Source of the DNA: Patescibacteria group bacterium
Lineage (GTDB): Bacteria > Patescibacteriota > JACPGU01
Direction of reading: 5' to 3'
Length of the DNA: 64,000 nt
Assembly: GCA_028718745.1 (NCBI GenBank)
Contig: JAQULF010000001.1
Coordinates: 111,078-175,077, forward strand
Below the pieces are notes generated by a model. The model had not been told where the DNA came from. It saw only the letters and a program-made list of their open reading frames with translations, and did no database searches. Both the position numbers and the translations under genes were made by a program. Below, one piece after another: positions 1 to 64,000 of the stretch (within the stretch, counting starts at the first letter, position 1; each line of letters starts with the position of its first letter).

Positions 1-1448
1 TCAATCACTGTTTCAGCCGGATCAATTCGAACAACCTTGGCTTCAAATTTTACATCAGAACCATAAGCGTCCAGTGTGATCTCGGCTGAATTATCTATCT
101 TAATTTTGGAAATATCGGCTTCCGGTATATTAGCCTCCACGCCAAACTTCGCCTCGGTCATTACCGAGATAGCCGGCGCAGTCGCTCCTGCCATTTCTCC
201 CACTTTAATCTCTACTTTTGTTACTACGCCATTTACGGTCGAAGTAATAATTGATTTGGAATATTGAGCCGATGCTAATCCGAGCGATGCTTGCGCGCTT
301 CGGACTTGGGCTTGAGCGGAGGCAAGAGATGCTTCGGCTTGTTTGACAGCCGCTTCTTGGATTTGAACAGCTTCAGTAGTCGCGCCGGCTTTTTTGAGAT
401 TTAATTCTTGTTCAGCCAGAGAAACGGCGTTTTGCGCATTATTTATCAGGTTTTGGTTTGTTGAAGCTAAAGAATTTAGAGAACTTATTTTATTTGAAAT
501 TAAAGAAATTTGAGAATTAATCATCGATCTCTCGGTTGTAATTCCGGCTTTTTCGCTTGCAGAGAGAGACGCACTATTAAATGGAATAGCATCCAGAGTT
601 TGGCTGATTTTCATTAAAGCGCTGCTGGTATCACTAAGAGCCTTAACAACATTGGCTTCGGTTGGATTATTTTGCGCCGTGATAACCGAACCTCGGGCGC
701 CGCCTTTCATATCATTGATGTATTGAAAAATCCATCTTCCGCCATCTACCCCGCCAACCAGAGAATTTACCGCCGCCACTTTGCTTTCAGTTAAAGCATT
801 TGATTCTTGGTCATAGGCAACAAAGTGCGCATATTGAATGTCGGTGATCACATTAAGAGTATTAAGTCCCGAACTTATCGCGCTGCTGGCGCTATTGGCT
901 CCGTCAACCAAAGCTTGGGTGGTATCTGTTACTACCTTTGATTTTGTGCTTTCCAAGGCTTGTTTTGCATTATCTAGCTGCAATTGAGCCATTGCCAATT
1001 CTTCCGGTCGGGCGCCTTTTTTTAATTCTTCCAGTCGCGCTTTTTGTGATGCAACTCCCGCTTCATATTGCGCCACAGCTGATCTGGCTGAATCAACCCC
1101 TGCTGAAGCTTGAGCTACCGAAGAAGACATATCATTGTTTTTCAATAACGCCAAAGTTTGGCCGGATTTTACTTTGTCGCCAACTTTTACTTTAACGGAC
1201 GCCACTTTTCCGCCCATTTCAAAAGCGTAATCAAGCCCTTCGGCCGGTTTTACTTTTCCGGTCGCGGTTACTTCTTGTTCCACATTTCCTTTGGTAACAA
1301 TGAAGTATTCAAAATTCGGTTTTTGGTTTTTGGCGCTAACAATCTTGCCCCCGATTAAAAGGATAATAACTAACGCAAGAGTAGAGAGAACTACTAGTTT
1401 CTTTCTTTTTTTAATAAATTCTTTGAGATTTGAAAATTTGATTTTCAT
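1..1448 (-). CDS. HlyD-family membrane-fusion / efflux periplasmic adaptor protein, 3' (C-terminal) part runs off window start; ATG complement at 1446-1448
   Basis: Manual reverse-complement translation gives MKIKFSNLKEFIKKRKKLVVLSTLALVIILLIGG... (N-terminal TM helix, then long Ala/Gln-rich coiled coil and beta-barrel-like C-terminus EIKVGEMAGATAPAISVMTEAKF..VEANIPEADISKI), typical of the HlyD/MFP family. Not in the ORF track because it is truncated by the window edge. Confidence 0.6.
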   Translation of the reverse strand, partial: MKIKFSNLKEFIKKRKKLVVLSTLALVIILLIGGKIVSAKNQKPNFEYFIVTKGNVEQEVTATGKVKPAEGLDYAFEMGGKVASVKVKVGDKVKSGQTLALLKNNDMSSSVAQASAGVDSARSAVAQYEAGVASQKARLEELKKGARPEELAMAQLQLDNAKQALESTKSKVVTDTTQALVDGANSASSAISSGLNTLNVITDIQYAHFVAYDQESNALTESKVAAVNSLVGGVDGGRWIFQYINDMKGGARGSVITAQNNPTEANVVKALSDTSSALMKISQTLDAIPFNSASLSASEKAGITTERSMINSQISLISNKISSLNSLASTNQNLINNAQNAVSLAEQELNLKKAGATTEAVQIQEAAVKQAEASLASAQAQVRSAQASLGLASAQYSKSIITSTVNGVVTKVEIKVGEMAGATAPAISVMTEAKFGVEANIPEADISKIKIDNSAEITLDAYGSDVKFEAKVVRIDPAETVI

Positions 1449-1545
1449 AGTTGAATGATTTAATGATTAAATGATTATATGTTTAAATGCTTAGATGATT
1501 ATATCCCTAAATCTGTTATTTGTCAATAAGTTAGTTATTTTAGCC

Positions 1546-1590
1546 AAAAAAAGACAAAACAAAAGCCGCAGGGTTAGCCGCGGCCTTTTT
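1546..1590 (-). terminator. putative intrinsic terminator for minus-strand gene 1616..2107 (GC stem GCCGC/GCGGC, then T-rich tract on minus strand)
   Basis: aaaaGCCGCagggttagccGCGGCcttttt; on minus strand the hairpin is followed by ttttgttttgtcttttttt. Confidence 0.35.
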
Positions 1591-1615
1591 CCATTGTGTA
1601 CGAAGGAGCAAGAAA

Positions 1616-2107
1616 TCACCCCTTCATGAAATCAGGCTCTTCGGGGAGCGGGGGAAGCTTTGTGGCAACGAGAAGTAGAATGTCTCCCCTGATATGCGCC
1701 AGAAGCGGCATCAGAGAATCTAGGATGGCGGATCTTTGCTTCTTTGAAAGCCCCTTGAGGTTTCTCAGAAGATCCTCAACAAGGGCATCCGGGCTCTTCT
1801 GGATGTCGAGATGCGCTTCTCCCGAGAGCTGGCAGAGCTCGTCATAAAGCTTTTTAAGAAGCATTGAGTCGAGGGCAGCCTCTCTCAACATAACTGCTTT
1901 TTCGTACACATTGGCCATCGGTAAGAGTTCGGAAACCTGCTGGCAACCCGAGGTTTCCTTGCGAAGCTCCTCAAGACGGCGCCTGAAGTCGCCTATGGTT
2001 GCTTCAGAAAGAGACAACGCCTTTCTCTCTGCAATCTTGAGCTCCATTCTGGCAATATCTCTCGCCAGTTTCCATGCCTCTTTAATGTCAATGTCCATAT
2101 TGGACAC
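1616..2107 (-). CDS. hypothetical protein (GC-rich ORF, helical/charged composition)
   Basis: 163-aa ORF with normal amino-acid composition; the overlapping plus-strand ORF 1596..1847 is Ser/Arg-rich junk. Local GC clearly higher than flanks. Confidence 0.45.
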   Translation of the reverse strand: MSNMDIDIKEAWKLARDIARMELKIAERKALSLSEATIGDFRRRLEELRKETSGCQQVSELLPMANVYEKAVMLREAALDSMLLKKLYDELCQLSGEAHLDIQKSPDALVEDLLRNLKGLSKKQRSAILDSLMPLLAHIRGDILLLVATKLPPLPEEPDFMKG

Positions 2108-2210
2108 CTCCTTTCATAATTTACCACTATAGTATTTATAGCACAAAAAAAGAAAAGGGTCAAGAATTTTAGCTAAAATAAGCTTTTTTTATCTTTTATT
2201 CAAAAATCTC

Positions 2211-2238
2211 TTGACAGGGTTTAAAATATGAGTAAAAT
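2211..2238 (+). promoter_or_regulatory. sigma70-like promoter of the hrcA operon (TTGACA-16nt-TAAAAT)
   Basis: TTGACA at 2211-2216, TAAAAT at 2233-2238. Confidence 0.5.
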
Positions 2239-2246
2239 GGATAGTA

Positions 2247-2273
2247 TTAGCACTCGGTATAGGTGAGTGCCAG
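2247..2273 (+). promoter_or_regulatory. CIRCE operator (HrcA binding site) TTAGCACTC-N9-GAGTGCCAG
   Basis: ttagcactcggtataggtgagtgccag matches the CIRCE consensus TTAGCACTC-N9-GAGTGCTAA with 2 mismatches in the right arm; lies between the promoter and the hrcA start. Confidence 0.8.
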
Positions 2274-2338
2274 ATATATCAATAACACCCTTACGGGTGT
2301 CAATCCAAATTCGGAATGACAGCCGTGAGGCTGTCAAA

Positions 2339-3025
2339 ATGTTCACCCGCAAAAACAACATCCTACAATCCATCATTGAGGAATACATCACCACCGGTGA
2401 ACCGGTTGGTTCAAAAGGCTTGAGCGGATTTTTCGGTTTCTCCTCGGCAACGATCCGATCCGAGATGGTAAGGTTGGAAAAAGAAGGCCTGATCTACCAG
2501 CCGCACACCTCTGCCGGCCGCATCCCAACCGAAAAAGGATTGCGAGAATATGTTGATAGTTTGAAAGTTGATCTTACAAAAATTAACAAAGACGATATTA
2601 AAAGATTCGCCGAGAAGAAAGGCATGGATAAAGTTTTGAAAGTAATATCGTCCATCGCCGGCGGAAATACCGCTTTTTACATCACGCCAAAATCAATCCG
2701 CTATTATGGACTGTCTGAAACTTTAAAACAGAAAGAATTTGATGATAAAGAAAAAGTTGTGCGATTTGCCAAAGTGATTGATAACCTTCCCGATTTCGTA
2801 CAATTACTGGAATTTGATGAGGGATCGCCGCTTAAAGTATATATAGGAAAAGAAAATGTTTACAAATTCGCGCAAGATTTCGCCACCGTCGCAGTGTATT
2901 TCCCATTCGGAAAAGAACTCTGCGTCCTCGGCGTATTGGGCCCAGTAAGAATGCCTTATCGCAAGATTATTCCGTATCTACTTTCTACAGCAGAGAATTT
3001 CCGTAATAAAAAACTTATAAAATAG
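2339..3025 (+). CDS. hrcA: heat-inducible transcription repressor HrcA
   Basis: [28 protein letters not shown]...[38 protein letters not shown] is the classic HrcA N-terminal winged helix. ATG at 2339 preferred over the track start at 2267, which would overlap CIRCE. Confidence 0.85.
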
Positions 3026-3028
3026 AAT

Positions 3029-3090
3029 CCCGTAGGGGCGCAATTCATTGCGCCCGACAGGAAGGGCGCGATAAATCGACGCCCCTACAA
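3029..3090. repeat. GC-rich palindromic element (GTAGGGGCG...CGCCCCTAC termini, inner hairpin GGGCGCAA-TTCA-TTGCGCCC), intergenic hrcA-grpE
   Basis: cccGTAGGGGCGCaattcattGCGCCCgacaggaagggcgcgataaatcgaCGCCCCTACaaa; same terminal motif as the in-frame elements at 14493, 14986, 32077, 32427. Confidence 0.6.
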
Positions 3091-3106
3091 ATGCAAGGAG
3101 AAAATC

Positions 3107-3580
3107 ATGGTAAAAAAACAACCCAAAATCAATATTGAAGAAATTTTACAAGAGCGCGACGCCAACCTCGCCGGTTGGAAACGATCGTTAGCCGACTTTG
3201 AAAATTTCAAGAAACAATTTGAGAAAGAAAAAGAAACCCTTATTCATTACATGAAAGCTGACGCGATATCAAAACTTTTACCCATCATGGCAAATTGGGA
3301 AGTCGCAATGAAAAACATTCCGGAAGACCAAAAAGACAGCGAATGGATCAAAGGAATCATGGCAATCAAAAACCAATTAGACGAATTCTTTCAAAAAGAA
3401 GGTTTAGAAAAAGTAAAAACAGTCGGCGAGAAATTCAATCCCAATATCCACGAAGCGATGCTGGAAGAAGAATCCGACCAACCCGACGGCACAATCCTTG
3501 AAGAATTCGAACCTGGATATCGGATCGGAGAAAGAGTTATCAAATATCCGAAAGTGAAAGTTAGCAAAAGGAGGAATTAA
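3107..3580 (+). CDS. grpE: nucleotide exchange factor GrpE
   Basis: Coiled-coil N-terminus plus C-terminal beta domain (…HEAMLEEESDQPDGTILEEFEPGYRIGERVIKYPKVKVS); position between hrcA and dnaK. Confidence 0.9.
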   Translation: MVKKQPKINIEEILQERDANLAGWKRSLADFENFKKQFEKEKETLIHYMKADAISKLLPIMANWEVAMKNIPEDQKDSEWIKGIMAIKNQLDEFFQKEGLEKVKTVGEKFNPNIHEAMLEEESDQPDGTILEEFEPGYRIGERVIKYPKVKVSKRRN

Positions 3581-3585
3581 GAATC

Positions 3586-3879
3586 ATGAATTATGAATCA
3601 AGAAGTAACAAAATATTTGCAGATGCATTGGGAGTATATAGCGAAGGTATAAAATGGATTGTTCTGCCAGCATTCATGACCGGAACCATGTTGCTTTCAG
3701 CCGGATGCGACTCAAATCAAAAAAGTTGTTTTGCGTTACCAACAAATAATCCATTACCAATAATCCGAATAATAGATCAGCCAAGTAGTGGTTTAGCATC
3801 AGAAACACAATACCCAATATTTGTAGCAGTAAATAATTCAGCCACGACCACTTCTTCTGGTTCAATATCAATAAAATAA
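3586..3879 (+). CDS. hypothetical small lipoprotein (possible lipobox LLSAGC)
   Basis: 97-aa ORF immediately after grpE with RBS aaggagg; hydrophobic N-terminus followed by Cys. Confidence 0.3.
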   Translation: MNYESRSNKIFADALGVYSEGIKWIVLPAFMTGTMLLSAGCDSNQKSCFALPTNNPLPIIRIIDQPSSGLASETQYPIFVAVNNSATTTSSGSISIK

Positions 3880-3883
3880 AAAT

Positions 3884-4432
3884 GTGATAAAAATAATATT
3901 TGAGCCACACGGCACAACCACCGATAACGAAAAACATTTAGCTTCTGGATTGTATGATGTTGAACTGTCGGAACTTGGCGTTCAACAAGCAAAAGAGCTA
4001 GGCGAAAGACATAAGGACGAAGAATTTGACGCCATCTTCTGTTCAGACCTTCAAAGATCCTATAAGACAGCAGAAATAGCATTTGGGAACAAATATCCGA
4101 TTATTAGAGATAAAAGGCTAAACGAGTGTGATTATGGAGACCTAACACAACATCCGAGCGGCGAAGTTGATGCCGAAAAGATAAAAAGAGTTAACGAACC
4201 CTTCCCGAACGGTGAAAGCTATAAACAAGCATCAGAAAGAATGAGAAATTTTTTGGAGGATTTATTAAAAGAATACGATGAAAAAAGAATCATGATTATT
4301 GGACACCGAGCAACCCAATACGGATTAGAAAGATGGATAAATGGCGTAACAATAGAAGACAGTGTCCGCAATCACGAAAATTGGAAATGGCAACCAGGAT
4401 GGACATATGAATTGAAAGAAATTAAAAATTAA
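3884..4432 (+). CDS. histidine phosphatase family protein (phosphoglycerate-mutase-like), GTG start
   Basis: N-terminal FEPHGTT and C-terminal IIGHRATQYGLE motifs resemble the RHG/His motifs of branch-1 histidine phosphatases. The R-to-P substitution in the first motif makes the catalytic assignment uncertain. Confidence 0.5.
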   Translation: MIKIIFEPHGTTTDNEKHLASGLYDVELSELGVQQAKELGERHKDEEFDAIFCSDLQRSYKTAEIAFGNKYPIIRDKRLNECDYGDLTQHPSGEVDAEKIKRVNEPFPNGESYKQASERMRNFLEDLLKEYDEKRIMIIGHRATQYGLERWINGVTIEDSVRNHENWKWQPGWTYELKEIKN

Positions 4433-4503
4433 AACATTATTTAAAAAATTCAAAAATTATAAAATTAAGAATTTTAACCAATTATTAAGAAAGGAGAAAA
4501 AAT

Positions 4504-6408
4504 ATGAGTAAAATTATCGGAATTGACCTTGGAACCACCAACTCAGCTGTTGCTGTAATGCGTGGAGGCAAGGCGGAAATTATCACCAACGCAGAAGGAA
4601 ATCGCACCACGCCTTCTATCGTTGCGGTTACCAAAACTGGTGAAAGATTAGTGGGGCAAGTTGCAAAAAGACAGGCCGTCACCAATAGTGACAACACTGT
4701 TTTTTCTGTAAAAAGATTTATCGGTCGCGCATACGGCGACAAAGAAACCCAGAAAGATATCAAAGCGATGCCTTACCAAATCGTGAAAGGCAAAAACGAC
4801 GCAGTAGAAGTAAAAATGGGCGACAAAGCTTATAGCGCTCCGGAAATCTCGGCGATGGTTCTTGGCAAATTAAAAGCTGACGCGGAAGCGTTTCTTGGCG
4901 AAAAAGTAACCGAAGCGGTCATTACCGTTCCGGCGTATTTTAACGATGCGCAAAGACAGGCAACCAAAGATGCGGGTAAAATCGCCGGATTGGATGTGAA
5001 AAGAATTATCAACGAACCGACCGCTGCCGCCCTAGCTTATGGTTTGGATAAGAAGAAAAATGAGCAAATCGCTGTTTACGATCTAGGCGGTGGAACATTT
5101 GATATTTCAATTTTGGAAATTGGAGATGGAGTATTTGAAGTGAAGAGTACTAATGGCGATACGCATCTTGGTGGTGATGATTTTGACCAAAAGATAATTG
5201 AATGGCTAACCGCAGAATTTAAGAAAAGCGAAGGAGTGGATTTATCCAAAGATAAAATGGCTTTGCAAAGATTAAAAGTTGAAGTGGAAAAAGCAAAACA
5301 CGAATTATCTTCTTCTATGGAAACCGATGTGAATATCCCATTTGTTACCGCTGACGAATCCGGACCAAAACATCTCAATATCAAATTGACTCGCGCGAAA
5401 CTGGAAGAATTGGTTGGCGACCTGATTGAAGCGACGATCAAACCATGTGAAAAAGCTTTGAAAGATGCTGGTTTGAAAGCCTCTGACATTGATGAAGTAA
5501 TCATGGTTGGCGGTATGACCAGAATGCCAAAAGTTGTTGAAACCGTAAAGAAATTCTTCGGCAAAGATCCGCATCAAGGCGTAAACCCTGACGAAGTGGT
5601 AGCTATCGGCGCTGCGATCCAAGGCGGAGTTCTGGGTGGAGATGTTAAAGATGTATTATTACTCGATGTAACTCCTCTATCACTTGGAATTGAAACCCTT
5701 GGTGGTGTATCCACAAAATTAATTGAAAGAAATACGACTGTTCCAACTAGCAAATCTCAAGTATTTTCAACTGCCGCTGACAATCAGCCATCGGTAGAAA
5801 TAAATATCTTGCAAGGTGAAAGAGAATTTGCCGCTGATAATAAATCTTTAGGCAGATTTATTTTGGAAGGATTATTGCCGGCGCCTCGCGGAGTTCCGCA
5901 AGTTGAAGTATCTTTTGATATTGATGCAAACGGAATTCTAAATGTGAAAGCGGTTGATAAAGGAACCGGTAAAGAACAGAAGATCACCATCACCGGAAGT
6001 TCCGGTTTAAGTAAGGAAGATGTTGAAAAAATGGCAAAGGATGCCGAGCTTCACGCCGAGGAAGATAAGAAAAAGAAAGAAACTATTGAGATAAAAAATA
6101 TGGCCGAAAATATGATCTATCAAACTGAAAAAACTATCCGAGATAACGCTGATAAGATCGATGAAGCTACTAAGAAAGATGTTGAAGAAAAAATCGAAGC
6201 GCTTAAGAAATTAAAAGATTCTGAAGATATCGAAGAGATTAAGAAGAAAACAGATGAGCTAATGCAAGCTGCGCAAAAAATCGGGGAACAGGTATATAAA
6301 GCTTCTCAAGAGCAGGCAAAGCCAGAAGGCGAACCGGCTACTAAAGAAAAGACCGAAAACAAAAAACCGGATGAGCCGGTTGAGGGAGAATACCAAGAAG
6401 GAAAATAG
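4504..6408 (+). CDS. dnaK: molecular chaperone DnaK (Hsp70)
   Basis: [36 protein letters not shown] and the rest are an unmistakable Hsp70. Confidence 0.97.
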
Positions 6409-6409
6409 C

Positions 6410-6500
6410 TCTTTTAGCTTCATTAGCTTCGTTAGCTTATTAGGATGAGTTCTAAAAGCTAACGAAGCTAAAAGCTAAGGAAGCTTTCTACTTGCACCTT
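6410..6500. repeat. inverted repeat of a TAGCTT(C/T)GTTAGCTTTTAGCT-type unit downstream of dnaK (long imperfect hairpin); a related copy at 57885-57910
   Basis: tagcttcattagcttcgttagctt ... aagctaacgaagctaaaagcta are mutual reverse complements; same 20-mer after ORF 57143..57886. Confidence 0.5.
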
Positions 6501-6549
6501 TTTAACTTATGTTCTAAAATCTAAGCAAGCCTCGCTAAAGGCAGGTAAA

Positions 6550-6575
6550 CCCCGCCTTGGCGGGGTAAATATAAA
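6550..6575 (+). promoter_or_regulatory. GC hairpin CCCCGCC-ttg-GCGGGG followed by GTAAATATAA, 15 nt upstream of the start codon; variant of the leader motif at 25565/27916/51301
   Basis: ccccgccttggcggggtaaatataaataaaaacaaaaaatATG; the 13-mer GGGGTAAATATAA is shared with the 27916 copy. Confidence 0.4.
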
Positions 6576-6589
6576 TAAAAACAAAAAAT

Positions 6590-7261
6590 ATGAACAGAAG
6601 AACACTGATCATAGCGGGAGCATTGATAGTTCTTGCTATAATACTTTTGCTACTGCCTAGCCTATTAAAAAAACCGGCCGGCACTACCCCGACCAATAAT
6701 ACTGCTCAAACCCAGCCGGTCACCACCAATGTAGCCGCTTTCCCGCTGGACACTGCAAAAGTAAGTACCTTATCTGCCCAAGCGCAAAAAGAATTCGACT
6801 TTGCTTTTACGAAAGCCAAGGAATGGAGAAATGATGTTGCGCCGGCAGCCGTGATAGTAAAATATACCGGTTCCATCGATGATAAAAACGGCAAAAACAC
6901 TTATGCTTTTGTTTCGCCATCTTTGAGCCAATTTTACTTCACGCTTACTTTTGATCAAGCTGTAAATGCTAGCGGAGAAAATAATTTCCAAAGAATTCTT
7001 TATTTTAAAGAAGACTATTTCTTACCAGCCAATACCGCTGTCATGCCAATAAACTATTGGAAATTAAATTATCTGGACGCGCTTAAAAAGGCCGATGACC
7101 TAGGAGGTAAAAACATCCGAACCGACAACAAAAATTACGATGTTAATCTGGTTCTATCGGCTCAAACCGGCGCTTATCTCATGTGGGATGTAGAGTACTT
7201 GGTGAATGGGACAAAAATGTTTTCCGTATCCATCAATGCGTATGATGGAACGGTGAAGTAG
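6590..7261 (+). CDS. hypothetical membrane-anchored secreted protein
   Basis: N-terminal TM/signal anchor (LIIAGALIVLAIILLLL), Thr/Pro-rich linker, globular C-terminus. Confidence 0.5.
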   Translation: MNRRTLIIAGALIVLAIILLLLPSLLKKPAGTTPTNNTAQTQPVTTNVAAFPLDTAKVSTLSAQAQKEFDFAFTKAKEWRNDVAPAAVIVKYTGSIDDKNGKNTYAFVSPSLSQFYFTLTFDQAVNASGENNFQRILYFKEDYFLPANTAVMPINYWKLNYLDALKKADDLGGKNIRTDNKNYDVNLVLSAQTGAYLMWDVEYLVNGTKMFSVSINAYDGTVK

Positions 7262-7295
7262 ACAAGAAAACAATAAATCAAAAAAGCAAGAAAAC

Positions 7296-7321
7296 AAAAG
7301 AGTGGGCAACCACTTTTTTGG
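7296..7321 (+). terminator. intrinsic terminator (AGTGG-gcaa-CCACT + TTTTTT)
   Basis: aaaagAGTGGgcaaCCACTtttttg after the stop of ORF 6590..7261. Confidence 0.5.
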
Positions 7322-7474
7322 ATTAAGCTCTAATTGTCATTCCCGAACACTGTTGTACTCAACAGTAAGTCGGGAATCCAGTACCAAAATACGATATAGT
7401 ATTCTTATTGAATTGGATCCCCGATTTTCTGTCCGAGTACGGAGCAGAAGCTCGGGGATGACAGCCTAAAAACT

Positions 7475-8571
7475 ATGAGTAAAGACTACTACAAAACACT
7501 TGGCATCTCAAAGTCGGCTTCCGCCGATCAGATTAAGTCTGCCTACAAAAAGCTCGCGGTCAAATATCATCCCGATGTGAATAAGGATGCGGGAGCCGAA
7601 GCGAAATTTAAAGAAATCAACGAAGCCTACCAAGTACTTTCTGACCCGCAAAAAAAATCTAACTATGATCAATTCGGCTCCGCCGACATGGGCAATATGG
7701 GGGGAGCCGGCGGATTCGGTGGCGGACAAGGATTCGGCGGATTCGATTTCTCCGGATTTTCCAGCGGTGGACAGGCGGATTTGAGGACATCGATGACATT
7801 TTTGATGTTTTTTTTGGCGGAGGAAGAGGATCCGCCAGCCGGCGGAGAAAAGAAAATCGCGGCCGTGATGTTGAGATTTTAATTGAACTGGATTTTAAAG
7901 ATGCCATATTTGGAACTGAAAAAGATATTGCTTATTCGGTCATGAGTAGGTGTCCTGAATGCATGGGAGCCGGCGGAACTAATTTGAAAAAATGTTCACA
8001 GTGCGGGGGAACCGGACAAATTACCAAAGCCCAAAGAACAATTCTGGGATCTTTCGCGCAAACTGTCATTTGCCCAAATTGCAAAGGCCATGGCGAAGTA
8101 CCGGAAAACATTTGTAGAAAATGCGGAGGAACCGGAACATCTCGTCAAACCAAAGATATTAAAGTAAAAATCCCTGCCGGAGTAAATGACGGCTCCTCAA
8201 TCCGAGTTGCCGGCGGAGGCGAAGTCGGAGAAGATGGAGAAGGTGATTTATATTTGCGGATCAAAGTAAAACCTGCCAAAGAATTTAATCGGGAAGGACA
8301 AGATATTTTTAGCGAAAAAGAAATTTCTTTTTCTCAAGCCGCTCTTGGAGATAGAGTAAAAATCGAAACAGTCGATGGTTCTATTGATTTGAATATCCCA
8401 GCCGGAACTGCTAGCCATACTCAATTTCGTTTGCGCGGAAAAGGTGTTCCATATCCAAACAATCCTCGCCAACGGGGCGATCACCTCGTCACAATAAAAA
8501 TCCGTGTGCCAAAAAAATTGTCGAGGGAGGAGAGAGAGATGCTGGAGAAACTGAAAAATATAAATCCCTAA
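7475..8571 (+). CDS. dnaJ: molecular chaperone DnaJ, interrupted by an apparent 1-nt frameshift near 7774 (J-domain and G/F region in one frame 7475..~7776, Zn-finger and C-terminal domains in frame of 7942..8571)
   Basis: Frame A: [38 protein letters not shown]...[22 protein letters not shown]. Frame B from ggc at 7774: [68 protein letters not shown]...CxxCxGxG x4...KLKNINP. One missing base around 7770-7776 restores a canonical DnaJ. Confidence 0.85.
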
Positions 8572-8695
8572 TTTCTAATTGACCTAATTTCTAAACAAAT
8601 TGCAAACATCAATGATCCAATATTAGAAATTGGGATTTTGACATTGGTCATTTTTTAGAAATTAGAAATTATGATTTAGAAATTTTCTGCGACCA
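8569..8695. repeat. cluster of six copies of the 9-mer AATTTCTAA / TTAGAAATT (2 forward, 4 reverse) upstream of the cvpA promoter: candidate operator array
   Basis: taatttctaa at 8569 and 8585; ttagaaatt at ~8633, 8656, 8663 and 8686. Confidence 0.45.
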
Positions 8696-8696
8696 C

Positions 8697-8724
8697 TTGA
8701 CAGCAAATCTCAAAATAGTATGAT
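8697..8724 (+). promoter_or_regulatory. sigma70-like promoter TTGACA-16-TATGAT
   Basis: cTTGACAgcaaatctcaaaatagTATGATgag. Confidence 0.45.
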
Positions 8725-8754
8725 GAGTTTAATAAAATAAATAAAAACAAATTT

Positions 8755-9276
8755 ATGTCTCCTACTTGGGATCTGTTTATAATTATCTTTTTTATAATTG
8801 CTATTGTTTTTGGTATTGCGATGGGGCGAGAACGATCCATGGTGGGACTTATCGCGGCCTATATCGGTTTGGTGGTTTCAAATATCGGTGGTAACGCTCT
8901 TTACGCCGCGCTTGGCGGACAGGCTTCAGCGCAATTGGGAAGCACCATTTCTTTGACAGCCACTACCTCACCCTTCTTTATCAAAGCCGGCATATTTGTT
9001 TTAATTTTGGTTCTGTTAATTATAAAAGGCGACTTCTTGAAGCGCGCTGTTACTTCTCATGCCGGAGTCGGATCAATCATTGCCAGCGGACTTTACAGCT
9101 TTCTTAATGCTGGGATAATTATCACAGCTCTAGTTTCATTTCTTTCTGATTCGCAAAGAACTGATCTATTAACCCAATCAAGCTACATTAACCTTATCCA
9201 ACAATACCAAGTTTGGTGGATGGTCTTGCCGGTAATCCTTATGATTATTTTAGGATTTAAGGAAAAAGAGGAATAA
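8755..9276 (+). CDS. CvpA-family membrane protein (colicin V production protein-like)
   Basis: 173 aa, four hydrophobic helices with small Gly/Ala-rich loops, the size and topology of CvpA; recalled family, not searched. Confidence 0.45.
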   Translation: MSPTWDLFIIIFFIIAIVFGIAMGRERSMVGLIAAYIGLVVSNIGGNALYAALGGQASAQLGSTISLTATTSPFFIKAGIFVLILVLLIIKGDFLKRAVTSHAGVGSIIASGLYSFLNAGIIITALVSFLSDSQRTDLLTQSSYINLIQQYQVWWMVLPVILMIILGFKEKEE

Positions 9277-9303
9277 AGATAAAAACAAAAAGAAATCAAA
9301 AAA

Positions 9304-9330
9304 CACTCACTGAAAGGTGGGTGTTTTTAT
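9304..9330. terminator. bidirectional intrinsic terminator between convergent cvpA-like and NUDIX genes
   Basis: ACACTCAC-tgaaag-GTGGGTGT followed by TTTTTATTT; A/T tracts on both sides. Confidence 0.5.
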
Positions 9331-9746
9331 TTAAGCTGCCTCTTAATAATCTCAAGTATTGCAGGATTGATAAAATTTTCCGGAAACTTATCGTTGCCAA
9401 ACCACCTCCATTCGGAAAACTTTTTTGGTTCAACTAATTGTTCTTCCTGACTTGTCTGGCATAAAAATATCCGCACTTTATCTCCCGCCTTTGCACCTGA
9501 AACTTCACCTAAATACTCAAGAACTTCTAAATCATTGATCCCCGTTTCTTCCTCCGCTTCACGACGAAGTGTGACTTCTACCGTTTCGCCAACCTCACAT
9601 CTCCCACCCGGTATTGTCCAAACCGAAACCTCTTTCCAATCACCTGGACCATAATGTCTTAGCCCCATCAAAACTTTACCGTTTTTAACAATAACAGCTA
9701 CGGGACAGGTTGATGTGTCGCCAACTTTTGAGAGTTCTTTGTCCAT
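9327..9746 (-). CDS. NUDIX hydrolase
   Basis: Nudix box GGRCEVGETVEVTLRREAEEETG (GX5EX7REUXEEXGU). Confidence 0.8.
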   Translation of the reverse strand: MDKELSKVGDTSTCPVAVIVKNGKVLMGLRHYGPGDWKEVSVWTIPGGRCEVGETVEVTLRREAEEETGINDLEVLEYLGEVSGAKAGDKVRIFLCQTSQEEQLVEPKKFSEWRWFGNDKFPENFINPAILEIIKRQLK

Positions 9747-9761
9747 AATCTTAAATAAAAG

Positions 9762-9834
9762 TAGGCCCGGAGGGACTCGAACCCTCGACCCTCTGCTTAA
9801 AAGGCAGATGCTCTAACCAACTGAGCTACGGGCC
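9762..9834 (-). tRNA. tRNA-Lys (anticodon UUU)
   Basis: Minus strand reads AGGCCCGTAGCTCAGTTGGTTAGAGCATCTGCCTTTTAAGCAGAGGGTCGAGGGTTCGAGTCCCTCCGGGCCTA. 7-bp acceptor, D-arm GCTC/GAGC, anticodon stem TCTGC/GCAGA with loop CTTTTAA (anticodon TTT), T-arm GAGGG-TTCGAGT-CCCTC. Confidence 0.85.
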
Positions 9835-10043
9835 TTCGTCGCAGTTCGCTTCATGCTCTCCATAAAAATTTCTTTGAAATTTTTCTTACGAGTATTCCGC
9901 AACTGCTCCTCTTACGAAAAAATCCGATTACATATTTCGGTATAGATTTTTTCGTTTGCTTTTTGTTTTTTAATTTTATCACAAACCGTCTATATTTTCA
10001 AGAAAAAATAATATATAATTATTAAAATCACTAATCAAAAGTC

Positions 10044-11408
10044 ATGAAGATTAAATTCATGGGTAGCACCAATCGTGTTACCGGCTCCTGTTTTTTATTT
10101 GAAGCCGAGGGCAAAAAGATATTAATCGACTGCGGTCTTTTTCAGGGAGACGCGGCAAGTCGTGGTAAAAACCACGAGCCCTTTGCTTTTGATGCCAAAC
10201 AAATTGATGCGGTGATTGCCACCCATTCTCATATTGATCACATCGGCCGAATTCCTAAGCTTTTTCGTTTTGGATTTGCCGGCAAGGTTTATTCAACCAA
10301 CCCCACTTATGACTTGGCCGAGATATTTTTGGAAGATACTTTGAAACTGATGAAAGGAGAAGTAAGAAGAAGGCCCGAGCATAAACTTATTTGGGATGAA
10401 GTTGATTTGAATAATGCGCTCAACTCGTGGGAAAGATTTGATTATCATCAACCCTTTGAAATTGGAAATGTTAAAATAGAATTTCTGGATGCGGGACATA
10501 TCTTGGGCTCGGCCATTATTAAAATAAATGCTGAAGGAAAAATAGTGATTTTTTCCGGCGACCTCGGCAATCCGCCTGTACCGATTATTGAAGATACGGA
10601 AACCGTCGTTAAGGCTGATTTCGTAGTTATGGAATCAACTTACGGCGACCGATTTCATGGATCAACCGAAGAAAGAGAAGCGGAATTAAAACAAGCGCTG
10701 GACAATATCTATGACCGACAGGGTGTTCTTTTGATCCCCGCTTTTGCCATGGAAAGAACGCAGGAATTATTGTATGAAATCAACACTCTGGTGGAAGCTC
10801 ATAGAATAGAAAATACCAGCGTTTTTTTGGATAGTCCCTTGGCAATTAAGGCCACTCAAATTTATTACAAATATCAAAATTATTTTGATAAGCCCGCGAG
10901 AGATGTTGTCAAAAGCGGAGACGATATCTTTGACTTCCGCGGACTGACTATAACCAGAACCGGGGAACAATCCCGAGAGATTTTCCGAGCCAAAAAACCC
11001 AAAGTAATTATTGCCGGTTCGGGCATGAGTACCGGAGGCCGGATTCTGGGCCATGAATTAAACTATCTGGACGATCCCAATAATATGATCCTTTTTATCG
11101 GATATCAGGTTCGAGGAACGCTGGGACGAAAAATTAAGGACGGAGAAAAGTTGGTTAGAATAATGGGACAAGAAGTGCAAGTGAATGCTGAAGTGAGAGA
11201 AATCACCGGTTATTCCGCCCACGCCGATCAGCCCAAACTTATCAACTGGTTAAAGAGGATGTGCGATATCGAAGCCGAAAAGCCTAAAAAAGTTTTTCTA
11301 ATTCACGGGGAACCGGAAGTTGAACAAATTCTGGATGAAAAAATAAAAGCTGATTTGAAGCTCAATGTGGTGGTGCCGGAAGAGAATGAGGAATTCGTAT
11401 TAGGATAG
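10044..11408 (+). CDS. MBL-fold metallo-hydrolase of the beta-CASP family (RNase J / CPSF-like ribonuclease)
   Basis: HSHIDH (HxHxDH) motif, downstream GHILGSA and ESTYGD motifs; ~450 aa as expected for beta-CASP RNases. Confidence 0.65.
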   Translation: MKIKFMGSTNRVTGSCFLFEAEGKKILIDCGLFQGDAASRGKNHEPFAFDAKQIDAVIATHSHIDHIGRIPKLFRFGFAGKVYSTNPTYDLAEIFLEDTLKLMKGEVRRRPEHKLIWDEVDLNNALNSWERFDYHQPFEIGNVKIEFLDAGHILGSAIIKINAEGKIVIFSGDLGNPPVPIIEDTETVVKADFVVMESTYGDRFHGSTEEREAELKQALDNIYDRQGVLLIPAFAMERTQELLYEINTLVEAHRIENTSVFLDSPLAIKATQIYYKYQNYFDKPARDVVKSGDDIFDFRGLTITRTGEQSREIFRAKKPKVIIAGSGMSTGGRILGHELNYLDDPNNMILFIGYQVRGTLGRKIKDGEKLVRIMGQEVQVNAEVREITGYSAHADQPKLINWLKRMCDIEAEKPKKVFLIHGEPEVEQILDEKIKADLKLNVVVPEENEEFVLG

Positions 11409-11476
11409 GAATAAATGAATAAAGGATCAAATGAATGACCCTTCTAATCATTTATTCATATATTCATTTAATCATT
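11404..11476. repeat. AT-rich ~70-bp hairpin repeat (AATGAATAAAGGAT(T/C)AAATGA ... TCATTTAATCAT arms); near-identical copy at 59846-59920, related copies at 1449-1500, 28724-28745, 29129-29166, 29795-29880
   Basis: gaataaatgaataaaggatcaaatgaatgacccttctaatcatttattcatatattcatttaatcattattt versus gaatatatgaataaaggattaaatgaatagaaattctaatcatttaatcatataatcatttaatcatcac. Confidence 0.6.
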
Positions 11477-11487
11477 ATTTACAAACC

Positions 11488-13749
11488 ATGATTTTTAAAC
11501 TAAAAAAACTCTTTTTTATCCTCTGCTTTTTTTTACTAATCACCCCCCTCTATCCTGCCAGGGCTGCTAATCTATCCCCCAAGGAATCTTTTTTAATTAA
11601 ATCAAATAATCCGGCAGCGACTGAAAAAATGTTCGGTGAATTGGAGATTGCTGATTTTAATAAATTAGAAGCGCTCAATGTTTATGAAGTAGAAACTACG
11701 CAAGAAGAAATAAACATTTTGGCCGAACAGTCCTCTACAATTTTTATAGAAAAAAATAATAAAGTAAAAATTTCCCAATTACCCAATGATCCCTATTATC
11801 AACTGCAAACCTACTTAACTAATTCTAATATCACCAGCGCCTGGGATATTTCCACCGGCTCTCCCAGCATCATCGCTGCCGTTATTGACACCGGGGTGGA
11901 TTACAATCACGAAGATTTGAAAAACAAAATGTGGAAAAATGCTAACGGTTATTTTGGCTATGATTTTGTGAATAGCGACAATGATCCTATGGATGATAAT
12001 CAGCATGGTACCGAGATAGCCGGCATTATCGCCGCCCAAAGCAATAATGGTATCGGAATGGCGGGGATAGCTAATGTTAAAATAATGGCCGTAAAAGCTG
12101 TGCCTTATACCGGAGAAGGAGATGTCATGGATTTAGCTCGGGGCATCACTTACGCAGCGGATAATGGAGCCAGAGTGGCTAATGTCAGCTTAGGTCTGGC
12201 CGAAGACAGCCAAGCATTGGATGACGCTATCACCTATGCCCGATCAAAAAACTGCCTTATTGTCGCTGCTACCGGCAACTTGAACCGAAACTTTATTGAT
12301 AATCCGGCCAGAAACCCCAATGCCGTGGGGGTCGGAGCCATTGATGAATCCGGCAACAAAGCCAGCTATTCAAATTATGGAGAGGGGATTTCTTTGGTAG
12401 CCTTGGGAAATCACATTTATTCGACTTCTTGGAATGAAAATAATGATTTAAATGCTTACCAATATGGCAATGGCACTTCTTTTGCCACACCTCAAGTAAC
12501 CGGTACGGTCGCTTTATTAGCCTCAAAAGATCCTTCTTTAACTTCTGATCAAATTAAAAAAAGATTGGTGGGAAGCGCCAAAAAGATAGCTGCCATGGGA
12601 GGGCTGAATTATATGGTTCAACTGGGCTATGGAAAGTTGGATGCTTATACTGCCCTAACCTACGACAAGTATCCGCCGGAATTAAATCTTAATTTGTATA
12701 AAAATGGGGGCGGAATTTATACTATAAAAGGAACTGTTTCCGATGATAAAAAGACAACCGATGTCTATCCCGATACGCCCGACAGCAATATCGCGCAGGT
12801 TCGATATCAAGTGGATGGCAATGGGGCGTGGACGACCCTAAATAATAATCCAATTCAACTAGTCACTCTTAACTCCAATACTTCTGCGCTTCCCGTTGGT
12901 GATCACGACATTTTAGTGGAAGCTACAGATACTGCCGGGAATAAAGCCAATTTGAATCTTAATACTCGCAATGCCACCCTTCTTCCCGTCGCTATTTCTA
13001 ATAAAATCGCTGACTACTCATATTCTTTTGTCGACCAAAGTCCTTATGTGAATACCACCGCCGGGCAAACTGTCAGTATGAGTTTGGCCGTGAAAAATAC
13101 CGGCGGTTCCGTTTGGGATAAAAATACTGTTCATCTTGGTACGGCTAATTCAAATGATCGGACTAGCATCTTTGCCAACCAGACCTGGCTGTCATCAAAT
13201 CGCATCGCTATGCAGGAAGACTCCGTAGCCGTAGGAGATATTGCCCACTTCAATTTTTCCATAACCGTTCCCGGTGGCGTCGTCGGAGATTTTAGCGAGC
13301 ATTTCAACCTAGTCGCTGACGGCATAGGTTGGATGAATGATGCGGGAATCTTCTGGAAAGTTTCAGTAGGCACACCCTCCTATCACGCGCAATTTGTCGA
13401 TCAAAGCCCTTATCCCGTTATCAATCAAGGAAGTACAATCCCAATGTGGGTTGATTTCAAAAACAGCGGATCGATTTCTTGGGATATCTCGACTGTAAAA
13501 CTTGGCACAAGTAATCCTCTTGATCGCAGCAGCATTTTTTACAATAGCTCTTCAGGCTCCGGCTGGAAATCGGCTAATCGGATAAGTATGGCTAAAAACA
13601 CTGTGGCTCCCGGAGAAACTGTCCGATTCAACTTTACTGCTCATGCCCCAAACACACCTGGCACTTATTATGAATACTTCCGCCCGGTTGCTGATGGGGT
13701 GAAATGGTTGGAAGATATTGGACTTTTTTGGAAGATAACTGTGAACTAG
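11488..13749 (+). CDS. secreted subtilisin-like S8 serine peptidase with two C-terminal ~110-aa beta-sandwich repeat domains
   Basis: Signal peptide MIFKLKKLFFILCFFLLITPLYPARA; catalytic triad motifs AAVIDTGVD (Asp), HGTEIAGIIAA (His), GTSFATPQVTG (Ser). Two C-terminal repeats of FVDQSPY...NTGxxxW...NRIAM...PGE...F.L.ADG.GWM.D.GIFWK. Start moved to ATG 11488 because 11431-11476 is the repeat element. Confidence 0.85.
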   Translation: MIFKLKKLFFILCFFLLITPLYPARAANLSPKESFLIKSNNPAATEKMFGELEIADFNKLEALNVYEVETTQEEINILAEQSSTIFIEKNNKVKISQLPNDPYYQLQTYLTNSNITSAWDISTGSPSIIAAVIDTGVDYNHEDLKNKMWKNANGYFGYDFVNSDNDPMDDNQHGTEIAGIIAAQSNNGIGMAGIANVKIMAVKAVPYTGEGDVMDLARGITYAADNGARVANVSLGLAEDSQALDDAITYARSKNCLIVAATGNLNRNFIDNPARNPNAVGVGAIDESGNKASYSNYGEGISLVALGNHIYSTSWNENNDLNAYQYGNGTSFATPQVTGTVALLASKDPSLTSDQIKKRLVGSAKKIAAMGGLNYMVQLGYGKLDAYTALTYDKYPPELNLNLYKNGGGIYTIKGTVSDDKKTTDVYPDTPDSNIAQVRYQVDGNGAWTTLNNNPIQLVTLNSNTSALPVGDHDILVEATDTAGNKANLNLNTRNATLLPVAISNKIADYSYSFVDQSPYVNTTAGQTVSMSLAVKNTGGSVWDKNTVHLGTANSNDRTSIFANQTWLSSNRIAMQEDSVAVGDIAHFNFSITVPGGVVGDFSEHFNLVADGIGWMNDAGIFWKVSVGTPSYHAQFVDQSPYPVINQGSTIPMWVDFKNSGSISWDISTVKLGTSNPLDRSSIFYNSSSGSGWKSANRISMAKNTVAPGETVRFNFTAHAPNTPGTYYEYFRPVADGVKWLEDIGLFWKITVN

Positions 13750-13789
13750 AAAAGATTGAAATTATTTTGAATAAGTGCTACAATAAGCT

Positions 13790-14077
13790 TTGTTTTGCCA
13801 AAACCTTATCCGAAAAAAACAGGGGGTGGCTAAATTGGCAAGTAGAAAGGATTATCTGAAGAAAGAAGGCTTTTTGACAACGGGGCAACTGGCCATACTT
13901 ACAGATGTACCGAAAAAAACATTGAGAAGGTGGGCCAGAGAGGAAAGAATAACCCCCCACAAAGATGGCAGGGGATGGATGTACTGGACAACAGATACAG
14001 ATGTCGAAAAAGTCTATGAGATCAAAAAACTCCCCAGAAGAGGAAGGGGGAAAGCAAAGAGAGGTGATTTGCCTTGA
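13790..14077 (+). CDS. small helix-turn-helix DNA-binding protein, excisionase/MerR-type HTH (start uncertain, possibly TTG near 13836)
   Basis: LTTGQLAILTDVPKKTLRRWAREERITPHKDGRGWMYWTTDTDVEKVY resembles excisionase-family HTH domains; lies in a GC-rich island with no convincing coding downstream (14078-14360). Confidence 0.35.
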   Translation: MFCQNLIRKKQGVAKLASRKDYLKKEGFLTTGQLAILTDVPKKTLRRWAREERITPHKDGRGWMYWTTDTDVEKVYEIKKLPRRGRGKAKRGDLP

Positions 14078-14364
14078 AACACTATATGCTCCGAGCCGTC
14101 GCGCACTGCAAAGAAGGCTGCCATACCAAGGCCCGGCAGGGGGCCAAGAAAATAAATTCCTGCCAATCAGGAGTCGTTTCAACATAAACCTCGTGGCTAC
14201 TGAAATTGTAATTGAGCCACAGTCCAAAGGAGGTGAGACCAAGGGGACAGAAATCCCCCACAACCAGATGGCTCTCTCAAAAAAGTTATTAGAGTCACTT
14301 CCATGCAGCATTGAGAGAGTTGTCGAAACGATCCGTCTCCTTAGTCAGTCAGGGGGCGGATTTT

Positions 14365-15207
14365 TTATTTTCCTTTCGCCAGCACTATTCCCCAAACGCT
14401 TCTCGCCCCATTTAATTTTAATACTTTAGCGCACTCTTCCAAGGTTGTGCCGGTAGTAGTGATGTCGTCAACTAACAAAATATTTTTACCCCGTAGGGAA
14501 CAGCCATGGCTGTTCCTGATATTTGCATTATTCCCCACGAACACAAACACATCTTTCAAATTATTCAACCTTTGTTCTCGGTCCAATTCGGCTTGGGGAG
14601 TAGTATATTTTTTTCTAACCAAAATATGTTGGTTCAAAGCTCCTGCTTTGAACCTTAATGTACTTCTATACATTTTGATGATCTCCCTCGCCAAGATCTC
14701 CGCCTGATTAAACCCCCTCTGCCTCAATCTCTTTTTATGCAACGGCACCGAAATAACCAAATCGAATTCCGGAAAATCCGGAGGTCCGACCTGGGGGTAC
14801 TCCCACTGGTCGCACCTCGGGATTTTTGTGTTTTCTTGCTTTTTTGCTTTTTTGTTTTCTTGTCTTAACTTTCCCGCCATCATCTTCCCTAAAATATTTC
14901 CGATATCAAAAATGTAATTGTATTTAAAATGATGAATTACTTCCTTAAGAACTCCTTCTCCAAAATTAGCGCAAATGAAAATACCGTCTAGGGCGGGCGG
15001 GGAAACCCCGCCCCTACAAAAATGACAAAATTCACCGGCCTCACTCGGCCTCCGGCATTCCGGGCAAAAAGGCTGTTTAATAATGTCGATCGTCTTCAAA
15101 CATTCCCCGCAAATCCATTGCCCTTCTACCCCGCAACCCAGACAAGTACGAGGAAAGAGAAGATCAAAGACGAAGTTACGCGATAAAAAATAAAGTTTTT
15201 TCAGCAT
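14365..15207 (-). CDS. comF: ComF-family protein (N-terminal Zn-ribbon + phosphoribosyltransferase domain) carrying 2-3 in-frame palindromic element insertions
   Basis: CLGCGVEGQWICGECL...CPECRRP...CHFCRG zinc-ribbon and C-terminal ILLVDDITTTGTTLEECAKVL PRTase motif. Confidence 0.7.
   Translation of the reverse strand: MLKKLYFLSRNFVFDLLFPRTCLGCGVEGQWICGECLKTIDIIKQPFCPECRRPSEAGEFCHFCRGGVSPPALDGIFICANFGEGVLKEVIHHFKYNYIFDIGNILGKMMAGKLRQENKKAKKQENTKIPRCDQWEYPQVGPPDFPEFDLVISVPLHKKRLRQRGFNQAEILAREIIKMYRSTLRFKAGALNQHILVRKKYTTPQAELDREQRLNNLKDVFVFVGNNANIRNSHGCSLRGKNILLVDDITTTGTTLEECAKVLKLNGARSVWGIVLAKGK
14493..14516. repeat. GC-rich palindromic element GTAGGGAACAGCCATGGCTGTTCC inserted in frame in comF (encodes NSHGCS)
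   Basis: Perfect 20-bp palindrome GGAACAGCCATGGCTGTTCC preceded by ccGTAG; identical core at 32077-32104 inside the RT gene. Confidence 0.7.
14778..14822. repeat. degenerate GC-rich palindromic insertion in comF (arms CCGGAGGTCCGACC / GGTCGCACCTCGG)
   Basis: Imperfect ~20-nt inverted arms around a GGGGGTACTCCC core, encoding PRCDQWEYPQVGPPDFPE. Confidence 0.35.
14986..15017. repeat. GC-rich palindromic element GTCTAGGGCGGGCGGGGAAACCCCGCCCCTAC inserted in frame in comF (encodes RGGVSPPALDG)
   Basis: GGGCGGGG-AAA-CCCCGCCC perfect hairpin with GT(CT)AGGG / CCCCTAC-aaa termini, as in the 3029 element. Confidence 0.65.
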
Positions 15208-15230
15208 GTTTTTATTTTAGCAAATAAATG

Positions 15231-15258
15231 TTGCATCCGAAATAATTTAGTCTATAAT
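15231..15258 (+). promoter_or_regulatory. sigma70-like promoter TTGCAT-16-TATAAT
   Basis: TTGCATccgaaataatttagtcTATAAT upstream of 15285. Confidence 0.5.
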
Positions 15259-15284
15259 CATAACTATAATTAAAACAAAAACAA

Positions 15285-16199
15285 ATGGAGATAATTTCAT
15301 CGCTCCCCAGTTATGTTATCTGGATTATTGTAATTGTGGCTGCTGTTGTTTTCTATTTTATTTATAAGAAAAAAGATGAAGGTTTTAAGGGCTCGGCTCT
15401 GCTTTCTTTTGCCAGAGATCTCACGCAAGAGGCTAGCCTGAAAAAACTTGATCCGGTTATCGGCAGAAAGGATGAGATAGAGAGGGTGATCCAAATCCTT
15501 TCCCGAAGATCAAAAAATAATCCTATTTTAATTGGGAAGGCGGGAGTGGGCAAAACTGCAATAGTAGAGGGCTTGGCACAACGAATTGTTGATGGCTCCG
15601 TACCGGTAGAACTGCGCAGTAAAAAAGTTTTTGTTTTGGATATTTCAGAAATGGTATCCGGTACCAAATACAGAGGCGAATTTGAGCAAAGAATGAAAGC
15701 TTTAATGGCGGAAATTACCACAGCGAATAGAAACATTATTCTGTTTGTGGATGAAATTCATTTGCTAATCTCTGCCGGCGGAGCAGAAGGCGCCATCAAA
15801 GCCGAAGATATTTTTAAACCCGCTCTGGCCCGTGGAGATCTGCAAATGGTCGGAGCAACAACTTTAGGTGAGTTTGATAAATTTATCAAAAGCGATGTAA
15901 CGCTAGAGCGAAGATTCCAACCGGTTTATGTCGATGAGCCTAATGAAAAAGATACTAAAAAAATCTTGCTTGGTTCCAAAGCAAAATTTGAAAATTTTCA
16001 TAATGTGATAATTGAAGATAGCGCTATAGATGCAGCCATAAAACTTTCCAAATTATATATGAAAGACAGAAATTTCCCCGACAAAGCTATCGACCTTATA
16101 GACGAAGCTTGTTCCAAAGTGAAACTGGAAACGGTTGAGAAAAGGGAAGTAAAGCTAAAAAATCAAAGGTTACATCTGGGGATGTTCGGGCGATTATAA
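15285..16199 (+). CDS. membrane-anchored AAA+ ATPase corresponding to the D1 domain of ClpB/ClpC (Hsp100) only; truncated after D1
   Basis: N-terminal TM helix, then [47 protein letters not shown] (Walker A), [10 protein letters not shown] (Walker B) and [13 protein letters not shown]. Ends where the ClpB middle domain would begin. Confidence 0.6.
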
Positions 16200-16235
16200 A
16201 ATATTACAAAAGAGGCAGAAAATAGTTAAAACCTT

Positions 16236-17078
16236 ATGCTAAATGAACGGAGTAAATTAGCAATCTTTGAGGAACAAAAGATAAGGCGCTTTTGGGATGA
16301 TAAGAGAGAAAAATGGTACTTCTCTGTTGTAGATGTTGTGGCTTCCTTAACTATCCAATCCGAACACAAAAAAGCACAAAGTTATTGGACAACATTAAAA
16401 AATAGGTTAAAAGAGGAGGGAAGCGAGGTCGTCACAAAATGTGACCAACTGAGAATGCAGGCAACAGACGGAAAATTTTATCCAACTGACGCAGCTGATA
16501 CCGAAACATTATTTCGTTTGATCCAATCAATTCCTTCTCCAAAAGCCGAACCTTTCAAACTTTGGTTGGCTCGCGTTGGATATGAAAGAGTAGAAGAAGT
16601 GGAAGATCCTGAATTGGCAATTCAAAGAGCGCTCCGAACTTATCTGCAAAAAGGTTATTCAAAAGAATGGGTTGATCTTCGCCTCAAAAGCATTGAAATC
16701 AGAAAGGATCTGACCAATGAATGGCTTGAGCGAGGAATTACCAAGAATCAAGAATATGCGATATTAACCGACGATATTACTTTCGCTTGGGCGGGAATGA
16801 GAACAAAAGATTATAAAAAATATAAAGATTTAAAAAGAGACAATCTTCGTGATAATATGACCAACCTTGAATTGGTTCTTAACATGTTAGCGGAAACCGC
16901 AACAACCGAAATTTCAAAAAGTAAAAAACCAAAAACTTTTAACGAAAATAGAGAAATCGCTCATCAAGGCGGATCGGTCGCGGGAAATGCAAGGAAAGAA
17001 ATAGAAATTAAATCCGGCCAAAAAGTTATCTCGCCAAAAAACGCGAAAACATTAGGGATTAGAAAAAAATTATCTTGA
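16236..17078 (+). CDS. DinD-like protein with N-terminal Bro-N/KilA-N-type domain (DNA-damage-inducible protein D family); paralog of 45170..46003
   Basis: IRRFWDDKREKWYFSVVDVVASL (Bro-N-like) and a C-terminal region alignable to E. coli DinD (…NLRDNMTNLELVLNMLAETATTEI…AGNARKEIEIKSGQKVIS). Confidence 0.65.
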   Translation: MLNERSKLAIFEEQKIRRFWDDKREKWYFSVVDVVASLTIQSEHKKAQSYWTTLKNRLKEEGSEVVTKCDQLRMQATDGKFYPTDAADTETLFRLIQSIPSPKAEPFKLWLARVGYERVEEVEDPELAIQRALRTYLQKGYSKEWVDLRLKSIEIRKDLTNEWLERGITKNQEYAILTDDITFAWAGMRTKDYKKYKDLKRDNLRDNMTNLELVLNMLAETATTEISKSKKPKTFNENREIAHQGGSVAGNARKEIEIKSGQKVISPKNAKTLGIRKKLS

Positions 17079-17136
17079 GTCATACTTATTTTAAAAATAA
17101 TAAAATGGAACTCCGATATTACATCGGAATAAAAAA

Positions 17137-18099
17137 ATGGCAAAACATAAAAAAACATTAACAAAGCTAAAAACCAAAATCTCAACTCGCACGGCTTTGC
17201 TTATCGCGCTGGGGCTAATAATTATCGGCGGAGCAGCATTCGGAATAGTTCCGTCATTGCTCGGACCAAGAATAACTTCATTTACTCCATCTTATGGCAT
17301 CGACGGTTCTATTTATTTGTCATGGTCGACAACCGGGATGAAAGATAACTCTTGCGGGATCTTTGTTGGCAACACCACGGTAACCGGGATATTAAAAGGG
17401 GTTGGGGGAAGACAATTAATTTACAGCAAGCCGACAAGCGGCATGATTACTGTAGTTTCTCCGATAAGCACTTCATATACTCTGGGCTGTCTTAAGCCGG
17501 ACGGAGTTACCTGGGTAAAACAGACTATAAATGTGGTTCCGCCTTATACATCACCGTATTCTTCTATAATTCCTTATATTCCTCCTTACACAACTACCTC
17601 GACCAATTACAATTATTCTTATGTTCTAGCCTCCAAAAGCCAGACAACACAATCACTTAAGAGAGGTGGCGTTGCTGTTGTAACTATGAAATTGCAGAAT
17701 ACTGGTAATGCCTCATGGGAAACAGCAGCAGCTGAAAGAGTGCAATATCCGTTAATTCAAGCGGCAATTATTCCTTCCTTATCTTCTCATGCTTATATGT
17801 TTTTGTTCAATTCCCTCATTTCCCTTTCCTGGGGAGAGCCTTTTAAATCTTTTTCAGATGTTAGCGGCGGTTTTACAAGTATGAGCTTGTCTGGTTATCA
17901 AACTAGATATGCCAATCCGGGTGGTGGAGAGGTTGATTTCTCTCTAGCCATCAAAGCTCCAGACAATATTGTGCCAGGGAGCTATAATGTCTGCTTTAAT
18001 TTAAAGGGATTAAGATTCGGGGATACTTCTAGTGATCCCAACACACCAGTTACCATAAATGGTTCTCCAGTCTGTTTTGATTTTAGTATTTCTTATTAG
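17137..18099 (+). CDS. hypothetical secreted protein, Ig-like/beta-sandwich content
   Basis: Signal anchor, Ser/Thr/Pro/Tyr-rich, an NTGNASW segment reminiscent of the repeated domain in neighbouring secreted proteins. Confidence 0.4.
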   Translation: MAKHKKTLTKLKTKISTRTALLIALGLIIIGGAAFGIVPSLLGPRITSFTPSYGIDGSIYLSWSTTGMKDNSCGIFVGNTTVTGILKGVGGRQLIYSKPTSGMITVVSPISTSYTLGCLKPDGVTWVKQTINVVPPYTSPYSSIIPYIPPYTTTSTNYNYSYVLASKSQTTQSLKRGGVAVVTMKLQNTGNASWETAAAERVQYPLIQAAIIPSLSSHAYMFLFNSLISLSWGEPFKSFSDVSGGFTSMSLSGYQTRYANPGGGEVDFSLAIKAPDNIVPGSYNVCFNLKGLRFGDTSSDPNTPVTINGSPVCFDFSISY

Positions 18100-18132
18100 A
18101 CTAGAATTATAAAGTAAAGCACTGATTATAAT

Positions 18133-19902
18133 TTACTGCTCCATTTCTTGAAATAATCTTTTTGCTTCTTGCAAATTCGATTTTAGCTGAACGGCCTTTT
18201 CCAGGGCCGTTTTTGCTTGTTCTTTTTGCCCGATACCAATCAGATATTTGGCTTCTTCTAAATAAATAATCGGATTGCTGGGATCGAGTTCGATAGCTCT
18301 ATTATAAGCATCGATAGTTTTACTTTGCGCTTCTTTATCTTCCGGTTTGGTTGAATAAACTATGGCCAGAATCCGATAGCTTTCCGAATGTTTATTGCAT
18401 TCCTTAATAGTTCTTTCGGCCGAATTTAACGCCATATCATATTGGCCGGCAGACAACTGCTGCATCGCCAGCATTCCCCAATAGCGATCGATGTGAGAAT
18501 TATATTTTGTTGCGTTTTCATAATCGCCTTGAGCAGAATATACGGTTGCCAGATAAACTCTGCTCCAATAGAAATAAAAAAGGGCAACTATTAAAATCGA
18601 AAGAACAATAATAATCGTCGCTAACCATTTTTTGAAATTTAACTTGAGCTGTTTAACTTTGCCGTCTTGCAACGCTAGGATCATTCCAACCGCTAGCCAA
18701 AAATAAAGCGCCGTGGTAACCACGGAAAATCCCCCCAGATTAGCAACAAAGACGCCCAGCAATGATAACCCAACCGCAATCAAAAGCAGATCTTTCTTTT
18801 TGGAAAACAAAGTATATTTTAGCGCAAAAAATACCATTGCAAGATAAGCGAGCAAAGAGAAAATTCCGGTATTGGCGAGTATGTCGAGAAGTTCATTATG
18901 CGAGCGGTCAAAGAAGGGCGACCATTGGTCATTCATATTTATCTTAGGATCGCGATATTTAGGGAAGGAATACATAAGCGTTTCCGGACCGGTTCCCACA
19001 AGAGTATGGTCTCGGGCAATTTGTAGTGTGCCTTTCCAGGCAAAATAGCGCAGAGCAAAAGTGCCGTTGGTTTGCTCTTGTCCGTTAATAACCTCTCTAA
19101 AAAGTTGGAGATTAACCCTGCTTGATATTTGGGCGCGAAAATAAAAACCGATAATGGCTAGAAAAATCAATCCCGCTAAAAGCACTTTTTTATTTTTCCA
19201 AATAAATTTTTTGCCTAAAACAATTAAAGCAACTATGATTAAAACCACAAAAGCGAACCAAGCGGCGCGCGAAGCAGTTAAGACCAGAGCCAAGATGTTA
19301 ACCAGTAATAAGGCTGCGATCAAAATTTTATAAAAAACTTTTTTCTCTTTTATTAAAAAATAAATGTTGATGGGCAGAACAAAAACCAAATAAGCACCGA
19401 CAAAGTTTGGCTGTCCGAGCGTTGAAACCAACCTCGCGCTCCAGTTGCCCAGGTTATATATTTGGTATATTCCATAAAGAGAAACAAAGGCGCTGGAAAG
19501 CAGAATTGAATAAAGCATATCCTTAATCACTTCTTTCTCGCCGTGAAAAGTTTCTACAAAAATAAGAAGTAATAAGATATAAGAAAAAAGAGACAATACC
19601 CCACCGTTATAGCGCCACGAATTGCCAATAAGACTGGTATAAGGATGGATCGAAAAAGCCAATGAAATCAGGTTGAATAAAAAAAATAGCAAAATCAAAA
19701 CGGCCAATTTATTTTTTATCAAAGAAATCTTTTTCTCCGCCAAAACTTTCCAAACCCAAAAGATAAAAATCAAACCCGTGAAAAAATAAACCAAGGTAAT
19801 CTTGTTGGTTTCAAAGGGCTCTTCCGGCAACATCACCAAAAAAATCGGCGTCAAAAAGACCAGAAAAATGTAGAGGTTTTTGATAATATTCTTTATTCGC
19901 AT
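18133..19902 (-). CDS. O-antigen ligase (Wzy_C/WaaL-like) family membrane protein with C-terminal TPR repeats
   Basis: ~10 TM helices with LTASRAAWFAFVVLIIVAL and SHNELLDILANTGIFSLLAY motifs; C-terminal TPR-like repeats (…AIVYSTKPEDKEAQSKTIDAYNRAIELDPSNPIIYLEEAKYLI…). Confidence 0.7.
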   Translation of the reverse strand: MRIKNIIKNLYIFLVFLTPIFLVMLPEEPFETNKITLVYFFTGLIFIFWVWKVLAEKKISLIKNKLAVLILLFFLFNLISLAFSIHPYTSLIGNSWRYNGGVLSLFSYILLLLIFVETFHGEKEVIKDMLYSILLSSAFVSLYGIYQIYNLGNWSARLVSTLGQPNFVGAYLVFVLPINIYFLIKEKKVFYKILIAALLLVNILALVLTASRAAWFAFVVLIIVALIVLGKKFIWKNKKVLLAGLIFLAIIGFYFRAQISSRVNLQLFREVINGQEQTNGTFALRYFAWKGTLQIARDHTLVGTGPETLMYSFPKYRDPKINMNDQWSPFFDRSHNELLDILANTGIFSLLAYLAMVFFALKYTLFSKKKDLLLIAVGLSLLGVFVANLGGFSVVTTALYFWLAVGMILALQDGKVKQLKLNFKKWLATIIIVLSILIVALFYFYWSRVYLATVYSAQGDYENATKYNSHIDRYWGMLAMQQLSAGQYDMALNSAERTIKECNKHSESYRILAIVYSTKPEDKEAQSKTIDAYNRAIELDPSNPIIYLEEAKYLIGIGQKEQAKTALEKAVQLKSNLQEAKRLFQEMEQ

Positions 19903-19937
19903 GAGAATAGTATAGGATATTTTAGGACAAAAAAACA

Positions 19938-19975
19938 GAGGCCGCGCTTCGCGCGGCCTCGTGAGATTCGTTCAT
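19938..19975 (-). terminator. intrinsic terminator for gene 20001..21101 (GAGGCCGCGC-ttc-GCGCGGCCTC then T-run on minus strand)
   Basis: Perfect 10-bp GC stem; minus strand reads ...GAGGCCGCGCgaaGCGCGGCCTCtgttttttt. Confidence 0.7.
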
Positions 19976-20000
19976 TGAATTTGCTGAAGTTGAAACTGGA

Positions 20001-21101
20001 TCAGCGATTGCGCGCTTTGGCCTTGTTCTCCCAGTACATCTTTCCGAAGAGCTTGTCTTCGGGGATGCTCTGGAGAGAGCGACCCGCCACCCTGCCGGAA
20101 TCGGCCGGCAGAACGGTGATGGCGAGACAGAACTCCGAGCCCTCGATGTCGGTCGGATTGATGAGGTTGTAATACCACCCCGCCCAGTCACCGAGATAGC
20201 CAGAGTCGATCGCGTCCGGTTTCGTCTGGAGCTTGAAGCACTCCTGATATTCGCCCGGCGCGGCATTTTTGCCGGACAAGTAAAACATCAGGTCTCCGGA
20301 TTCTCCCGGAAGAATCGTCTCCTGATTCCACATGGTCATGTCGGAAACGACTCTTTGGTCATACCACGATGAGCCATCGTAGAAAGGCGACTGAATCTCG
20401 GCCTCATCGGAGAGAACCATGTAAATCCGGTTCTTCCGATTGTCAAAATTTGACCACGCCGTATTCCCCGTGTTTGTCACATGAATCGAGTAAAGATTGT
20501 CGGGATATATGGCATCCTCTCCTGAAGTCAGAGCGATGGTCAGACTCGACGATGCGACTTCGGCTGCATAGTTCTCTACGAAGTCGCCGGGAACAACCTC
20601 GATGATCATGTCTTTCTCGATCTGTGCGGAGCCTGCCGGCAATCCGACAACTTCGGCTTTCACCGTAAGTATCTTAGAACGGTCCGGCGTAACGGAAATG
20701 GTTGACAGATCGACTGATGTTGTCGCCACTCCGTTAATCGAGCTCACGACATGGATAATCGGTCCGATCACTGTATCGCCATCGAGCAAGCGAAAGCGAA
20801 CCGTGACTCCCGGAATTCCGCATCCATACATTCCACCCGAACAGAGCCCGGACGCGTAAACACCGACATTCTTTCTCTCGCCGGACCTTGCGATCTGGTA
20901 ATCGTAAGACTGGTAGGTGTCTTGCATTATGTCGCCCTCGCCGAATGGGTCGAGATAATCGACCATCTGGGCCGCATGAACATCAACGGGCACAATCTGT
21001 TGAGCAGCCGGACCGGCCGAACTTCCGCCTCCGCCGCAACCGGAGACGGACAGAACAACGACCAGCAAAAACGCGAAGAACACCGGGAAAGACTTTTTCA
21101 T
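20001..21101 (-). CDS. GC-rich lipoprotein with a C-terminal beta-sandwich domain related to the NTG..W / PGE repeat domain
   Basis: Lipobox LSVSGCGGGG; HVTNTGNTAWSN...PGESGDLMFYLSGKNAAPGEYQECFKL...DWAGWYYNL. GC content markedly above the window average, suggesting horizontal origin. Confidence 0.5.
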   Translation of the reverse strand: MKKSFPVFFAFLLVVVLSVSGCGGGGSSAGPAAQQIVPVDVHAAQMVDYLDPFGEGDIMQDTYQSYDYQIARSGERKNVGVYASGLCSGGMYGCGIPGVTVRFRLLDGDTVIGPIIHVVSSINGVATTSVDLSTISVTPDRSKILTVKAEVVGLPAGSAQIEKDMIIEVVPGDFVENYAAEVASSSLTIALTSGEDAIYPDNLYSIHVTNTGNTAWSNFDNRKNRIYMVLSDEAEIQSPFYDGSSWYDQRVVSDMTMWNQETILPGESGDLMFYLSGKNAAPGEYQECFKLQTKPDAIDSGYLGDWAGWYYNLINPTDIEGSEFCLAITVLPADSGRVAGRSLQSIPEDKLFGKMYWENKAKARNR

Positions 21102-21373
21102 TGTTTCTCACCTCGTTTGATTTCCCCTCTTAACTGCTTAGCCACGATAGGGGTTAGCGGCTTATATTTTACTGGTTAAAAACCAGATTTTTCTCTTACA
21201 AATTTTCAAGGTTCATAATGTTATCATTATATCACAAAAATATATCTTTGTCAACACTACTTTTTGGCTAAAATAACACAAAAAGCGGTCTTTTAAACCG
21301 CCTAAAATACCTTGCCGAAGGCATACTTAATTTTTTATACTTTATTTTTGATTTTTTATCTTATTCAATTCAA

Positions 21374-24300
21374 TTACATGTCAATTGAATAAATCCCCAC
21401 TCTCACATTCCGATTTGTGTTAATTTTACCCACATCCGTTCCGGTATAGAAGTATCTTAAAATTTCTTTATAGCTTTTACCGTCATTGGCCATGCCGCGA
21501 GCGCCTCTTCCGCTCATACCAACCCCATGGCCTAACATCGGATAACCGGCGCTCCAAGGATCGGGAACAGAAACCAGCCATGGATAATCACTTTGTTTTG
21601 AACCCCAAACTTCCGAGATCGAACGAGTTCGCCCATCAGATTGAGTGTAGTAAGGAGTTAAAACCGGATTACTATTATAAGTCACGACTTGTCCGGCCGT
21701 ATCATCGACTGCGCGAGGAATATTATTGGCGCGAGTGGCAAAATTGTAGCCTTGATAAATTTGATCGTCGCCATTGCCATTGCGTGAATTTTTAAGCGTT
21801 ATAAAATCATCCGGCCACCTTCCACCTCGGCTCAAGTGGTAATAGATATAGCTCCGTTCCGCGACCACGGCCGATTTAACATATTCGTAACCGGCACTAT
21901 CCAATGGTTCGGAAACGCCTTTCAGATAATCTTCAATATTCAAATCATTAATCACCCAGAGTTTATGGCTTTTGGTGCTATAGCGAATCTCAATCACGCC
22001 CTTGAATCTATTATCATTAATAGATGGATTCCAAGCCGGCCGATCGGTATAAGAATCTACCGTAAAAATAGTCGGTACCGCCCAAGGAACGATACTAACC
22101 CAGCCGGTCGCTTCAATGACATTGCCATTATTGATTTTGAAAAAGTGCTTGCCGCCATTGTAGTAAGCTGTAACAATATCCCCATTTTTTCCTTCGGCTA
22201 ATTTCGCTCCCGAATCATTAACCACTATAAATGGCCCGTTGGAAGAAACTTTCACAGTTTGAACACCGTTGGGAATACTAATTAGCTGGGTACTATTATT
22301 TGAATTATTTGCAGTCGCATTCACATCTTGTCCACCAGCTGGCGGGTTAACGGTTATTTGCCAATAAATCCCAATGTCTTTAAACCAAGCCACGCCATCG
22401 CGAACAAGTGTAAAGTATTCTTTGTAGACTTTCGCTTCCGATGGAGCCGTGATGTTAAATGTGAAGCGGACATTTTCACCGGGATTGACCGTGTCTTTGT
22501 CCATTGCCACACGGTTAGAAGAAATAAAAGGACTAATTCGATCTCTTGGGTTAGCGGTAGCTAGACGAACCGGAGTTGCGTCATCTTTTTTCCAAATTTT
22601 GTTGCCGGTATTTTTTACTTCCAGCCAAATTTGCTGTGTCGTACCGGCATTCATTGAAATAAAAGGGCTTTGAGAAATATAATCAAAATCGTCTTTATCG
22701 CTAGCCGAAACTACCGGGGTATTATTAACAACGCTGGCTGATGGTACAACCATAAAATTCCAGAAGATGCCAATATCATCTGTCCAACCAATACCATCGG
22801 CAACCAATCCAAACTTTTCCTTGGTTAAACCAAGGGTAGTGGGAGCGGTAATGGTAAAATCGAATCTAGCTGTCTCACCCGGCGCAACTTTATCCTGACT
22901 CATGGCGATTCTATTTTTGGAAAGCCAAGAGGAATTGGCGAAAGCGCTTTCTTTGTCATCAATGGTGGCCAGATGAAAAAAATCTTTATACCAATTGGTT
23001 ATGCCGGTATTTTTTACTTCCAAAGAAACGGCTTTTGTCTCTCCGGAATTCAGAGTTGGGTACGCGCTTTGATTCATTAAACTAAAGGTGTAGGCACTAA
23101 TTTTTTGGCTGTAGACTTTTGGTTCGCTCGGCGTCGGTGTAGTAACCAATTGTCCACCGGCAGCATTAACTGTGATATTCCACTCTACATTAAGTAAGTT
23201 TCCGCCTTCGATATTTCGGCTATCCGAGCGGATGGTAAACTTTTCATTATATTGTCCGGGATTATTTGGCGCGGTGATTACAAATGAAATTCGGCCCGTT
23301 GCTCCCGAACTGATATTGGAATTATTAAAGCTGCCTGGGCTTTTTTTGCTTTCCCAATCGCCATCGGTGTAGAAAAGACTGTCGCGATTATTGGAAGTTA
23401 CTAATTTTATAGCATCGCCACTGGTCCAGTTCTTACTCCCCACATTTTTTACATCTACCCAAAGTGTTGCTTGTTTACCGGCAGCTAAAATCTGATCGGC
23501 AGCTTTATCAACTACTTTACCCCTATATTCCGGCGTAACAACATTGAGGTTGGCGCTAAAACCACCACCGGAAACTAAATTTCCTCCCAACCTGGTTTCA
23601 AAGCTTTGAGATAATCCTTGGTTAATACTTGGAGCAGTGATGTTTAAATTAAAGTTTCCGATTTCACCCGGCTCAACACTTCTTCCGAAGCTAACTAATT
23701 CAGCGCTTAGGCTTCCTCCGACACCACTAATAGATAGTTTGTTATCGCCTCCGGAAGGCCAAGGAGTATTGCCGGTATTTTTCAAACTGGCTTTAATTTT
23801 GGTAGTATCGCCGCCATAAACTTGCGCTCCATTATCGACCGAAATAAATTGAGCGCTCACTTTTTTGGCCGGATAGGTTTTCAGTTTAGTATCTGTTTTT
23901 CCTCTTAAATCTTGGATTCTTTCGTAAATAGTATTGCCCGGACAGGAGGTGGCATTTAAGTCTTTGTGTCCGACTATGGTTGGGATAGTTTTATTCTTCA
24001 AATAAACTTGACCGGTTGGATTGATACCATATTGAAAGGATTTATAGGCGATTAAATTTATTAAGGCATCATATTGAGCCGTCTCGAGATTGCGAACATT
24101 ATAGTCGCCGATCAAAACTATGCCAATCGTCCCGCTATTATAACCGAGAGTATGGCCGGCAATTACTCCGCCGCCGCCCGATCGGCCTTCATAGATACTG
24201 CCATTAACATCAATGACATAATTGTAACCAATATCGCCCCAGCCGTAACTGACCGCATGGCCATAATAAAGATTGCGCACTACGCTCATCTGATCCGCCA

Positions 24301-24907
24301 CTTTTGCGCCTTCTTCTCCGGCTGTATGGTGAATTACGAAGGCTTTAGGTCCATCGTACTCCGGCTTCCAGGTCATCCAAGATTCATTGGCGCCCCATTC
24401 AGATCGGGAAATTATCTTTGGCCCCAGACCGGAATTGTCTAGAGAAATTTTAGTTATTCCAGTCTGGCCTGAAGTATTAAAAAAATTAAAATTTATTTTG
24501 AAATTTTTGCCGATGTCGTTGCCACTAAAATCAATTTTGTATTGAAGATATTGGTCGCTATCGCTGTTATATACTTCTCCGTAAATCCAATCATTATTAT
24601 CCTTGCCATTTTCCGGATTAAGAAGCGCCCATGCTCCCAAAGTATTTTCGGATTTACCTGTTCTTAGAAAAATAGCAACATTGCCAAAACCATTCGACCA
24701 CTTGCTGGCAATACCCGTAAAAGCGAAATCGTTTTTTTCAACAGCTGAAATATACTCTCCTTTATCAACAGAAATTGTTTTTTCAAGAGTCTTGCTTGGA
24801 ATATCGCTTGATTTTGCAGAAACAAAACCTATCCCTGAAAAAGGAATAAGACTGGAAATTAGGATTAAGAAAGATAAAAATGTGATGACTTTATTTCGTA
24901 TAATCAT
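21374..24907 (-). CDS. large secreted cell-wall hydrolase: N-acetylmuramoyl-L-alanine amidase (Amidase_2/PGRP) + ~5 repeated beta-sandwich domains + C-terminal SpoIID/LytB domain
   Basis: KAFVIHHTAGEEGAKVADQMSVVRNLYYGHAVSYGWGDIGYNYVIDVNGSIYEGRSGG (Amidase_2); repeated NTG..W...NR(I/V)AM...PGE...F.L..DG domains; C-terminal SpoIID-like region (…YTQSDGRTRSISEVWGS…GHGVGMSGRGA). Confidence 0.75.
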   Translation of the reverse strand: MIIRNKVITFLSFLILISSLIPFSGIGFVSAKSSDIPSKTLEKTISVDKGEYISAVEKNDFAFTGIASKWSNGFGNVAIFLRTGKSENTLGAWALLNPENGKDNNDWIYGEVYNSDSDQYLQYKIDFSGNDIGKNFKINFNFFNTSGQTGITKISLDNSGLGPKIISRSEWGANESWMTWKPEYDGPKAFVIHHTAGEEGAKVADQMSVVRNLYYGHAVSYGWGDIGYNYVIDVNGSIYEGRSGGGGVIAGHTLGYNSGTIGIVLIGDYNVRNLETAQYDALINLIAYKSFQYGINPTGQVYLKNKTIPTIVGHKDLNATSCPGNTIYERIQDLRGKTDTKLKTYPAKKVSAQFISVDNGAQVYGGDTTKIKASLKNTGNTPWPSGGDNKLSISGVGGSLSAELVSFGRSVEPGEIGNFNLNITAPSINQGLSQSFETRLGGNLVSGGGFSANLNVVTPEYRGKVVDKAADQILAAGKQATLWVDVKNVGSKNWTSGDAIKLVTSNNRDSLFYTDGDWESKKSPGSFNNSNISSGATGRISFVITAPNNPGQYNEKFTIRSDSRNIEGGNLLNVEWNITVNAAGGQLVTTPTPSEPKVYSQKISAYTFSLMNQSAYPTLNSGETKAVSLEVKNTGITNWYKDFFHLATIDDKESAFANSSWLSKNRIAMSQDKVAPGETARFDFTITAPTTLGLTKEKFGLVADGIGWTDDIGIFWNFMVVPSASVVNNTPVVSASDKDDFDYISQSPFISMNAGTTQQIWLEVKNTGNKIWKKDDATPVRLATANPRDRISPFISSNRVAMDKDTVNPGENVRFTFNITAPSEAKVYKEYFTLVRDGVAWFKDIGIYWQITVNPPAGGQDVNATANNSNNSTQLISIPNGVQTVKVSSNGPFIVVNDSGAKLAEGKNGDIVTAYYNGGKHFFKINNGNVIEATGWVSIVPWAVPTIFTVDSYTDRPAWNPSINDNRFKGVIEIRYSTKSHKLWVINDLNIEDYLKGVSEPLDSAGYEYVKSAVVAERSYIYYHLSRGGRWPDDFITLKNSRNGNGDDQIYQGYNFATRANNIPRAVDDTAGQVVTYNSNPVLTPYYTQSDGRTRSISEVWGSKQSDYPWLVSVPDPWSAGYPMLGHGVGMSGRGARGMANDGKSYKEILRYFYTGTDVGKINTNRNVRVGIYSIDM

Positions 24908-24988
24908 AAATCTATTATCGTATTTGTTTGGTAAAAAGTCAAATCATTTGGAAAGTAAAAAACTAATTTTCAACAAACAAGGTTGGGA

Positions 24989-25010
24989 GTTATAACAAAG
25001 TTATAACAAT
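24989..25010 (+). promoter_or_regulatory. tandem direct repeat AGTTATAACAA x2 (each containing the palindrome GTTATAAC) upstream of the hsp20 promoter: candidate operator
   Basis: gagttataacaaagttataacaat, copies spaced 11 bp, 11 bp upstream of the -35 box. Confidence 0.4.
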
Positions 25011-25021
25011 CAAAAATCTAT

Positions 25022-25049
25022 TTGCATTTTATAAACAACATACTATAAT
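25022..25049 (+). promoter_or_regulatory. sigma70-like promoter TTGCAT-16-TATAAT for hsp20
   Basis: TTGCATtttataaacaacatacTATAAT. Confidence 0.5.
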
Positions 25050-25115
25050 TAGAATTAAGAAATTAAAATATAAAAAACTAAAACAAATAAAAGTATTTGG
25101 GGAGGGAAAATACAC

Positions 25116-25559
25116 ATGCTAAAAAGTGAAATTGAAAAATTTTTTTCCGATGAGGATGATTTTTTGGGTGGAAATAACACCGAATTGGTTGCCAGCGACG
25201 ATAACGATTTGATGAGCGATGAGCTTGAGGGCCAGCTCTCAATTGACATGTACCAGACCGACGATGATCTAATTATTAAAGCTCCCGTAGCCGGCGTTGA
25301 TCCGAATGATCTTGAGGTTTCTGTCACAGAAGATTCGTTTGTGATTCGCGGAAAAAGACATGATGAACACAAACAAGAAAAGGGTAATTATTTTGTACAC
25401 GAATGTTACTGGGGATCTTTCAGCCGCAGCGAGTCTCTGCCGGTACCGGTAGTCGCTGAAAAAGCCGAAGCTTCGATCAACAAAAAAGGCGTCTTAACTA
25501 TTCGCGTACCAAAGTCTTCAAAAGGAAAAAGTAAGACTTTAAAGATAAAAACAGAGTAA
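25116..25559 (+). CDS. Hsp20/alpha-crystallin family small heat-shock protein
   Basis: Alpha-crystallin domain (…DMYQTDDDLIIKAPVAGVDPNDLEVSVTEDSFVIRGKR…GSFSRSESLP…INKKGVLTIRVPK). Confidence 0.85.
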   Translation: MLKSEIEKFFSDEDDFLGGNNTELVASDDNDLMSDELEGQLSIDMYQTDDDLIIKAPVAGVDPNDLEVSVTEDSFVIRGKRHDEHKQEKGNYFVHECYWGSFSRSESLPVPVVAEKAEASINKKGVLTIRVPKSSKGKSKTLKIKTE

Positions 25560-25564
25560 ATTCA

Positions 25565-25596
25565 CCCCGTCAAATCCGAAAGGCAATTTGACGGGG
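25565..25596 (+). promoter_or_regulatory. conserved GNRA-tetraloop hairpin CCCCGTCAAATCC-GAAA-GGCAATTTGACGGGG + GTAAAAATAA, 13 nt upstream of the ATG of 25610
   Basis: 11-bp perfect inverted arms; a 32-nt stretch is identical to the copy at 27916-27948. Confidence 0.6.
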
Positions 25597-25609
25597 TAAA
25601 AATAAAATT

Positions 25610-26971
25610 ATGAATAAAAAAATTCTCATTATCGGTGGAGCCGTAATCGCTCTAATAATAATTATTATTGGGGGTATTCTGATTTTTAGAAAACCGGCAC
25701 CAACGCCAAGTCCAACTCCGGTAGATTGCGTTAAAGATCCTACCAATAAAGCTTGTCCTCAATTACCCAATCCCAATCAAGAAGCTAACCTTACTATGTG
25801 GGGAGTTTTTGACGATGGCTCCATTTTTCAGCCGCTAATAAGCGCTTTCAATAAACAGTATCCCAACATCAAAATTACTTATGTAAAAAAATCATATAGC
25901 GATTATGAGGCTACTATGGTTGATGCTATCGCTTCGGATACGGGACCGGATATTTTTAATGTATCCAATTTCTGGCTTCCAAAGCATAAATCAAAGATGG
26001 CTTCCGCGCCTCAAGAAGTTTTTTCAGCCCAGGAATTCAACCAAGGCTTTATTCAATCAGCCTACGATGATTTTGTTTCGGATGGCAAGGTTTATGGAGT
26101 TCCTTTATATACCGACAATCTCGTTCTCTATTACAATAAAAGACTGATGGCCAAAGACAGTCTTTATGAACCGCCCCAGAATTGGAACGATGTTGTAACC
26201 TATTCAAAGATATTAACCAAAAAAGTTCCCGGCGGTTCCGACGAGTTAACTCAAGCCGGAATAGCCTTGGGAACTAGTAGTATTACCAGATCCGCCGATA
26301 TTCTGACAGCTATGATGCTGCAAACCGGCACACCTATAATATCTGATGACAAGCGATCTTTCAATTTCAATCAATTTAGAAAAAACGCGCAGGGAAGTCC
26401 GGAGTATCCCGGCACCAATGCCTTAAGCTTTTACACTTCTTTCGCCGACCCCTCCAAAGCTTCTTATTCATGGAATGACTCATTCGGAGATCCGGTTAAC
26501 GCCTTTGCTCAAGAAAAAGTGGCTATGATCGTTGGTTATTCGTATTTTGCTTCCTTGATAGAAAGAGCTAATCCAACCGTATCTTATGATATTGCTCCTC
26601 TGCCACAAATAAAGGGGGCTCCCGAAAATGTTGATTTTGTTAACTACTGGGGCTGGTCGGTTTCCAATCGATCAAAAAATCAGACGGCCGCTTGGTTGTT
26701 CTTGAAATTTCTAACCGAGAAGGAACAAATTAATAACTACCTTCAGGCAACCGGCAGAACTTCTCCTCAAAAAAATACCGTGGGAGCCAGCAATAAAGTT
26801 TTTGATGGCCAGAAATATTATGCTAAAACTATTTTTAAGGGAAATGCGGAAAACTTTGATCAGATCTTTACCGAAATGATCGATGATGTAGTAAAATACA
26901 AACAGCCCAATCAAAGCGCTATTGATACAGCTGCCCGAAAGGCTAATGAAATGTTAAGTAAATACTATTAA
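25610..26971 (+). CDS. ABC transporter extracellular solute-binding protein (family 1, sugar-type)
   Basis: Signal anchor plus Pro/Thr linker, then TMWGVFDDGSIFQPLISAFNKQYPNIKITYV…, typical of SBP_bac_1. Confidence 0.75.
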   Translation: MNKKILIIGGAVIALIIIIIGGILIFRKPAPTPSPTPVDCVKDPTNKACPQLPNPNQEANLTMWGVFDDGSIFQPLISAFNKQYPNIKITYVKKSYSDYEATMVDAIASDTGPDIFNVSNFWLPKHKSKMASAPQEVFSAQEFNQGFIQSAYDDFVSDGKVYGVPLYTDNLVLYYNKRLMAKDSLYEPPQNWNDVVTYSKILTKKVPGGSDELTQAGIALGTSSITRSADILTAMMLQTGTPIISDDKRSFNFNQFRKNAQGSPEYPGTNALSFYTSFADPSKASYSWNDSFGDPVNAFAQEKVAMIVGYSYFASLIERANPTVSYDIAPLPQIKGAPENVDFVNYWGWSVSNRSKNQTAAWLFLKFLTEKEQINNYLQATGRTSPQKNTVGASNKVFDGQKYYAKTIFKGNAENFDQIFTEMIDDVVKYKQPNQSAIDTAARKANEMLSKYY

Positions 26972-27062
26972 AACCAAAGAGGCGGGGGTTGATATTTTTT
27001 CCAACAATAGAAAGATAAAAACCATAAAAAAAATCATTGCCTTATTTTTTGGCCTGTATTTT

Positions 27063-27839
27063 GTGTCTTTATCGATTTTTTTTATATTATTGCCGCAAAA
27101 TGTTCTGGCTGCTCCCATAATAGATGATAGTTCCGGCGGCCAAATCATAACCGATCCTACATCCGGCTCACAGATACAAGCAAATGAAGCCGCAGCGAAA
27201 CAACAGATTAAAACGGCCTGTGATGTCATTGGCGGAACAGTTAACCAGACAACGGGCTATTGCGAAAAAGATGGGAGAGTTTTGGGCAGTAACGAACTGT
27301 ATGGACCAAAAATAAGCGTCATTGATTCACTAGTTGGCATCTTTCAGAACCTTATCATCTCGGCGGCTTTTTTGATATTTGTCTGGGGCATTCTTACCTA
27401 TACAACCAGTGCGGGAGGAAAAGGCGTAGAGAAGGCCAAAGAGTATATTCTTAGCGCTGTTATAGCTTTAGCGGCACTTGTTCTGGTCAGAGTGTTTTTT
27501 AAAAATACCATTGGGGAGACTCCATTGCCAACAGCAACAGGATCGCTTGATGAAATTTTAAATATAATAAGAGGTGGAGCAGGCACTACCGGACCATTGG
27601 AAATTTTTAATGTGCTAAGCCGCCTTTTGACCGGAATTACCAACTGGTTGCTTATAGGTTTTCCGGCTACAGCTCTTATTTTTATAATGTATTCCGGCCT
27701 TCTTTATATTTTTTCCGCCGGTAATCCTAAAAAAACCGAGGCGGCCGTAAAAAGCCTAAACACTTCTATTCTTGGCTTCGTTTTCTTCTTAATGTTATAT
27801 GCTCTGTGGTATTTCATTCGAAGTTTTCTGGGAGCATAG
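27063..27839 (+). CDS. hypothetical secreted multi-TM protein, possible pilin-like/TrbC-like component
   Basis: Signal peptide, soluble domain, then several C-terminal hydrophobic helices; adjacent to the VirB2-like gene. Confidence 0.3.
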   Translation: MSLSIFFILLPQNVLAAPIIDDSSGGQIITDPTSGSQIQANEAAAKQQIKTACDVIGGTVNQTTGYCEKDGRVLGSNELYGPKISVIDSLVGIFQNLIISAAFLIFVWGILTYTTSAGGKGVEKAKEYILSAVIALAALVLVRVFFKNTIGETPLPTATGSLDEILNIIRGGAGTTGPLEIFNVLSRLLTGITNWLLIGFPATALIFIMYSGLLYIFSAGNPKKTEAAVKSLNTSILGFVFFLMLYALWYFIRSFLGA

Positions 27840-27915
27840 AGGTATTGCAAAAAAATATATATCTTGTAAAATAAAATAGAAAATAACTGGTCCATGCGGA
27901 CTGTTGATAATATAT

Positions 27916-27948
27916 CCCCAGTCAAATCCGAAAGGCAATTTGACGGGG
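27916..27948 (+). promoter_or_regulatory. second copy of the conserved hairpin leader motif (CCCCAGTCAAATCCGAAAGGCAATTTGACGGGG + GTAAATATAA), 22 nt upstream of the ATG of 27971
   Basis: Identical 32-nt core to 25565-25596. Confidence 0.6.
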
Positions 27949-27970
27949 TAAATATAACTAAAATAAAAAG

Positions 27971-28366
27971 ATGATTAAAAAGGTAAAACTAATCGCAGGC
28001 ACTTTTGTCTTGTCTACCATGGTTCTTATCGCCAATAAAGTTTCGGCTGTTACCTGTATTACTCCTAATAACCCTCCGGGATGTACTTCGGGCTCTATCG
28101 ATACGAAGGAGTTAGCTGTAGGTAATCTTAATACTTATATAAGCGATGCTTTGGGCTTTGCTATCTGGGCGGCCGGATTATTGTCAGTTGTATTCATAAT
28201 TATTGGAGGCTTCCAATACATTACCGCCGGAGCCAGCAAAGATGGTGCTACCAAAGCAAAAAACACCTTGACTTATGCAATTATCGGTTTAGTTATTGTT
28301 TTGCTAGCGCTTGTTATTCGAAATTATGTTCTTACCAGCATAGGCGTATCCATCCCCGTTCTGTAA
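27971..28366 (+). CDS. TrbC/VirB2-like pilin-type protein (signal peptide + two TM helices)
   Basis: MIKKVKLIAGTFVLSTMVLIANKVSA signal; …FAIWAAGLLSVVFIIIGGFQYITAGASKDGATKAKNTLTYAIIGLVIVLLALVI two-helix hairpin typical of conjugative pilins; truncated paralog at 46198. Confidence 0.45.
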   Translation: MIKKVKLIAGTFVLSTMVLIANKVSAVTCITPNNPPGCTSGSIDTKELAVGNLNTYISDALGFAIWAAGLLSVVFIIIGGFQYITAGASKDGATKAKNTLTYAIIGLVIVLLALVIRNYVLTSIGVSIPVL

Positions 28367-28385
28367 TTTCAGGAAAATAAAAAAA

Positions 28386-28415
28386 ATATCCTCCGTTCGG
28401 GAGGATATTTTTTTA
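28386..28415. terminator. bidirectional intrinsic terminator (ATATCCTCC-gttcg-GGAGGATAT flanked by A-run and T-run)
   Basis: aaaaaaaATATCCTCCgttcgGGAGGATATttttttt between convergent genes 27971..28366 and rpsT. Confidence 0.75.
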
Positions 28416-28433
28416 TGTTTACAATTGAATGTT

Positions 28434-28703
28434 TTATTTTACTAAACCAGCAATCAACTTCGCCAACTTTGATTTTTTACGAGCAGCGTTATTCTTGTGG
28501 ATAGTTTTTTTCTTAACATTTTTATCGATCGTCTTATAGGCTTTCTGCAACAAATCATTTAATTTTTTCTTATCCGCTTTTTCCGCTACGGCATCCTTGG
28601 TTTCTTTAATAATTTTTTTCATGGCAAGCTTAAAACGAAGATTGTCCTCTCTTCTTTTTGCGGTTTTTTTAACATCTTTTATGGAAGCTTTCAGATTAGG
28701 CAT
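28434..28703 (-). CDS. rpsT: 30S ribosomal protein S20
   Basis: MPNLKASIKDVKKTAKRREDNLRFK…LIHKNNAARKKSKLAKLIAGL matches the S20 pattern. Confidence 0.85.
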   Translation of the reverse strand: MPNLKASIKDVKKTAKRREDNLRFKLAMKKIIKETKDAVAEKADKKKLNDLLQKAYKTIDKNVKKKTIHKNNAARKKSKLAKLIAGLVK

Positions 28704-28742
28704 AGGGGTAAATTATTATTATATGATTAAATGAATAAAGGA

Positions 28743-29132
28743 TTATGATAACATCTTTTTATTAGTAAATTTTATCAACGAATTAACTTCTCTTGGCAAT
28801 TGTTTTAACTGTGAAAAGATAAATAAATATTGTTCTTCCGATAGCAACCCTCTGATTTTTGCTTTTTCATTCCAGTCTAGCGATTCATAAATAGACCCAT
28901 AACTATAATTATAAAATTTAATCTTGTCTTTCTTGGTTTTTCTACCAAATCCTTCAGCGATATTAGCTGATATTGAATCAATTGCCCTAATAAACTGTTT
29001 TCCGACTGTATCTTTGGCCAAATAATCCCACTTAATCACTATATTCCAGACATAATTGGAAAGAGGGAGGGCTATTTTATAGGTATTAATATCATTTAAT
29101 TGTAAAAACTTTTTATTTGTATTTTCAATCAT
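28743..29132 (-). CDS. four-helix-bundle protein (TIGR02436-like, 23S rRNA IVS / Avd-like family), flanked by inverted AT-rich repeats
   Basis: …ISANIAEGFGRKTKKDKIKFYNYSYGSIYESL… motif of the four-helix-bundle family; 15-bp inverted repeat ATGAATAAAGGATTA overlaps both its stop (28730-28745) and start (29129-29166) codons. Confidence 0.65.
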   Translation of the reverse strand: MIENTNKKFLQLNDINTYKIALPLSNYVWNIVIKWDYLAKDTVGKQFIRAIDSISANIAEGFGRKTKKDKIKFYNYSYGSIYESLDWNEKAKIRGLLSEEQYLFIFSQLKQLPREVNSLIKFTNKKMLS

Positions 29133-29216
29133 TTATTCATTTAGTCCTTTAATCCTTTATTCATCCTACCACAAAACCCCGTTTCAATCAATCAACTCTT
29201 TCCTACGCTGCGTATT

Positions 29217-29786
29217 TTATCTTCTGTACACATACATTTTTTCAAACCCCGGATCTTTTTTTATCATCAAAGTCTCTTGAGTGAATTGCGGTTGCCAACC
29301 TGGCACAGGGAAAGTACTAACAATAATGATTGCTCCCTGCCTCAATTCTTTCTCAAGTTTGTTCTTCAGCTTTTCCATCGTTTCCGGCCAGGTATAAATA
29401 TAGACAATGTCTGCCCGACTAAGATCTACATCAAAAATATTTTTTCTGGCAAAAATTACTTTTTGTCTGACAAAAGAAGATCTGGCTCTAGAAAAATATA
29501 TTTTAAACGGACTACGATCAAAACCATAGACTTGGAAATCGGGAAAAAACTTTTTAATTCTGATAGCAAAAGCCCCGCGTCCGGAGCCAAGATCAAAGAA
29601 GGTTGCTTTTTTTAAGTCTAATTTTTCTAAAATCTCTTTAACTTTTTGAGTAGCTTTCTTACTCGAAGAAACATCAATATATTTTATATGGATATTGGTA
29701 AGGATGGAATCAAGAATAAAAACAGAATATAGAAAAGAAATAAAGATGATTAAAAGAGCGGTAAATATGACTGAATATTGGGTCAT
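29217..29786 (-). CDS. class I SAM-dependent methyltransferase with N-terminal TM helix
   Basis: FFDLGSGRGAFAI glycine-rich SAM-binding motif; exact specificity (e.g. RsmG-like) not determinable. Confidence 0.55.
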   Translation of the reverse strand: MTQYSVIFTALLIIFISFLYSVFILDSILTNIHIKYIDVSSSKKATQKVKEILEKLDLKKATFFDLGSGRGAFAIRIKKFFPDFQVYGFDRSPFKIYFSRARSSFVRQKVIFARKNIFDVDLSRADIVYIYTWPETMEKLKNKLEKELRQGAIIIVSTFPVPGWQPQFTQETLMIKKDPGFEKMYVYRR

Positions 29787-29794
29787 TGCTTATA

Positions 29795-29880
29795 AATAAT
29801 GAATTAATGATTAAAGGATTAAATGATTAAAAAGCGCCCCTATAGTCCTTTATTCATTTAATCATTTATTCATGAGAACT
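29795..29880. repeat. AT-rich palindromic repeat element (arms ATGAATTAATGATTAAAGGATTAAATGATT / AGTCCTTTATTCATTTAATCATTTATTCAT), same family as 11404 and 59846
   Basis: Inverted arms around loop aaaaagcgcccctatag. Confidence 0.55.
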
Positions 29881-29892
29881 TTTCTTAATCAA

Positions 29893-30657
29893 CTAATCTC
29901 TCTTTTCTTCTACTACTATGATTTCTTCGCCCCCTGCTTTTTTCACCCTTACCACCACTTCTTTGTTTTTTTCGCGATCAACTATCACTTGCTGGCCTAT
30001 TGAAAAAAGAGTACCAACTACCCAATAAAGGGTAAGTCCGGAAGGCAAGCTGACAGCAAAAAATAAAGTCATCAACGGCATCAGAAATATCATTTGACGA
30101 TTCATTTTTTGTTCGGTAGAAGGATTTTTGGATTTATCTATCGGGGTCGTCATTATGGCTAAAACATATTGCAAGCCGGCAGCTAGAACGGGCAAAACAA
30201 ATTTTTCCGGTTTTGATAAATCCAAAAATCCTAAAAATGTAGGACTGATTTTTTCCGGCAAGTGAATGAAAGAGTAAACTTGAGCCGGGTTTATTTTGGT
30301 CAAAACCTCTCTAAAAATCTGATAGAGCGCCAAGAGTATAGGAAGCTGAATCAAAACCGGCAAACAGCTGCTGATAGGGCTTACTCCATTGTGCTTGTAG
30401 AACTCCATCTGCGCCTTCGCAAAAGCCTGCTGATCACTCTTGTGCCGCTCTTTTAGAATGGCTAATTCTGGAGCAAGTTTCTTCATTTTTCTTTGCGCTC
30501 TAGAGGATTTTAGGCTTAACGGCAGAACAACGACCCTTATTATTATAGTTATTATAATAATGGCGATACCAAGATCGTGACCCGGCACATTGTTGTATAA
30601 AAACAAGAGCAGGTTGAGTAGCGGTTTTATAAGAAATTCGTTCCAAATATAGACCAT
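29893..30657 (-). CDS. yidC: membrane protein insertase YidC/Oxa1 family (short form)
   Basis: …IIRVVVLPLSLKSSRAQRKMKKLAPELAILKERHK… conserved YidC core; in the rpmH-rnpA-yidD-yidC cluster. Confidence 0.85.
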   Translation of the reverse strand: MVYIWNEFLIKPLLNLLLFLYNNVPGHDLGIAIIIITIIIRVVVLPLSLKSSRAQRKMKKLAPELAILKERHKSDQQAFAKAQMEFYKHNGVSPISSCLPVLIQLPILLALYQIFREVLTKINPAQVYSFIHLPEKISPTFLGFLDLSKPEKFVLPVLAAGLQYVLAIMTTPIDKSKNPSTEQKMNRQMIFLMPLMTLFFAVSLPSGLTLYWVVGTLFSIGQQVIVDREKNKEVVVRVKKAGGEEIIVVEEKRD

Positions 30658-30766
30658 AAATATAAAAAATTAAAGATAAAAGATAAAAAACAAATACTTA
30701 AATATATAAAAACAAAGATATTTTTAAGTTTTTAATTCTTGTTTTTTATTTTTTATATTTTATTTT

Positions 30767-31033
30767 TCATTTTAAAAAATCTTCTCCTCCCTTACTCCAA
30801 GGGTTACATCTTAAAACTCGCCAAATCGCTAAATAACCCCCCTTAAAAAAACCATACTTTTGAAAGGCCTGCTTACTATATTGTGAACAAGTGGGATGAT
30901 ATTTGCAATAGCCGTATGGGTATCTTGCCTTCAGCCAGCCATGATCGGGAGAGAGAGTTTTTTGATAAATCGTAATTAGAAATATAACAATTTTCCGCGG
31001 TATAAAGATGATTTTTTTAAAAGTATCGTCCAT
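30767..31033 (-). CDS. yidD: membrane protein insertion efficiency factor YidD
   Basis: IYQKTLSPDHGWLKARYPYGYCKYHPTCSQYSKQAFQKYGFFKGGYLAIWRVLRCNPWSKGG is the YidD signature. Confidence 0.85.
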   Translation of the reverse strand: MDDTFKKIIFIPRKIVIFLITIYQKTLSPDHGWLKARYPYGYCKYHPTCSQYSKQAFQKYGFFKGGYLAIWRVLRCNPWSKGGEDFLK

Positions 31034-31034
31034 T

Positions 31035-31093
31035 TGTATGCTTTCGGAATGACGGACGAAAGTCCGTCTCTCAATGTTGACGAACTATCGTTC
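31035..31093. repeat. compound GC-rich inverted repeat between yidD and rnpA (outer stem GGAATGACG/CGTCATTCC enclosing two perfect hairpins GACGGAC-gaaa-GTCCGTC and GACGAAC-tat-CGTTCGTC)
   Basis: cGGAATGACGgacgaaagtccgtctctcaatgttgacgaactatcgttCGTCATTCCaa; cloverleaf-like structure. Confidence 0.5.
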
Positions 31094-31094
31094 G

Positions 31095-31448
31095 TCATTC
31101 CAATATGTTTAATAAGCCTGTCCTTCCGCAAAGATGCAAAAACTCTTTCTCTAAATCCTGATAACTCGCTTCCAATATCTTGTCTTTCGCCGAAATGATC
31201 AGCCAATAACCCTTTCTGATTTTATCTTGGTTCAACCGAATAATTTCGCGCAATTGCCTCCTTTTTCTGTTTCGCATAACTGAACTTTTGGAGATATTCA
31301 ATCCTAAAACTATCCCGAATCTAACCGGCTCATTGCTATTTTTCGATTCCAAAAAACGCAAAGAAAAAAATATGCCGCTCACAACCTTTCCTTTTTTGTA
31401 AACCAAATCAAACTCTTTTTTTGATCTTAAGCTTTTGTTGAGAGACAT
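31095..31448 (-). CDS. rnpA: ribonuclease P protein component
   Basis: MSLNKSLRSKKEFDLVYKKGKVVSGIFFSLRFL…RNRKRRQLREIIR; ATG at 31446-31448 preferred over the track's GTG at 31466, which would overlap rpmH. Confidence 0.85.
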   Translation of the reverse strand: MSLNKSLRSKKEFDLVYKKGKVVSGIFFSLRFLESKNSNEPVRFGIVLGLNISKSSVMRNRKRRQLREIIRLNQDKIRKGYWLIISAKDKILEASYQDLEKEFLHLCGRTGLLNILE

Positions 31449-31449
31449 A

Positions 31450-31596
31450 TTATTTATCGCTAACACTTAAACGCTTTCGGCCTTTTGCCCTTCTTCTGGA
31501 TAAAATCTTTTTGCCATTGGCCGATTTCATGCGATTGCGAAATCCATGAACTTTTAGCTTGCTTCCTCGTTTGTATGCGCCGGTACCTTTTTTCAA
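31450..31596 (-). CDS. rpmH: 50S ribosomal protein L34 (TTG start; not in the ORF track, 48 aa)
   Basis: Manual translation [48 protein letters not shown] (…HGFR.RM….G…[10 protein letters not shown]) is diagnostic L34; RBS AGGAGG 5 nt upstream. Confidence 0.8.
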
Positions 31597-31753
31597 AACT
31601 TCCTCCTAAAAAATATTATATAATAAGAAGTTTTGCCCTCCGAAGTTCACACTGGAAATAACAGAATGTAATTCGTTTTTCCAGTAAGAATGAAGGATGG
31701 GCTGCTATCTTATAATATAAAGGTTAATAAATAATGCTTAACACCATCTAATT

Positions 31754-32833
31754 CTAACTGCTACGACCCTTTTTGTCAATTAAATCTGATAACTCTTTTG
31801 TTAATTTCCAGCCCTCACAGTGTTTTAAAACCCCAAAATAAGACTGTCGAATTTGCTCAAATGATTCTTGGCTAATAACTTTTTGATCTAATAGTCTCTT
31901 TTTTGCTCTCAACTTCTTAAACATTCTTTTCTTGGTCTTCGTTCGGAGAATTTTGTGATACGGAAAAACCACATATCCCAAAAAATCAATTCCTTGATTT
32001 GGTTTGCGGATAATGGTTTTGTCAGGATGTAATTGCAACTTAAGGTTGTCTTTTATAAAATCGCCGACCGCATCCTGTAGGGAACAGCCATGGCTGTTCC
32101 CTACCGAATACAATATCACAAAATCATCACAATACCGGGCATACGATTTAACCTTTAAGCGATGTTTTACAAACTGATCTAATTCGTTCAAGTAGATATT
32201 GGCAAAAAGTTGCGAGGTAAGATTGCCCAGCGGAATCCCCGTACTCTCTCTCTCTCTCTCGTTTTGTTTTGTGTTAAACGAATCGATTGTTTCTTTAACT
32301 AACCACAAAACATTCTCATCTTTGATTTTCTTTTTAATTAAATCAAACAATATCTCATGGTCAACGGACGCGAAAAATTTTTTGATGTCTAATTTAATGA
32401 TGACACGATAATATTTTACTTCCCCTGTAGAGACACGCCATGGCGTGTCTCTACGAAGAAAACTCTGCAATCGATCTACTGCCTTATGTGTTCCTTTTTC
32501 GTTTCTGCAGGAATATGAATCATGGATAAATGTTTTGTCGAAGATAGGATAGAGGATTCTATAAATAGCGTGATGAACTATGCGATCTTTCACAGTAGCT
32601 TTGTGAATGTGCCGTCTTTTTGGATCATTGATAAAAAATGAGGTATAATGGCTATGCTTATAGGTTTTAGATTTAAGCTCCTCGTGAAGATTAAAGAGAT
32701 TATCTTCAAGATGTAGCTCAAATTCTTGGACATCTTTCTTTTTTCTTTTCCCTTTTTTAAATTCATTCCAACTACAAAATAAATTATCAATACTAATAAT
32801 TTGGGAGAATAAATTATCATGGAGAATTTTCAT
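31754..32833 (-). CDS. diversity-generating retroelement (DGR) reverse transcriptase, with two in-frame palindromic element insertions; probable start at Met36 of the track ORF (32831-32833)
   Basis: RT motifs RRHIHKATVKDRIVHHAIYRIL (dom 1-2), YYRVIIKLDIKKFFASVDH (dom 3), GIPLGNLTSQLFANIYLNELD (dom 4, DGR-specific [IVL]GxxxSQ instead of QGxxxSP), YARYCDDFVIL (YxDD); adjacent avd, TR and VR. Confidence 0.85.
   Translation of the reverse strand: MKILHDNLFSQIISIDNLFCSWNEFKKGKRKKKDVQEFELHLEDNLFNLHEELKSKTYKHSHYTSFFINDPKRRHIHKATVKDRIVHHAIYRILYPIFDKTFIHDSYSCRNEKGTHKAVDRLQSFLRRDTPWRVSTGEVKYYRVIIKLDIKKFFASVDHEILFDLIKKKIKDENVLWLVKETIDSFNTKQNERERESTGIPLGNLTSQLFANIYLNELDQFVKHRLKVKSYARYCDDFVILYSVGNSHGCSLQDAVGDFIKDNLKLQLHPDKTIIRKPNQGIDFLGYVVFPYHKILRTKTKKRMFKKLRAKKRLLDQKVISQESFEQIRQSYFGVLKHCEGWKLTKELSDLIDKKGRSS
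32077..32104. repeat. GC-rich palindromic element GTAGGGAACAGCCATGGCTGTTCCCTAC inserted in frame in the RT gene (encodes …VGNSHGCSL…)
   Basis: Perfect 28-bp palindrome; core identical to the comF copy at 14493. Confidence 0.7.
32427..32454. repeat. GC-rich palindromic element GTAGAGACACGCCATGGCGTGTCTCTAC inserted in frame in the RT gene (encodes …DTPWRVSTGE…)
   Basis: Perfect 28-bp palindrome with the same GTAG / CTAC termini and central CCATGG. Confidence 0.7.
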
Positions 32834-33172
32834 AGTCCGTCTATTATTCAGAAGGTTTATGATTTCTATGCTGAACTTTATTTGGTGGTAGAAAAGATGC
32901 CCAAGAAAGACAAATATGCCCTGGGCGAGAAACTGCAAAAAATCACTTTGGATTTTCTGGAATTGCTAATCACTGCCAGCAATAAATCAAAAGATAAAAA
33001 ATATCCCTTCATGGAATTAGCTAGTACAAAGCTTGAAGTTCTGAAAATTACTATCCGACTCTCACATGAAGTTAAAGCGATACCAACGAGCAAATATCAT
33101 TCTCTGGAAGAAAGACTTCAGGAAATTGGTAGGATGCTTGGGGGATGGATAAACTCAATAAAAACACCTTGA
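32819..33172 (+). CDS. avd: DGR accessory variability determinant (Avd), four-helix-bundle protein; encoded divergently to the RT, with start codons overlapping by 15 nt
   Basis: 117 aa; C-terminus EERLQEIGRMLGGWINSIKTP parallels Bordetella phage bAvd …AEVGRILGSWIARVNRK; N-terminal IIQKVYDFYAELYLVVEKMPKKDKYALGEKL parallels bAvd helix 1-2. Confidence 0.7.
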   Translation: MENFHSPSIIQKVYDFYAELYLVVEKMPKKDKYALGEKLQKITLDFLELLITASNKSKDKKYPFMELASTKLEVLKITIRLSHEVKAIPTSKYHSLEERLQEIGRMLGGWINSIKTP

Positions 33173-33203
33173 TTGGTGTTTTTATTTTTTGCTTAGAGAC
33201 TAT

Positions 33204-33310
33204 CTCGACGGCGGCACCGATGTTGTCATTGGCATTCTCGGGATTCCAGTTGTCGTTGACATTGAGGCTGTCGTTGTTGAAGTTGACATTCAGCGGACGC
33301 TCGTCGTAAA
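33204..33310 (-). repeat. DGR template repeat (TR), 107 bp
   Basis: Aligns to VR 33663-33766; all 13 substitutions are TR T (plus strand, = A on the coding minus strand) versus VR A/G/C; one 3-nt in-frame indel. Conceptual translation of TR gives an Asn(AAY)-rich peptide YDERPLNVNFNNDSLNVNDNWNPENANDNIGAAVE versus VR YDERPLHVIFY-DSLDVYDYWHPENAHGLIGAAVE. Confidence 0.85.
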
Positions 33311-33577
33311 GTGCCTTTTTCCATCTATTATCACCACTCCTTGATAAACTCTCAGAGTTGAATTTTATTTGGCGGCACCCCAACGATATGTCGGAGATCC
33401 GCACCAGAAAAAGACACGGAGTTTCTAAGCAATTCTTTCGCGCTCTTCCGATGTCTAATAGATAGACGACCGGAACTCTGGCTACTTGATACTTAGGATT
33501 TCGGCGGCCTGGATTCGTAAACCCAAGCGCTCTACCTAATCTCAAGAACATTTTAGCAGAAATAAGGCAAAAAGAAA

Positions 33578-33604
33578 GGGGCAAACGCTTTCGCGTTTGC
33601 CCCA
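33578..33604 (-). terminator. strong hairpin GGGGCAAACGC-gaaa-GCGTTTGCCCC + T-tract immediately downstream of the VR/target gene (terminator; possibly the DGR homing-associated stem-loop)
   Basis: Minus strand: ...ttcttGGGGCAAACGCgaaaGCGTTTGCCCCtttctttttgcc. Confidence 0.7.
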
Positions 33605-33635
33605 AGAAACCAAGGATTCAAAAGAAATCCGAGAA

Positions 33636-34604
33636 TCAGGCGGCAAGTTCCAGAGGAACTCCCTCGACGGCGGCACCGATGAGGCCATGGGCATTCTCGG
33701 GATGCCAGTAGTCGTAGACATCGAGGCTGTCGTAGAAGATGACATGCAGCGGACGCTCGTCGTAAATGGTGCTGGTGCGAGCCCATGTTGATGTTCTGAA
33801 CTTCCGGTAGTTGATGGCGAGCAGGAGCATCATGAGCGCGTCGGAGGTAACCGAAGAATTTATCAGGCCGTGTTCCTTTGTAACTTTCTGTTGATTTTCC
33901 CAGCGCTTCTTTGTGGTAAAAGCGGGGAAATCAACATAACTGATGCGCCAGCGCTCCGAGTCTGTGGCCGGTACATGCGGCCAGCCCTCAATGCCCTGTT
34001 TGATGAACCAGTTGCTGTAGTCAATGCCCGGGCGTATGATTCCGGGACCGAGACCGTCATGCTGGACTCCGAACCAGTTGTAAAGATTGACCAGCGATGT
34101 CTTATGCCTCGCTACACCGAAAAGCTCCAATTGAAGTACGGGAATGCAGTTCCACTCCGGTCTTTTGCAAAGCTCCACCAGCTTTCGGAGCAGCTCGGGC
34201 GTCCATGCCTCGGGCAGAGGAACTTCGGGAACCCAGCCCTTATCGAGATTCAGCGGATTTTCGCCGTTGGGACCCGTCATCGCTTTCTCCCATTCCGCCG
34301 CGCCGACGACTAGAAGCCCGTCGATTGCTCGGTAAGGCGCGAGCGGATCGAGCAGGTCGTCGAGGTTGATTTCGTCGCGAGTTATCGCTTCGAAAAATCG
34401 GGCGAGAAGATCGGGTTCGATGTCGACGCTATCGGGAAGAAGAACAGCTCTTCCTTTCGTGGTTTTTACAACCCCTGACCTGAAAAATTCCTGGATGGCC
34501 TTTTTGTCTTTGAGGCGTTCGGCCATCTGCGCACAGGTTACCTTACCGTCACGGATTGTGGTCAACAGTTCTATGTCTTGACCGGACGTTATCGGCTTAC
34601 TCAT
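33636..34604 (-). CDS. DGR target (variable) protein; GC-rich ORF whose C-terminal ~35 residues are the variable region, presumably in a C-type-lectin/FGE-like fold
   Basis: C-terminus …TSTIYDERPLHVIFYDSLDVYDYWHPENAHGLIGAAVEGVPLELAA overlaps VR (33663-33766); VR differs from TR only at TR-adenine positions. Confidence 0.8.
   Translation of the reverse strand: MSKPITSGQDIELLTTIRDGKVTCAQMAERLKDKKAIQEFFRSGVVKTTKGRAVLLPDSVDIEPDLLARFFEAITRDEINLDDLLDPLAPYRAIDGLLVVGAAEWEKAMTGPNGENPLNLDKGWVPEVPLPEAWTPELLRKLVELCKRPEWNCIPVLQLELFGVARHKTSLVNLYNWFGVQHDGLGPGIIRPGIDYSNWFIKQGIEGWPHVPATDSERWRISYVDFPAFTTKKRWENQQKVTKEHGLINSSVTSDALMMLLLAINYRKFRTSTWARTSTIYDERPLHVIFYDSLDVYDYWHPENAHGLIGAAVEGVPLELAA
33663..33766 (-). 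repeat. DGR variable repeat (VR), 104 bp, at the 3' end of the target gene
   Basis: See TR; the GC-rich 3' boundary (coding strand …GGGAGTTCCTCTGGAACTTGCCGCC TGA) is the likely IMH. Confidence 0.85.
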
Positions 34605-34755
34605 GGCGCACCTTCCTTTCTCCCATTTAAGGGATAGTTTTGTAAGGTCCGAACCGCAACCTTTATATCAAAATAATAGCATATTCTACAAGAAAATGCA
34701 AGGGGTTGTTGTTTAATATCCCCAAGGAAACACTTTGGGGATTTAAAAAAGCAAG

Positions 34756-35145
34756 TTGACTTCTGGATTAAACAAAATATATAATGCAATCATGCTAACC
34801 AAAGAAGATATTAAACAACTTACAAAAGTTCTTGCCACCGCAGAAGATGTCAAAGAATTGAGGGGGGATGTTAAAGAGCTGAAAACAGATGTTACTGGGC
34901 TAAAGACGGATGTTAAAGAGCTGAAAGCACGATCTATCACAACCGAAGAAAGCCTAAAAGATTTAAAGGAAGATGTGCAAGGACTCCGAGAATCTATCCA
35001 AATGTTGACTGTTTCTGTTGATGGTCTGTCAAAATCAATAGAAGATCTTAAAGTGGAATATGCTGCTGTAACAGTAAAACTGCAAAGACATGAGAAGTGG
35101 ATCCAAAAAATAGCTGATAAAATCGGGGTGGGATTAGAATATTAA
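34756..35145 (+). CDS. hypothetical coiled-coil protein with (D/T)VKELK heptad-like repeats (start possibly at Met13, 34792)
   Basis: EDVKELRGDVKELKTDVTGLKTDVKELKARS…; promoter TTGACT-17-ATATAAT upstream. Confidence 0.4.
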   Translation: MTSGLNKIYNAIMLTKEDIKQLTKVLATAEDVKELRGDVKELKTDVTGLKTDVKELKARSITTEESLKDLKEDVQGLRESIQMLTVSVDGLSKSIEDLKVEYAAVTVKLQRHEKWIQKIADKIGVGLEY

Positions 35146-35178
35146 AATCAAAGATCAGAAAACTTTACTTAGACAAAA

Positions 35179-35203
35179 CCTCAAAGTTGAGGCTTATTTT
35201 TTT
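35179..35203 (+). terminator. intrinsic terminator CCTCAA-agt-TGAGG + CTTATTTTTTT
   Basis: Follows the stop of 34756..35145. Confidence 0.55.
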
Positions 35204-35299
35204 GCCCCCTTATAAACACCCTGTGAATAGTCTATTGTAAGTTGTGCATAACTTTGTTAAGATGAAACCAACTGTTAAAAAATCTAAATAAAAAGCTTT

Positions 35300-36658
35300 A
35301 TGGATGTTGAACAACTTTGGACAACCTGCCTGGGGGAACTTGAGGTTTTACTCTCTCGCGCTAACTTTACTACCTGGTTTAAAGATACTTCAGTTGTAAA
35401 AATTGATGGCGATACTGTTACTATCGGAACCCCTAATTCTTTTACTAAAGAATGGTTGGAAAAAAAATATCACAATCAAATCATAGAAACTCTGAACCGC
35501 CAGCTAAAGAATATCCAACGAGTGGAATACATTATTGGCTCCTCCAAGAGTCATCCAAATGATGTAATTATTATCAAAAAAACAAAAGAAACAACTATTT
35601 CGAGCGAGATTGGAGGAGAAGAACAGAGCGAAGAGACCGACCTAAACAAGCGCTATACTTTTGAAACTTTCGTTATTGGCGAATCAAACAGACTGGCTCA
35701 TGCCGCCGCCCAGGCCGTAACCAAAAATCCCGGCATAACCTATAATCCTCTCTTTATCTACGGAGGGGTCGGTTTGGGTAAAACTCATTTAATGCAAGCT
35801 ATCGGCAATGAGATAAGAAGAAGAGATAAGAAAAAAAATGTCGTCTACACCACCTGTGAGAAATTTACTAACGAGTTTATCTCGATGGTTCGGAAGGGTA
35901 AGGCCGAGCAGTTCAAAAATAATTACCGCAACGCTGACGCACTTTTGATTGACGACATTCAATTCCTAGCCGGCAAATCCGGGACACAGGAGGAGTTTTT
36001 CCATACTTTTAATGAGTTGCACGGCAAGTCCAAGCAAATAGTCATGACTTCCGACCGACCTCCCAAGGCCGTTTCGGCGCTGGAAGCCAGATTGGTCTCC
36101 CGATTTGAATGGGGGATGCTGGCCGATATCAATCCTCCGGATCTGGAAACTCGCATCGCTATTTTACAAACCAAAGTAAAAGAAAAAGATGTGAATATCG
36201 GCGAAGATATTGTAAATTTTATCGCTAAAAACATTCAGAATAATATCAGAGAATTAGAGGGAGCCTTAAATAGAATTGTGGCTTATTCCGAATTGAATAA
36301 CGCCGAACCATCGCTCGATGATGTAAAGAGAGTTTTGGGCGAACCATCCGGGCCGGACAGACAAAAAAATATAACCACCAAGGAGATATTAAAAAAGATT
36401 GCCGATTTTTATGATATAACGGTTGATCAAATTTTGGGTCAACGCAGAAATAAAGAGCTGGTTTATCCGCGGCAAATCTGCGCCTATATATTAAGAGAGG
36501 AGTTAAACTATTCTTTTCCTAAAATAGGCAAGGAATTGGGAGGAAAAGATCACACCACTATTATGCATGCCTGCAGTAAAATAGGTAAGGAAATGCAGAT
36601 AAATGAGGTTTTAAAGCATGAATTAAATAGTATTAAGGAGAAGCTTTATTCGTTATAG
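35300..36658 (+). CDS. dnaA: chromosomal replication initiator protein DnaA
   Basis: WTTCLGELEVLLSRANFTTWF (domain I), NPLFIYGGVGLGKTHLMQAIGNE (Walker A), LLIDDIQFLAGK, C-terminal HTH …KDHTTIMHACSKI. Confidence 0.95.
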   Translation: MDVEQLWTTCLGELEVLLSRANFTTWFKDTSVVKIDGDTVTIGTPNSFTKEWLEKKYHNQIIETLNRQLKNIQRVEYIIGSSKSHPNDVIIIKKTKETTISSEIGGEEQSEETDLNKRYTFETFVIGESNRLAHAAAQAVTKNPGITYNPLFIYGGVGLGKTHLMQAIGNEIRRRDKKKNVVYTTCEKFTNEFISMVRKGKAEQFKNNYRNADALLIDDIQFLAGKSGTQEEFFHTFNELHGKSKQIVMTSDRPPKAVSALEARLVSRFEWGMLADINPPDLETRIAILQTKVKEKDVNIGEDIVNFIAKNIQNNIRELEGALNRIVAYSELNNAEPSLDDVKRVLGEPSGPDRQKNITTKEILKKIADFYDITVDQILGQRRNKELVYPRQICAYILREELNYSFPKIGKELGGKDHTTIMHACSKIGKEMQINEVLKHELNSIKEKLYSL

Positions 36659-36964
36659 AGTTACCAACAGACCATGTGGAAAAGACCGCAGATACTGTGG
36701 AAAAGATGTTTAAAAAAGATTGGAAAGTGGGGACAAAAAACTCATTGCCAAAAATCCTGCTAAAAACATCCACAAGAAGTCGCCGATAAATCCCACACAA
36801 ACAACAACCAGAGCACAACTATTCCACAGCTAAAAACAAGAAAATAAAACCCAAAGAAGCTATTTATAAATCTTATCAACAAAACCAACAGACATTATTA
36901 ATACTACTACTATTTTTATAATTATTTATAATAAAGATAATAATATATTAGAAAGTGAGGAATT
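36659..36964. promoter_or_regulatory. candidate oriC: cluster of DnaA-box-like 9-mers (TGTGGAAAA x2, CATCCACAA, AATCCCACA, ATTCCACAG, AGTGGGGAC) followed by an AT-rich unwinding tract, in the dnaA-dnaN intergenic region
   Basis: ccatGTGGAAAagaccgcagatacTGTGGAAAag…acATCCACAag…aaTCCCACAc…atTCCACAg… then taatactactactatttttataattatttataataaagataataatatatta. Confidence 0.5.
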
Positions 36965-38101
36965 TTGAAAATCACATGCATTCAAGAAAATCTAAATAAA
37001 GCTCTAATGCACAGTTCCAGAATAATCTCCTTAAGGAGCTCCCTTCCTATTCTTGACAATATCTTGCTTTCTACCGATCAAGGAAGATTAAAGATATCGG
37101 CTACTGATCTGGAATTAGGCATCAATTATTGGATAGGCGCCAAAATAGAAAAAGACGGAGCCATTGCTGTTCCCTCAAGACTTTTGACCGAGTTTATCTC
37201 AAACATTAAAGAGGAAAAAATAAGTATTAAGGTTGAGGAAACCGAAGTTATAATTGATGGCGAAAAATATAATGCAACCATCAAGGGTGTTAGTCCGGAA
37301 GATTTTCCCACCATTCCCGATATAAGTCGTGATTTTCTTTTTTCGATTTCCTCAAAAGATCTTCTAAATGCAATCAATCAAGTTGCTTTTGCGGCGGCCG
37401 GTGACAACACTCGACCGATTTTATCCGGCATATTTTTCAAAATTGAAAAAGATGTTTTGAAAATGGCGGCAACGGATAGCTACCGATTGGCCGAGAAAAA
37501 AATTAAGGTCATTAAAAGCGATAAGAGCTCCAAGACTTTTATAATTCCTACTCGAACCATCAGTGAGGTAGGCAAGATTTTGAAAGACGCGGGGGAAAAG
37601 GTGGAGGTTTGCTTTGATGAAAATCAAATCTTGTTTAATTTTGGCTCGATTCATCTTATCTCTCGGTTAATTGACGGACAATATCCTAATTATGAACAAA
37701 TTATTCCGACCGAGTTTGAGAATGAAGTTTTGGTAGATAAACAAGAATTGTTTAATGTTTGCAAAGTGGCTTCCCTTTTTGCTCGCGAATCGGCTAATAG
37801 TATCAAGATGAGCATTAAACCGGAAAAGGTAAAAGAAGGAGAGAAGGAAAAAGAGACCGGCGGAATTCTTTCTATCGTTGGCCAGGGCGTGCAAATTGGA
37901 GAAAGCATCAGCAAAATTCCGGTGAAAACCAAAGGAAAGGAAATAGAGATTTCCTTTAACGCTAAATATATTTTGGATGTTCTGCCCAATATACCGGAGA
38001 AAAATGTCGAAATAAAATTCAGCGGCTCAATCAATCCGTGCTTGATAAAAGGGGAAGGCAAGCAGGATTATCTTTATGTGATAATGCCATTGAGAAACTA
38101 A
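36965..38101 (+). CDS. dnaN: DNA polymerase III subunit beta (sliding clamp), TTG start
   Basis: MKITCIQENLNKALMHSSRIIS…; three-domain clamp length (378 aa); position after dnaA. Confidence 0.9.
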   Translation: MKITCIQENLNKALMHSSRIISLRSSLPILDNILLSTDQGRLKISATDLELGINYWIGAKIEKDGAIAVPSRLLTEFISNIKEEKISIKVEETEVIIDGEKYNATIKGVSPEDFPTIPDISRDFLFSISSKDLLNAINQVAFAAAGDNTRPILSGIFFKIEKDVLKMAATDSYRLAEKKIKVIKSDKSSKTFIIPTRTISEVGKILKDAGEKVEVCFDENQILFNFGSIHLISRLIDGQYPNYEQIIPTEFENEVLVDKQELFNVCKVASLFARESANSIKMSIKPEKVKEGEKEKETGGILSIVGQGVQIGESISKIPVKTKGKEIEISFNAKYILDVLPNIPEKNVEIKFSGSINPCLIKGEGKQDYLYVIMPLRN

Positions 38102-38107
38102 AAAAAC

Positions 38108-38419
38108 ATGGATAAGATTTCTGGATTAACAAAAAAATCTTTCGAAAATAGAAACTTAACCGGAGCTGCTCATGCGGCTCTGGTTTGTTTCGTAGCCAAA
38201 AAATGTTTGGAGGAGATATTAAAAAAAAGTTTTTTAAAAGAGATTGAGATAGTCTCTTTTCGGGATGGTATTCTTTTTATTTCAACGCCAAACTCCACCT
38301 ATTCACAGGAAATAAAATTGAAAGAAGGAGAAATCTTAAAGAAGATCAATTTAGAGTTAAAAAAAGATTTGGTTGAAAAGATAAAATTTAAAGCTAAGAA
38401 GCTACAAGCTACAAGCTAA
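38108..38419 (+). CDS. DUF721-like (DciA-type) small protein downstream of dnaN
   Basis: ~100 aa; position and size typical of DciA/DUF721 proteins; weak motif match only. Confidence 0.35.
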   Translation: MDKISGLTKKSFENRNLTGAAHAALVCFVAKKCLEEILKKSFLKEIEIVSFRDGILFISTPNSTYSQEIKLKEGEILKKINLELKKDLVEKIKFKAKKLQATS

Positions 38420-38430
38420 TAAGCTGACTT

Positions 38431-41400
38431 CTAGTATCCTACATGCACAAAGTCTTTCATGTAATCGCTTTGGTATAAGCCTTTGACGCCTCTTATCATA
38501 CTGGCTCCACCATAGTATTTAGTAATTAAATCGTCACTTGCTCCATCCTTGCCCTCAAGAAAATCCACATCCTCCTGCCTGAAAGTACCCATGATTGTGG
38601 GGATTAGGTCGTTATCGCTCATTCTATCTCCTATTTTCAGCATATCGGTAATCAGCTTTCTGGTGTTGGCTTGAGACCATTGAATATAGAGAGAATCATC
38701 CTCCTTGCACCATGAAGTAAATGTGTAATCTCCCACGCAGGTGATTTGTATTTCCGACTTAGAAAAACCAAAAAGGATAGTATAAAGAGCTATCGCCGCA
38801 GCAACATAGAAATTAAAGCCTAAACCGGAGATATTATAAGCCGTAACAGCTCCAAGTATAGAGCTGGTGGAACCGGGCGGCAACCCCATTTGAGAATCTA
38901 ATTTCATCAATTGTTTCCCAAATACCAGATTGACTGCTATAAGGATAAGGTCTCCCTGGCCAATCTTGCCGGATTGCATTAATTTATAATTATGATAAAG
39001 CGTGTAAGATGTCCCCGATGGCAATCCAAGCTGTTTGTCCAGCAGGCTCCCGATTTGTCCTTCCAAGAAGTCTTTGCCAAAACCCGAAGTGATTTTATTG
39101 GTGTCGCCGGTGGCAAAGTAATAAATGTTTTTGGCCGTATCTTGGGGAAGGGCAATGCCTACTTTTTTGCTTAATTCTGAATCCAAAAATCCAAAGAAGT
39201 TGTTTCTTAAATTATCATTGCTGAAGGCATTTTTCAGATGATCCATGTTGCGGTCAACGGCAAACTGTGAGAGAGCCTGGGTAATACCCAAAGCATTAGC
39301 CGCGGTTTTTATATCGTCCGGCAGAAGATTGTTTATCAAAATGTAATTAACCCCATAAGCCAAAAGCATATTATTTCTCTCGTCTTCCGTTCCGCTCATC
39401 ATGGTTTTGGAAAAACCAAACGGTATGGGCGGCAACCCATTCATTCTGGCCGTAGCGGCAATCTGGGCGTCGGCATATCTGTACTGTAATTCCTTTCTGG
39501 CATTAGGCACTATTTGACTTTGCGCGCTGGCTATCGCTTGTCTCTGGCCATCAACAAAATTAATGTAGGCCGGATTAGCGGTCCCGTTGGTTAGCTGGGG
39601 AGGCGGAAGATTTTTGTTTTTCTCTACATATTGCTGTGTGTAGTTAGCGCTGGCAATTCCGGCAGCTTTTAGTTTGTCTCCTTCGCTGGCCCACATAACA
39701 TTTTTTATATCGGCATAACTTAATTGAAATTCAGGCGGCAATAATTGAAAATTATTCCCATTCTCATCCTTTTCGGCTTTTAATTTATTAACCGTAAAGG
39801 CCATACCCATTGCTTCCATTACCTTAGGATCTCCCTTATACAACAGCCCCAGATCTTCATCGGAAAGAAATATCCCATCGCCTCCGGCAATCGATTGGCC
39901 ATTCTTGTCTTTAATTACTGTTGCATCATGAATAATGCTCTTCAGGGTATTATTAATAATCAAATCGGAACAAATAGTTCTGTGTTCCTGGACAATTTTT
40001 TTGGCTTCCGCTTCGTTCATTGCCTGTCTAGCCCCGCCGCAAGAATTATTAGCATCCCCGGGATTTATAACATAATTTGGATCCATGCCGGGAATATAAT
40101 ATTGAAACAATGTTATCAGGTTATTTTTCTGACCTTCGAGGTCGCCAAAAAATACTTTTTCGCTCATAGCTCGCATGCCTTGAGCCATTAGAATCGATTT
40201 GGATTTATCCGGATGCAAAATCAAATTTTCCATTGTGCCGGCAGTAAATCCCAGTTTGTCGTCTACATCAATGTGGCCCACCTTTTTGAGAGCGCTAAGC
40301 ACAGTGATTTGTCCTTCGGATGTTCTTAAAAAGCCGGGATCTTTGAAAATACCATAGACCAATCCGCCGGTTGCGATATAGTTTTTCATTTTTTGAGTTT
40401 CAGAACTCGTTGGATCGCCGGTTATTAAATATGAAGCAAAATTATTCAAGAAATCTTGAGTATCGGTTCTGGCAAATTGGTATTTCTGAATAAGAGCCAG
40501 ATAGTCAGCGATTGAAATTCTGTTTTGCAAGAGCAATTTAGTTGGTCCCTCATTGAATTTTGTATCTTCTTCGGTAATATTGCTTATTTTCAAAATGCCG
40601 TCGATATTTTGAGCTCTTATAATATTGTTTGGATCACCCCAATAGGATGCTCCCTGTTTAGAAACATTGGCTGATACATAGCTAGCTATAACCGCATCGG
40701 TCTGACTATAGTCCAGATTCAGTCGGAAAGACGCGGAAAACTTCTTGGCCCCATTAATTCTGATAACATCGCTAATAGAAGAATTTGGCGAAAAGCTTCC
40801 TTCGGCCAGACCCAAAGTTTCTTCAACTAATTTTTGCGAGAAGTTTGCTGGAAAATCTCCTTTGATAGGAAGATTTATTCCAAATCCGGTGATAAGGGCA
40901 ATGTCTTGCGCCGGTAGAGCGGTAAAGAGAGCTTTGCTGAAAATTGATTCCGGGTTGCTAATAACATCGGCTATATCTTGGGAGGTCAGTCCATATTTAG
41001 TTAGCTTTTTTTGTACTTCCTCGGGCAGTTGTCCATAAAGAATCTCTCCGGATTTTTCTGTCGCGTAGGCTTTCTGCGCTCTTTCTTTGTAATCCTTGGT
41101 GCTAATTTCCTGCCGTAAAAATTGAGCTGTGGTTCCAATGTCAACTCCTAATTTTTGGTCTAAGGTACGGCCTAGATTATAGGGAACCGAATTTTCTATA
41201 AAGTCAGTATTTTTGATTTGGTTTAAAGAGCCATATTGTGTAAGATCAAATCCGAATTTTTGAATTAATCTCTTTTCGCCCTCATTGTTATATTGGGCAA
41301 AATTAGCCAGAACCGGAGAAATCATTTTAGCGATATTGGTAGCTATGCCAACAGTTGAATCTCCAGTAAACCACCCGTTAGGCAGAGCCGGGTTGGGATG

Positions 41401-44400
41401 CAATTGATTGAGGGCATTTTCTATCGCTTCCTGCCCTATAGACTCCGACATGTTGCTGGAAACAGAGGCTTGCCCATAAATTCCCATGAAATGAGCCAAT
41501 TGTTCTTCTCCATTTACGGCCAGAAGATTCTCAATACACGATTGAGTTCGGCCATCGTTAGCCACTTGCACTTGACAGTTTGTTCCCGGATTCTCAATCA
41601 TAGCCTTAATTGTTCCAACCGGAAGACTTAGTCCATCGTCTATATTTTTTGCGCCTATTTTCAAAGCGACACCCAAATAATTTCCATTCAAAAGATCGGT
41701 TATGTCCTGACTATTGAGAATATATCCGCCAAATTCCAGATTGAGATTCTTGGTTATATCATTTCTGGCATAGTCTTTCAGATGGCTATCCCCGACTTTC
41801 CCCGCGTATTGATCGGGCGTTATGTCTCCGGCCATAAGAGCGTAAGTAGTGTTTTCGCTCAAGCCAAACAAAGTATCGGCCGATTTAAAAATGTTTTTGA
41901 ACCAAGCTTCATTTTCTGTTCTGATTGGCAAATTATTTATCATATCCTGAATATTATATCCGGGAAAAAAGTAGCCGAATATTTTTTCATTCCCGCCGAC
42001 ACTTTGAATCAATTCAGCTGTGTCAGTTCCCTTAAAACTTTCTTTGGGCATAGATAATGTTTCTTCGATATAGGCCGAACCGATGGATCGAGAATCTATT
42101 TTTGCTTTGCCGGCTTTTATAGTTTGAGTTATTGACCCGGACGGCAGTCCCAAAGATGATTCAACGCTGGAAGCTCCCAGTTCACGACCTATCTCGTCAC
42201 TTTTAAAAATCATGCTGGTAACATCAAAATTATTAAGGCCGATATTTTTTCCGGAATTTTTATTTACCAGATTCTGCCGACTTTGCAAGTTAGCGTTTTC
42301 CATTCTGATTTCGTTGTCCCAAAGATTTAGATTTCCTTCATAAAGCCTAATTTGTCCGGCAGTCTCCGCCGAAGTATCTCCGGAATCTCTTTTTGCTTTT
42401 AATTCATTTAATTTATTTTGAGTATCTGTCAGCTGTTTGTTTAAAAAGTTTAGTTTGGCTATACTGCTTTGATCAGCTATTGCCGTATTTGCTGCGTTTT
42501 GCTCGTCTTCGGCATCGGAAACTTTATTTGCTCCAATAGTATAAAAAACATCTTCGCCATTATTTAGGCGGAAAATGTTTGAGATAGCATCTAGCAGTAA
42601 TCCATGTTCGCCATTGAGTTGATTCTCATCCAGATAAACCCAAATCGACTGATCTCCACTGCCTATTCTTATTTTTTCTTCAATCGAAGCTTTTTCTTCT
42701 TCCCAGGCTTGTTTTTGGCTTTCGCTGACATCAAGCAAACGAAGATAGCCGGCTATAGCCTGGGATCTTTGTTTTAGGCCATCCAATGTTGCTTGGTCTT
42801 GAGCGATAGTTTCGGCCCGGTTAATATCTTGAATAAGAGTAGCTCCGGATGCGGAGGGATATCGAATATATAGAGTATCTAAAACAGATGAGTAGAGATA
42901 ACCGATGTTTTCTAATGGCAAGCCTTTGAAATCAGTTAACCATTTGACAATTACAGCCCTCATATTATCATTTTTGGCCAGAACCTTGGCCAACTCATCT
43001 ATTCCTATGGCATGAAAAACACTTAAGTCATTTTGTAAAATTCTAGCCATGCTTCCTTCCGGCAAATTCCAAACCTCATCTTGTTCATTATAAATTGGCG
43101 CTCCCGCATATAGAAGCGCTCCCTGATTTGGGCCGGCCTCTTGATTGATGGAATAGTTTTCAATTGCGGCATGATTGACAAAACCGGAAGCCTTTGAATT
43201 CAGCAGCGAATCTCCCACCGCTTTTTTATAAATAGAAGGCGATAGTCCGTTTATCAGCCGACTGGAATAACCTTGTTCCGGAGGGAGATTAAGTATGGCA
43301 TCGACTTGCTCCGGGTTTTGGAAAAGCTGATTCCATTTATCTATCCCCACATTTTCTTTAATTTGATTAAGCGATTCCGGAGCAAAACTACCGCCGGCAA
43401 GATTGAGATTTTGTTCGATTAATACTTGTCCGACAAAAATTGAAAAAGAGGCGGGATCTCCATTGGGAACAAAATAGTCTAATGATCCAAGACGGATGCC
43501 AAATTCCGACTCAATCTTTCTTTTGCCTAGACTCGTCAGGATTTCATCCGAAGTTGTTCCGGAAAGCGAACCTTCGGCCAATCCCAATCTTTCGGCGACT
43601 ATCTCCCTCCCGATATTTGTTTGAATTTCATCTTCCGTATTTCCTCTCAAACCTTTGGCGGGTATTTTTAAATAATCAGATAATATATTTTTGCCGATAT
43701 TGCCGTATAATTTATCAGCGGTAGAATTATCTTCTTGAGAATTAATAATTATGCCGCCAATTTCCTCTTGCAGAGCCAGCAATCCCATCGCCTTTACTAT
43801 TTGAGGCAAACTGTCACCCTCTTTTATATTCAACTGACTAAAATCATATCCGGTACTTGCTCCCAGTAAGCTAAATAAATCAGCCAGTCCCTGGTTTTGA
43901 AAAAGTTCTCCAAAGGATGATCCTACACCGGAGGTTGGCGAGGAAAATCCCGAGCCCTTCCCGACCGCTTCGGATTGGCGAATAACCATAATATCTACCG
44001 GCGGTTTGGCGGTTATCTTGGTTCTCAAAATGCCTTTTTGATAAAGCCGTCGGTCCACCATATCAATTCCGGCAATATCCATAGCTTGTCCGGAAAAGTG
44101 AGGGCTGATAGAGCGATCTTCGTCGCTGGTAAAATCCCATTCGCGGGAAAATTGCCGGCCGGTCGAGTCATATTCGCTTTTGATTCTTCTCACTTTAATC
44201 TTGCGGAATCCGGCTCCGCCCAATTCGGTTGGTCGAACCAAGTATTTCAAGGCCTCTAAAATCCGGTTATCTACCTGATGAGTGCGGATATAATACTTGT
44301 CCTTTCCAGAGATTATCACTTTGGAAGAGAGAGTGGTAAGGAGAATATCCTCCAACTGAGAGAGAGCGGCTCGGGGGTCTTTAAGGCTACTGCTGTATTT

Positions 44401-45126
44401 GTTGCAGGGGTTGTTTTCATTTTTTTCCATATCGGCCAACTGTTTCTCGATAACATCGGAGCCGACAGTATTGGTCGGGTCATTGGTAGTTAGGGACAAA
44501 AGATTAGTTTCCAATTCCCTGACTTTTTGCAAACATAGATCATTTTGTTCTCGAACAGCCCTTTCCTCTACGGTTTTCAAAGAGGCTATCATTGTTTCGG
44601 CAGCCGTGTTAATAGCTAGGTTTCTGGCATCTGGCTCATTCGCGAGAGCTAAGACAGCTTGTTCATTGAGAGTGGTGGGCGGATGAAAGGCTGTTTTGCC
44701 GGCCGATCCGTTTCTTAAAACATAACCTGTAATAGCCAGAACGATGGCACCAACAATAACAATAACGGCTAAAATTATAAAAATAGGAACAAGATAGGGA
44801 GCCAGAGCAACCCAAGCTGATTTCAGAGCTTGTTTTTTTAATTGTGATTTTGCTGCATCGACTGCAGCGCCGGCAGTTTCATTGGTAGCAGAACCACCTC
44901 CTGGTCCCGAGGCGCTCGGTTTATCGCCGGCCGGTTTTCCGGCTGGTGTTTCTTGTTTTGCTCCCACTCTCGCGGCCTCCGCCTCTTGCCTTCTTTGATT
45001 TTCAGCGATATTTCTTTGTCTTTCAGCCTCCCGATGTTGTTCGATCGAAGCCTGTGCCCTTTCCATTTCATGCATCCATGCCAGCCTATCATCAAAGTCG
45101 GAATTTGTTTTGTTTTCCTCTGCCAT
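38431..45126 (-). CDS. giant (2231 aa) membrane-anchored extracellular protein of unknown function (charged N-terminal cytoplasmic segment, single TM helix, huge ectodomain with coiled-coil stretches)
   Basis: Uninterrupted 6.7-kb ORF; N-terminus MAEENKTNSDFDDRLAWMHEMERAQASIEQHREAERQRN…, TM WVALAPYLVPIFIILAVIVIVGAIVLAITGYVL, no recognisable catalytic motif. Confidence 0.6.
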   Translation of the reverse strand: MAEENKTNSDFDDRLAWMHEMERAQASIEQHREAERQRNIAENQRRQEAEAARVGAKQETPAGKPAGDKPSASGPGGGSATNETAGAAVDAAKSQLKKQALKSAWVALAPYLVPIFIILAVIVIVGAIVLAITGYVLRNGSAGKTAFHPPTTLNEQAVLALANEPDARNLAINTAAETMIASLKTVEERAVREQNDLCLQKVRELETNLLSLTTNDPTNTVGSDVIEKQLADMEKNENNPCNKYSSSLKDPRAALSQLEDILLTTLSSKVIISGKDKYYIRTHQVDNRILEALKYLVRPTELGGAGFRKIKVRRIKSEYDSTGRQFSREWDFTSDEDRSISPHFSGQAMDIAGIDMVDRRLYQKGILRTKITAKPPVDIMVIRQSEAVGKGSGFSSPTSGVGSSFGELFQNQGLADLFSLLGASTGYDFSQLNIKEGDSLPQIVKAMGLLALQEEIGGIIINSQEDNSTADKLYGNIGKNILSDYLKIPAKGLRGNTEDEIQTNIGREIVAERLGLAEGSLSGTTSDEILTSLGKRKIESEFGIRLGSLDYFVPNGDPASFSIFVGQVLIEQNLNLAGGSFAPESLNQIKENVGIDKWNQLFQNPEQVDAILNLPPEQGYSSRLINGLSPSIYKKAVGDSLLNSKASGFVNHAAIENYSINQEAGPNQGALLYAGAPIYNEQDEVWNLPEGSMARILQNDLSVFHAIGIDELAKVLAKNDNMRAVIVKWLTDFKGLPLENIGYLYSSVLDTLYIRYPSASGATLIQDINRAETIAQDQATLDGLKQRSQAIAGYLRLLDVSESQKQAWEEEKASIEEKIRIGSGDQSIWVYLDENQLNGEHGLLLDAISNIFRLNNGEDVFYTIGANKVSDAEDEQNAANTAIADQSSIAKLNFLNKQLTDTQNKLNELKAKRDSGDTSAETAGQIRLYEGNLNLWDNEIRMENANLQSRQNLVNKNSGKNIGLNNFDVTSMIFKSDEIGRELGASSVESSLGLPSGSITQTIKAGKAKIDSRSIGSAYIEETLSMPKESFKGTDTAELIQSVGGNEKIFGYFFPGYNIQDMINNLPIRTENEAWFKNIFKSADTLFGLSENTTYALMAGDITPDQYAGKVGDSHLKDYARNDITKNLNLEFGGYILNSQDITDLLNGNYLGVALKIGAKNIDDGLSLPVGTIKAMIENPGTNCQVQVANDGRTQSCIENLLAVNGEEQLAHFMGIYGQASVSSNMSESIGQEAIENALNQLHPNPALPNGWFTGDSTVGIATNIAKMISPVLANFAQYNNEGEKRLIQKFGFDLTQYGSLNQIKNTDFIENSVPYNLGRTLDQKLGVDIGTTAQFLRQEISTKDYKERAQKAYATEKSGEILYGQLPEEVQKKLTKYGLTSQDIADVISNPESIFSKALFTALPAQDIALITGFGINLPIKGDFPANFSQKLVEETLGLAEGSFSPNSSISDVIRINGAKKFSASFRLNLDYSQTDAVIASYVSANVSKQGASYWGDPNNIIRAQNIDGILKISNITEEDTKFNEGPTKLLLQNRISIADYLALIQKYQFARTDTQDFLNNFASYLITGDPTSSETQKMKNYIATGGLVYGIFKDPGFLRTSEGQITVLSALKKVGHIDVDDKLGFTAGTMENLILHPDKSKSILMAQGMRAMSEKVFFGDLEGQKNNLITLFQYYIPGMDPNYVINPGDANNSCGGARQAMNEAEAKKIVQEHRTICSDLIINNTLKSIIHDATVIKDKNGQSIAGGDGIFLSDEDLGLLYKGDPKVMEAMGMAFTVNKLKAEKDENGNNFQLLPPEFQLSYADIKNVMWASEGDKLKAAGIASANYTQQYVEKNKNLPPPQLTNGTANPAYINFVDGQRQAIASAQSQIVPNARKELQYRYADAQIAATARMNGLPPIPFGFSKTMMSGTEDERNNMLLAYGVNYILINNLLPDDIKTAANALGITQALSQFAVDRNMDHLKNAFSNDNLRNNFFGFLDSELSKKVGIALPQDTAKNIYYFATGDTNKITSGFGKDFLEGQIGSLLDKQLGLPSGTSYTLYHNYKLMQSGKIGQGDLILIAVNLVFGKQLMKLDSQMGLPPGSTSSILGAVTAYNISGLGFNFYVAAAIALYTILFGFSKSEIQITCVGDYTFTSWCKEDDSLYIQWSQANTRKLITDMLKIGDRMSDNDLIPTIMGTFRQEDVDFLEGKDGASDDLITKYYGGASMIRGVKGLYQSDYMKDFVHVGY

Positions 45127-45169
45127 TTTTTTGTTTTGGTTTATATTATTGCCTTTATTCTATACTAAG

Positions 45170-46003
45170 CTAAACTAATTTCTTTTTATCTTTGTTGGGT
45201 AAAAAATTATCCCTTGAAACAATTAGCCTTCCGGTTTTTCTCTCAATTTGTTTTCTTGCTGTTCCTGCAATTTGGCCACCGGCTCTGGCGTCATCTTTTA
45301 ATTTAGGGAGACCTTGAGACTCGCGAGTTCGATGTATTTCGGTTGTAGTTTTTTCTCCAAGCATGGTTAAAATAAGTTCAAGATCGTTCATATGGTCGCG
45401 AAGATTTTCTTTCTTTAATTCTTTCAATTTCTTATAATCAGATGGGATCAAACCAAAAGTAGCTTTTGATATTTCGGCTGTTAGTATCTCATAATCTTTC
45501 TGGTTTTCAGCTCCACGATTTTTCCATTCATCGGTTAGTTCTTCGCGAATCACAATTCCGCGTATTCTTTTTTCAATCCAATTTTCAGGATAGCCTTTTA
45601 GTTTGTACAGCATTCTCGTTCGCTTGGTTGCCAGTTCAGGATCTTCGATTTCTTGGATTCTTTCATAGCCAACACGAGCCAACCATCGTTTAAAGGGTTC
45701 AGCTTTTGATGAAGGAATAGATTGAACAACACGAAGAACCCCTTCGGTGTTGGCGCAATCTGTCTCACGCATTTTCCCATCTTCGGCAATCATTTTCAAC
45801 TGTTCCCAAAATGGGAACGGTTGAGACATCTCTCTATCTCTCTCCTTCATCTTCGCCCAATATGTTTTTGGTTGAGGGCTATCGGTTAAGATTTTTATAA
45901 CATCCAAAATAGAAAACCACCATTCTTGTTTGTGGATGGTTTTTCGAACTTTTTCGCCACGGAAAATGGCGATTTGGTTATTTGTGTTTAGATTGTCGAT
46001 CAT
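45170..46003 (-). CDS. DinD-like / Bro-N domain protein, paralog of 16236..17078
   Basis: …KAEPFKRWLARVGYERIQEIEDPELA…NLRDHMNDLELILTMLGEKTTTEI…AGTARKQIERKTGRLIVS, clearly alignable with 16236..17078. Confidence 0.65.
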   Translation of the reverse strand: MIDNLNTNNQIAIFRGEKVRKTIHKQEWWFSILDVIKILTDSPQPKTYWAKMKERDREMSQPFPFWEQLKMIAEDGKMRETDCANTEGVLRVVQSIPSSKAEPFKRWLARVGYERIQEIEDPELATKRTRMLYKLKGYPENWIEKRIRGIVIREELTDEWKNRGAENQKDYEILTAEISKATFGLIPSDYKKLKELKKENLRDHMNDLELILTMLGEKTTTEIHRTRESQGLPKLKDDARAGGQIAGTARKQIERKTGRLIVSRDNFLPNKDKKKLV

Positions 46004-46197
46004 AAAAACATCATATCACATTTTTTCATTTAACTCCCCGTAAGACTTAAAGATTTGTAACATTTTTCTGTTTTTATTATATATTATTTTTTTTGCAATC
46101 AAAGTACCTTTTTAATTTTTTTATGTTTTTAAATAGATGCACTTTACAAGAGGGAGATAGAGAGTAGAATAAAAACAAATAATGTTTTAAAAAAATT

Positions 46198-46401
46198 ATG
46201 GAGCCAATACAGGGATTAACCATCGATTCTATTATTAGCGCGCTCTTAAGCTTTGCCGTTTGGGCGGCTGGATTATTATCAATTGTCTTTATAATAGTTA
46301 GCGGGTTCTTTTTTATCACTTCGGGGGGAAACCCGGATGGGATAAAAAAAGGAAAAAGTGCCATTACTTATGCAATTATAGAGATTTGCGTAATATATTA
46401 A
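46198..46401 (+). CDS. truncated paralog of the VirB2/TrbC-like pilin 27971..28366 (lacks signal peptide)
   Basis: …FAVWAAGLLSIVFIIVSGFFFITSGGNPDGIKKGKSAITYAIIE vs …FAIWAAGLLSVVFIIIGGFQYITAGASKDGATKAKNTLTYAIIG. Confidence 0.35.
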   Translation: MEPIQGLTIDSIISALLSFAVWAAGLLSIVFIIVSGFFFITSGGNPDGIKKGKSAITYAIIEICVIY

Positions 46402-46832
46402 TTTTGAATATTCCTTTGAAGTTTTTTTAAGAAATCATTTATGGTTAAAATCTCTATATTTTGAAAACCTTTAATTTTTAACAAATGCTTATCTCCGGAA
46501 ATAATATATTTTGAGCCGCTTGCTAAAGCGCAATTGAGAAAAACATTATCAGTTGGATCGTCGCTTACAACATTAACCATATCTATATCTATATCCTGGT
46601 AAAGTTCAGAAAACTGCATTAAAAGAAATACCACATCATTTAAATCTATTTTCGCTTTTTCCAGCTGATTTTTTATTTTGGGATATTCCAAAACTCTTTT
46701 TATCTCATCCAAAATTTTAGGGGTTAGGCAAATCTCAATGCCTCCCTTTTCAATTAAATCAAAAAGAACTTTTGCATTACCTTTCCACAAAAGTCCTGAC
46801 ATAATTACATTTGTATCAAGAACTACTTTCAT
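46398..46832 (-). CDS. PIN-domain toxin (VapC-like) of a type II toxin-antitoxin pair
   Basis: MKVVLDTNVIMSGLL… (first acidic residue in DTNV), further conserved acidic residues (…SDDPTDNVFLNCA…); overlaps the upstream antitoxin-like ORF by a few nt. Confidence 0.7.
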   Translation of the reverse strand: MKVVLDTNVIMSGLLWKGNAKVLFDLIEKGGIEICLTPKILDEIKRVLEYPKIKNQLEKAKIDLNDVVFLLMQFSELYQDIDIDMVNVVSDDPTDNVFLNCALASGSKYIISGDKHLLKIKGFQNIEILTINDFLKKLQRNIQN

Positions 46833-46838
46833 ATATTT

Positions 46839-47054
46839 TTATTTTCTAGCGCTTTGAATGGCCAATTTAATATCTTTCGCGCTAATGTTTTTACCAACCT
46901 TTTTTAACTTCAGTTTTATAGATCTTAAATTTAACGGTTTTATCTTTTTCATTATCAAAGAATCTGAAGAAATAGAAATAAATACCCTAGCATTTTTCCA
47001 AGAATTAGGCAGTGGAAGGAAGTCTTTTTGAAGATTTATGCTCTTTGTTGTCAT
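46839..47054 (-). CDS. putative antitoxin partner of the PIN toxin (family unclear)
   Basis: 71-aa ORF immediately upstream and co-oriented with the PIN gene. Confidence 0.4.
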   Translation of the reverse strand: MTTKSINLQKDFLPLPNSWKNARVFISISSDSLIMKKIKPLNLRSIKLKLKKVGKNISAKDIKLAIQSARK

Positions 47055-47247
47055 GGTTTAACTTTAAGGTATGTGTAATATTTTGTCAATCAATTCTGAA
47101 AATAAAATTTTTTAACCCTTGCCTTTTTTAGAAAAACACTGTATAATAAGCCAAAATTAGTTTTCGAGGTGGTTTTCAAAACGCTTCTGAAAATAGTATC
47201 TTACCAAACTAAAACCCGGTCAACCCGGATGAAACAGGAGAAACGCC

Positions 47248-48120
47248 GTGAAAAAAATCATTGTGGTACTAGCTGTAATTCTGTTTGGCCTCTCGTTCTG
47301 TCTGAATGCGTCGGCCGTTGTTCCCAATAAAGACAAGGTCGTCGGGAAACCGGCCAATCCAAAGTTGATTGTCAAGATGGACAAAAGCAAGGCCGGCGGC
47401 AACATCGTTGTTTTTTCCGAAGATGGCGGCAAAACCTTTTACCCCATTTTCGACGGCGACGGGGTTTGCGACCAAAATGTTTTTGTCTGGTCGCCGGACG
47501 GCAAATATGTCTTCTGGATCAGCAGCGATATGAGCTGCGAAGCTCCCTTCCTCAAAGACGGGGTATGGCATCACTACGCTCGGCTGTATGATCCGGCCAA
47601 AAGAATACTATTTCTCTGGCCATCGTTGCCATCGGCTCCCAACTATCACCATACTCTGGGCGTGAACTGGGCAAAAGGGTCGGGGCATGACATTCTCATG
47701 AGGACAGCCGACAAGGGTCAGAATTCGGGAGAAACGATCGAGGCCACTGTTGATGAGTGGGAGAAAAATTCCTCTCGAGTGGATATGGATCCCTATCTCC
47801 AGTGGCTGGCTTCTTGGATCACCTCTGTTGTGAAAAAGAACCAGCTAGACGCTCTTTATTCCTTGACGAAAAACCTCCCCCCGAAGGAAGTTGACAGTAT
47901 CGCGATAATGAAAAAAGAATACAGCCCCAAAAACCTCAAAAGAATCTTCGTAAGAGAATTTGATTCTGATGAGGAAGGGGCAAGAGGGGTAGAAGTTCGC
48001 GTTAATACATTCTCAAACAACGCCTCCTATTTTTTTGAAATAGGCGTTGTTGTCAAAAATAAATTTCCGCTTCCGCCCGAAATAATTTCTTTCCGAATCG
48101 GGATGGAGGGAGGCGATTAG
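47248..48120 (+). CDS. hypothetical secreted protein (GC-richer than surroundings), GTG start
   Basis: Signal peptide MKKIIVVLAVILFGLSFCLNASA; promoter TTGCCT-17-TATAAT and RBS AGGAG upstream. Confidence 0.45.
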   Translation: MKKIIVVLAVILFGLSFCLNASAVVPNKDKVVGKPANPKLIVKMDKSKAGGNIVVFSEDGGKTFYPIFDGDGVCDQNVFVWSPDGKYVFWISSDMSCEAPFLKDGVWHHYARLYDPAKRILFLWPSLPSAPNYHHTLGVNWAKGSGHDILMRTADKGQNSGETIEATVDEWEKNSSRVDMDPYLQWLASWITSVVKKNQLDALYSLTKNLPPKEVDSIAIMKKEYSPKNLKRIFVREFDSDEEGARGVEVRVNTFSNNASYFFEIGVVVKNKFPLPPEIISFRIGMEGGD

Positions 48121-48176
48121 ACACAATCTCTGCAAATGGCAAATCAAGAAAAACGGGCTTCCCAGAAGCCCGTTTT

Positions 48177-49472
48177 TTAGCGCCCATTATTAGAAAAATG
48201 AACACAGTCAGAGCCGGTATAAAAATCACCGCTCGGGGTATTGCAGCCGTTGAAATGTATAAGTGCGTAGTTAAACAGAAAGCCCACTAGTTTTTTACTG
48301 CAATGAGCCATGTTGCATTCATAATCTCCGGAGCCGTAAATATCCACTCCTTGACCGCCATTATGGTTTGATTCTCCCGGTTTTGCGGCAATTGTTCCGC
48401 CATTCAAATAATCTTGATAAAGATTTTTTTGGTGTTCACAATTTCGGTAGGCTGACTGTATGCTGAAACATTTACCACAAGCTTGAGAAGCCTTTTTTAA
48501 AGCTTCAGCCATATTGTAGGTTATATATCTTGGTGGATCGGTTACATTTATTAGACTGGTATCAATCGGAACTAATAATAATTTATCAACCACCGCTTGG
48601 CATATTTTATAGTTATTACCATAAGTACCTACTTCTTTACAATTCTCTTCTAAATAACAACTATTATTTGGTCCGACAGATGGTATCACGGCTTTTTCAC
48701 ACTTTACATTTTCCATTCTGGTCGCTTGATTTTCAGCTCGGCTGGTAGTTTGGTCGTAGAGCCTAGAATCTCTTATCTGGTTGGCAGCTTCCGGGAAGTT
48801 CGGAGGAGATGCTTGCAGTGCCGCAATCATATCTTTAAATTTCCTAAGTCCAGCCTCTCCCAATTGAAAGCGCATTTCTACTAGAATTTGCTTAGCTGAA
48901 CCGGGAAGGGAATCATAAGTGTCTTGCCCGACTATGCTCGCAGCGCTTGCTTGAAGAGAGCTAAGATCGCTACTAAAAATAGCATCGGCTTGATCTTGAG
49001 TTATAGTGGGAGCTCCGGAACATTGAGCTTTTGCATCAGGACAGCATTTACTAATAAAGTCTGCCGGATCCATATTTGTAGCACTTGTAAAACTACTGTT
49101 GCTTCCGCCTTCCAGATTGTGTCCATAACCAATAGTACATTTTTTGTTAGTATCTTTATAGGGGTAAAGCCTCAATCCCTCATCGCTTTGCAACTGTTGT
49201 TTTAACGCGCTTGTATCTAGACTTGATCCAGCGCAGCCATAAGATCCTCCCGCTCCGCCTCCGCCAGTGTCCCCGCCCTGTCCCAACTTGCAGGCCAGAT
49301 CAAAAGCCTCCTGCGTTTTGCCAGTTAGAACTACATCTAAGGCTACACGCCAATTGCAGACTCGCTCAAAATGGCTTTTGACGACTCCCAGCATTATGAC
49401 AAACAGAAGAATAGGAATAAAAATTCCCACAATAACTATGGCAATAGCTGCAGCTTTTTGAACACTGTACAT
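48177..49472 (-). CDS. membrane-anchored bifunctional peptidoglycan hydrolase: GH24 phage-type lysozyme domain + M15 (VanY-like) D-Ala-D-Ala carboxypeptidase domain
   Basis: N-terminal TM; EGLRLYPYKDTNKKCTIGYGHNL (T4-lysozyme-like catalytic Glu + TIGYGH); Gly-rich linker; C-terminal …AAKPGESNHNGGQGVDIYG (M15 H/D zinc-ligand motif). Confidence 0.65.
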   Translation of the reverse strand: MYSVQKAAAIAIVIVGIFIPILLFVIMLGVVKSHFERVCNWRVALDVVLTGKTQEAFDLACKLGQGGDTGGGGAGGSYGCAGSSLDTSALKQQLQSDEGLRLYPYKDTNKKCTIGYGHNLEGGSNSSFTSATNMDPADFISKCCPDAKAQCSGAPTITQDQADAIFSSDLSSLQASAASIVGQDTYDSLPGSAKQILVEMRFQLGEAGLRKFKDMIAALQASPPNFPEAANQIRDSRLYDQTTSRAENQATRMENVKCEKAVIPSVGPNNSCYLEENCKEVGTYGNNYKICQAVVDKLLLVPIDTSLINVTDPPRYITYNMAEALKKASQACGKCFSIQSAYRNCEHQKNLYQDYLNGGTIAAKPGESNHNGGQGVDIYGSGDYECNMAHCSKKLVGFLFNYALIHFNGCNTPSGDFYTGSDCVHFSNNGR

Positions 49473-49482
49473 TTTGGTTTTT

Positions 49483-51084
49483 TTAGATTCCTTTTTCTAG
49501 CGCTAACTGATATACCCCATCGTTATTTAAAATATAGATTCTTCCATTTCCGGAAAGAATGGATTTGATATTTCCCGGCAGGGTATCTTTTTGGTAATTA
49601 ACCGTCTCTTTAACGCCGGAAATTTTAATTAGCATCAAACTATTATCAGAAGATGACAAAGCAACAAAGCTTTGATTATCTATCCAAGAACAATTCGCTA
49701 GATTTCCTTGCAATTTCAAATCAAGTGTTGTCGAACCTTCAGCGGCGCTAAAATCATAAAGCATAATATTGTTTCCGGATTGATAAATCAGCTTGCTGCC
49801 ATCAGGAGAGAACTGTGCGCCGGTAGATATGCCATCCTCGGTTATTTTGAGAATTGTGCGGGTTTCAAAACTATAAGCATAAACATTGACCTCCTTTGCA
49901 TTGCTGTTAGCTCCGTTTTCCATATTGGCAAAAATAGCCACTCTTTTTCCGTCTGGAGACCAGACCACATCCGGTTCAAATTCAACTGTTTTTATAGCCG
50001 GAATAATAACTTCATAATTGGATCCATCCGGATTGGCGATAGCAAAATCTTTGACCAAATCATTTTGGAAAAGATAGACAATCTTGTCTCCTTGCGGACT
50101 GAAAGAAACATTTTTGATAGGAGGCTGAAGATCTTTTGTGGTGATATTAAGCAGATCGGTTCGATCCAGATTTACCAGCCAATTGAGCTTGGTTCCATCC
50201 CCATATTTTTCAAGGTAAGGTATTTGGGCTACTTTGGACTTGGCCGAATTGGTTACCTTTACGACAAGCTGTCGAGAAGTGGGCGACCAGGCAACTTTGC
50301 TTACTTGTTCAATTGCTTCTATCATAGTCGTTTCTTTCTGATTGGCAAAATTGTATTCCTTGAGATTGTATCCCGCATCAGTTTTGTCAAAATAGGAGAG
50401 TGAATCAATCTCTTTATTATAATTCGCAAAAAATACTTCTTTATCAATAACCTTTTCTATCTTTTGATAAGCTGAAAATTGAAATGACAGGGTATAATTA
50501 TTATTGCCCGGAGAAACACTGATGGTTTTTTGCAGATCGGCAAAACCTTCTTTTCGAGCTGTAACAATATGATCTCCTTTGGAGAGGATCAGCTGGTAGG
50601 GAGAAGTAATGTTTTTATATTCCATGCCGTCGACAAGAAGACTGAATCCCGCTTGATTGGCGGAAACAGTAACGGCGATTTTTTTATTGATAGAATAAAA
50701 ATAATAAGCAGTGCCGCCGACCAGAACCAATAGAAATACAGCTACGGCTGCTGCGATTAGGTTTCTCTTAAGTTTAGGGTTAGCGGCTTTTCTAATCATA
50801 ACCGCCTTGGCTTTTTCTTCCTTCTGAAAAGCCTCTTTGATAGGGGAACTGGTTACCGACTCTTTCGGCAACTCAACCTTATTGTTGCCAAAATAGAAAT
50901 CTTCTTTTTTTGCTTCTTGAGACGGAATAGTGTCTTGGTTCACCTTTGGGAAACCTGTCGAAAGACTATCCTTGCCCCCTGTGGATAAGTCTGGATCTGG
51001 TAATTTGATTTCTGGTGAAATGGGTATATTTCGACTGGATTCTTCTTCGCTTGACCCTTGCGGGCTTGTATTTGTGTCTTCCAC
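49483..51084 (-). CDS. membrane-anchored PEGA-domain + TolB-like beta-propeller protein
   Basis: TM helix; PEGA-like LLVDGMEYKNITSPYQLILSKGDHIVTARKEGF; repeated WSPDGK / FSPDGS / FSPQGD blades. Confidence 0.55.
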   Translation of the reverse strand: MEDTNTSPQGSSEEESSRNIPISPEIKLPDPDLSTGGKDSLSTGFPKVNQDTIPSQEAKKEDFYFGNNKVELPKESVTSSPIKEAFQKEEKAKAVMIRKAANPKLKRNLIAAAVAVFLLVLVGGTAYYFYSINKKIAVTVSANQAGFSLLVDGMEYKNITSPYQLILSKGDHIVTARKEGFADLQKTISVSPGNNNYTLSFQFSAYQKIEKVIDKEVFFANYNKEIDSLSYFDKTDAGYNLKEYNFANQKETTMIEAIEQVSKVAWSPTSRQLVVKVTNSAKSKVAQIPYLEKYGDGTKLNWLVNLDRTDLLNITTKDLQPPIKNVSFSPQGDKIVYLFQNDLVKDFAIANPDGSNYEVIIPAIKTVEFEPDVVWSPDGKRVAIFANMENGANSNAKEVNVYAYSFETRTILKITEDGISTGAQFSPDGSKLIYQSGNNIMLYDFSAAEGSTTLDLKLQGNLANCSWIDNQSFVALSSSDNSLMLIKISGVKETVNYQKDTLPGNIKSILSGNGRIYILNNDGVYQLALEKGI

Positions 51085-51228
51085 TTTTCGCCTCCTTTTT
51101 TGTTTTAGAATATGAAAAAACCGCTAATCAAAGCTATTTTTTCAGATTATATTTAATTTTTATTTTTTAATCTCGTTCTTTGGGTGATTATAACACATTT
51201 TTTATAAATCAAGTATCATTTGAAATTC

Positions 51229-51257
51229 TTGACAAAGTCGCTTTTCTGTGATACAAT
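51229..51257 (+). promoter_or_regulatory. sigma70-like promoter TTGACA-17-TACAAT for the GGDEF gene
   Basis: cTTGACAaagtcgcttttctgtgaTACAATg. Confidence 0.5.
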
Positions 51258-51300
51258 GTCCTAATTTCAAAAAATCAAAAAAGATTTCTTGAAAGAAAAT

Positions 51301-51332
51301 CCCAGTCAAATCTTGCTTCGCAATTTGACGGG
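51301..51332 (+). promoter_or_regulatory. variant copy of the conserved hairpin leader motif (CCCAGTCAAAT…ATTTGACGGG + ATAAAACAAAA), within the 5' UTR 12 nt upstream of the ATG at 51344
   Basis: Same arms (GTCAAAT/ATTTGAC) as copies at 25565 and 27916; lies ~45 nt downstream of the predicted -10, so it is transcribed. Confidence 0.5.
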
Positions 51333-51343
51333 ATAAAACAAAA

Positions 51344-52210
51344 ATGAAAAACACAACACTAAACAATTTAATCTCCGATACCGTAGCCAGTAAAAGGGTT
51401 CAGGAATTTGTTGGTAAAACCGCACTATCTTTGAACGGTAAAAGAAGTCTAACCAGACTATCGGATATGGCGGTTTTGAAACCCGAAGACATCTTGTCAT
51501 TATTTCACCAAAAGAAATTGAATGAAAAAGATACCATGTTCTGGCTAGGTGTGCTGGCCGTTAATGCCGAGGAAAAAGCCAAAAAGCACGAACAGTTGGC
51601 GACTATGGATGAATTAACCCAGGTCTATAATCGCAGGGCTTTTATCGATAATCTTTCCAAAGAACTTTCTCGCTTGAGATCAAAACATCTGCAGATTCAA
51701 AAACTGCTTGAGGAACCGATGACTTTGACTTTGATGATTGTGGATATCGACTTCTTCAAAAAAGTTAACGACAAATACGGCCATCTTGCCGGCGACCAAG
51801 CTTTAAGAGGCGTAGCTGATGTTTTGAAGAAACAAGTTAGAGATACTGATTCAGTGTTTAGATATGGCGGTGAGGAATTTACTATTGTTATGCCGGACAC
51901 TCCTCGTGAAGAAGCGCTGGATGCGGCCAAAAGAATTAATCGAGCAATTGCAAAAGCCAACATCTTAATTAATCAAAGAAAGAAGAAATATATTAAAGCA
52001 ACTGTCAGTGTCGGTGTTACTTCAATCGATGGTCACCAACTAGCTGATATGAAGGTAACCGATATGATGATTCCAAAAATGATTGCACAAGCCGACGAAG
52101 CGCTCTATTTTGCCAAAGGCAACGGCAGAAATCAAGTAACGATGTGGACAAAGAAAATTAGAAACGCTTTGAAGAACGGAAAAATAGTTAAAAAGTCACG
52201 CTACGCGTGA
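51344..52210 (+). CDS. GGDEF-domain diguanylate cyclase
   Basis: LTQVYNRRAF…MIVDIDFFKKVNDKYGHLAGDQALR…FRYGGEEFTIVMPDT (GGEEF active site). Confidence 0.85.
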   Translation: MKNTTLNNLISDTVASKRVQEFVGKTALSLNGKRSLTRLSDMAVLKPEDILSLFHQKKLNEKDTMFWLGVLAVNAEEKAKKHEQLATMDELTQVYNRRAFIDNLSKELSRLRSKHLQIQKLLEEPMTLTLMIVDIDFFKKVNDKYGHLAGDQALRGVADVLKKQVRDTDSVFRYGGEEFTIVMPDTPREEALDAAKRINRAIAKANILINQRKKKYIKATVSVGVTSIDGHQLADMKVTDMMIPKMIAQADEALYFAKGNGRNQVTMWTKKIRNALKNGKIVKKSRYA

Positions 52211-52246
52211 TCAGGCGAAGCCCGAAAATCATGTAAGTTGTAATAG

Positions 52247-52276
52247 AAAACTCCCCGAGAAATCGGAGAGTTTTTT
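52247..52276 (+). terminator. intrinsic terminator ACTCCCCGA-gaaa-TCGGAGAGT + TTTTTT
   Basis: aaaACTCCCCGAgaaaTCGGAGAGTtttttaatg after the GGDEF stop. Confidence 0.6.
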
Positions 52277-52374
52277 AATGGCTTGCCCCGCGTTTAGGCG
52301 GGGAAAAATCCTCTATTCTTTTATTTTGGAATTGTTATAATGAAACCACAAGGCGAAAGGGCCAGGTTTTTGCT

Positions 52375-52707
52375 TTGAAAGGGATAAATAAATTTATGAG
52401 GAACAGCGGAAAAAACATTATTGGTAAAAAGATAAATATCCCAAGATTTTGCCAAAAAAATGGCATTAAATATCTTGGTCTTTTTGGTTCCTATGCCAGA
52501 GGTGATTATAGTAAAGATAGTGATATAGATTTGCTTTATGAATTTGAAAAAGGGAAAATAAAAAGTCTATTTGGGTTAGCTGATATACAGATTTCTCTAG
52601 AAAAAAAACTTGGCAAAAAGGTGGATTTAGTTGGAAGAAACTATATTAAGGAAAGACTGAAACCATATATCTATGAAGATTTATTGACCATCTATGAAAA
52701 GAGATAG
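52375..52707 (+). CDS. nucleotidyltransferase antitoxin (MNT/MntA-like) of a HepT-MNT toxin-antitoxin pair
   Basis: GSYARGD…DSDIDLL minimal nucleotidyltransferase motif. Confidence 0.75.
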   Translation: MKGINKFMRNSGKNIIGKKINIPRFCQKNGIKYLGLFGSYARGDYSKDSDIDLLYEFEKGKIKSLFGLADIQISLEKKLGKKVDLVGRNYIKERLKPYIYEDLLTIYEKR

Positions 52708-53032
52708 AAGCTTATATTGTGAAGATATTTTAAATGCCATAGAGACAATTGGCCTATATATTAAAGGTATCAATTTTGTTGAGTTTTCCAAAAATATCTT
52801 AATTCAAGACGGGGTCATAAGAAGATTTATAGTTATCGGAGAAGCTCTGGCAAAATTAAAATATAATACTGCCGAAGATGACCCGGACTTACCGTTAATT
52901 CAAGCAATTTCGATGAGAAATTTTTTAGTTCATGAATATTATTCCGTTGATTTAGATATAGTTTGGAAAACCGCTAAAGAGGATCTGGAAGAACTTGAAG
53001 AAAAAATTAAAAAACTTTTAGAAACATATTAA
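52694..53032 (+). CDS. HepT-like (DUF86, HEPN) toxin
   Basis: …RNFLVHEY… R-x4-HxY HEPN motif; overlaps the MNT gene by 14 nt. Confidence 0.75.
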   Translation: MKRDRSLYCEDILNAIETIGLYIKGINFVEFSKNILIQDGVIRRFIVIGEALAKLKYNTAEDDPDLPLIQAISMRNFLVHEYYSVDLDIVWKTAKEDLEELEEKIKKLLETY

Positions 53033-53045
53033 CATTAATGAAAGA

Positions 53046-53375
53046 TTGCTAGATAAATCTAATGAAATAAAAACAAAAACATTGACAAAGTATATACTTT
53101 GTCATAAAATGAATATGAAGGAAATTAGATGGAATGAAGAAAAAAACAAGTGGCTAAAAGAAGAAAGAAATGTTTGTTTTGAAGATTTTGTAGATGATAT
53201 AAAAAACAAAAGATATGTTGCCGAAGTTGATAACAAAAACTATTTAAACCAAAGAAAATTTTTTATTGAGAAAAATGCTTATATCTATGTGATTCCTTAT
53301 GTGGAAAATGACCATGAATTTTTTTTAAAAACAATAATGCCTAGCCGAAAGGCTACTAAACAATACTTAAAATAG
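53046..53375 (+). CDS. BrnT-family (DUF497) ribonuclease toxin (true start possibly the internal Met at ~53109)
   Basis: …EIRWNEEKNKWLKEERNVCFEDF…YIYVIPYVENDHEFFLKTIMPSRKATKQY matches the BrnT pattern (WDeeKn..n..kHgvsFe…RiISaRkAtk.E). Confidence 0.65.
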   Translation: MLDKSNEIKTKTLTKYILCHKMNMKEIRWNEEKNKWLKEERNVCFEDFVDDIKNKRYVAEVDNKNYLNQRKFFIEKNAYIYVIPYVENDHEFFLKTIMPSRKATKQYLK

Positions 53376-53387
53376 GAAGGAAAATTT

Positions 53388-53723
53388 ATGCAAAAAAAAA
53401 TAAAGTTTGGTGTAAAAGATTTAGAATTTGACATGGATGCGCTGGATGAAGAGGAAAAACAAATTGTTCGCGATATGAAAGCTGGAAATTATAATATAGT
53501 ACCAATTTCTAATGCAAGAAGAAGAGAGCTGGAACAAGCTGCTAAAAATACTTTGAAAAGATTGGAAAAAGAAAAGAAAGAAAAAAACATAAATATTCGC
53601 TTGGCAGAACGAGATCTTAACAGCTTGAAATCCAAAGCGCTTAAAAGCGGATTGCCGTACCAAACCTTGATTGGCGTTTTGATCCGACAATATAATGATA
53701 ATAAGATAGAAATAAAGGTTTAA
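53388..53723 (+). CDS. BrnA-type antitoxin
   Basis: …INIRLAERDLNSLKSKALKSGLPYQTLIGVLIRQY… characteristic BrnA C-terminus; directly downstream of the BrnT-like gene. Confidence 0.65.
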   Translation: MQKKIKFGVKDLEFDMDALDEEEKQIVRDMKAGNYNIVPISNARRRELEQAAKNTLKRLEKEKKEKNINIRLAERDLNSLKSKALKSGLPYQTLIGVLIRQYNDNKIEIKV

Positions 53724-53839
53724 ATAAAAAGGACTCCCCGTCCAAAAGTGTAGTGTATAAACTACGGCGGAAAGCCTTTATGAGAACATAAAGGCATACA
53801 AATCAAAACAAGTCAACAATTTTTTAGAGTGAGGGCATA

Positions 53840-56800
53840 ATGTTTATCAAACACAAATACAAAACAAAAAAATTCATCTTCATCTTTTTGGCAACCATCT
53901 TAGCCGTCCAAATCGGAGGGTCTTTTTTTGGAACTTTTTTAAATAAAGCTTTAGCAACCGGTACCACTGGAAGCTGGGTAAATCTATCAATTCCTTCAGG
54001 AGCAACTGAATGGGATGTAAGTAGTGATCTTCAATTAGCATGTTCGAATATATCCGGACTCGATACTAATATATATCCTGATCAAGACTCTGCAAACGGA
54101 TATTATCAACAGGGTACTAGCCACGCGACCTATAGTGTTCGCTGTTCCTGGGATTGGGCTACTAACCATGAGTATGCTGGCAAAAATATTGTTTTATATA
54201 AATTAAGGAATAAAGCTACTGACAAAGATATGATTGATGTACAGCCAATTGCCGGTGCGCTTACAGGAGAATGTACCCTTAGCAATCTTAACACTAAAAT
54301 AGAATGTCGTTTTGAAGATAGCTCAAGATGGGTAGTTGATGTTAAAGCAGACAAACCATTTAAAGCAAGCGACTATCAATTGATGGCAGAATTTGGTGCG
54401 ACAGGCGGAGCTCCTTTGAGTCAAATAGACGATGCTAAATTAATAGAATCACAGCAATATTTTAATGCTATACAAACGATTACAAATAGAGTTTTGGACA
54501 ATGGATACGCAGAAAAAGTAAATGATTATGATATTGCTAACCTCCACAGAACTAATTTTATAAATGCTTTGAAAGATTCTAAAACATGTAAGGATGCTGC
54601 AAAATATGTTTCAACCTCACCTCCAACAGAGGGAGATTGGCTAGCCTATCTTACTAATCCTAAGGTTCTTTTTCAAAACATAGCTGATTTTTTTACGAAT
54701 GCGCAGGATATTAACGCTGCTTGTACTCAATACATATCTCAAGTAAATGGGAATGTTTATATAGTTAATGCCGCATGGGCCGCAACTTCGAACTGCGCTG
54801 CAGGAGGAGCTACAACAGCTGATGCTCTTAAGACATGTGTAGCACAAGATGCTACCTATCAAAAAGCTATCGAATTAAATACAGCAAGGCAAAAAGGGGC
54901 GGAACAGGCAGTTATTGATCAGTCAAAAACAGGTCCTAAATTATCCGATGCGGGTGGTTGTGGCGCAGCATTAGATGATCCTAATGCTAGTGTTGATATC
55001 AGTCAGCTGATTGAGCCTTTTCCGGCTGCTATCATGTGTTTTGTTGAGAAGTATGTATTAAATGGAATACAATATGTTTCCAAGAACTGGGTCGATCAGA
55101 ATTTTAGCAGTTTATTAACGGTGGGGATTATTGATAATCCCGTGGCCCAATCTGTGGCTAGAGTCTTTATTAATTTTATAAACAGTCTCTTTCTTTTACT
55201 GGCTCTAATCTCAATTTTTATTACCACTTTAAAAATTGATATACCCTCAATGGATCTCAAGTCCTGGCAGTTAAAAAGAATGATCCCAACTATAATCGCT
55301 ACTATAATTTTGGTTAATTATAGTTTGAGTATTGCCAATCTAGTAATAGCGATCATGGATAGTTTGGTTGGATATTTTGGAGCGGGAGGGGGAAATTTCT
55401 TTAGCTTTGGAACCGATCCCAATTCTCTTATGTGGTCAGTAGGAGGCATTCCTTGGGGGTTGCTGGCATTTAGAATTTTATTTTTAGTTGCTTTCTTGCT
55501 GGTAATCATTTATTTAATGCTTGTTTTATGGGTTAGGAAATTAGCGCTGGTACTTTTAGCTATGTTCGCTCCAGTTCCTTATTTGGCTAATGCTATACCA
55601 ATAAGCTCGATAAAAGAATTAACAGGATCTTGGTGGAAAAACTTTATGAATTGGGCTTTTATGGGGCCATTGGTCGCTGCTCTTTTATATGCTGCTTCAA
55701 TTGCCATAACCAGTGCGACCGAAACCAAACTCGGGATTGGAAATCTTCCTATTAATTTTGGTGCTGGCGAAATTATACCGGTATCGCCTAGTGGATTTTG
55801 GGCCGGAATTAGTCTGACCAACATGGTTTTGGTTGGCATAATTTTATATCTGGCAGCGACCATGCCTTTGAAATTGGGCGGAGCGGTGATGAGTGCGGTT
55901 CAAAAAGCGACGACCGGCAGAGCGGGGAAATTGGCGGGCACAATAGCAAAAGGAACGGCCGGATTTTATGCCAGCAAGGCGGCCAGAGGATTGGGCATAC
56001 CTTCTATCGAAGAGATTAAAAAGGGATTTGCGGAAAACAGAAGAGTGCAATTGGCCAAAGCTTCCGAAAAAGGAGCTAAGAAAAGAGAAAAAGCATTCGG
56101 AGGCGTTAGTGCCATGACAGATATTTTTGAAAACTATTGGAATATGAAGGGAATTGGTAAGCTGCCTTTTTCAACAGCCAGACAAAAGAAAGCCGAAGCC
56201 GATTTATTAGCAAAGAACAGAAAAGTCAGGGAACTTAAAGATAGTGGCGCAAATGCAGATGAAATAGTGGGAGCAACAAAAGAAGCTGATGCCGCGAGAA
56301 TGAGGCTTATGAATATAAGACCGACAAACTACAATACCAGAGTAGAGAGATTGGGGAGAGAGTCGGAAGAGTTGAAAAAGATAGCAAGCATAAATAGATC
56401 GGAAGAATTGAATTCGCTTCTTGATAAAGCAATTATGGAAAAAAATCAAACAAGAGCCTCGGCCATCATGCGACAGATGGCGAGTAATGCCGATGAGAAT
56501 GAATACTTGAATCGCCATAATTTTAGTAGCGGTAGAGAGGGCATGCAGGCGTTTACTAGAGAAGTATTAATAGGAAAACTGGGTATGAACAGACAGCAGG
56601 CTTTGGAATTGGAAATGGATATTTCTAATACTGCTGAAAAGAATGGACATATGCAAGCTTCCAAGACCGTATACATGGAGGATGGGATATTGGATCATGC
56701 TACAGCTACACAACACCAAGATGCTATCAGAGCAGAGACTATAAAGATGGATTCTCAAAAGCAAGCGATCAATTTCAATCGTCTAGCCTATGGTTATGAG

Positions 56801-57127
56801 ACGCCGGACAGAGTGTTCCACTTGACAGGGGAAGGCAAAGAGTTGTTAAGAGCAATAGGACCTGGATTGAGAGAACAGCTTAACAGAATGAATGTGAATG
56901 CGGTTGAAAACCTTACTGCTAACGGCATAATACAAGAATTGGAAGTCGATCCACAGATAGACAAACAATTTTTACAAGTGCTGGTAGCCAAAAGGCTGGG
57001 GTATACTAAGGACGATAAAGAGCAACTCAAGGCAATAAAAGTAGATAAGTATGTAGAACATTTGAATGGGGGTGGAGACTGGCAGTCTTACAAGGCTACT
57101 ATAGAAGCATCACTACCTGCTGCGTAA
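53840..57127 (+). CDS. large polytopic membrane protein, VirB6/TrbL-like (N-terminal ~450-aa Cys-rich ectodomain, central ~6-8 TM helices, C-terminal cytoplasmic coiled-coil)
   Basis: Signal anchor; TM block LLTVGIIDN…LLLALISIFITTL…IIATIILVNYSLSIANLVIAIM…LFLVAFLLVIIYLMLVLWV…LLAMFAPVPYLANAIP…GPLVAALLYAASIAI…MVLVGIILYLAATMPL; architecture typical of Gram-positive/CPR VirB6 homologues; upstream of PrgI-like and VirB4 genes. Confidence 0.5.
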   Translation: MFIKHKYKTKKFIFIFLATILAVQIGGSFFGTFLNKALATGTTGSWVNLSIPSGATEWDVSSDLQLACSNISGLDTNIYPDQDSANGYYQQGTSHATYSVRCSWDWATNHEYAGKNIVLYKLRNKATDKDMIDVQPIAGALTGECTLSNLNTKIECRFEDSSRWVVDVKADKPFKASDYQLMAEFGATGGAPLSQIDDAKLIESQQYFNAIQTITNRVLDNGYAEKVNDYDIANLHRTNFINALKDSKTCKDAAKYVSTSPPTEGDWLAYLTNPKVLFQNIADFFTNAQDINAACTQYISQVNGNVYIVNAAWAATSNCAAGGATTADALKTCVAQDATYQKAIELNTARQKGAEQAVIDQSKTGPKLSDAGGCGAALDDPNASVDISQLIEPFPAAIMCFVEKYVLNGIQYVSKNWVDQNFSSLLTVGIIDNPVAQSVARVFINFINSLFLLLALISIFITTLKIDIPSMDLKSWQLKRMIPTIIATIILVNYSLSIANLVIAIMDSLVGYFGAGGGNFFSFGTDPNSLMWSVGGIPWGLLAFRILFLVAFLLVIIYLMLVLWVRKLALVLLAMFAPVPYLANAIPISSIKELTGSWWKNFMNWAFMGPLVAALLYAASIAITSATETKLGIGNLPINFGAGEIIPVSPSGFWAGISLTNMVLVGIILYLAATMPLKLGGAVMSAVQKATTGRAGKLAGTIAKGTAGFYASKAARGLGIPSIEEIKKGFAENRRVQLAKASEKGAKKREKAFGGVSAMTDIFENYWNMKGIGKLPFSTARQKKAEADLLAKNRKVRELKDSGANADEIVGATKEADAARMRLMNIRPTNYNTRVERLGRESEELKKIASINRSEELNSLLDKAIMEKNQTRASAIMRQMASNADENEYLNRHNFSSGREGMQAFTREVLIGKLGMNRQQALELEMDISNTAEKNGHMQASKTVYMEDGILDHATATQHQDAIRAETIKMDSQKQAINFNRLAYGYETPDRVFHLTGEGKELLRAIGPGLREQLNRMNVNAVENLTANGIIQELEVDPQIDKQFLQVLVAKRLGYTKDDKEQLKAIKVDKYVEHLNGGGDWQSYKATIEASLPAA

Positions 57128-57142
57128 ATTAAAGAAAAAGCC

Positions 57143-57886
57143 ATGGACAATAAAATTACAATTGAACAATTGAAAAAACCGGAGTTTTTGGAATCAGCCA
57201 AAAAAAGGTTGGACGATATTTTGAATTATGATTCCGGTAAGGAAGCTCGGGACTTTGCTTATGATTTAGAAAAAGTATTAAAGGAAAATCCTGATTTTGA
57301 GAAAGCATCTCCCGACCTTTATAATCAATATCAAGATCTTATTGTCAAATTAAAATTAGTGGGCTTGCAGTTTTTGAAGGATGAAGAAATAGTTCCGGTT
57401 TTGAAAGATCATTTTTCCATTATGCTTTTATCTTTCCCGCCGGTTACCAATGACATTGTCGATAAATTAAGAGCCCACCTAGTCGGCATTCCTGTTTACG
57501 AAGAAAGAGATACTCTAAAAGGAGAGATTATGAAAATTTTAGTGGAAAGTCAAGAAACTATAACTACCAATAACTTGCGAGATGAAAATGGGATTGGGCA
57601 GCCCCCCACTATTGCTAATTGGATAAAGGATTATTTGCGAGAGACACAAGGACCGGAAGATGAATCTTTGAAATTGATTATGTATTTGACCAATGCTCGC
57701 GGTAAAATGAATTTATCCGATAAAGAAGCCGACGCATTAAAATCTTTTTTGTCGCTTTATGAATTTTTGAGGCATTCTTCTCTGACGCCGGAAGGATTGG
57801 AAGAAAGCGTACTTTTCAGCGAAGACGGCCTCTTGAAGATTTTGAGGCAAGGACAGGTGGAGGTAATAGGACCAGCAGGAGGATAG
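57143..57886 (+). CDS. hypothetical cytoplasmic protein
   Basis: 247-aa ORF with RBS; no recognisable motif. Confidence 0.4.
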   Translation: MDNKITIEQLKKPEFLESAKKRLDDILNYDSGKEARDFAYDLEKVLKENPDFEKASPDLYNQYQDLIVKLKLVGLQFLKDEEIVPVLKDHFSIMLLSFPPVTNDIVDKLRAHLVGIPVYEERDTLKGEIMKILVESQETITTNNLRDENGIGQPPTIANWIKDYLRETQGPEDESLKLIMYLTNARGKMNLSDKEADALKSFLSLYEFLRHSSLTPEGLEESVLFSEDGLLKILRQGQVEVIGPAGG

Positions 57887-57938
57887 CTTCGTTAGCTTTT
57901 AGCTCCATTCAAGGGTAAATCAAAGATTAAAAATCAAA

Positions 57939-58313
57939 ATGGAAAATGACAAAGAAAAATTTAAAAAGGAATTCAAAAAAAGATTATATAACTTCGTACT
58001 TCGTTTAATAAATTATATCAATAAACTTACAAGGTCGCAGTCGAATGATGTTATAGGAAAACAACTATTAAGAAGCGGCACAAGTATATTAGCAAACTTT
58101 ATAGAAGCAAATTCAGCCAGCAGTAAAAAGGATTTTATAAATTTTTTTAATCACAGTTTAAAGTCTGCAAATGAATCTAAGGTTTGGCTAACATTATTTA
58201 GGGATACAAATAACTCAGGAAAAGAAGAAAATGAGTTTCTAATCAATGAACTTTGTGAAATAGCTAATATTTTAGCTTCAAGCATATTAACCTTAAAGGG
58301 GAAAAAGAAGTAA
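57939..58313 (+). CDS. four-helix-bundle protein (TIGR02436-like / Avd-like family), third member in this window
   Basis: …LLRSGTSILANFIEANSASSKKDFINFFNHSLKSANESKVWLTL… matches the four-helix-bundle family signature. Confidence 0.6.
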   Translation: MENDKEKFKKEFKKRLYNFVLRLINYINKLTRSQSNDVIGKQLLRSGTSILANFIEANSASSKKDFINFFNHSLKSANESKVWLTLFRDTNNSGKEENEFLINELCEIANILASSILTLKGKKK

Positions 58314-58371
58314 TTTTAGATTTTATATATTTCATTTTGATTTTTGATATTTACATTTTAATTTAACTCAT

Positions 58372-59013
58372 ATGCCAGATCAATATAAGATCCCACAAAA
58401 CATCGATGTTGAAGATAAAATTCTTGGCCCCTTTACCTTGAAGCAGTTTTTATATATTATGGGGGGAGGGATAATTATTTATGTTCTTTTTAACATTTTT
58501 GCCAAGACTAACCTCATTCTTTTTCTGGTAATTTCTATTCCGATTGCGATTGCCGTACTAATGCTGGTTTTTGTAAAAGTAAACGAAAGACCTTTTCTGG
58601 ATTTTTTCTTTTACTTCATCGCTTATCTGCAAGATCCGAAAGAAAAAAAGTGGATCAAGTCTACTAAAGTTAAAGAGTTCAAAATTACTGCCAAAATTTC
58701 CGAAGCGGAAGAAGCCAAGCAAAAAGAAATAGCTGATCTTTCCCGAAGAGGAATAGTTCGATCACAATTGCAGCAAATGGCTATAGTTTTGGATTCGCGT
58801 GGCTGGAGTAGAGAATCGCTCGATCAGGAATTAAAGGGAAGAGTGGCCTCTTCGGTAGAAGAAAAATCTGTTGTCAGGCAAAAGTTTGCCGAAGAAGAAA
58901 ATCTGGCCGATATGTTTAGCGATATCGAAGGCGCGGTAACTACATTAAAATCAGGGGTTCAAGAAGAAAGCGCCAGCAATTTAGCGGAGAGATTGAAGAT
59001 ACTTTTGGAATAA
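58372..59013 (+). CDS. PrgI/VirB3-like small membrane protein of the T4SS-like module
   Basis: DVEDKILGPFTLKQFLYIMGGGIIIYVLF followed by a second TM helix: the PrgI-family pattern; located just upstream of virB4. Confidence 0.5.
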   Translation: MPDQYKIPQNIDVEDKILGPFTLKQFLYIMGGGIIIYVLFNIFAKTNLILFLVISIPIAIAVLMLVFVKVNERPFLDFFFYFIAYLQDPKEKKWIKSTKVKEFKITAKISEAEEAKQKEIADLSRRGIVRSQLQQMAIVLDSRGWSRESLDQELKGRVASSVEEKSVVRQKFAEEENLADMFSDIEGAVTTLKSGVQEESASNLAERLKILLE

Positions 59014-59119
59014 AAAATAAAAAATTAAAACATTAAGGTAAATCCCACGCTCGTGTACTCGCTCTGGATGAAATGCTCGTTATATTTTTTACATTAATGT
59101 TCGCATTTCAAAAACAAAA

Positions 59120-59845
59120 ATGGCAGACAAAGACACAAAAAAACCAACCGGTTCCACCGTCGAATCCGCTCCTGCGAAAAGAAACTCAACGCAGTCTTAT
59201 CTTGATATTGACCATTTTGAGAGCGGCATTCTGATTATGAAAGATGGAAGCATGAGAATGATTCTGTCCACTTCCGCGATCAATTTCGAATTAAAAGCCG
59301 AGATAGAAAGAAATTCAATTATTTATGCCTATCAAAACTTTTTGAATTCTTTGGAATTTCCCATCCAAATTATTGTTCAGTCCAGGAAACTGGATTTGGA
59401 TGAATATCTGGAAACTTTGAAAAAGAAAATTACCGAAACGACCAACGAACTTCTCAAAGTTCAGATCTCCGACTATGTTGATTTTGTGCAGGGTGTGATT
59501 AATGTTGCCAATATTATGCAAAAGAGATTTTATGTTGTAGTCCCGCATTACCCAAGTAATTTCAAAAAAATCGGAGGTTTAGCCCAGATTTTTTCAGGTA
59601 GCCAGGCGGGCGTAGAAATATCAGATATGGAAGTAGAGACAAAATATCTGATGCAAAAAACCGAAACGGTAGCGTCGGGATTGCAAAGCATCGGAATTCG
59701 CGCCTTGCAGCTAGACACCCAGGAGTTAATTGAGCTTTTCTATGGAGCTTATAATCCCGATCAATCCACTCGTCAGAAATTAATTGATATTTCACAATTA
59801 GAATCGGAAATAATTGAGGCAGCACCGGAAGAAATGGGGATATAG
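59120..59845 (+). CDS. hypothetical T4SS-associated protein resembling the non-ATPase N-terminal domain of VirB4/TraC
   Basis: …LDIDHFESGILIMKDGSMRMILSTSAINFELKAEIERNSIIYAYQNFLNSLEFPIQIIVQSR…FYVVVPHY… parallels the N-terminal domain of the downstream VirB4. Confidence 0.35.
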   Translation: MADKDTKKPTGSTVESAPAKRNSTQSYLDIDHFESGILIMKDGSMRMILSTSAINFELKAEIERNSIIYAYQNFLNSLEFPIQIIVQSRKLDLDEYLETLKKKITETTNELLKVQISDYVDFVQGVINVANIMQKRFYVVVPHYPSNFKKIGGLAQIFSGSQAGVEISDMEVETKYLMQKTETVASGLQSIGIRALQLDTQELIELFYGAYNPDQSTRQKLIDISQLESEIIEAAPEEMGI

Positions 59846-59920
59846 AACAGGAATATATGAATAAAGGATTAAATGAATAGAAATTCTAATCATTTAATCA
59901 TATAATCATTTAATCATCAC
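59846..59920. repeat. AT-rich ~70-bp hairpin repeat, near-identical to 11404-11476
   Basis: gaatatatgaataaaggattaaatgaatagaaattctaatcatttaatcatataatcatttaatcatcac. Confidence 0.6.
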
Positions 59921-59958
59921 ACCCTTAGTATTTTAGAAACAAAAAAATAAACATAAAA

Positions 59959-62034
59959 ATGCCAGATCCACAAGACAAAAAACTAGATAATATCCAGCCC
60001 CCCAAAGGTTCCTACTTTGATTTGACTAACAAAGATGCGGTTCTTCAGCCGGATAAGGCTAAGGATTTGGGCGCTATTACTTCCGGTTTTGGTGTTAAGA
60101 AGGAAATAGGATCAACACCACTAAAAGTAGAGACGAATGGCCATTCGTCTCTACAGGAGAAACCAAAAGAGACTAAATCATCCGGAGGTTTCTTTTCCTT
60201 CGGACCAAAGATGACTAAAGAAGAATTGGAAAAACAAAAAGCCGAGGAAAGAAAAAAATCAGAAGCCATTAAAAGAGAAGAAGAGGCTAAAAAAACTTAT
60301 GAAATGGGGTTGGCTTCTATTCGCGACCTGATCGCCCCTTCTTCAGTACAAATTACGCCAAATTATCTAGTTTTAAACGATCGCTTTGTTCGCACTCTTT
60401 TTATTTTCAATTACCCCCGCTTTATTTTTCCAAACTGGTTATCGCCGCTGATTAATATGGATATGACTCTCGATATCGGCATGTTTATTTATCCCAAGGA
60501 AAATAAAGGCGTTCTCGACACTTTAAGAAAAAGATCGGGGCAAGTGGAGTCGGCTCTCAATATAGAAGCGCAAAAAGGACTGGTTCGAAATCCGGAATTG
60601 GAAACCGCTTTGCAAGACATTGAGGAATTAAGAGAAAGATTGGCCAGAGGAGAAGAGAGATTATTTCAGTTGTCTCTATATATAACTCTTCAAGCTAAGG
60701 ATCTGGACGAGCTGGATCTAGCTACTAAAAAAGTAGAATCAACCCTTGGAGGTTCTTTGATTTATACCAAAAGAGCCGGATTTCAGATGGATCAAGGCTT
60801 TCGCTCCACTCTTCCTTTGGGATCTGACTTTTTGGATATTAGAAGAAATATGAACACAGGTTCGCTTTCCACTACTTTCCCATTTACCTCAATGGATTTA
60901 ACTTCCAATCAGGGAATTATGTACGGTATCAATCGCCATAATAATGGCTTGATTATTTTTGATCGATTTGAATTGGAAAACTATAATTCAGTTGTTTTTG
61001 CTAAGGCCGGTGCCGGCAAGTCATACGCGGTAAAATTAGAAATTTTACGCTATATGATGTTTGGTACAGATATTATAGTGATTGATCCGGAAAATGAATA
61101 TAAAAATCTTTGCAAAGTGGTTGGCGGGTCATATCTATCCATGAGCTTATCTTCAGATGATAGAATCAATCCTTTTGACTTACCGCCGCTTCCCGACGAT
61201 GCTACGCTCGATATGGGTGAAGATAATTTAAGAAGCACTATTATTACTCAAAAGGGTTTAATGAATTTACTTTTGGGGAAACTTGATCCGGAAGAAGATT
61301 CTTTGATTGAAAAGGCATTGCTTAAAGCTTATGAATTGAAAGGGATTACCAACGATCCAGCTACCCAAAAGGCCAACTTTCCCTTGATGGCCGATGTTTA
61401 CAATGCATTATCGGGAATGCCGAACAGCAATTCATTGATGAAAAGAATGGAAAAATATGTAACCGGAACTTTTTCCAGCATATTTAATAAGCCAACTAAC
61501 ATTGATTTAGATAAGGGCTTTGTTGTTTTTAACATTCGCGATCTGGAAACCTCTTTTCGTCCAATTGCCATGTATATGGTGCTGGATTTTATTTGGTCAA
61601 AGATAAGAAAAGAGTTGCGAAAAAGAATGCTTATCGTCGATGAGGCGTGGCTTATGATGGAATATGAAGATGCGGCCAAATTCATCTATTCAATTGCCAA
61701 AAGAGCTAGAAAGTATTATCTAGGACTAACTACTATAACGCAGGATGTGGAAGACTTTTTATCCTCAAAATACGGCCGCGCTATCGTAACCAACTCTTCA
61801 TTGCAATTGCTTCTCAAACAATCTCCGGCCTCAATTGAATCAGTGGGTAAAACTTTTAATCTAACTCAAGGAGAGCGAGCCTTGCTTCTGGAATCCGGTG
61901 TGGGTGAGGGACTTTTCTTTGCCGGTGTCAATCATGTAGCTATCAAAGTTATCGCTTCTTATACGGAGGATCAGATCGTGACTACCTCTCCAAAGCAGAT
62001 TCAGGAGCTTGAAAAAGCGCAGGGAGAGGTATAG
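59959..62034 (+). CDS. virB4: VirB4/TraC/PrgJ-family type IV secretion ATPase with a ~120-aa low-complexity N-terminal extension
   Basis: Walker A FAKAGAGKSYAVKL, Walker B MLIVDEAWLMM, conserved VIDPENEY and N-terminal VirB4 domain (…IAPSSVQITPNYLVLNDRFVRTLFIFNYPRFIFPNWLSPLINMDMTLDI…). Confidence 0.85.
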   Translation: MPDPQDKKLDNIQPPKGSYFDLTNKDAVLQPDKAKDLGAITSGFGVKKEIGSTPLKVETNGHSSLQEKPKETKSSGGFFSFGPKMTKEELEKQKAEERKKSEAIKREEEAKKTYEMGLASIRDLIAPSSVQITPNYLVLNDRFVRTLFIFNYPRFIFPNWLSPLINMDMTLDIGMFIYPKENKGVLDTLRKRSGQVESALNIEAQKGLVRNPELETALQDIEELRERLARGEERLFQLSLYITLQAKDLDELDLATKKVESTLGGSLIYTKRAGFQMDQGFRSTLPLGSDFLDIRRNMNTGSLSTTFPFTSMDLTSNQGIMYGINRHNNGLIIFDRFELENYNSVVFAKAGAGKSYAVKLEILRYMMFGTDIIVIDPENEYKNLCKVVGGSYLSMSLSSDDRINPFDLPPLPDDATLDMGEDNLRSTIITQKGLMNLLLGKLDPEEDSLIEKALLKAYELKGITNDPATQKANFPLMADVYNALSGMPNSNSLMKRMEKYVTGTFSSIFNKPTNIDLDKGFVVFNIRDLETSFRPIAMYMVLDFIWSKIRKELRKRMLIVDEAWLMMEYEDAAKFIYSIAKRARKYYLGLTTITQDVEDFLSSKYGRAIVTNSSLQLLLKQSPASIESVGKTFNLTQGERALLLESGVGEGLFFAGVNHVAIKVIASYTEDQIVTTSPKQIQELEKAQGEV

Positions 62035-62071
62035 AAAAGTATTTTTTGCTCTCATTTTATTTATATGGTAA

Positions 62072-62145
62072 AATAAGTGGTAAGTGGTAAGCATGTAAGT
62101 AGTAAGTAATCCCAAAACTTACAACCTACAACTTACAACTTAATT
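62072..62145 (+). repeat. long imperfect hairpin of (GTAAGT)n versus (ACTTAC)n downstream of virB4
   Basis: ggtaagtggtaagcatgtaagtagtaagtaatcccaaaacttacaacctacaacttacaacttaa. Confidence 0.45.
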
Positions 62146-62164
62146 CTTACTACTAATTTTTTAT

Positions 62165-62971
62165 ATGGCAGATCAAGATCTTGTAGATTATATAAAAGAG
62201 AATAAGGCTAAGTATGGTGTTGATACTTTGCGTAAAGGGCTTTTGGCCCAGGGGATTAGCTATAAAGAATTCAAGGAAGCAATGGAGATGGTTGAACAGG
62301 AAGAAGACGAAAAGATAGCCGGATTTCTCACCGATGCACCGGAAGTAAGAGAAGAAACCATTATTGTGAAAGAATATATTGGTAGAGGAGCTCGAGGAGC
62401 CAAGGAATATCAAAAAAAAGCGGGGGAAGTTATCGGCAATGTTTCTACGGCACTCGGAGTTGGTGAAAAAGATAAGACTCTCTATTTGGATATTATAAAA
62501 TATGGAGCTATTGCTTTTGTGTTTTTTAATATCATTACTACAGTTTTTAAGTATTTCGGGGGTCGTATAGTTTATCCTAAAGTAGCCGCTTCACTGGGTG
62601 TTTTTGGACATCTGGCTCTTCCTGATGTTTTGATGATAAAAATCGAGCTTTGGCCGCTTACTTTATCGGTGTTGTGGAGTGCTGTTTTGGGGGGAGTTCT
62701 TACATTCTTATTTGTGAAATATATAGCTCGTTTTTGGCCATTCTCTATTTGGTTGAAATTTCAGCAAAAGCTTTTTTATTTCTATATTATTTTTGAATTT
62801 ATTTTTGGTATTTTTATAAACGGCCTGATCTCGGCGATCTCGGGCATTTATCTTTTGGGCTATCTGATAGTTTTGGTTGGAATAGTAATAGCCGCTTATC
62901 TATCCAGTAATTATTTAGCGAATGTTTTGGAAACCAAACACGAGGACGCTATCAAAAGATTAGTTAGATAA
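62165..62971 (+). CDS. hypothetical membrane protein (cytoplasmic N-terminal domain + 4-5 TM helices)
   Basis: 268-aa ORF; hydrophobic C-terminal half. Confidence 0.4.
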   Translation: MADQDLVDYIKENKAKYGVDTLRKGLLAQGISYKEFKEAMEMVEQEEDEKIAGFLTDAPEVREETIIVKEYIGRGARGAKEYQKKAGEVIGNVSTALGVGEKDKTLYLDIIKYGAIAFVFFNIITTVFKYFGGRIVYPKVAASLGVFGHLALPDVLMIKIELWPLTLSVLWSAVLGGVLTFLFVKYIARFWPFSIWLKFQQKLFYFYIIFEFIFGIFINGLISAISGIYLLGYLIVLVGIVIAAYLSSNYLANVLETKHEDAIKRLVR

Positions 62972-63035
62972 AAACAAAAACAAAAAGACCTTTTCTAATA
63001 GTTTAATTTCAGATATTAGGATATAATTTTATTTA

Positions 63036-64000
63036 ATGAAAAAAATAAAAGAACTAATTAGAAAATTTACTCCCAAGTTTGTTTTCTCCCTGTATTATTT
63101 TCTCTGGTCTTTTGTCGGTGTTCAACTTTACCGAAATCCAAGTGAAGAGATTTTGGTAATTGGAGTTACCGGCACAAATGGCAAAACCACTACGGTCAAT
63201 GCTATCCAGCATATGCTGCAGATGAATGGTTTAAGAGCCGGACTGCTTTCCACAGCCAATTTTAAAATTGGCAATAAAGAATGGGTCAATAAGACCAAAA
63301 ATACCATGTTGGGCAGAATGAAACTGCATAAGATGTTGCGCCGAATGGTTAAAGAAGAATGCAAAGTTGCTATAGTTGAGGTTTCTTCGGAGGGCATTGT
63401 TTCCTATCGAACTTATGGAATCAATTTTGATATTTTAGTTTTTACTAATTTAACGCCGGAGCATATTGAAGCTCATGGCAATTTTGAAAAATATAAAAAA
63501 GCCAAACAGAAGATATTTGCTAATCTCTCAAAAAATAAAAGAAAGAAATTGCCCGGATTTTCTCCGCAAGATTTGAAGAAAACCATTATCGCTAACATAG
63601 ATGATAAATATGCGGATGAATTTTTGAAGTTTGACGCAGAAGCCAAAATAGGATTTGGAGTTGAGAAAGAAAAATCTCTTTTTGCCGATAGAGTGGTTTT
63701 GGCTTCCAATGTCAAAGAAAGTAAAGACGGGTTGGGATTTAATTTAATTATCGAGGATGAAAAAGAAAAAATAGAATCCCCGCTTTTGGGCTCGGTAAAT
63801 GTTTACAATCTTTTGGTGGCCGCATCCGTAGGTTGGTTCTTTGGTTTTTCTCTCGAACAAATCAAGAAAGCATCGGAAAGTTTTATCGGAGTAGCCGGAA
63901 GAATGGAAAAAATTAAAAGTCGCAAGGGATATGATGTCGTAATTGATTACGCGCTCGTTCCCGAATCACTTCAGAAACTTTATTCAACCTTAAGAAGCCT
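63036..64000 (+). CDS. murE: UDP-N-acetylmuramoyl-L-alanyl-D-glutamate--2,6-diaminopimelate ligase MurE, N-terminal part (runs off window end)
   Basis: Mur-ligase P-loop VIGVTGTNGKTTT, EVSSEGI, FTNLTPEHIEAHGNFEKYKKAK parallel E. coli MurE (VTGTNGKTTT / EVSSHGL / FTNLSRDHLDYHG). Confidence 0.7.
   Translation, partial: MKKIKELIRKFTPKFVFSLYYFLWSFVGVQLYRNPSEEILVIGVTGTNGKTTTVNAIQHMLQMNGLRAGLLSTANFKIGNKEWVNKTKNTMLGRMKLHKMLRRMVKEECKVAIVEVSSEGIVSYRTYGINFDILVFTNLTPEHIEAHGNFEKYKKAKQKIFANLSKNKRKKLPGFSPQDLKKTIIANIDDKYADEFLKFDAEAKIGFGVEKEKSLFADRVVLASNVKESKDGLGFNLIIEDEKEKIESPLLGSVNVYNLLVAASVGWFFGFSLEQIKKASESFIGVAGRMEKIKSRKGYDVVIDYALVPESLQKLYSTLRS

What the first reader, a model, noticed from the sequence alone, without database searches (positions are those of the whole stretch)
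25565..27948. Conserved GNRA-tetraloop hairpin in the 5' leader, 12-22 nt upstream of the start codons of several secreted/membrane/signalling genes
A 32-nt block GTCAAATCC-GAAA-GGCAATTTGACGGGGTAAA is identical at 25565-25596 (13 nt before the solute-binding-protein ATG, directly after the hsp20 stop) and 27916-27948 (22 nt before the VirB2-like pilin ATG). A variant with the same arms is at 51301-51332, 12 nt before the GGDEF ATG and ~45 nt downstream of a good TTGACA-17-TACAAT promoter, so it is transcribed as 5' UTR. A looser relative (CCCCGCC-ttg-GCGGGG + GTAAATATAA, sharing the 13-mer GGGGTAAATATAA) precedes the ORF at 6590. The 11-bp perfect stem with a GAAA tetraloop followed by an A-rich tract looks like a structured RNA leader or a protein-binding site rather than a terminator (A-tract, not U-tract). 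No Shine-Dalgarno is evident between hairpin and ATG, so the element may substitute for or occlude ribosome loading. This may be a regulon marker for envelope/secretion genes.
Basis: seen in the sequence. Interest (0 to 1): 0.6.

Follow-up and report, generated by a model that had tools for sequence, protein, structure and literature searches.

The report
Mobile hairpin repeat in CPR leaders
The three "leader hairpins" are copies of a short palindromic repeat that is scattered through many ultra-small (CPR/Patescibacteria) bacterial genomes, including in frame inside housekeeping genes; here they are recent insertions, not a regulatory signal for secretion genes.

Summary
An identical 37-nt hairpin unit, (A)CCCC(A)GTCAAAT-CCGAAAGGCA-ATTTGACGGGG-TAAA, lies at 25564-25600 and 27916-27952, and a variant lies at 51300-51337. 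All three are on the + strand, 10-22 nt before a start codon. The fourth "relative" at 6550-6565 is not a member.

The same arms recur many times per genome in many Patescibacteria genomes. Of 110 copies I classified, 44 lie in frame and in the sense direction inside housekeeping ORFs such as ArgRS, GatA, TopA, PolA, SecA and RecJ. The other 62 are intergenic, mostly in leaders of unrelated genes.

Compensatory changes support the stem. However, at all three window sites, close relatives with conserved synteny and promoters have an empty site or a different hairpin. ArgRS proteins that are 98% identical differ in carrying it.

My best reading is a REP/RPE-like, insertion-polymorphic palindromic element, co-transcribed with its host genes. 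Relatives encode RAYT-like Y1 transposases, but these are flanked by other hairpins, so the mobilising enzyme is unknown. No Rfam family or paper in the searched library describes it. An exapted RNA role, suggested by sense bias and conserved two-hairpin leaders in Paceibacteria-type genomes, is not excluded.

The parts
25564..25600 (+). Copy 1 of the palindromic repeat ('hp1'): A-CCCC-GTCAAAT-CCGAAAGGCA-ATTTGAC-GGGG-TAAA. It lies in the 50-nt hsp20-SBP spacer, 5 nt after the hsp20 stop and 13 nt before the ATG at 25610.
   Evidence: 41.4 bits; -21.1 kcal/mol. The orthologous spacers are only 11-19 nt and lack it.
27916..27952 (+). Copy 2: CCCC-A(bulge)-GTCAAAT-CCGAAAGGCA-ATTTGAC-GGGG-TAAA. 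It lies in the leader of the T4SS-pilin gene, whose ATG is at 27971.
   Evidence: (47.8 bits). Relative L123 has the same promoter and leader but nothing at this point.
51300..51337 (+). Copy 3 (variant): T-CCC-A-GTCAAAT-CTTGCTTCGCA-ATTTGAC-GGG-A-TAAA. The outer pair is changed from C-G to T-A and the loop is different. It lies in the GGDEF leader, whose ATG is at 51344.
   Evidence: (38.1 bits). Relative L127 is empty at this site, and L128 and L129 hold other hairpins there.
51229..51257 (+). Promoter TTGACA-17-TACAAT (with TG before the -10 element) upstream of copy 3. This places copy 3 in the 5' UTR.
   Evidence: Read. It is nearly invariant in four genomes. Transcription itself is inferred.
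27845..27872 (+). Promoter-like TTGCAA-16-TAAAAT upstream of copy 2. This places copy 2 in the 5' UTR.
   Evidence: The same motif is conserved in L122, L123 and L124. Transcription is inferred.
6550..6565 (+). CCCCGCC-TTG-GCGGGG hairpin after dnaK. It is listed only to exclude it: it is a different small hairpin, not a member of this family.
   Evidence: (12.1 bits, E about 1.1). Similar CCGCC..GGCGG hairpins sit in pilin leaders of L122 and L124.

Best explanation
Each hairpin is a copy of a short (about 37 nt) palindromic repeat element with the form A-CCCC-(A)-GTCAAAT-loop-ATTTGAC-GGGG-YAAR. The family is dispersed in many CPR/Patescibacteria genomes.

Shown:
- It is multi-copy.
- Its stem is maintained by compensatory substitutions.
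- It occurs in leaders, in intercistronic spacers and, in frame, inside unrelated housekeeping ORFs.
- The three copies in this window are lineage-specific insertions. They lie between a conserved promoter (or upstream gene) and the ancestral A-rich ribosome-loading stretch. Relatives have empty sites or other hairpins there.

Inferred:
- It spreads as a DNA hairpin, the way REP/REPIN elements and IS200/IS605 ends do, through a trans-acting hairpin-recognising HUH (Y1, RAYT-like) enzyme. I put this step at about 0.3.
- Copies survive only where they are harmless: in untranslated leader sequence, or in one sense reading frame that encodes a hydrophilic loop peptide (PSQIKSQFDG in the common sub-family).
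- Because the copies here are co-transcribed, they add a -15 to -21 kcal/mol stem 10-22 nt ahead of the start codon. This could modestly alter mRNA stability or ribosome access, but that would be a side effect and not a regulon signal.
For: Family and copy number. A scan of species-representative genomes hit its limit at 113 stretches. About 80 of the copies found lie in records labelled Paceibacterota, Taylorbacteria, Patescibacteria or (doubtfully) Saccharibacteria. Single genomes carry 8 to 18 or more copies.

In-frame ORF copies. Of 110 classified copies, 44 lie in the sense direction inside ORFs and 4 antisense, always in the one sense frame that is free of stop codons. Pfam confirms the hosts as Amidase/GatA, PolA, UvrA, SecA, MBL, RsmE, RecJ, TopA, XerD-like and ComEC and ArgRS.

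Insertion polymorphism.
- The hsp20-SBP spacer is 50 nt here, against 11, 19 and 19 nt of plain A-rich sequence in L122, L124 and L125.
- The pilin leader of L123 reads straight across the insertion point.
- The GGDEF leader of L127 is empty, while the promoter is nearly invariant.
- The ArgRS loop peptide is present in 16 of 120 homologues. These are scattered over several clusters, and pairs that are 98% identical differ in carrying it. A decayed copy was also seen.

Proliferation signs. There is a tandem x3 array of a 36-nt unit (L117). A longer composite repeat is shared by UvrA and RNase R in one genome.

Stem selection. Variants GTGAAAT/ATTTCAC, CCCTATGAAAT/ATTTCATAGGG and CCAC..GTGG coexist with the canonical form. 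Six of 12 pairs show changes on both sides, which 0 of 500 shuffles reached.

Candidate enzyme class. RAYT-like Y1_Tnp genes with HUH and YIHLNP motifs occur in the relative L122, next to the orthologous hsp20, and in L062. Both are flanked by REP-like hairpins.

No described RNA family. Rfam gave nothing at the gathering or E-value thresholds.
Against: - No transposase was linked to this particular hairpin. The two RAYT-like genes found are flanked by a different hairpin (GGAGGT-N3-ACCTCC), and none lies in the 64-kb window.
- There is no target-site duplication and no GTAG head.
- Placement is not neutral. There is a strong sense bias in ORFs (44:4). Intergenic copies between same-strand genes run 23 sense to 11 antisense. 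Fifteen copies lie in divergent regions and 1 in a convergent region, and many sit 9-45 nt from a start codon.
- In Paceibacteria-type genomes the hairpin is part of a conserved two-hairpin leader abutting the ATG of many genes, and a second covarying hairpin follows it inside ArgRS. These points fit an RNA-level role at least as well.
- The family scan required exact arms, so sequence conservation is overstated by ascertainment.
Confidence: 0.68

Rival explanations
1. It is a portable cis-acting RNA module. The transcribed hairpin would be the binding site of a conserved CPR RNA-binding protein or ribonuclease, and would set mRNA stability or translation wherever it occurs (5' UTRs and coding regions). 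On this reading its spread and retention are driven by that function. This generalises the first reader's idea but drops the secretion regulon.
For: - Orientation follows transcription. ORF copies run 44 sense to 4 antisense, and in divergent intergenic regions paired copies each point to their own gene.
- Many copies lie 9-45 nt before a start codon.
- There is a conserved leader of about 80 nt, hp1 plus a second covarying hairpin whose 3' arm abuts the ATG, before nusA, serS, priA, ruvA, mutM, ftsE, rplJ and yebC.
- The loop can be expanded into a three-way junction while the stem is kept.
- A second covarying hairpin follows it inside the ArgRS coding sequence.
- Convergent intergenic regions are almost avoided, 1 against 15 in divergent regions.
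Against: - It is absent from the orthologous leaders of all three window genes in relatives that keep the promoter and synteny.
- It is patchy among 98%-identical ArgRS proteins, and decayed copies exist.
- Other, unrelated hairpins occupy the same sites in relatives.
- The sense bias in ORFs is also what selection on the encoded peptide would give: the sense frame is hydrophilic and the antisense frames are hydrophobic.
- No Rfam family matches.
- No candidate binding protein was identified.
Confidence: 0.17
2. It is a by-product of hairpin-prone DNA dynamics without a dedicated transposase. Mechanisms would include template switching, slippage or gene conversion between palindromes at replication forks. 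Short palindromes would then be copied between AT-rich leader sites and loop-coding segments.
For: - No target-site duplication and no linked transposase.
- The ArgRS site is a microsatellite-like, hypervariable stretch where different short repeats replace one another rather than inserting cleanly.
- A tandem array exists.
- Several unrelated palindrome families share the same hot spots.
Against: Near-identical 37-nt units occur in unrelated contexts and in different genomes, including the window's CPR3/Microgenomates-like lineage and Parcubacteria-type genomes. This is hard to obtain without a sequence-specific copying mechanism or selection.
Confidence: 0.07
3. It is a double-stranded DNA operator. 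The inverted repeat GTCAAAT-N9/10-ATTTGAC would bind a dimeric transcription factor near promoters.
For: - It is a palindrome with an approximately constant spacer, close to promoters in the window.
- The half-site resembles the CtsR heptad GGTCAAA. This resemblance is recalled from my own knowledge and was not tested.
Against: - Loop expansions of 40-50 nt keep the stem but would destroy dimer spacing.
- A conserved bulged A is present.
- Compensatory arm variants coexist with the canonical arms in the same locus (L062 and L004).
- 44% of copies lie inside ORFs with a strand bias.
- It is absent from orthologous promoter regions.
Confidence: 0.03
4. It is an intrinsic terminator or attenuator, or a DNA-uptake signal.
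For: - It is a stable G+C-ended stem directly after hsp20.
- A consensus scan flags the minus-strand version as terminator-like.
- CPR bacteria are naturally competent (PMC10633639).
Against: - There is no U-tract on the sense strand, and no minus-strand gene to terminate.
- Canonical U-tract terminators exist elsewhere in the window.
- One copy lies in a convergent region against 15 in divergent regions, and 44 lie inside ORFs.
- A density of tens of copies per genome is far below that of uptake sequences (roughly one per kb, from my own knowledge).
- The structure, not just the sequence, is conserved.
Confidence: 0.03

Closest known systems
REP / REPIN elements with RAYT (Y1, HUH) transposases of Proteobacteria (PMC3116915, PMC3337134)
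   Same: - It is a short imperfect palindrome of about 35 nt, present many times per genome and transcribed with neighbouring genes.
- Some copies form inverted doublets 42-48 nt apart.
- Genomes of this clade do encode RAYT-like proteins flanked by hairpins.
   Different: - It has no GTAG head.
- 44% of copies lie inside ORFs, whereas REPs are extragenic by definition.
- Most copies are singletons.
- The RAYT-like genes seen are flanked by a different hairpin.
- The same arms are found in distant CPR lineages, whereas REP families are usually lineage-specific.
Rickettsia palindromic elements (RPE) (reviewed in PMC10969869)
   Same: - They are palindromic repeats inserted in frame into unrelated housekeeping genes, adding a conserved peptide in tolerated loops.
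- They also occur in non-coding sites.
- They occur in reduced genomes of host-dependent bacteria.
- The transposase is unknown.
   Different: - RPEs are about 100-150 bp, against about 37 nt here. Longer composites do occur, as in L070 and L084.
- The sequences are unrelated and the phylum is different.
Correia / CREE elements of Neisseria and other bacterial MITEs (PMC10969869)
   Same: - They sit mostly just upstream of genes and are co-transcribed.
- Their folded RNA can be cut by RNase III or alter expression.
- They show strain-to-strain presence/absence.
   Different: - Correia elements are 100-150 bp with 26-bp terminal inverted repeats, a TA duplication and built-in promoters.
- No duplication and no promoter were found here. 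The TTGAC in the 3' arm has no -10 element at a workable distance (checked by reading the sequences).
Structured 5' leaders (RNA thermometers, protein-binding leaders, riboswitch expression platforms)
   Same: It is a stable hairpin shortly before the start codon. In Paceibacteria-type genomes it is paired with a second hairpin that sequesters the sequence up to the ATG.
   Different: - It is not conserved at orthologous genes.
- It is not tied to a gene class.
- It is also found inside ORFs.
- It has no Rfam match.

Membership tests
REP/REPIN-RAYT | Short (20-40 nt) imperfect palindrome repeated many times in a genome | tested here: met
   There are three copies in 64 kb. Single MAGs carry 8 to 18 or more copies.
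REP/REPIN-RAYT | Located in extragenic space | tested here: not met
   48 of 110 copies lie inside ORFs. Intergenic DNA is still enriched relative to a coding density of about 90%, which is my estimate.
REP/REPIN-RAYT | Conserved GTAG-type head next to the palindrome (defining feature recalled from my own knowledge) | tested here: not met
   The consensus flanks are A-CCCC... and ...GGGG-YAAR. A different palindrome family in the window does carry GTAG...CTAC.
REP/REPIN-RAYT | Inverted doublets (REPINs) as the common unit | tested here: inconclusive
   Inverted pairs 42-48 nt apart occur at L002, L012, L057 and L094. Most copies, including all three in the window, are single.
REP/REPIN-RAYT | A cognate RAYT gene flanked by the repeat | tested here: inconclusive
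   RAYT-like genes occur in L122 (PF01797, E = 4e-7) and L062, but they are flanked by GGAGGT-N3-ACCTCC hairpins and not by this one. None lies in the window. Whole genomes could not be scanned.
Rickettsia palindromic elements (RPE-like coding repeats) | In-frame insertion in unrelated housekeeping ORFs, encoding a conserved peptide | tested here: met
   The peptide (N/D/H)PSQIKSQFDGA occurs in ArgRS, GatA, TopA, PolA, SecA, RecJ, UvrA, XerD-like, ComEC and RsmE. The window's sub-family gives APVKSERQFDGVK in an MBL hydrolase.
Rickettsia palindromic elements (RPE-like coding repeats) | Element length of about 100-150 bp and Rickettsia sequence families | tested here: not met
   The unit is about 37 nt. 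The sequence and host phylum are unrelated.
MITE | Target-site duplication flanking the insertion | tested here: not met
   Comparisons of filled and empty sites show no duplication.
MITE | Parent insertion sequence with the same terminal repeats | not tested
   No IS with these ends was seen in the DNA held. Whole genomes were not available.
   It is absent at hsp20-SBP in L122, L124 and L125, at the pilin leader in L123 and at the GGDEF leader in L127. Promoters and gene order are conserved in all of these.
   six of 12 pairs change on both sides, and 0 of 500 shuffles reach this. The alignment was fitted to the model and includes paralogous copies.
   The downstream or host genes span translation, replication, repair, division and secretion.
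Any Rfam family | Score at or above the gathering threshold | tested here: not met
   Searches (gathering threshold; E up to 5) gave nothing at the three sites.
Intrinsic terminator | U-tract after the stem and a position at gene 3' ends | tested here: not met
   The tail is A-rich. One copy lies in a convergent region against 15 in divergent regions.

The most novel reading that the evidence does not exclude
The hairpin is a transposable RNA control module of CPR bacteria. It would be a sequence-specific stem-loop, mobilised at the DNA level, that is read at the RNA level by a conserved factor (a ribonuclease, an RNA chaperone or a domesticated RAYT-like protein).

Each new insertion in a 5' UTR, or in frame in an ORF, would then recruit a further gene into a genome-wide post-transcriptional network. 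The two-hairpin leaders that abut the ATG of nusA, serS, priA, ruvA and other genes would be its mature form. The PSQIKSQFDG loop insertions in essential enzymes would be its coding footprint.
Probability: 0.15. Interest if true: 0.75.

Novelty: new variant of a known kind. Interest (0 to 1): 0.5.

Why it matters
The window's three hairpins should not be annotated as a riboregulator or a regulon signal. They mark insertion-tolerant leader sites.

More broadly, CPR genomes are among the most streamlined known. Even so, they carry several families of short palindromes that insert into leaders and, in frame, into essential genes. The same 5'-UTR sites are occupied by different hairpins in sister genomes.

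This matters in three ways:
- It is a source of rapid leader and protein-loop variation in organisms that are hard to study.
- It is a caveat for RNA-motif discovery and for gene and start-codon calling in MAGs.
- It offers possible strain markers.

I found no description of REP/RAYT-like or RPE-like repeats in Patescibacteria in the searched literature. If the RNA-level reading holds, it would be a mobile post-transcriptional regulon.

Tried and rejected
- Promoter carried by the element. The 3' arm holds TTGAC, but the nearest -10-like hexamers are 13 nt away in Paceibacteria-type leaders, or would put the transcription start inside the ORF in window copies 1-2. I rejected this by reading the sequences.
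- Split or sequestered Shine-Dalgarno (GGGGT / GGGGTGAT). It is 10-40 nt from the ATG. One relative copy (L116) has its own AAGGAG after the hairpin, and empty sites also lack a Shine-Dalgarno. The hairpin is therefore not needed for one.
- Hammerhead or another ribozyme for the three-way-junction variants. No core motifs were present, and Rfam gave nothing.
- Integron attC. The flanks are not the R''/R' cores (read).
- Type III toxin-antitoxin RNA or a TIGR array, suggested by the 36-nt tandem array in L117. The units are identical and the element is otherwise dispersed.
- Phage origin. There was one hit in 2.9 million viral contigs.
- Antisense match at 47437-47467. It lies inside an ORF and scores 11.7 bits, so I treat it as chance.
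- A neighbour-joining tree of ArgRS timed out. I replaced it with average-linkage clustering.
- A look-up of P0081 DNA failed because the sample file was too large.
- Clean insertion boundaries could not be obtained in ArgRS, because the site is a hypervariable short-repeat stretch.
- The source genome beyond the window could not be fetched. The look-up of the window's SBP returned only a 2.4-kb Logan contig.
Full report
**Observation.**
The sequence is as described. The 32-mer GTCAAATCCGAAAGGCAATTTGACGGGGTAAA occurs exactly at 25569-25600 and 27921-27952, with none expected by chance. The arms GTCAAAT/ATTTGAC occur a third time at 51305-51329. With the outer CCCC/GGGG pairs, the hairpins span 25565-25596, 27916-27948 and 51300-51333. 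They end 13, 22 and 10 nt before the start codons of an SBP_bac_1 protein, a T4SS pilin and a GGDEF protein. As RNA they fold at -21.1, -15.5 and -15.1 kcal/mol, far below shuffled controls. Rfam has no match at its own thresholds or at E up to 5. The fourth "looser relative" at 6550-6565 scores only 12 bits (E about 1) with a model of the family and is a different small hairpin. Lack of a Shine-Dalgarno sequence is common in this genome. Many genes have A-rich leaders and others have clear GGAGG.

**The hairpin belongs to a widespread repeat family.**
I scanned one genome per species for the arms with a free loop.
- The hits that are perfect palindromes in non-CPR genomes look like chance hairpins.
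- About 80 copies lie in records labelled Paceibacterota, Taylorbacteria, Patescibacteria or Saccharibacteria. The last label is doubtful, because their ArgRS clusters with Paceibacterota-labelled proteins.
- These share the consensus A-CCCC-A-GTCAAAT-AAAAAGCCA-ATTTGAC-GGGG-YAAG, with 8 to 18 or more copies per MAG.
- The window's organism is a "Patescibacteria group bacterium" whose nearest named relatives are CPR3 and Microgenomates. It carries a sub-family with the loop CCGAAAGGCA.
- An exact search for that version in metagenomes found four more contigs. One copy lies in frame inside a metallo-beta-lactamase-fold ORF. One lies in the leader of a secreted protein that has its own AAGGAG after the hairpin. 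One contig has a single copy plus a tandem triplet of a 36-nt unit.
- Only one hit was found in 2.9 million viral contigs.

**Where the copies lie.**
I built a covariance model. It found only the three copies in the window with filters off, and 110 non-redundant copies in all held DNA.

| Position | Copies |
|---|---|
| Inside ORFs, sense | 44 |
| Inside ORFs, antisense | 4 |
| Between same-strand genes, sense | 23 |
| Between same-strand genes, antisense | 11 |
| Divergent intergenic regions | 15 |
| Convergent intergenic regions | 1 |
| Intergenic, a flanking gene not held | 12 |

- The sense ORF copies always use the single sense frame that has no stop codon. They encode (N/D/H)PSQIKSQFDGA(R/G).
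- The host ORFs are ordinary housekeeping genes: arginyl-tRNA synthetase, GatA amidase, DNA polymerase I, UvrA, SecA, RecJ, topoisomerase I, a XerD-like recombinase, ComEC and RsmE. The Pfam domains run across the insertion.
- Leader copies precede nusA, serS, priA, ruvA, mutM, ftsE, rplJ, yebC and others.
- There is therefore no link to envelope or secretion genes.

**The stem is under selection.**
Diverged copies keep pairing through double changes: GTGAAAT/ATTTCAC, CCCTATGAAAT/ATTTCATAGGG and CCAC...GTGG. The outer C-G becomes T-A in three copies, including window copy 3. Loops of up to about 50 nt with extra hairpins can be inserted while the stem is kept. On the model alignment, 6 of 12 pairs show changes on both sides, and no shuffle reaches this. 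There is a caveat: that alignment is fitted to the model and the copies are paralogous. Variant and canonical arms coexist in one locus (L062, L004), and the loops can be long. It therefore acts as a single-strand hairpin (RNA or DNA), not as a duplex binding site for a dimer.

**The window copies are insertions.**
Four relatives (62-77% SBP identity) keep the order amidase / hsp20 / SBP / pilins / S20.
- Their hsp20-SBP spacers are AATAAACAAAA, ATAAAAATAAACAACCAAA and AAAATAAATAAAAACAAAA. One relative has an unrelated 131-nt AT-rich repeat. The window has 50 nt with the hairpin.
- In the pilin leader, the promoter and a small covarying 5' hairpin are shared by all. L123 reads GTTGATAATAAAT|TATTAATAAAAAT... 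exactly where the window has the 37-nt unit. L122 and L124 carry a different hairpin plus a Shine-Dalgarno sequence, and L125 carries a large CCCCGTAG...CTACGGGG palindrome.
- In the GGDEF leader, the TTGACA-17-TACAAT region is almost invariant in four genomes. L127 is empty, the window has this hairpin, and L128 and L129 have two other palindromes at the same point.
- The TAAA after the stem belongs to the element. The rest of the A-rich tract is the ancestral spacer.
- No target duplication is visible.
- At the ArgRS site, 16 of 120 homologues carry the peptide, spread over several clusters. Proteins 98% identical elsewhere differ in having it, and a decayed version exists. At the DNA level that site is a hypervariable stretch of short repeats.

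**Mechanism.**
The features fit the known class of short palindromic repeats: REP/REPIN, MITE-like elements, and Rickettsia RPEs for the in-frame habit (PMC3116915, PMC3337134, PMC10969869). These features are multi-copy near-identical units, filled and empty orthologous sites, tandem arrays, composites shared between genes (UvrA and RNase R in one MAG), decay, and survival only in harmless places.

How it is copied is not shown. A hairpin-recognising HUH enzyme is the natural candidate.
- A RAYT-like Y1_Tnp gene (HFHLIL and YIHLNPV motifs) lies next to the orthologous hsp20 in L122, and a homologue lies in L062.
- Both are flanked by, and even contain in frame, a REP-like hairpin.
- That hairpin is GGAGGT-N3-ACCTCC, not this one, and no such gene lies in the window.

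I therefore hold the repeat-element reading at about 0.7, and the RAYT-like step at about 0.3.

**What argues for more than a selfish repeat.**
- Orientation follows transcription, not replication. In divergent regions, paired copies each point to their own gene.
- Copies cluster 9-45 nt before start codons, and convergent regions are almost avoided.
- In Paceibacteria-type genomes the hairpin is followed by a second, covarying hairpin whose 3' arm ends at the ATG. This forms a conserved leader of about 80 nt downstream of TGnTATAAT promoters.
- Inside ArgRS it is followed by another covarying hairpin.

These points keep an exapted RNA role alive, at about 0.17. The ORF sense bias is also what peptide selection would give, and those loci were ascertained through the hairpin itself.

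**Verdict.**
The hairpins are real and structured. They are a generic, insertion-polymorphic palindromic repeat of CPR genomes, not a leader regulon for secretion genes. I found no description of such repeats in Patescibacteria in the searched literature. The family is a new variant of a known kind.

Noticed in passing
window 32077-32104, 32427-32454, 60127-60154, 14493-14516: A second family of perfect palindromes, GTAGRGA-N5-(CATG/GGCC)-N5-TCYCTAC. They have REP-like GTAG/CTAC ends and lie in frame inside ORFs. Two are in a reverse-transcriptase gene (31754-32938, minus strand, PF00078), one is in a VirB4/TraG-like ATPase, and a partial one is in a ComF-like gene.
   Followed up: partly
L122:2770-3399 (-) and L062:7253-7951 (+): RAYT-like Y1 transposase genes (PF01797; HUH and YIHLNP motifs) in CPR relatives. 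Each is flanked by a GGAGGT-N3-ACCTCC hairpin and contains a copy of it in frame (peptide xEVxPP). This resembles a REPtron. In L122 it is inserted next to the orthologue of the window's hsp20.
   Followed up: partly
L127, L128 and L129 around 1440-1500; L122-L125 pilin leaders: The same 5'-UTR positions are empty in one relative and occupied by different, unrelated palindromes in others (CCCTTCTTCG..CGAAGGG; a roughly 110-nt ATCCTAC..GTAGGAT element; TYCGCC..GGCGRA; CCCCGTAG..CTACGGGG). The stretch just upstream of the A-rich start region is a hot spot for hairpin insertions.
   Followed up: partly
L002, L004, L005, L007, L012, L023, L025, L044, L050, L051, L054, L057, L093, L094, L104 (leaders): A conserved leader of about 80 nt in Paceibacteria-type genomes. 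It consists of the hairpin (sometimes expanded to a three-way junction) and a second covarying hairpin, GATGATTTTTA...TAAAAATCATC, whose 3' arm ends at the ATG of nusA, mutM, serS, priA, ftsE, ruvA, rplJ, yebC or NYN genes. It lies downstream of TGnTATAAT promoters.
   Followed up: partly
L117:4678-4790: A tandem array of three identical 36-nt units of the window's hairpin variant, plus a single copy about 120 nt upstream.
   Followed up: no
window 27887-27903 and the orthologous leaders in L122-L124: A small hairpin just downstream of the pilin promoter covaries between relatives (GGTCCATGCGGACT / AGTCCGTACGGACT / GAGCCCGCTCAGGGCT / GAGCCCCTTAGGGGCT). Unlike the repeat, this one is conserved at the orthologous site. 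It may be a genuine 5' stem-loop of the pilin mRNA.
   Followed up: no
window 2243-2270, 2267-6408: An hrcA-grpE-dnaK operon (PF01628, PF01025, PF00012). A CIRCE-like TTAGCACTC-N9-GAGTGC overlaps the hrcA start.
   Followed up: no
window 27712-27758 (+): A sub-threshold Rfam match to the GP20-b RNA motif (29.1 bits; gathering score 36.2; E = 0.0012), inside the 3' end of the pilin-like ORF 27063-27839.
   Followed up: no
L015, L020, L034, L109, L119, L120 (ArgRS coding sequence just after the hairpin): A second hairpin inside the ArgRS ORF keeps its pairing through compensatory changes (CAAGTAC/GTACTTG, CGAGTAT/ATACTCG, CAAGCAT/ATGCTTG) while the peptide varies (ASTSVLEK / ASITILEK / ASITMLEK).
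   Followed up: no
L123:3870-4000: The hsp20-SBP spacer of one relative holds a 131-nt AT-rich element built of inverted CCAATATTCAATA / TATTGAATATTG-type repeats. This is another palindromic insertion at the site where the window has the hairpin.
   Followed up: no

What the first reader, a model, noticed from the sequence alone, without database searches (positions are those of the whole stretch)
28700..29880. AT-rich hairpin-forming repeat family (MITE-like); one pair of inverted copies precisely brackets a four-helix-bundle gene
At least six copies of a unit built from AATGAATAAAGGATTAAATGA and its complement occur in intergenic spacers (1449-1500, 11404-11476, 28724-28745, 29129-29166, 29795-29880, 59846-59920). 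Those at 11404 and 59846 are ~70 bp and near-identical. The 4HB gene 28743..29132 is flanked by a 15-bp perfect inverted repeat (ATGAATAAAGGATTA) that overlaps its stop and start codons, making the gene look like a cassette bounded by the element's arms. A full palindromic copy lies 650 bp away. The 11404 copy also created a spurious N-terminal extension of the S8 peptidase ORF in the track.
Basis: seen in the sequence. Interest (0 to 1): 0.5.

Follow-up and report, generated by a model that had tools for sequence, protein, structure and literature searches.

The report
Hairpin-bracketed four-helix-bundle gene cassette family
A small, highly conserved gene of the kind known from insertions in ribosomal RNA sits here between ordinary genes, bracketed by mirror-image runs of an 8-base repeat; the gene-less hairpins nearby are most likely leftovers of such cassettes, as shown directly at one site, and the family is found in very different bacteria.

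Summary
Runs of an 8-nt unit (AATGAWTA/AAAGGATT) and its complement form three ORF-less hairpins (11404-11476, 29797-29875, 59846-59919) and one half array (1450-1500). They also form the two arms around gene 28743..29132(-), a PF05635/TIGR02436 protein with the S23p/Avd fold.

The pattern is general. About 80 relatives of this protein (60-79% identical, from CPR classes and Ignavibacteria) sit in about 48-nt spacers inside operons. They almost always lie in the sense orientation. Upstream are typically about 4 tandem 8-nt units, and downstream are their reverse complements. Unit sequence differs between genomes; the 8-nt period does not.

In a syntenic relative (L214/L215) the MTase|rpsT spacer holds the same arms plus the first 33 nt of this ORF, joined directly to the downstream arm. 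At that site an ORF-less hairpin is therefore an internal-deletion derivative, which is MITE-like.

The same two spacers in four sibling genomes carry three different arm types. Positions also vary within an Ignavibacteria operon. Both facts argue for mobility or replacement.

The closest known element is the 23S rRNA intervening sequence, but this one lies in mRNA spacers. RNA-stem processing and the transfer mechanism are inferred, not shown. I found no published description.

The parts
29127..29168 (-). Upstream (5') arm of the cassette. About 4-5 tandem 8-nt units (GGATGAAT AAAGGATT AAAGGACT AAATGAAT AAATG) run into the start codon.
   Evidence: It pairs with the 3' arm as the closing stem in the MFE and centroid folds of the 461-nt transcript.
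28743..29132 (-). Cargo gene: a 129-aa four-helix-bundle protein (PF05635 23S_rRNA_IVP, TIGR02436) carrying the family motif G-x4-R-x3-S-x3-N-x2-E.
   Evidence: Pfam E 7.7e-20 and TIGR02436 E 2.5e-21. AF2 model has pLDDT 85 with four helices. Foldseek top hits are 2GSC and 2RLD, then bAvd 4DWL/8UB7. There are 38 invariant columns across 24 homologues from several phyla.
28716..28745 (-). Downstream (3') arm: reverse-complement units (TAATCCTTTATTCATTTAATCATATAA) that begin with the stop codon.
29797..29875 (.). ORF-less hairpin in the yidC|methyltransferase spacer, with 4 + 3-4 units and a 23-nt loop.
   Evidence: An orthologous hairpin sits in the same spacer of L214/L215.
11404..11476 (.). 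ORF-less hairpin between the beta-CASP RNase gene (10044..11408) and the S8 peptidase gene.
59846..59919 (.). ORF-less hairpin between gene 59120..59845 and the VirB4-like ATPase gene (59959..62034).
1450..1500 (+). One-sided array of about 6 degenerate 8-nt units with no inverted partner. It is probably a remnant.
57917..58352 (+). Second, divergent PF05635 cassette: gene 57939..58313 with its own inverted arms (AAATCAAAGATTAAAAATCAAAATG / CATTTTGATTTTTGATATTT), located in a type-IV-secretion-like operon.

Best explanation
The region holds a member, and several gene-less relics, of a widespread family of selfish gene cassettes. These cassettes resemble the intervening sequence (IVS) of 23S rRNA.

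Anatomy. A full element is a promoterless PF05635 four-helix-bundle gene bracketed by inverted arrays. About four tandem 8-nt units lie upstream and run up to or near the ATG. Their reverse complements lie downstream and start at or near the stop codon. The element sits in the sense orientation inside the short spacer between two co-transcribed host genes.

Shown here:
- the architecture and its generality across about 80 loci;
- strong conservation of the protein;
- the sense-orientation bias;
- presence/absence and position differences between related genomes;
- different element lineages occupying the same spacers in sibling genomes;
- an ORF-less hairpin generated by internal deletion of the ORF.

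Inferred:
- On read-through transcription the two arms pair into a roughly 22-30 bp imperfect stem that loops out the ORF. As in rRNA IVSs, this stem would be a substrate for RNase III or would otherwise insulate the flanking cistrons, making the insertion tolerable.
- ORF-less hairpins persist because the arms now supply the junction sequences of the flanking genes (stop and start regions).
- Spread happens by horizontal transfer plus replacement or conversion at existing hairpin sites. The pentameric, Avd-like protein might take part by binding the periodic arms.

The enzyme that moves the element is unknown.
For: Architecture in the window.

Protein family and fold.

Distribution:
- More than 2800 homologues at about 60-79% identity. 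Sources name them as Ignavibacterium/Ignavibacteriales, Curtissbacteria, Parcubacteria, Andersenbacteria, Pacebacteria and Minisyncoccia.

Flank statistics in 82 non-redundant loci:
- Lag-8 and lag-16 autocorrelation is 0.50-0.55 against 0.28 in controls.
- Inverted complementarity reaches a score of at least 12 in 60/82 loci against 0/82 shuffles.
- The upstream arm most often has 4 units.
- Neighbouring genes are co-directional in 60/63 cases upstream and 64/68 downstream, with median spacers of about 48 nt.

Variable position in the Ignavibacteria icd-cstA-HD-acn operon:
- L117 has icd|4HB|cstA, where L123 has a 53-nt repeat-free spacer.
- L117 has an ORF-less hairpin in cstA|HD, where L123 has a 12-nt spacer.

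Decay:
- A decaying copy, 79 aa long and still between its arms, is in L207.
- Deletion derivative: the L214/L215 MTase|rpsT spacer is the upstream arm (two units shorter), then 33/33 nt of the window ORF's 5' end, then the downstream arm.

Same spacers, different elements:
- The yidC|MTase and MTase|rpsT spacers carry ATGAWT-type arms in the window and L214, ATTGYT-type in L212/L213, and a third type in L210.
- The window protein is closer to Ignavibacteria copies (72-74%) than to the L212 copy at the same site (64%).
- Host genes of these genomes are only 71-83% identical at the nucleotide level.

Other PF05635 subfamilies also carry inverted arms with about 8-nt periodic units of different sequence.

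IVS precedent: the Coxiella IVS has a 28-bp terminal stem cut by RNase III and tandem heptamer repeats before the S23p ORF (PMC4990558).
Against: There is no direct evidence for RNA processing.
- Non-Watson-Crick positions in the arms show no bias toward G:U on the sense strand (62 G:U against 59 A:C).
- The order of variant units in one arm is not mirrored in the other beyond chance. Exact pairing therefore does not appear to be under selection. A DNA-level role, or a role as binding-site arrays, fits equally well.

No nuclease, transposase or recombinase is encoded in the cassette, and no target-site duplication was recognised.

Only one site gives a clean deletion derivative, and its 33-nt remnant is short. 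The other hairpins could have arisen differently.

Most metagenomic loci carry no taxonomic label. The phylum assignments rest on names that sources attach to some proteins.

The whole-transcript fold is only marginally more stable than shuffles (z -1.67).
Confidence: 0.62

Rival explanations
1. The hairpins are host elements first: operon-internal RNA processing or stability sites, or protein-binding sites, that each genome maintains. PF05635 genes are secondary passengers that insert into their loops.
For: The same two spacers hold hairpins in all four sibling genomes examined. Within a genome, both sites carry the same unit type. ORF-less copies outnumber filled ones in the window (3-4 against 1).
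Against: The L214 hairpin contains 33 nt of the ORF, so at that site the gene came before the gene-less form. In the Ignavibacteria operon the corresponding spacers of relatives are short and repeat-free, so the hairpins are not conserved host features there. The arms abut or overlap the ORF's start and stop codons in most loci, as expected if arms and gene form one unit.
Confidence: 0.17
2. The periodic arms are DNA- or RNA-level binding arrays for the element's own pentameric protein. That protein, possibly together with a reverse transcriptase of the DGR type, mediates copying of the cassette into new or occupied sockets. Hairpin formation is incidental.
For: The 8-nt periodicity is conserved while unit sequence is not, across subfamilies. 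Exact pairing is not preserved. Arm size peaks at 4 units. The fold matches bAvd, which in DGR ribonucleoprotein structures (8UB7 and related entries) accompanies the reverse transcriptase. A complete DGR lies 2.6 kb away in the window.
Against: Unit type does not track the protein tree cleanly: the ATGG type is scattered. In the loci examined, cassettes have no adjacent reverse transcriptase. No binding data exist.
Confidence: 0.15
3. The repeats are ordinary species-specific intrinsic terminators, or chance AT-rich hairpins.
For: They are intergenic and fold as hairpins.
Against: The stems are AT-rich, lack a following T-run and are not called by the terminator scan. A canonical terminator ends the operon at 28380-28414. 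The hairpins lie between co-directional genes inside operons. Their sequence is conserved across genomes at unrelated loci, and the counts are far above shuffles.
Confidence: 0.03
4. The 4HB gene is simply the Avd accessory gene of the neighbouring DGR, and the flanking repeats are unrelated to it.
For: It has the Avd fold. The DGR at 31754-34604 has no Pfam-recognisable Avd of its own.
Against: Five housekeeping genes (rpmH, rnpA, yidD, yidC and the methyltransferase) separate it from the RT. The same subfamily sits in operons with no RT nearby in dozens of loci. Relatives with the same synteny carry the cassette or its relic without a DGR in the locus.
Confidence: 0.03

Closest known systems
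23S rRNA intervening sequences (IVS) carrying an S23p ORF (Leptospira, Coxiella, Xanthomonas-type; PMC4990558)
   Same: Same protein family (PF05635). The ORF lies in the loop of a stem formed by terminal inverted repeats. Short tandem repeats precede the ORF (heptamers in Coxiella). Distribution is sporadic and horizontally transferred, and ORF decay is documented.
   Different: The element here is inserted in spacers between protein-coding genes of operons, not in helix 25 or 45 of 23S rRNA. The arms are arrays of 8-nt units. Gene-less hairpin copies are dispersed in the genome. RNase III excision is untested here.
Avd (accessory variability determinant) of diversity-generating retroelements
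   Same: Four-helix-bundle fold (Foldseek probability 1.0 to 4DWL and 8UB7) and the same Pfam family.
   Different: It is not adjacent to an RT or template repeat. It is bracketed by inverted repeat arrays. Sequence identity to bAvd is only about 10%.
Co-transcribed palindromic MITE-like repeats (Neisseria Correia elements, enterobacterial ERIC/IRU, Rickettsia palindromic elements) - from general knowledge
   Same: Short hairpin-forming intergenic repeats that are transcribed with neighbouring genes. Correia elements are known RNase III substrates. Insertions can extend neighbouring ORFs.
   Different: Those families have no known protein-coding parent of this type. Here a coding parent is identified and one deletion derivative is documented. 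The arms are internally periodic at 8 nt.
Integron gene cassettes and free-standing homing-endonuclease genes of phage operons - from general knowledge
   Same: Promoterless single-gene units inserted in the sense orientation between host genes. Imperfect inverted repeats (attC) border integron cassettes.
   Different: There is no integrase, attI or cassette array, and the cargo has no recognisable nuclease. A small GIY-YIG gene does occupy an analogous spacer in L117.

Membership tests
PF05635 / TIGR02436 four-helix-bundle (S23p) protein family | Significant match to the family profiles above the curated cut-offs | tested here: met
   Pfam 71.5 bits (cut-off 33.8) and TIGR02436 75.9 bits (cut-off 24). 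A profile of homologues hits 2RLD and 2GSC.
PF05635 / TIGR02436 four-helix-bundle (S23p) protein family | Up-down four-helix-bundle fold like Xcc0516 and BT_0352 | tested here: met
   The AF2 model has four helices and pLDDT 85. Foldseek TM-score normalised to the target is 0.77-0.88 against 2GSC and 2RLD chains. The pentameric assembly was not tested.
23S rRNA intervening sequence (IVS) | Inserted within a 23S rRNA gene (helix 25 or 45) | tested here: not met
   Rfam finds no rRNA in the window. The flanking genes are rpsT and a methyltransferase.
23S rRNA intervening sequence (IVS) | Terminal inverted repeats that form a stem enclosing the S23p ORF | tested here: met
   A closing stem of about 22 bp between 29150-29171 and 28724-28745 appears in both the MFE and centroid folds. 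A 15-bp perfect inverted repeat is present.
23S rRNA intervening sequence (IVS) | Excision from the transcript by RNase III | not testable with these tools
DGR accessory protein Avd | Encoded next to the DGR reverse transcriptase and template repeat | tested here: not met
   The RT is at 31754-32938 and the TR at about 33199-33310. The gene lies 2.6 kb away, beyond five housekeeping genes. Relatives' loci lack an RT.
MITE (non-autonomous derivative of a larger element) | Terminal inverted repeats shared with a longer, coding element in the same genome | tested here: met
   The hairpins and the cassette arms use the same units. The same holds in L205, L117 and L209.
MITE (non-autonomous derivative of a larger element) | Origin by internal deletion of the coding element | tested here: met
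   The L214/L215 spacer keeps both arms and the first 33 nt of the ORF. This is shown for one site only.
MITE (non-autonomous derivative of a larger element) | Parent encodes a transposase; insertion makes target-site duplications | tested here: not met
   The cargo is a 4HB protein with no transposase or nuclease domain. No duplication was seen at the filled and empty sites compared, although the flanks were too diverged to align.
Intrinsic (rho-independent) terminator | G+C-rich stem followed by a T-run | tested here: not met
   The hairpins are not called by the scan. The stems are AT-rich with no T-run.

The most novel reading that the evidence does not exclude
PF05635 cassettes are a distinct, previously undescribed class of mobile element. 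It is the general form, and the rRNA IVS is one special case. The class colonises and overwrites hairpin 'sockets' in operon spacers across phyla. The 8-nt periodic arms are the recognition arrays for its own pentameric Avd-like protein. Copying may go through an RNA or hairpin intermediate rather than through any known transposase.
Probability: 0.3. Interest if true: 0.85.

Novelty: new variant of a known kind. Interest (0 to 1): 0.66.

Why it matters
The function of the S23p four-helix-bundle proteins has been an open question since the 1990s, and so has the way rRNA intervening sequences spread.

This locus and its relatives suggest the rRNA IVS is only one habitat of a much larger cassette family that lives inside ordinary operons. 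The family has a defined anatomy: sense orientation, inverted arrays of about four 8-nt units, and gene-less relics.

That makes several questions testable:
- Does the protein bind its arms?
- Are the arms cut by RNase III?
- How is the same spacer re-occupied by different lineages?

It also has practical consequences for annotation:
- Start or stop codons of neighbouring genes can be displaced. An example is the S8 peptidase start at 11431 against 11488.
- PF05635 genes inside cas or other operons may have been read as functional partners when they may be insertions. PMC3936711 is a possible case.

Tried and rejected
- Genome-collection scan with the degenerate pattern ATGAWTAAAKGAWYAAATGAWT. 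Allowing K=T made it match simple (AATGAWTA)n tandem repeats in many phyla. Only 2 of 112 loci (L023, L081) had a PF05635 gene within 8 kb.
- Test for sense-strand RNA selection via G:U against A:C mismatches: no bias (62 against 59).
- Test for mirrored order of variant units between arms: no better than permutations.
- Covariation of unit type with the protein tree. The ATGAWT type is confined to the window and its closest relative L209, but the ATGG type is scattered. Inconclusive.
- Search for the subfamily in viral contigs: none found.
- Search for target-site duplications at the filled and empty sites in Ignavibacteria: the flanks were too diverged.
- Single-sequence PDB search: no hit. 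The profile and fold searches worked.
- Literature searches for the repeat strings, PF05635/TIGR02436, S23p, Avd-like, HEPN and IVS. Nothing describes these cassettes outside rRNA. The 1993 Leptospira IVS paper (PMC47033) is not held.
- The terminator and DGR-Avd readings were both rejected.
- The cluster at 3572-3598 was rejected as a chance RBS/start region.

Full report
**1. Observation**

The window is a low-GC (about 0.39) Patescibacteria-type genome. The gene's product is identical to an NCBI MAG protein on a 209-kb contig.

The reported repeat is real. The 21-mer has 10 matches at up to 3 mismatches, against 0 expected.

The copies fall into these groups:
- Three are complete hairpins: 11404-11476, 29797-29875 and 59846-59919.
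- One is a one-sided array: 1450-1500.
- Two opposed half-arrays bracket gene 28743..29132(-).

The 15-bp perfect inverted repeat is 28731-28745 / 29150-29164. It overlaps the stop codon only. The start codon lies in another unit of the array.

**2. The gene**

It is a PF05635/TIGR02436 four-helix-bundle protein. The AlphaFold model has pLDDT 85. Its best structural matches are Xcc0516 (2GSC) and BT_0352 (2RLD), followed by the DGR protein bAvd (4DWL, 8UB7).

It has more than 2800 homologues at about 60-79% identity. Sources name these as Ignavibacteria and several CPR classes. Across 24 of them, 38 columns are invariant, including the family motif G-x4-R-x3-S-x3-N-x2-E (the motif was noted in PMC3936711). 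Such conservation across phyla, with a patchy distribution, indicates a functional protein that moves horizontally.

**3. The architecture is general**

I fetched about 90 loci encoding relatives. In nearly all of them the gene lies in a short spacer. Tandem 8-nt units (consensus NNATTGYT, sometimes NNATGGYT) precede it, and their reverse complements follow it.

In 82 non-redundant loci:
- Flank autocorrelation peaks at lags 8 and 16 (0.50-0.55 against 0.28 in controls).
- Inverted complementarity reaches a score of at least 12 in 60/82 loci, against 0/82 shuffles.
- The upstream arm most often has 4 units.
- Neighbouring genes are co-directional in 60/63 cases upstream and 64/68 downstream, with median spacers of about 48 nt.

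The window copy and its closest relative L209 use a variant unit, AATGAWTA/AAAGGATT.

Other PF05635 subfamilies in the loci I hold have inverted arms with different units and a similar period of about 8 nt. These are in L168, L136, L182, L023 and L081, plus a second gene in the window at 57939..58313.

**4. Gene-less hairpins are relics of cassettes**

Relatives with the same synteny (rnpA-yidD-yidC-MTase-x-rpsT-pilins) were found through the methyltransferase.

In L214/L215 the MTase|rpsT spacer consists of three pieces:
- the upstream arm, exactly two units shorter;
- the first 33 nt of the window's ORF, 33/33 identical;
- the downstream arm, joined directly.

This is an internal deletion that leaves a hairpin.

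L207 holds a truncated 79-aa copy that is still between its arms. ORF-less hairpins with the unit type of the local cassette also occur in L117, L126, L205 and L209. The window's 29797-29875 hairpin has an orthologue in the same spacer of L214/L215.

**5. Mobility or replacement**

In an Ignavibacteria icd-cstA-HD-acn operon, the cassette sits in different spacers in different genomes. The corresponding spacers elsewhere are short and repeat-free.

In the four sibling CPR genomes, the yidC|MTase and MTase|rpsT spacers carry three different arm types, and each genome is internally uniform. The window protein is closer to Ignavibacteria copies (72-74%) than to the L212 copy at the same site (64%). 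Host genes of these genomes are 71-83% identical at the nucleotide level, yet the dead ORF remnant in L214 is 33/33 identical to the window.

The simplest reading is repeated colonisation or replacement of the same sockets, not vertical descent of one insertion.

**6. How it may work**

The 461-nt transcript folds with the arms as the closing stem. The operon ends at a canonical terminator after rpsT (28380-28414), and the hairpins themselves are not terminator-like.

The analogy is the rRNA IVS. In Coxiella, a 28-bp terminal stem is cut by RNase III and heptamer repeats precede the S23p ORF (PMC4990558). On that basis I infer that arm pairing and processing make the insertion tolerable.

This step is not shown, and two tests failed to support selection on exact RNA pairing. 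The conserved 8-nt period with variable sequence therefore leaves open that the arms are binding arrays for the pentameric protein. No transposase, nuclease or target duplication was found, so the transfer mechanism is unknown.

**7. What it is not**

It is not an rRNA IVS in the strict sense, because there is no rRNA in the window.

It is not the cis Avd of the neighbouring DGR. That DGR comprises RT 31754-32938, TR about 33199-33310 and VR about 33658-33766.

It is not a terminator.

**8. Novelty**

Full-text searches found the IVS literature, DGR Avd papers and incidental mentions of 'four helix bundle protein'. None describes these operon-embedded cassettes, their octamer arms or their hairpin relics. 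The library is incomplete, so prior description cannot be excluded.

I rate it a new variant of a known kind: an IVS-like selfish cassette outside rRNA, with MITE-like derivatives.

Noticed in passing
window 31754-34604: A complete diversity-generating retroelement. RT is 31754-32938(-). The template repeat is about 33199-33310. The variable repeat is about 33658-33766, at the 3' end of target ORF 33636-34604(-). All mismatches fall at template adenines on the gene strand. No Pfam-recognisable Avd lies next to it.
   Followed up: partly
window 32074-32104 and 32424-32454: Two near-perfect palindromes of about 31 nt (CCTGTAGGGAACAGCCATGGCTGTTCCCTAC and a 74%-identical copy) lie inside the reverse-transcriptase ORF. 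They look like in-frame palindromic insertions.
   Followed up: no
window 57917-58352: A second, divergent PF05635 gene (57939..58313) sits in a type-IV-secretion-like operon with its own inverted arms (AAATCAAA-type). In relative L120 the orthologous operon carries a cassette in a different spacer (PrgI|4HB|TraC-like).
   Followed up: partly
window 11431-11490: The longest ORF of the S8 peptidase starts inside the hairpin. An in-frame ATG at 11488 gives a signal-peptide-like start, so the annotated N-terminus is probably 19 codons too long.
   Followed up: partly
L117 5718-6113: A 98-aa GIY-YIG gene occupies the HD|aconitase spacer, where relatives carry the 4HB cassette. It is flanked by a different inverted repeat (…attgcga… / …tcgcaat…), suggesting that several kinds of selfish cassette compete for the same spacers.
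   Followed up: no
L210 3812-4001 and 4570-4843: Both orthologous spacers of this sibling genome hold long ORF-less hairpins of a third unit type (AAATCCCAAATTNCAAGCACCAAATTACAAAC…). One of them is annotated as a 73-aa ORF.
   Followed up: partly
L114 1990-2430; L120 4093-4390: Other non-coding insertions sit in operon spacers: roughly 49-nt tandem repeats between icd and HD (L114), and a roughly 300-nt element with periodic AATTTCCA-type inverted ends and an internal GC-rich palindrome (L120).
   Followed up: no
L002-L113: Pure (AATGATTA)n and (AATGAATA)n arrays of 3-15 units occur in intergenic DNA of many phyla (Bacteroidota, Acidobacteriota, Gammaproteobacteria, archaea). Some are in an inverted arrangement (L003, L033, L058, L111). 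Only L023 and L081 have a PF05635 gene nearby. Their relation to the cassette family is unresolved.
   Followed up: partly
L117 2930-2956: The 3' end of the isocitrate dehydrogenase ORF runs into the upstream arm (…AATTGCTAAATTGTCTAATTGA). The insertion therefore supplies the last codons and the stop of the host gene.
   Followed up: no

Follow-up and report, generated by a model that had tools for sequence, protein, structure and literature searches.

A B3-type diversity-generating retroelement between rpmH and dnaA in a Patescibacteria genome, with a conserved predicted RNA structure upstream of its template repeat

Components of the retroelement

The window analysed here is a stretch of 64,000 nucleotides from a Patescibacteria group bacterium (GCA_028718745.1, JAQULF010000001.1:111078-175077). 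[quoted passage not shown] The order on the minus strand is target with VR, terminator, the gene of an RNA that contains the TR (TR-RNA), avd (reversed) and RT. The neighbours, identified with Pfam, are yidC, yidD, rnpA and rpmH on one side and dnaA and dnaN on the other. The locus is a genuine, complete DGR between rpmH and dnaA, as an initial annotation of this DNA had proposed. Its genes and repeats are as follows.

31754..32833, minus strand: DGR RT, 359 aa (MKILHDNLF...), ATG at 32833; RVT_1 match with E 8e-22
32819..33172, plus strand: avd, 117 aa, ending in EIGRMLGGWINSIK, divergent from RT; matches NF033474 and PF22296
33204..33310, minus strand: TR, 107 nt with 32 A, encoding an Asn-rich peptide; aligned to VR
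33578..33603, minus strand: target-gene terminator hairpin and T-tract, 11-bp stem (8 GC pairs) with a GAAA loop; from a terminator scan
33636..34604, minus strand: DGR target, 322 aa (NCBI PHU42_00840), GC-rich, C-type-lectin-like fold
33648..33662, minus strand: IMH region of VR, GGAGTTCCTCTGGAA, where TR/VR homology ends, with non-adenine differences
33663..33766, minus strand: VR, 104 nt, the last ~43 codons of the target; aligned to TR

The RT carries both motifs that had been read from it, GNLTSQ and YCDD: LGNLTSQ aligns with IGSLTSQ of the Bordetella phage RT (bRT), and YCDD with YMDD. A longer RT ORF, starting at a TTG and reaching 32938, is probably not used. Among solved structures in the PDB, bRT (8ub7_A) is the best match at 148 bits, compared to at most 92 bits for group II intron RTs. 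The RT has at least 8000 relatives; among the matches listed, the closest are 55–68% identical, and those for which the source names an organism come from Patescibacteria/Parcubacteria. The best NCBIfam match is a group II intron RT/maturase model (TIGR04416), and some database sources call relatives of this RT 'retron-type' or 'LtrA', which would fit an RT of the group II intron or retron type beside a merely coincidental repeat. That reading is refuted, and we give it practically no weight: the TIGR04416 score of 169 bits is far under its cut-off (300), as is that of the retron model NF038233 (52.7 bits, cut-off 235), the DGR RT of BPP-1 outscores all intron RTs by far among solved structures, an Rfam search of 31500-35300 gave no RNA family of group II introns or retrons at E≤1, and Avd, an adenine-only repeat and a lectin-fold target are all present. 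The comparison of DGR, group II and retron RTs that had been suggested as a check is thus decided in favour of the DGR side.

The avd product scores above the curated cut-offs of NF033474 DivGenRetAVD (93.7 bits, cut-off 80) and PF22296 bAvd (81.8 bits, cut-off 40), in keeping with its first description as a 117-aa bAvd-like ORF. Its ATG at 32819 (+) and that of the RT at 32833 (−) are divergent and overlap by 15 nt, also as described. The initial annotation regarded this arrangement as unusual, and here we disagree. Architecture B3, in which the order is TR-(avd)-RT and avd is reversed, makes up 90% of the CPR DGR set of Wu et al. 2018 (PMC5758913), and the divergent avd also occurs in six related or sister loci, with the 15-nt start overlap in three of them (L004 and L209 included) and an overlap of 9 nt in a fourth. 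The locus has the B3 layout in minus-strand order: TR at 33310-33204, avd at 32819-33172 (+) and RT at 32833-31754. A CPR-restricted DGR clade with targets that lack recognisable domains has been reported by Roux et al. 2021 (PMC8144416). The locus is a new example of an already known DGR layout, one that is ordinary for Patescibacteria.

The differences between TR and VR are restricted to adenines. On the minus strand, 33204-33310 and 33663-33766 align as originally reported, and TR encodes an Asn-rich peptide. When mismatches are tabulated by TR base, there are 11 substitutions within these coordinates, all at TR adenines (A>T 5, A>C 4, A>G 2), while 0/75 non-A positions differ; with 32 A in the 107 nt of TR, the chance probability of 11/11 is ∼2e-6. 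The claimed adenine restriction therefore holds, although the number of substitutions is 11 rather than the 13 first counted. Two further differences, just 3′ of these coordinates at 33203 and 33202 (one of them T>G), are not adenine mutagenesis; they are differences between IMH (VR, GAGGGAGT) and IMH* (TR, GAGATAGT). The VR reads GTCGAGGGAGTTCC where the TR reads GTCGAGATAGTCTC, and the same positions differ in six related loci, with IMH function predicted from sequence. The single in-frame indel that had been noticed is a 3-nt deletion in VR relative to TR, inside an AAC-AAC repeat; because of it, the current VR cannot be an unaltered product of the current TR. No second VR was found in the 64-kb window.

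The VR forms the 3′ end of the target gene, at the C-terminus of a 322-aa ORF of 54% GC, and no Pfam or NCBIfam domain was found in the target, both as initially annotated. The proposed check of its fold gave a C-type-lectin-like fold that spans residue ∼90 to the C-terminus, with the VR inside it. We thus find an IMH/IMH* pair, Avd, the RT clade, the adenine-only repeat and a C-terminal VR in a C-type-lectin fold. In a set of 1.84 billion proteins the target family forms 69 clusters at 50% identity, and the protein collection has a single sequence of this target on record. GC content is 35–36% for RT and avd and 39.5% for the window, but target, spacer and TR are GC-rich; it steps up from 35–36% to 46–58% at 33189 and drops back at ∼34620. 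The GC3 of the target is 0.63, compared to 0.36–0.43 in neighbouring genes. Similarly, the targets of related loci have a GC3 of 0.47–0.68 in every locus examined, compared to 0.29–0.35 in host genes, and the targets across the loci examined for GC are only 37–62% identical.

The GC-rich hairpin with T-tract 3′ of VR had been interpreted as a terminator and/or a homing-associated stem-loop. Its sequence identifies it as the terminator of the target gene: it begins 32 nt after the target stop codon, its region has a sub-threshold Rfam match to a terminator-like sRNA model, and homologous loci have a hairpin and T-tract at the same place. The DGR homing hairpin of Guo et al. 2011 has a GRNA loop and lies 4–34 bp from VR. 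The loops in homologous loci are GGAG, TTTT, TTTA or 6 nt long, and thus the GRNA loop is not kept; a homing cruciform at 33578-33603 is possible, but conservation gives it no support.

The RNA domain upstream of the template repeat

Our results go beyond the descriptions that we found only in the structured RNA in the ∼350-nt spacer between VR and TR, which the initial annotation had not noted. Its predicted elements are as follows.

33157..33186, no strand assigned: hairpin just 3′ of TR, flanked on each side by an A/T tract; from a terminator scan, helix 12
33189..33204, minus strand: IMH* and TR 3′ flank, GAUAGUCUCUAAGCAA, template-side strand of a long-range helix, pairing with 33432-33418
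33311..33543, minus strand: structured 5′ domain of TR-RNA, ~230 nt, between target terminator and TR; from nhmmer, RNAalifold and a covariance model
33543-33433, minus strand: two 5′ stem-loop modules of this domain
33432-33418, minus strand: primer-like strand, UUGCUUAGAAACUCC, pairing with 33204-33189, directly 3′ of TR
33416-33404, minus strand: stop-like strand, pairing with 33325-33312, directly upstream of TR
within 33311..33543, minus strand: two internal hairpins around an invariant AAUAAAAU motif
33550..33558, minus strand: putative extended −10 promoter for TR-RNA, TGcTAAAAT, read from a six-locus alignment

The domain is conserved in position and in predicted structure. It was found by nhmmer upstream of TR in 9/9 distinct related loci, and its core in four more loci with the same RT clade. 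Based on RNAalifold and pair counts, 42 of its 85 pairs have compensatory changes, and pairing reaches 90.8%, compared to 39–49% in shifted controls; 0/500 shuffles attained the observed values. The long-range helix between 33432-33418 and 33204-33189 has 14 pairs, 8 of them compensatory, and is 87.9% paired, compared to 22–49% in shifted controls, while 7 pairs of the helix adjoining TR are compensatory. Most of the core of the long-range helix is invariant, and the helix is thus supported in part by conservation rather than covariation; no equivalent pairing was found by eye in the more distant locus L211. A covariance model, R1, places the core directly upstream of TR in five loci outside its training set (L209, L210, L211, L212 and L158) with 38–102 bits, and gives its highest score to the RNA of the window, which was among the model-building sequences. 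In seven loci the differences between IMH and IMH* all fall inside the predicted primer duplex, as expected if that stretch is not copied. Judged by these comparisons, 33543-33311 is a conserved structured RNA.

Searches of Rfam 15, including the RT-1 to RT-19 motifs (Weinberg et al. 2017), gave no match at E≤1 to the RNA at 33543-33156 or to the RNA in eight related loci. The sole match near the RNA is a sub-threshold one to BjrC68, at 33569-33653 in the window and in L138, which lies upstream at the target terminator. Two other Rfam matches, one to a tRNA and one by chance to a microRNA, are at other places in the loci. The accessible portions of Wu et al. 2018 (PMC5758913) and Roux et al. 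2021 (PMC8144416) make no mention of a structured RNA upstream of TR. In CPR DGRs, TR is said to be surrounded by BPP-1-like elements (Handa et al., bioRxiv 10.1101/2023.10.23.563531), and part of our TR-RNA findings may already be catalogued there. The conserved RNA beside the template, which we have not found described, may explain how this class of DGR starts copying.

Sequence elements on both sides suggest the limits of the transcript. In 5/6 aligned loci, TGnTAAAAT or TGnTAATAT precedes the first conserved position of the RNA by ∼7 nt, from which we infer that 33550..33558 is the TR-RNA promoter; a generic sigma-70 scan did not report this element. The hairpin at 33157..33186 reads as a bidirectional terminator, for avd (+) and TR-RNA (−). 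By analogy it is also a candidate Avd-binding stem-loop; such stem-loops are reported just downstream of TR in 207/278 DGRs (Handa et al., bioRxiv 10.1101/2023.10.23.563531). This hairpin is kept with compensatory changes in all related loci, including loci without avd. Three loci (L001, L158 and L205) keep the RNA, TR and hairpin with no avd or RT downstream, and the L001 cassette adjoins a Y1 transposase. BPP-1-type RNA has TR and then a ∼140-nt spacer that primes and binds RT. We did not find such a structured spacer between TR and RT, where there is only the hairpin/terminator and then antisense avd. Since no conserved sequence was found downstream of the hairpin in loci without avd, a downstream spacer is unlikely.

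A model for priming, and its alternatives

We propose that TR-RNA is its own transcription unit, which would run from ∼33543 to ∼33150, from the extended −10 promoter to the terminator common with avd. Because the primer-like strand is predicted to pair 3′ of TR and the adjoining stop-like strand 5′ of TR, TR would be looped out between two adjacent helices, the topology of the BPP-1 template:primer duplex and cPRT Stop duplex. The equivalent of the spacer would lie upstream of TR, in a B3 layout without room for a downstream one. RT-Avd would bind TR-RNA, with Avd on the 3′ hairpin, and the end of the primer-like strand would serve as a primer in cis. From about the G of GUCGAG (33204), copying would proceed 5′-ward through TR with misincorporation at adenines until the stop-like duplex ends cDNA synthesis. 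The cDNA would then replace VR and so diversify the ligand-binding face of a lectin-fold target, intracellular or unanchored, at ∼10–12 Asn-coded positions. We propose the primer role of the upstream strand solely by analogy of topology, from which the primer/stop-duplex mechanism is likewise drawn. A complete DGR of the Patescibacteria (CPR) type B3, this priming model included, is our best explanation of the locus, with a probability of about 0.85.

The 5′ domain might instead be only a scaffold or stabiliser that binds RT or Avd or protects TR-RNA, with priming from nicked target DNA, nicked template RNA or an avd-antisense RNA downstream of the hairpin. In favour of this reading, the structure has good support while its function is assigned by analogy, the primer-like strand ends in C and then G or U where BPP-1 has A, and priming is debated even in the BPP-1 model system, for which priming from nicked template RNA was reportedly proposed by Naorem et al. 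in 2017. Nevertheless, we consider a scaffold role rather unlikely, given that the two helices flank TR exactly like the primer and stop duplexes described from cryo-EM, that the IMH/IMH* differences of seven loci lie inside the predicted duplex, and that loci without avd share no sequence past the hairpin. The GC step at 33189 and the high GC3 of the target could also mean that a GC-rich cassette of target, TR-RNA and TR, possibly mobile, was gained horizontally beside a resident AT-rich avd-RT pair. The cassettes without avd or RT in L001 (beside the transposase), L158 and L205 would fit such a gain, as would the RT identity of ∼80% between the window and L004 (a rough estimate from N-termini only) next to a target identity of 46%. 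However, target GC is raised in every locus examined, which looks maintained rather than the product of repeated recent transfer, and in loci whose targets are different ones the RNA domain tracks the RT clade, implying long co-evolution of RNA and RT; a mosaic origin is therefore improbable.

The element could also be dormant or decaying, its TR/VR differences a fossil of past activity and its target no longer diversified. Fresh homing would erase the 3-nt VR deletion, no variants of the target are on record, and decay is seen in related loci: L138 has a split RT and a TR that has lost its A-richness, the L204 RT is broken into two ORFs, and in L207 an IS stands in place of the RT. We nonetheless think dormancy unlikely. 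The RT ORF, whose catalytic and DGR-specific motifs align with those of bRT, is intact, as are Avd and the RNA domain, which has the top covariance-model score (though among model-building sequences); the lack of any difference at non-A positions argues for recent homing or strong maintenance; and RT slippage during homing could also give a deletion in an AAC-AAC repeat. Elsewhere in the family, TR/VR differences are adenine-only in L158 (14/14) and L204 (20/20) and adenine-dominated in L001 (10/12) and L207 (15/19). Ten natural variants of a sister target, P0005, differ at 4/280 residues outside the VR, three of which form a linked haplotype, and are hypervariable at VR positions, an indirect sign that VR diversification is ongoing.

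If the proposed priming model applies generally, Patescibacteria B3 DGRs, the most numerous DGR class in nature, would use a circularly permuted, separately transcribed DGR RNA of ∼390 nt, a tentative generalization that we hold at slightly less than even odds. In such an RNA the equivalents of the BPP-1 spacer (primer strand, stop strand and protein-binding hairpins) would lie 5′ of TR, and the RNA would be self-contained, with promoter, 5′ domain, TR, hairpin and terminator. It could then work with an RT-Avd pair encoded elsewhere, and the reversed avd, the orphan target-plus-TR cassettes and the occurrence of the same scaffold with a different TR would all be explained.

Comparison with known systems

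The closest counterparts are the CPR B3 DGRs (PMC5758913) and DGR clade 2 (PMC8144416). As far as these accounts were accessible, they agree with the locus in gene order, orientation, the reversed avd between TR and RT, host phylum, a target without recognisable N-terminal domain or transmembrane segment, and an RT in a very large clade, from Patescibacteria/Parcubacteria where the organism is given. We noted no gene-level difference from them; the target family is rare.

With the BPP-1 DGR (mtd-avd-TR-brt) the locus shares the RT (matching at 148 bits, catalytic and fingers motifs included), the pentameric-type Avd family, adenine-specific transfer from TR to VR, IMH/IMH* and a GC hairpin downstream of VR. 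It differs in having an inverted avd between TR and RT and no TR-RT spacer. In addition, TR and RT are probably transcribed separately, the element is cellular rather than phage-borne, and the target is not a tail fibre. The post-VR hairpin is ∼45 nt from VR, outside the 4–34 bp of Guo et al. 2011, and its GRNA loop is not kept in relatives. The BPP-1 DGR RNA, as described for the bRT-Avd:RNA cryo-EM structures (Handa et al., bioRxiv 10.1101/2023.10.23.563531; PDB 8ub7), consists of the avd 3′ end, TR and Sp. In that RNA, as in the one predicted here, one strand pairs with the TR 3′ end, the next strand, after 1–2 nt, pairs just upstream of TR, a stem-loop stands directly 3′ of TR at the position of the Avd-binding stem-loop, and the IMH* stretch within the primer duplex is not transferred to VR. 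The order is permuted, however: the primer-like strand, the stop-like strand and the accessory hairpins are 5′ rather than 3′ of TR, and the RNA would end at a terminator ∼50 nt after TR. The two RNAs share no sequence similarity, and C stands at the position of the priming A56.

Retrons, which are not known to have Avd, adenine mutagenesis, VR or homing, belong to a different RT clade, the retron model NF038233 scoring far below its cut-off here. The retron ncRNA (msr-msd) has its priming strand 5′ of the template, as we propose for TR-RNA, and its a1/a2 long-range helix joins the priming strand to the 3′ flank of the template with structured hairpins between, an arrangement also predicted here.

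A DGR of the B3 class at the rpmH-dnaA junction

The locus is a diversity-generating retroelement (DGR) and an ordinary member of the B3 class known from the Patescibacteria (CPR). Its features are as follows, in window positions.

34604-33636, minus strand: target ORF (322 aa, PHU42_00840)
33603-33578, minus strand: hairpin and T-tract after the target
between the 33603-33578 hairpin and the TR, in minus-strand reading order: spacer of ~270 nt
33310-33204, minus strand: template repeat (TR)
33186-33157, in minus-strand reading order: second hairpin, 3' of the TR
32819-33172, plus strand: avd
32833-31754, minus strand: reverse transcriptase (RT)

The placement of the element between rpmH and dnaA in the initial annotation is borne out by Pfam, which gives yidC, yidD, rnpA and rpmH on one flank and dnaA and dnaN on the other. 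The assignment of the RT to the DGR kind also holds: the protein matches RVT_1, its LGNLTSQ aligns with IGSLTSQ and its YCDD with YMDD of the Bordetella phage DGR RT, and that enzyme is the closest of all solved structures (8ub7_A, 148 bits, E 3e-42), while no group II intron RT scores above 92 bits. In the proposed check against group II intron and retron profiles, the NCBIfam models for both were far below their cut-offs. Relatives of the RT number at least 8000, and identity to the closest of them is 55-68%; the organism, where the source gives one, belongs to the Patescibacteria/Parcubacteria. Similarly, the 117-aa ORF read as Avd matches the corresponding models above their cut-offs (NF033474, 93.7 against 80; PF22296, 81.8 against 40).

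The divergent avd had been considered unusual, but it is the norm of the class in this phylum; in the scheme of Wu et al. 2018 (PMC5758913), the order TR-(avd)-RT with a reversed avd is architecture B3. Among the related loci fetched for comparison, L004 has this layout, and its avd and RT start codons overlap by 15 nt as in the window; L138 and L204 share the layout, and in L122 an antisense avd directly follows the TR. Three more loci (L209, L210 and L211), with RTs 60-68% identical and other targets, have the B3 layout, their avd and RT starts overlapping by 15, 9 and 0 nt. The locus as such is one further CPR DGR among thousands; B3 is the largest DGR class, and the locus is of moderate interest solely through the RNA domain upstream of its TR.

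We found nothing to indicate that the element interrupts the replication origin, in that the GC skew has no clear minimum at the locus and DnaA-box-like sites are not enriched in the window (23 found, 15 expected). One-mismatch sites cluster in the dnaA-dnaN spacer (36675-36881, also 35243) and not between rpmH and dnaA, so the origin, to judge from sites that are not significantly above chance, may lie downstream of dnaA and be uninterrupted by the DGR. A 129-aa ORF between the target and dnaA (34756-35145, plus strand) is predicted to be almost wholly coiled coil. It repeats heptads of the DVKELK type and has numerous weak matches to coiled-coil Pfam families; the top sigma-70-like site of the region (11/12) is located at this ORF (34756-34785).

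Adenine-specific diversification and the target protein

Local alignment reproduced the coordinates of the TR and the variable repeat (VR). The initial annotation had counted 13 substitutions, all at TR adenines; within these coordinates the restriction to adenine stands, but the count is 11 (five A>T, four A>C and two A>G). Since 32 of the 107 nt of the TR are A, the chance probability that 11/11 substitutions fall at A is ~2e-6, and 0/75 non-A positions differ from the VR. The additional two differences, at 33203 and 33202, are just 3' of the repeat, and one is T>G; they are the difference between IMH and IMH*, the sequences at the 3' ends of the VR (GAGGGAGT) and the TR (GAGATAGT). An adenine-masked scan of the window found no other VR. 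The VR is one AAC codon (3 nt) shorter than the TR in an AAC-AAC repeat (TR 33275-33283, VR 33734-33739); related TRs have the longer form, and therefore the deletion is in the VR, where it probably arose by RT slippage or by later deletion. With this deletion, the VR as it now stands is not a plain product of copying the TR in its current form.

In related loci, adenines account for 14/14 (L158), 20/20 (L204), 10/12 (L001) and 15/19 (L207) of the TR/VR differences, and L004 has 16 adenine changes and one C>G. The window's own target has one sequence on record. Its sister P0005, the target of L207, belongs to a 90%-identity cluster of 27 members; the ten that are full-length differ at 4 sites in residues 1-280, 3 of which form a linked haplotype, and vary at nearly every Asn-coded VR position. 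This variation, together with the adenine differences, is sequence evidence that the lineage is active in nature. Among the proteins of the P0005 cluster (loci L207, L208) and P0203, P0195, P0200 and P0202, P0203 ends in the TR-encoded tail (…EGISKL) and several others have frameshifted C-termini, which points to either assembly collapse between VR and TR or real recombination.

The target has no recognisable domain by sequence, as initially annotated: neither single-sequence nor profile queries matched Pfam, NCBIfam or PDB. A word-indexed search of 5.8 billion proteins returned 3 relatives and a profile search 9, and an exhaustive profile search of 1.84 billion proteins gave 69 cluster representatives (50% identity). 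With a 4-sequence alignment AlphaFold reached a pLDDT of 37; with 43 sequences from the exhaustive search the pLDDT was 87.8 and the pTM 0.81, with residues 90-320 at ~97. The matches to this model include dozens of animal C-type lectin domains. A C-type-lectin fold, which the initial annotation had proposed looking for in a predicted structure, is thereby assigned at moderate confidence, because Foldseek of the model against PDB gave no significant match. We saw no signal peptide or hydrophobic segment in the target, in agreement with the CPR targets described by Roux et al. 2021 (PMC8144416). The window's target belongs to a small, previously unannotated family of putative lectin-fold targets. 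At the N-terminus, most members (alignment A4, P0004-P0009) carry a conserved segment rich in Cys and His (…VVRCGE…RRKC…C(D/E)NGHEF…), which resembles a small zinc-binding module; this end of the protein is different in the window's target, P0002 and P0003, and is modelled at low confidence there.

A conserved structured RNA between the target and the TR

The stretch between the target terminator and the TR, which the initial annotation had passed over, holds a conserved structured RNA. Its conservation exceeds that of the target gene, and nhmmer finds the domain in 9/9 distinct related loci (the window, L001, L004, L122, L138, L158, L204, L205 and L207), in all nine on the TR strand and abutting the TR. 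When six sequences of just the 5' domain are folded with RNAalifold, 60 pairs result, 32 with compensatory changes, and 92.3% of cells are paired compared to 37-48% with shifted partners, a value that 0/500 shuffles reach. When the TR flanks are included, in a nine-sequence consensus built after removal of the TR interior, there are 85 pairs, 42 of them compensatory, and 90.8% of cells are paired compared to 39-49% in shifted controls.

Two helices flank the TR. In the long-range helix, UUGCUUAGAAACUCC (33432-33418) pairs with the sequence directly 3' of the TR (33204-33189); a gapless mini-alignment of 8 loci is 82.8% paired (versus 20-45%) with 6 compensatory pairs, and with L209 and L210 added the 10 loci have 14 pairs, 87.9% paired (versus 22-49%), 8 of them compensatory, an unpaired bulge column that was padded with N by hand being left out of this count. 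In the helix adjoining the TR, 33416-33404 pairs with the 13-14 nt directly upstream of the TR (33325-33312), with 7 compensatory pairs. The hairpin after the TR (33186-33157), which is the avd terminator on the plus strand, is kept with compensatory changes, also where no avd follows. At the other end, TGnTAAAAT or TGnTAATAT, a putative extended -10 promoter element, is found ~7 nt before the first conserved RNA position in 5/6 loci.

A covariance model of the core (R1; 124 positions, 26 pairs) matches the window once, at 33432-33308. Full-length matches were also obtained directly upstream of the TR in loci outside the building set of the model (L209, 102 bits; L210, 63; L212, 55; L211, 53; L158, 38), and the core is thus a feature of the RT clade rather than of one target family. 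In L212 (325-1640) the core is separated from the RT by a short gap with no space for avd; this locus may be a TR-RT variant in the same clade. Neither the domain of the window nor that of eight related loci has a match in Rfam 15, RT-associated motifs from Weinberg et al. 2017 included, and we found no description of it in the DGR literature as far as this is searchable. A pattern scan of GTDB genomes with CCGAAATCCTN{8,12}GTAGCCAG gave 78 loci, and none of these held up in nhmmer, where the matches were weak and partial (E ≥ 0.001); of 120 loci from the metagenome scan, 4 were true.

Two other readings of the sequence between VR and TR were considered. That the spacer is a degraded, forward-oriented avd was rejected because the compensatory changes are of the RNA type and the indels are not multiples of three. 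The hairpin immediately after the VR had been annotated as a terminator, a homing-associated stem-loop, or both. Its GAAA loop fits the GRNA consensus of the homing cruciform of Guo et al. 2011, but it lies ~45 nt from the VR, outside their range of 4-34 bp, and in relatives the loops are GGAG, TTTT, TTTA or 6 nt, each followed by a T-tract. As the GAAA loop is not conserved, the cruciform was set aside in favour of the more cautious view that the hairpin terminates the target; it may also act in homing, with no support from loop conservation.

The target, the putative TR-RNA and the TR form a GC-rich stretch in every locus, compared to RT, avd and host genes, with targets only 37-62% identical. 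Target GC3 is 0.47-0.68 versus 0.29-0.43 in neighbouring genes, and coding-strand A is 20-27% versus 31-40% in RT, avd and host genes. This composition could be a maintained property or reflect repeated transfer.

GC-rich stretches
Window: 33189-34620
L001: 3911-5522
L004: 80-1523
L005: 296-1228
L158: 2893-4336

Orphan cassettes (L001 3911-5522, L158 2893-4336, L205 7570-9025) consist of a target with VR, terminator, structured RNA, TR and hairpin, with no avd or RT beside them on the fetched stretches. L001 has a Y1 transposase and CTP_transf/GatC genes next to its cassette, and L158 has smpB and tmk. TR/VR differences in these two are still adenine-specific; the RT may act in trans or have been lost recently. 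In L205 (8643-9025) a TR on the same RNA scaffold encodes a classic lectin-type Asn/Gly/Trp-rich peptide and does not correspond to the VR of the target beside it; L122 (908-2535) has no VR for its TR in its 2.7-kb contig, and its upstream ORF encodes an unrelated, very GC-rich protein (GC3 0.72). These two loci suggest that TRs are swappable on a constant RNA scaffold. Decay is seen in L138 (205-2235), where the RT is split in two ORFs and the TR copy is not A-rich, has G where the VR has A, and shows 34 mismatches spread over all four bases, a pattern that suggests mutagenesis or drift of the TR itself. In L207 (2552-3681) an IS (rve-family transposase) adjoins avd at the expected place of the RT, apparently a further route of DGR decay in this lineage.

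A proposed model for priming and termination, and comparison with BPP-1 and retrons

[quoted passage not shown] According to Handa et al. (bioRxiv 10.1101/2023.10.23.563531), the BPP-1 RNA runs from an upstream avd segment through the TR and an Avd-binding stem-loop to the primer strand (Sp53-56). This strand is paired with TR118-121, and its A56 2'-OH primes synthesis. The stop strand (Sp59-70) begins 2 nt after the primer strand and pairs with the upstream avd segment, and is followed by a thumb ring and an RT-binding stem-loop. For other DGRs, their survey reached no further than 40 nt to the 5' side of the TR and 100 nt to the 3' side.

Unlike in BPP-1, the primer-like and stop-like strands of the window both lie 5' of the TR, and only a stem-loop comes after it. 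The B3 layout has no space for a spacer downstream of the TR, and loci without avd have no common sequence downstream of the post-TR hairpin. On these grounds we propose a DGR RNA that would be circularly permuted relative to that of BPP-1 and transcribed on its own, apart from the RT. Copying would start just 5' of the primer duplex, near 33204; if so, the differences between IMH and IMH* are expected inside the predicted duplex, and in seven loci all of them are found there.

The RNA layout of the phage element cannot hold for the B3 class, and the upstream RNA, with a covariation-supported secondary structure and defined strands flanking the TR, provides a testable model of cDNA priming and termination in that class. 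The covariance model can be used for annotating TRs in CPR genomes, orphan TRs included, and the predicted compact, separately transcribed template module may be of interest for DGR engineering.

As in the BPP-1 RNA, the two helices of the window flank the TR in the same relative arrangement, with the primer-like and stop-like strands 1 nt apart compared to 2 nt in the phage element. The topology of the window's RNA is one that we take to resemble retron msr-msd RNA.
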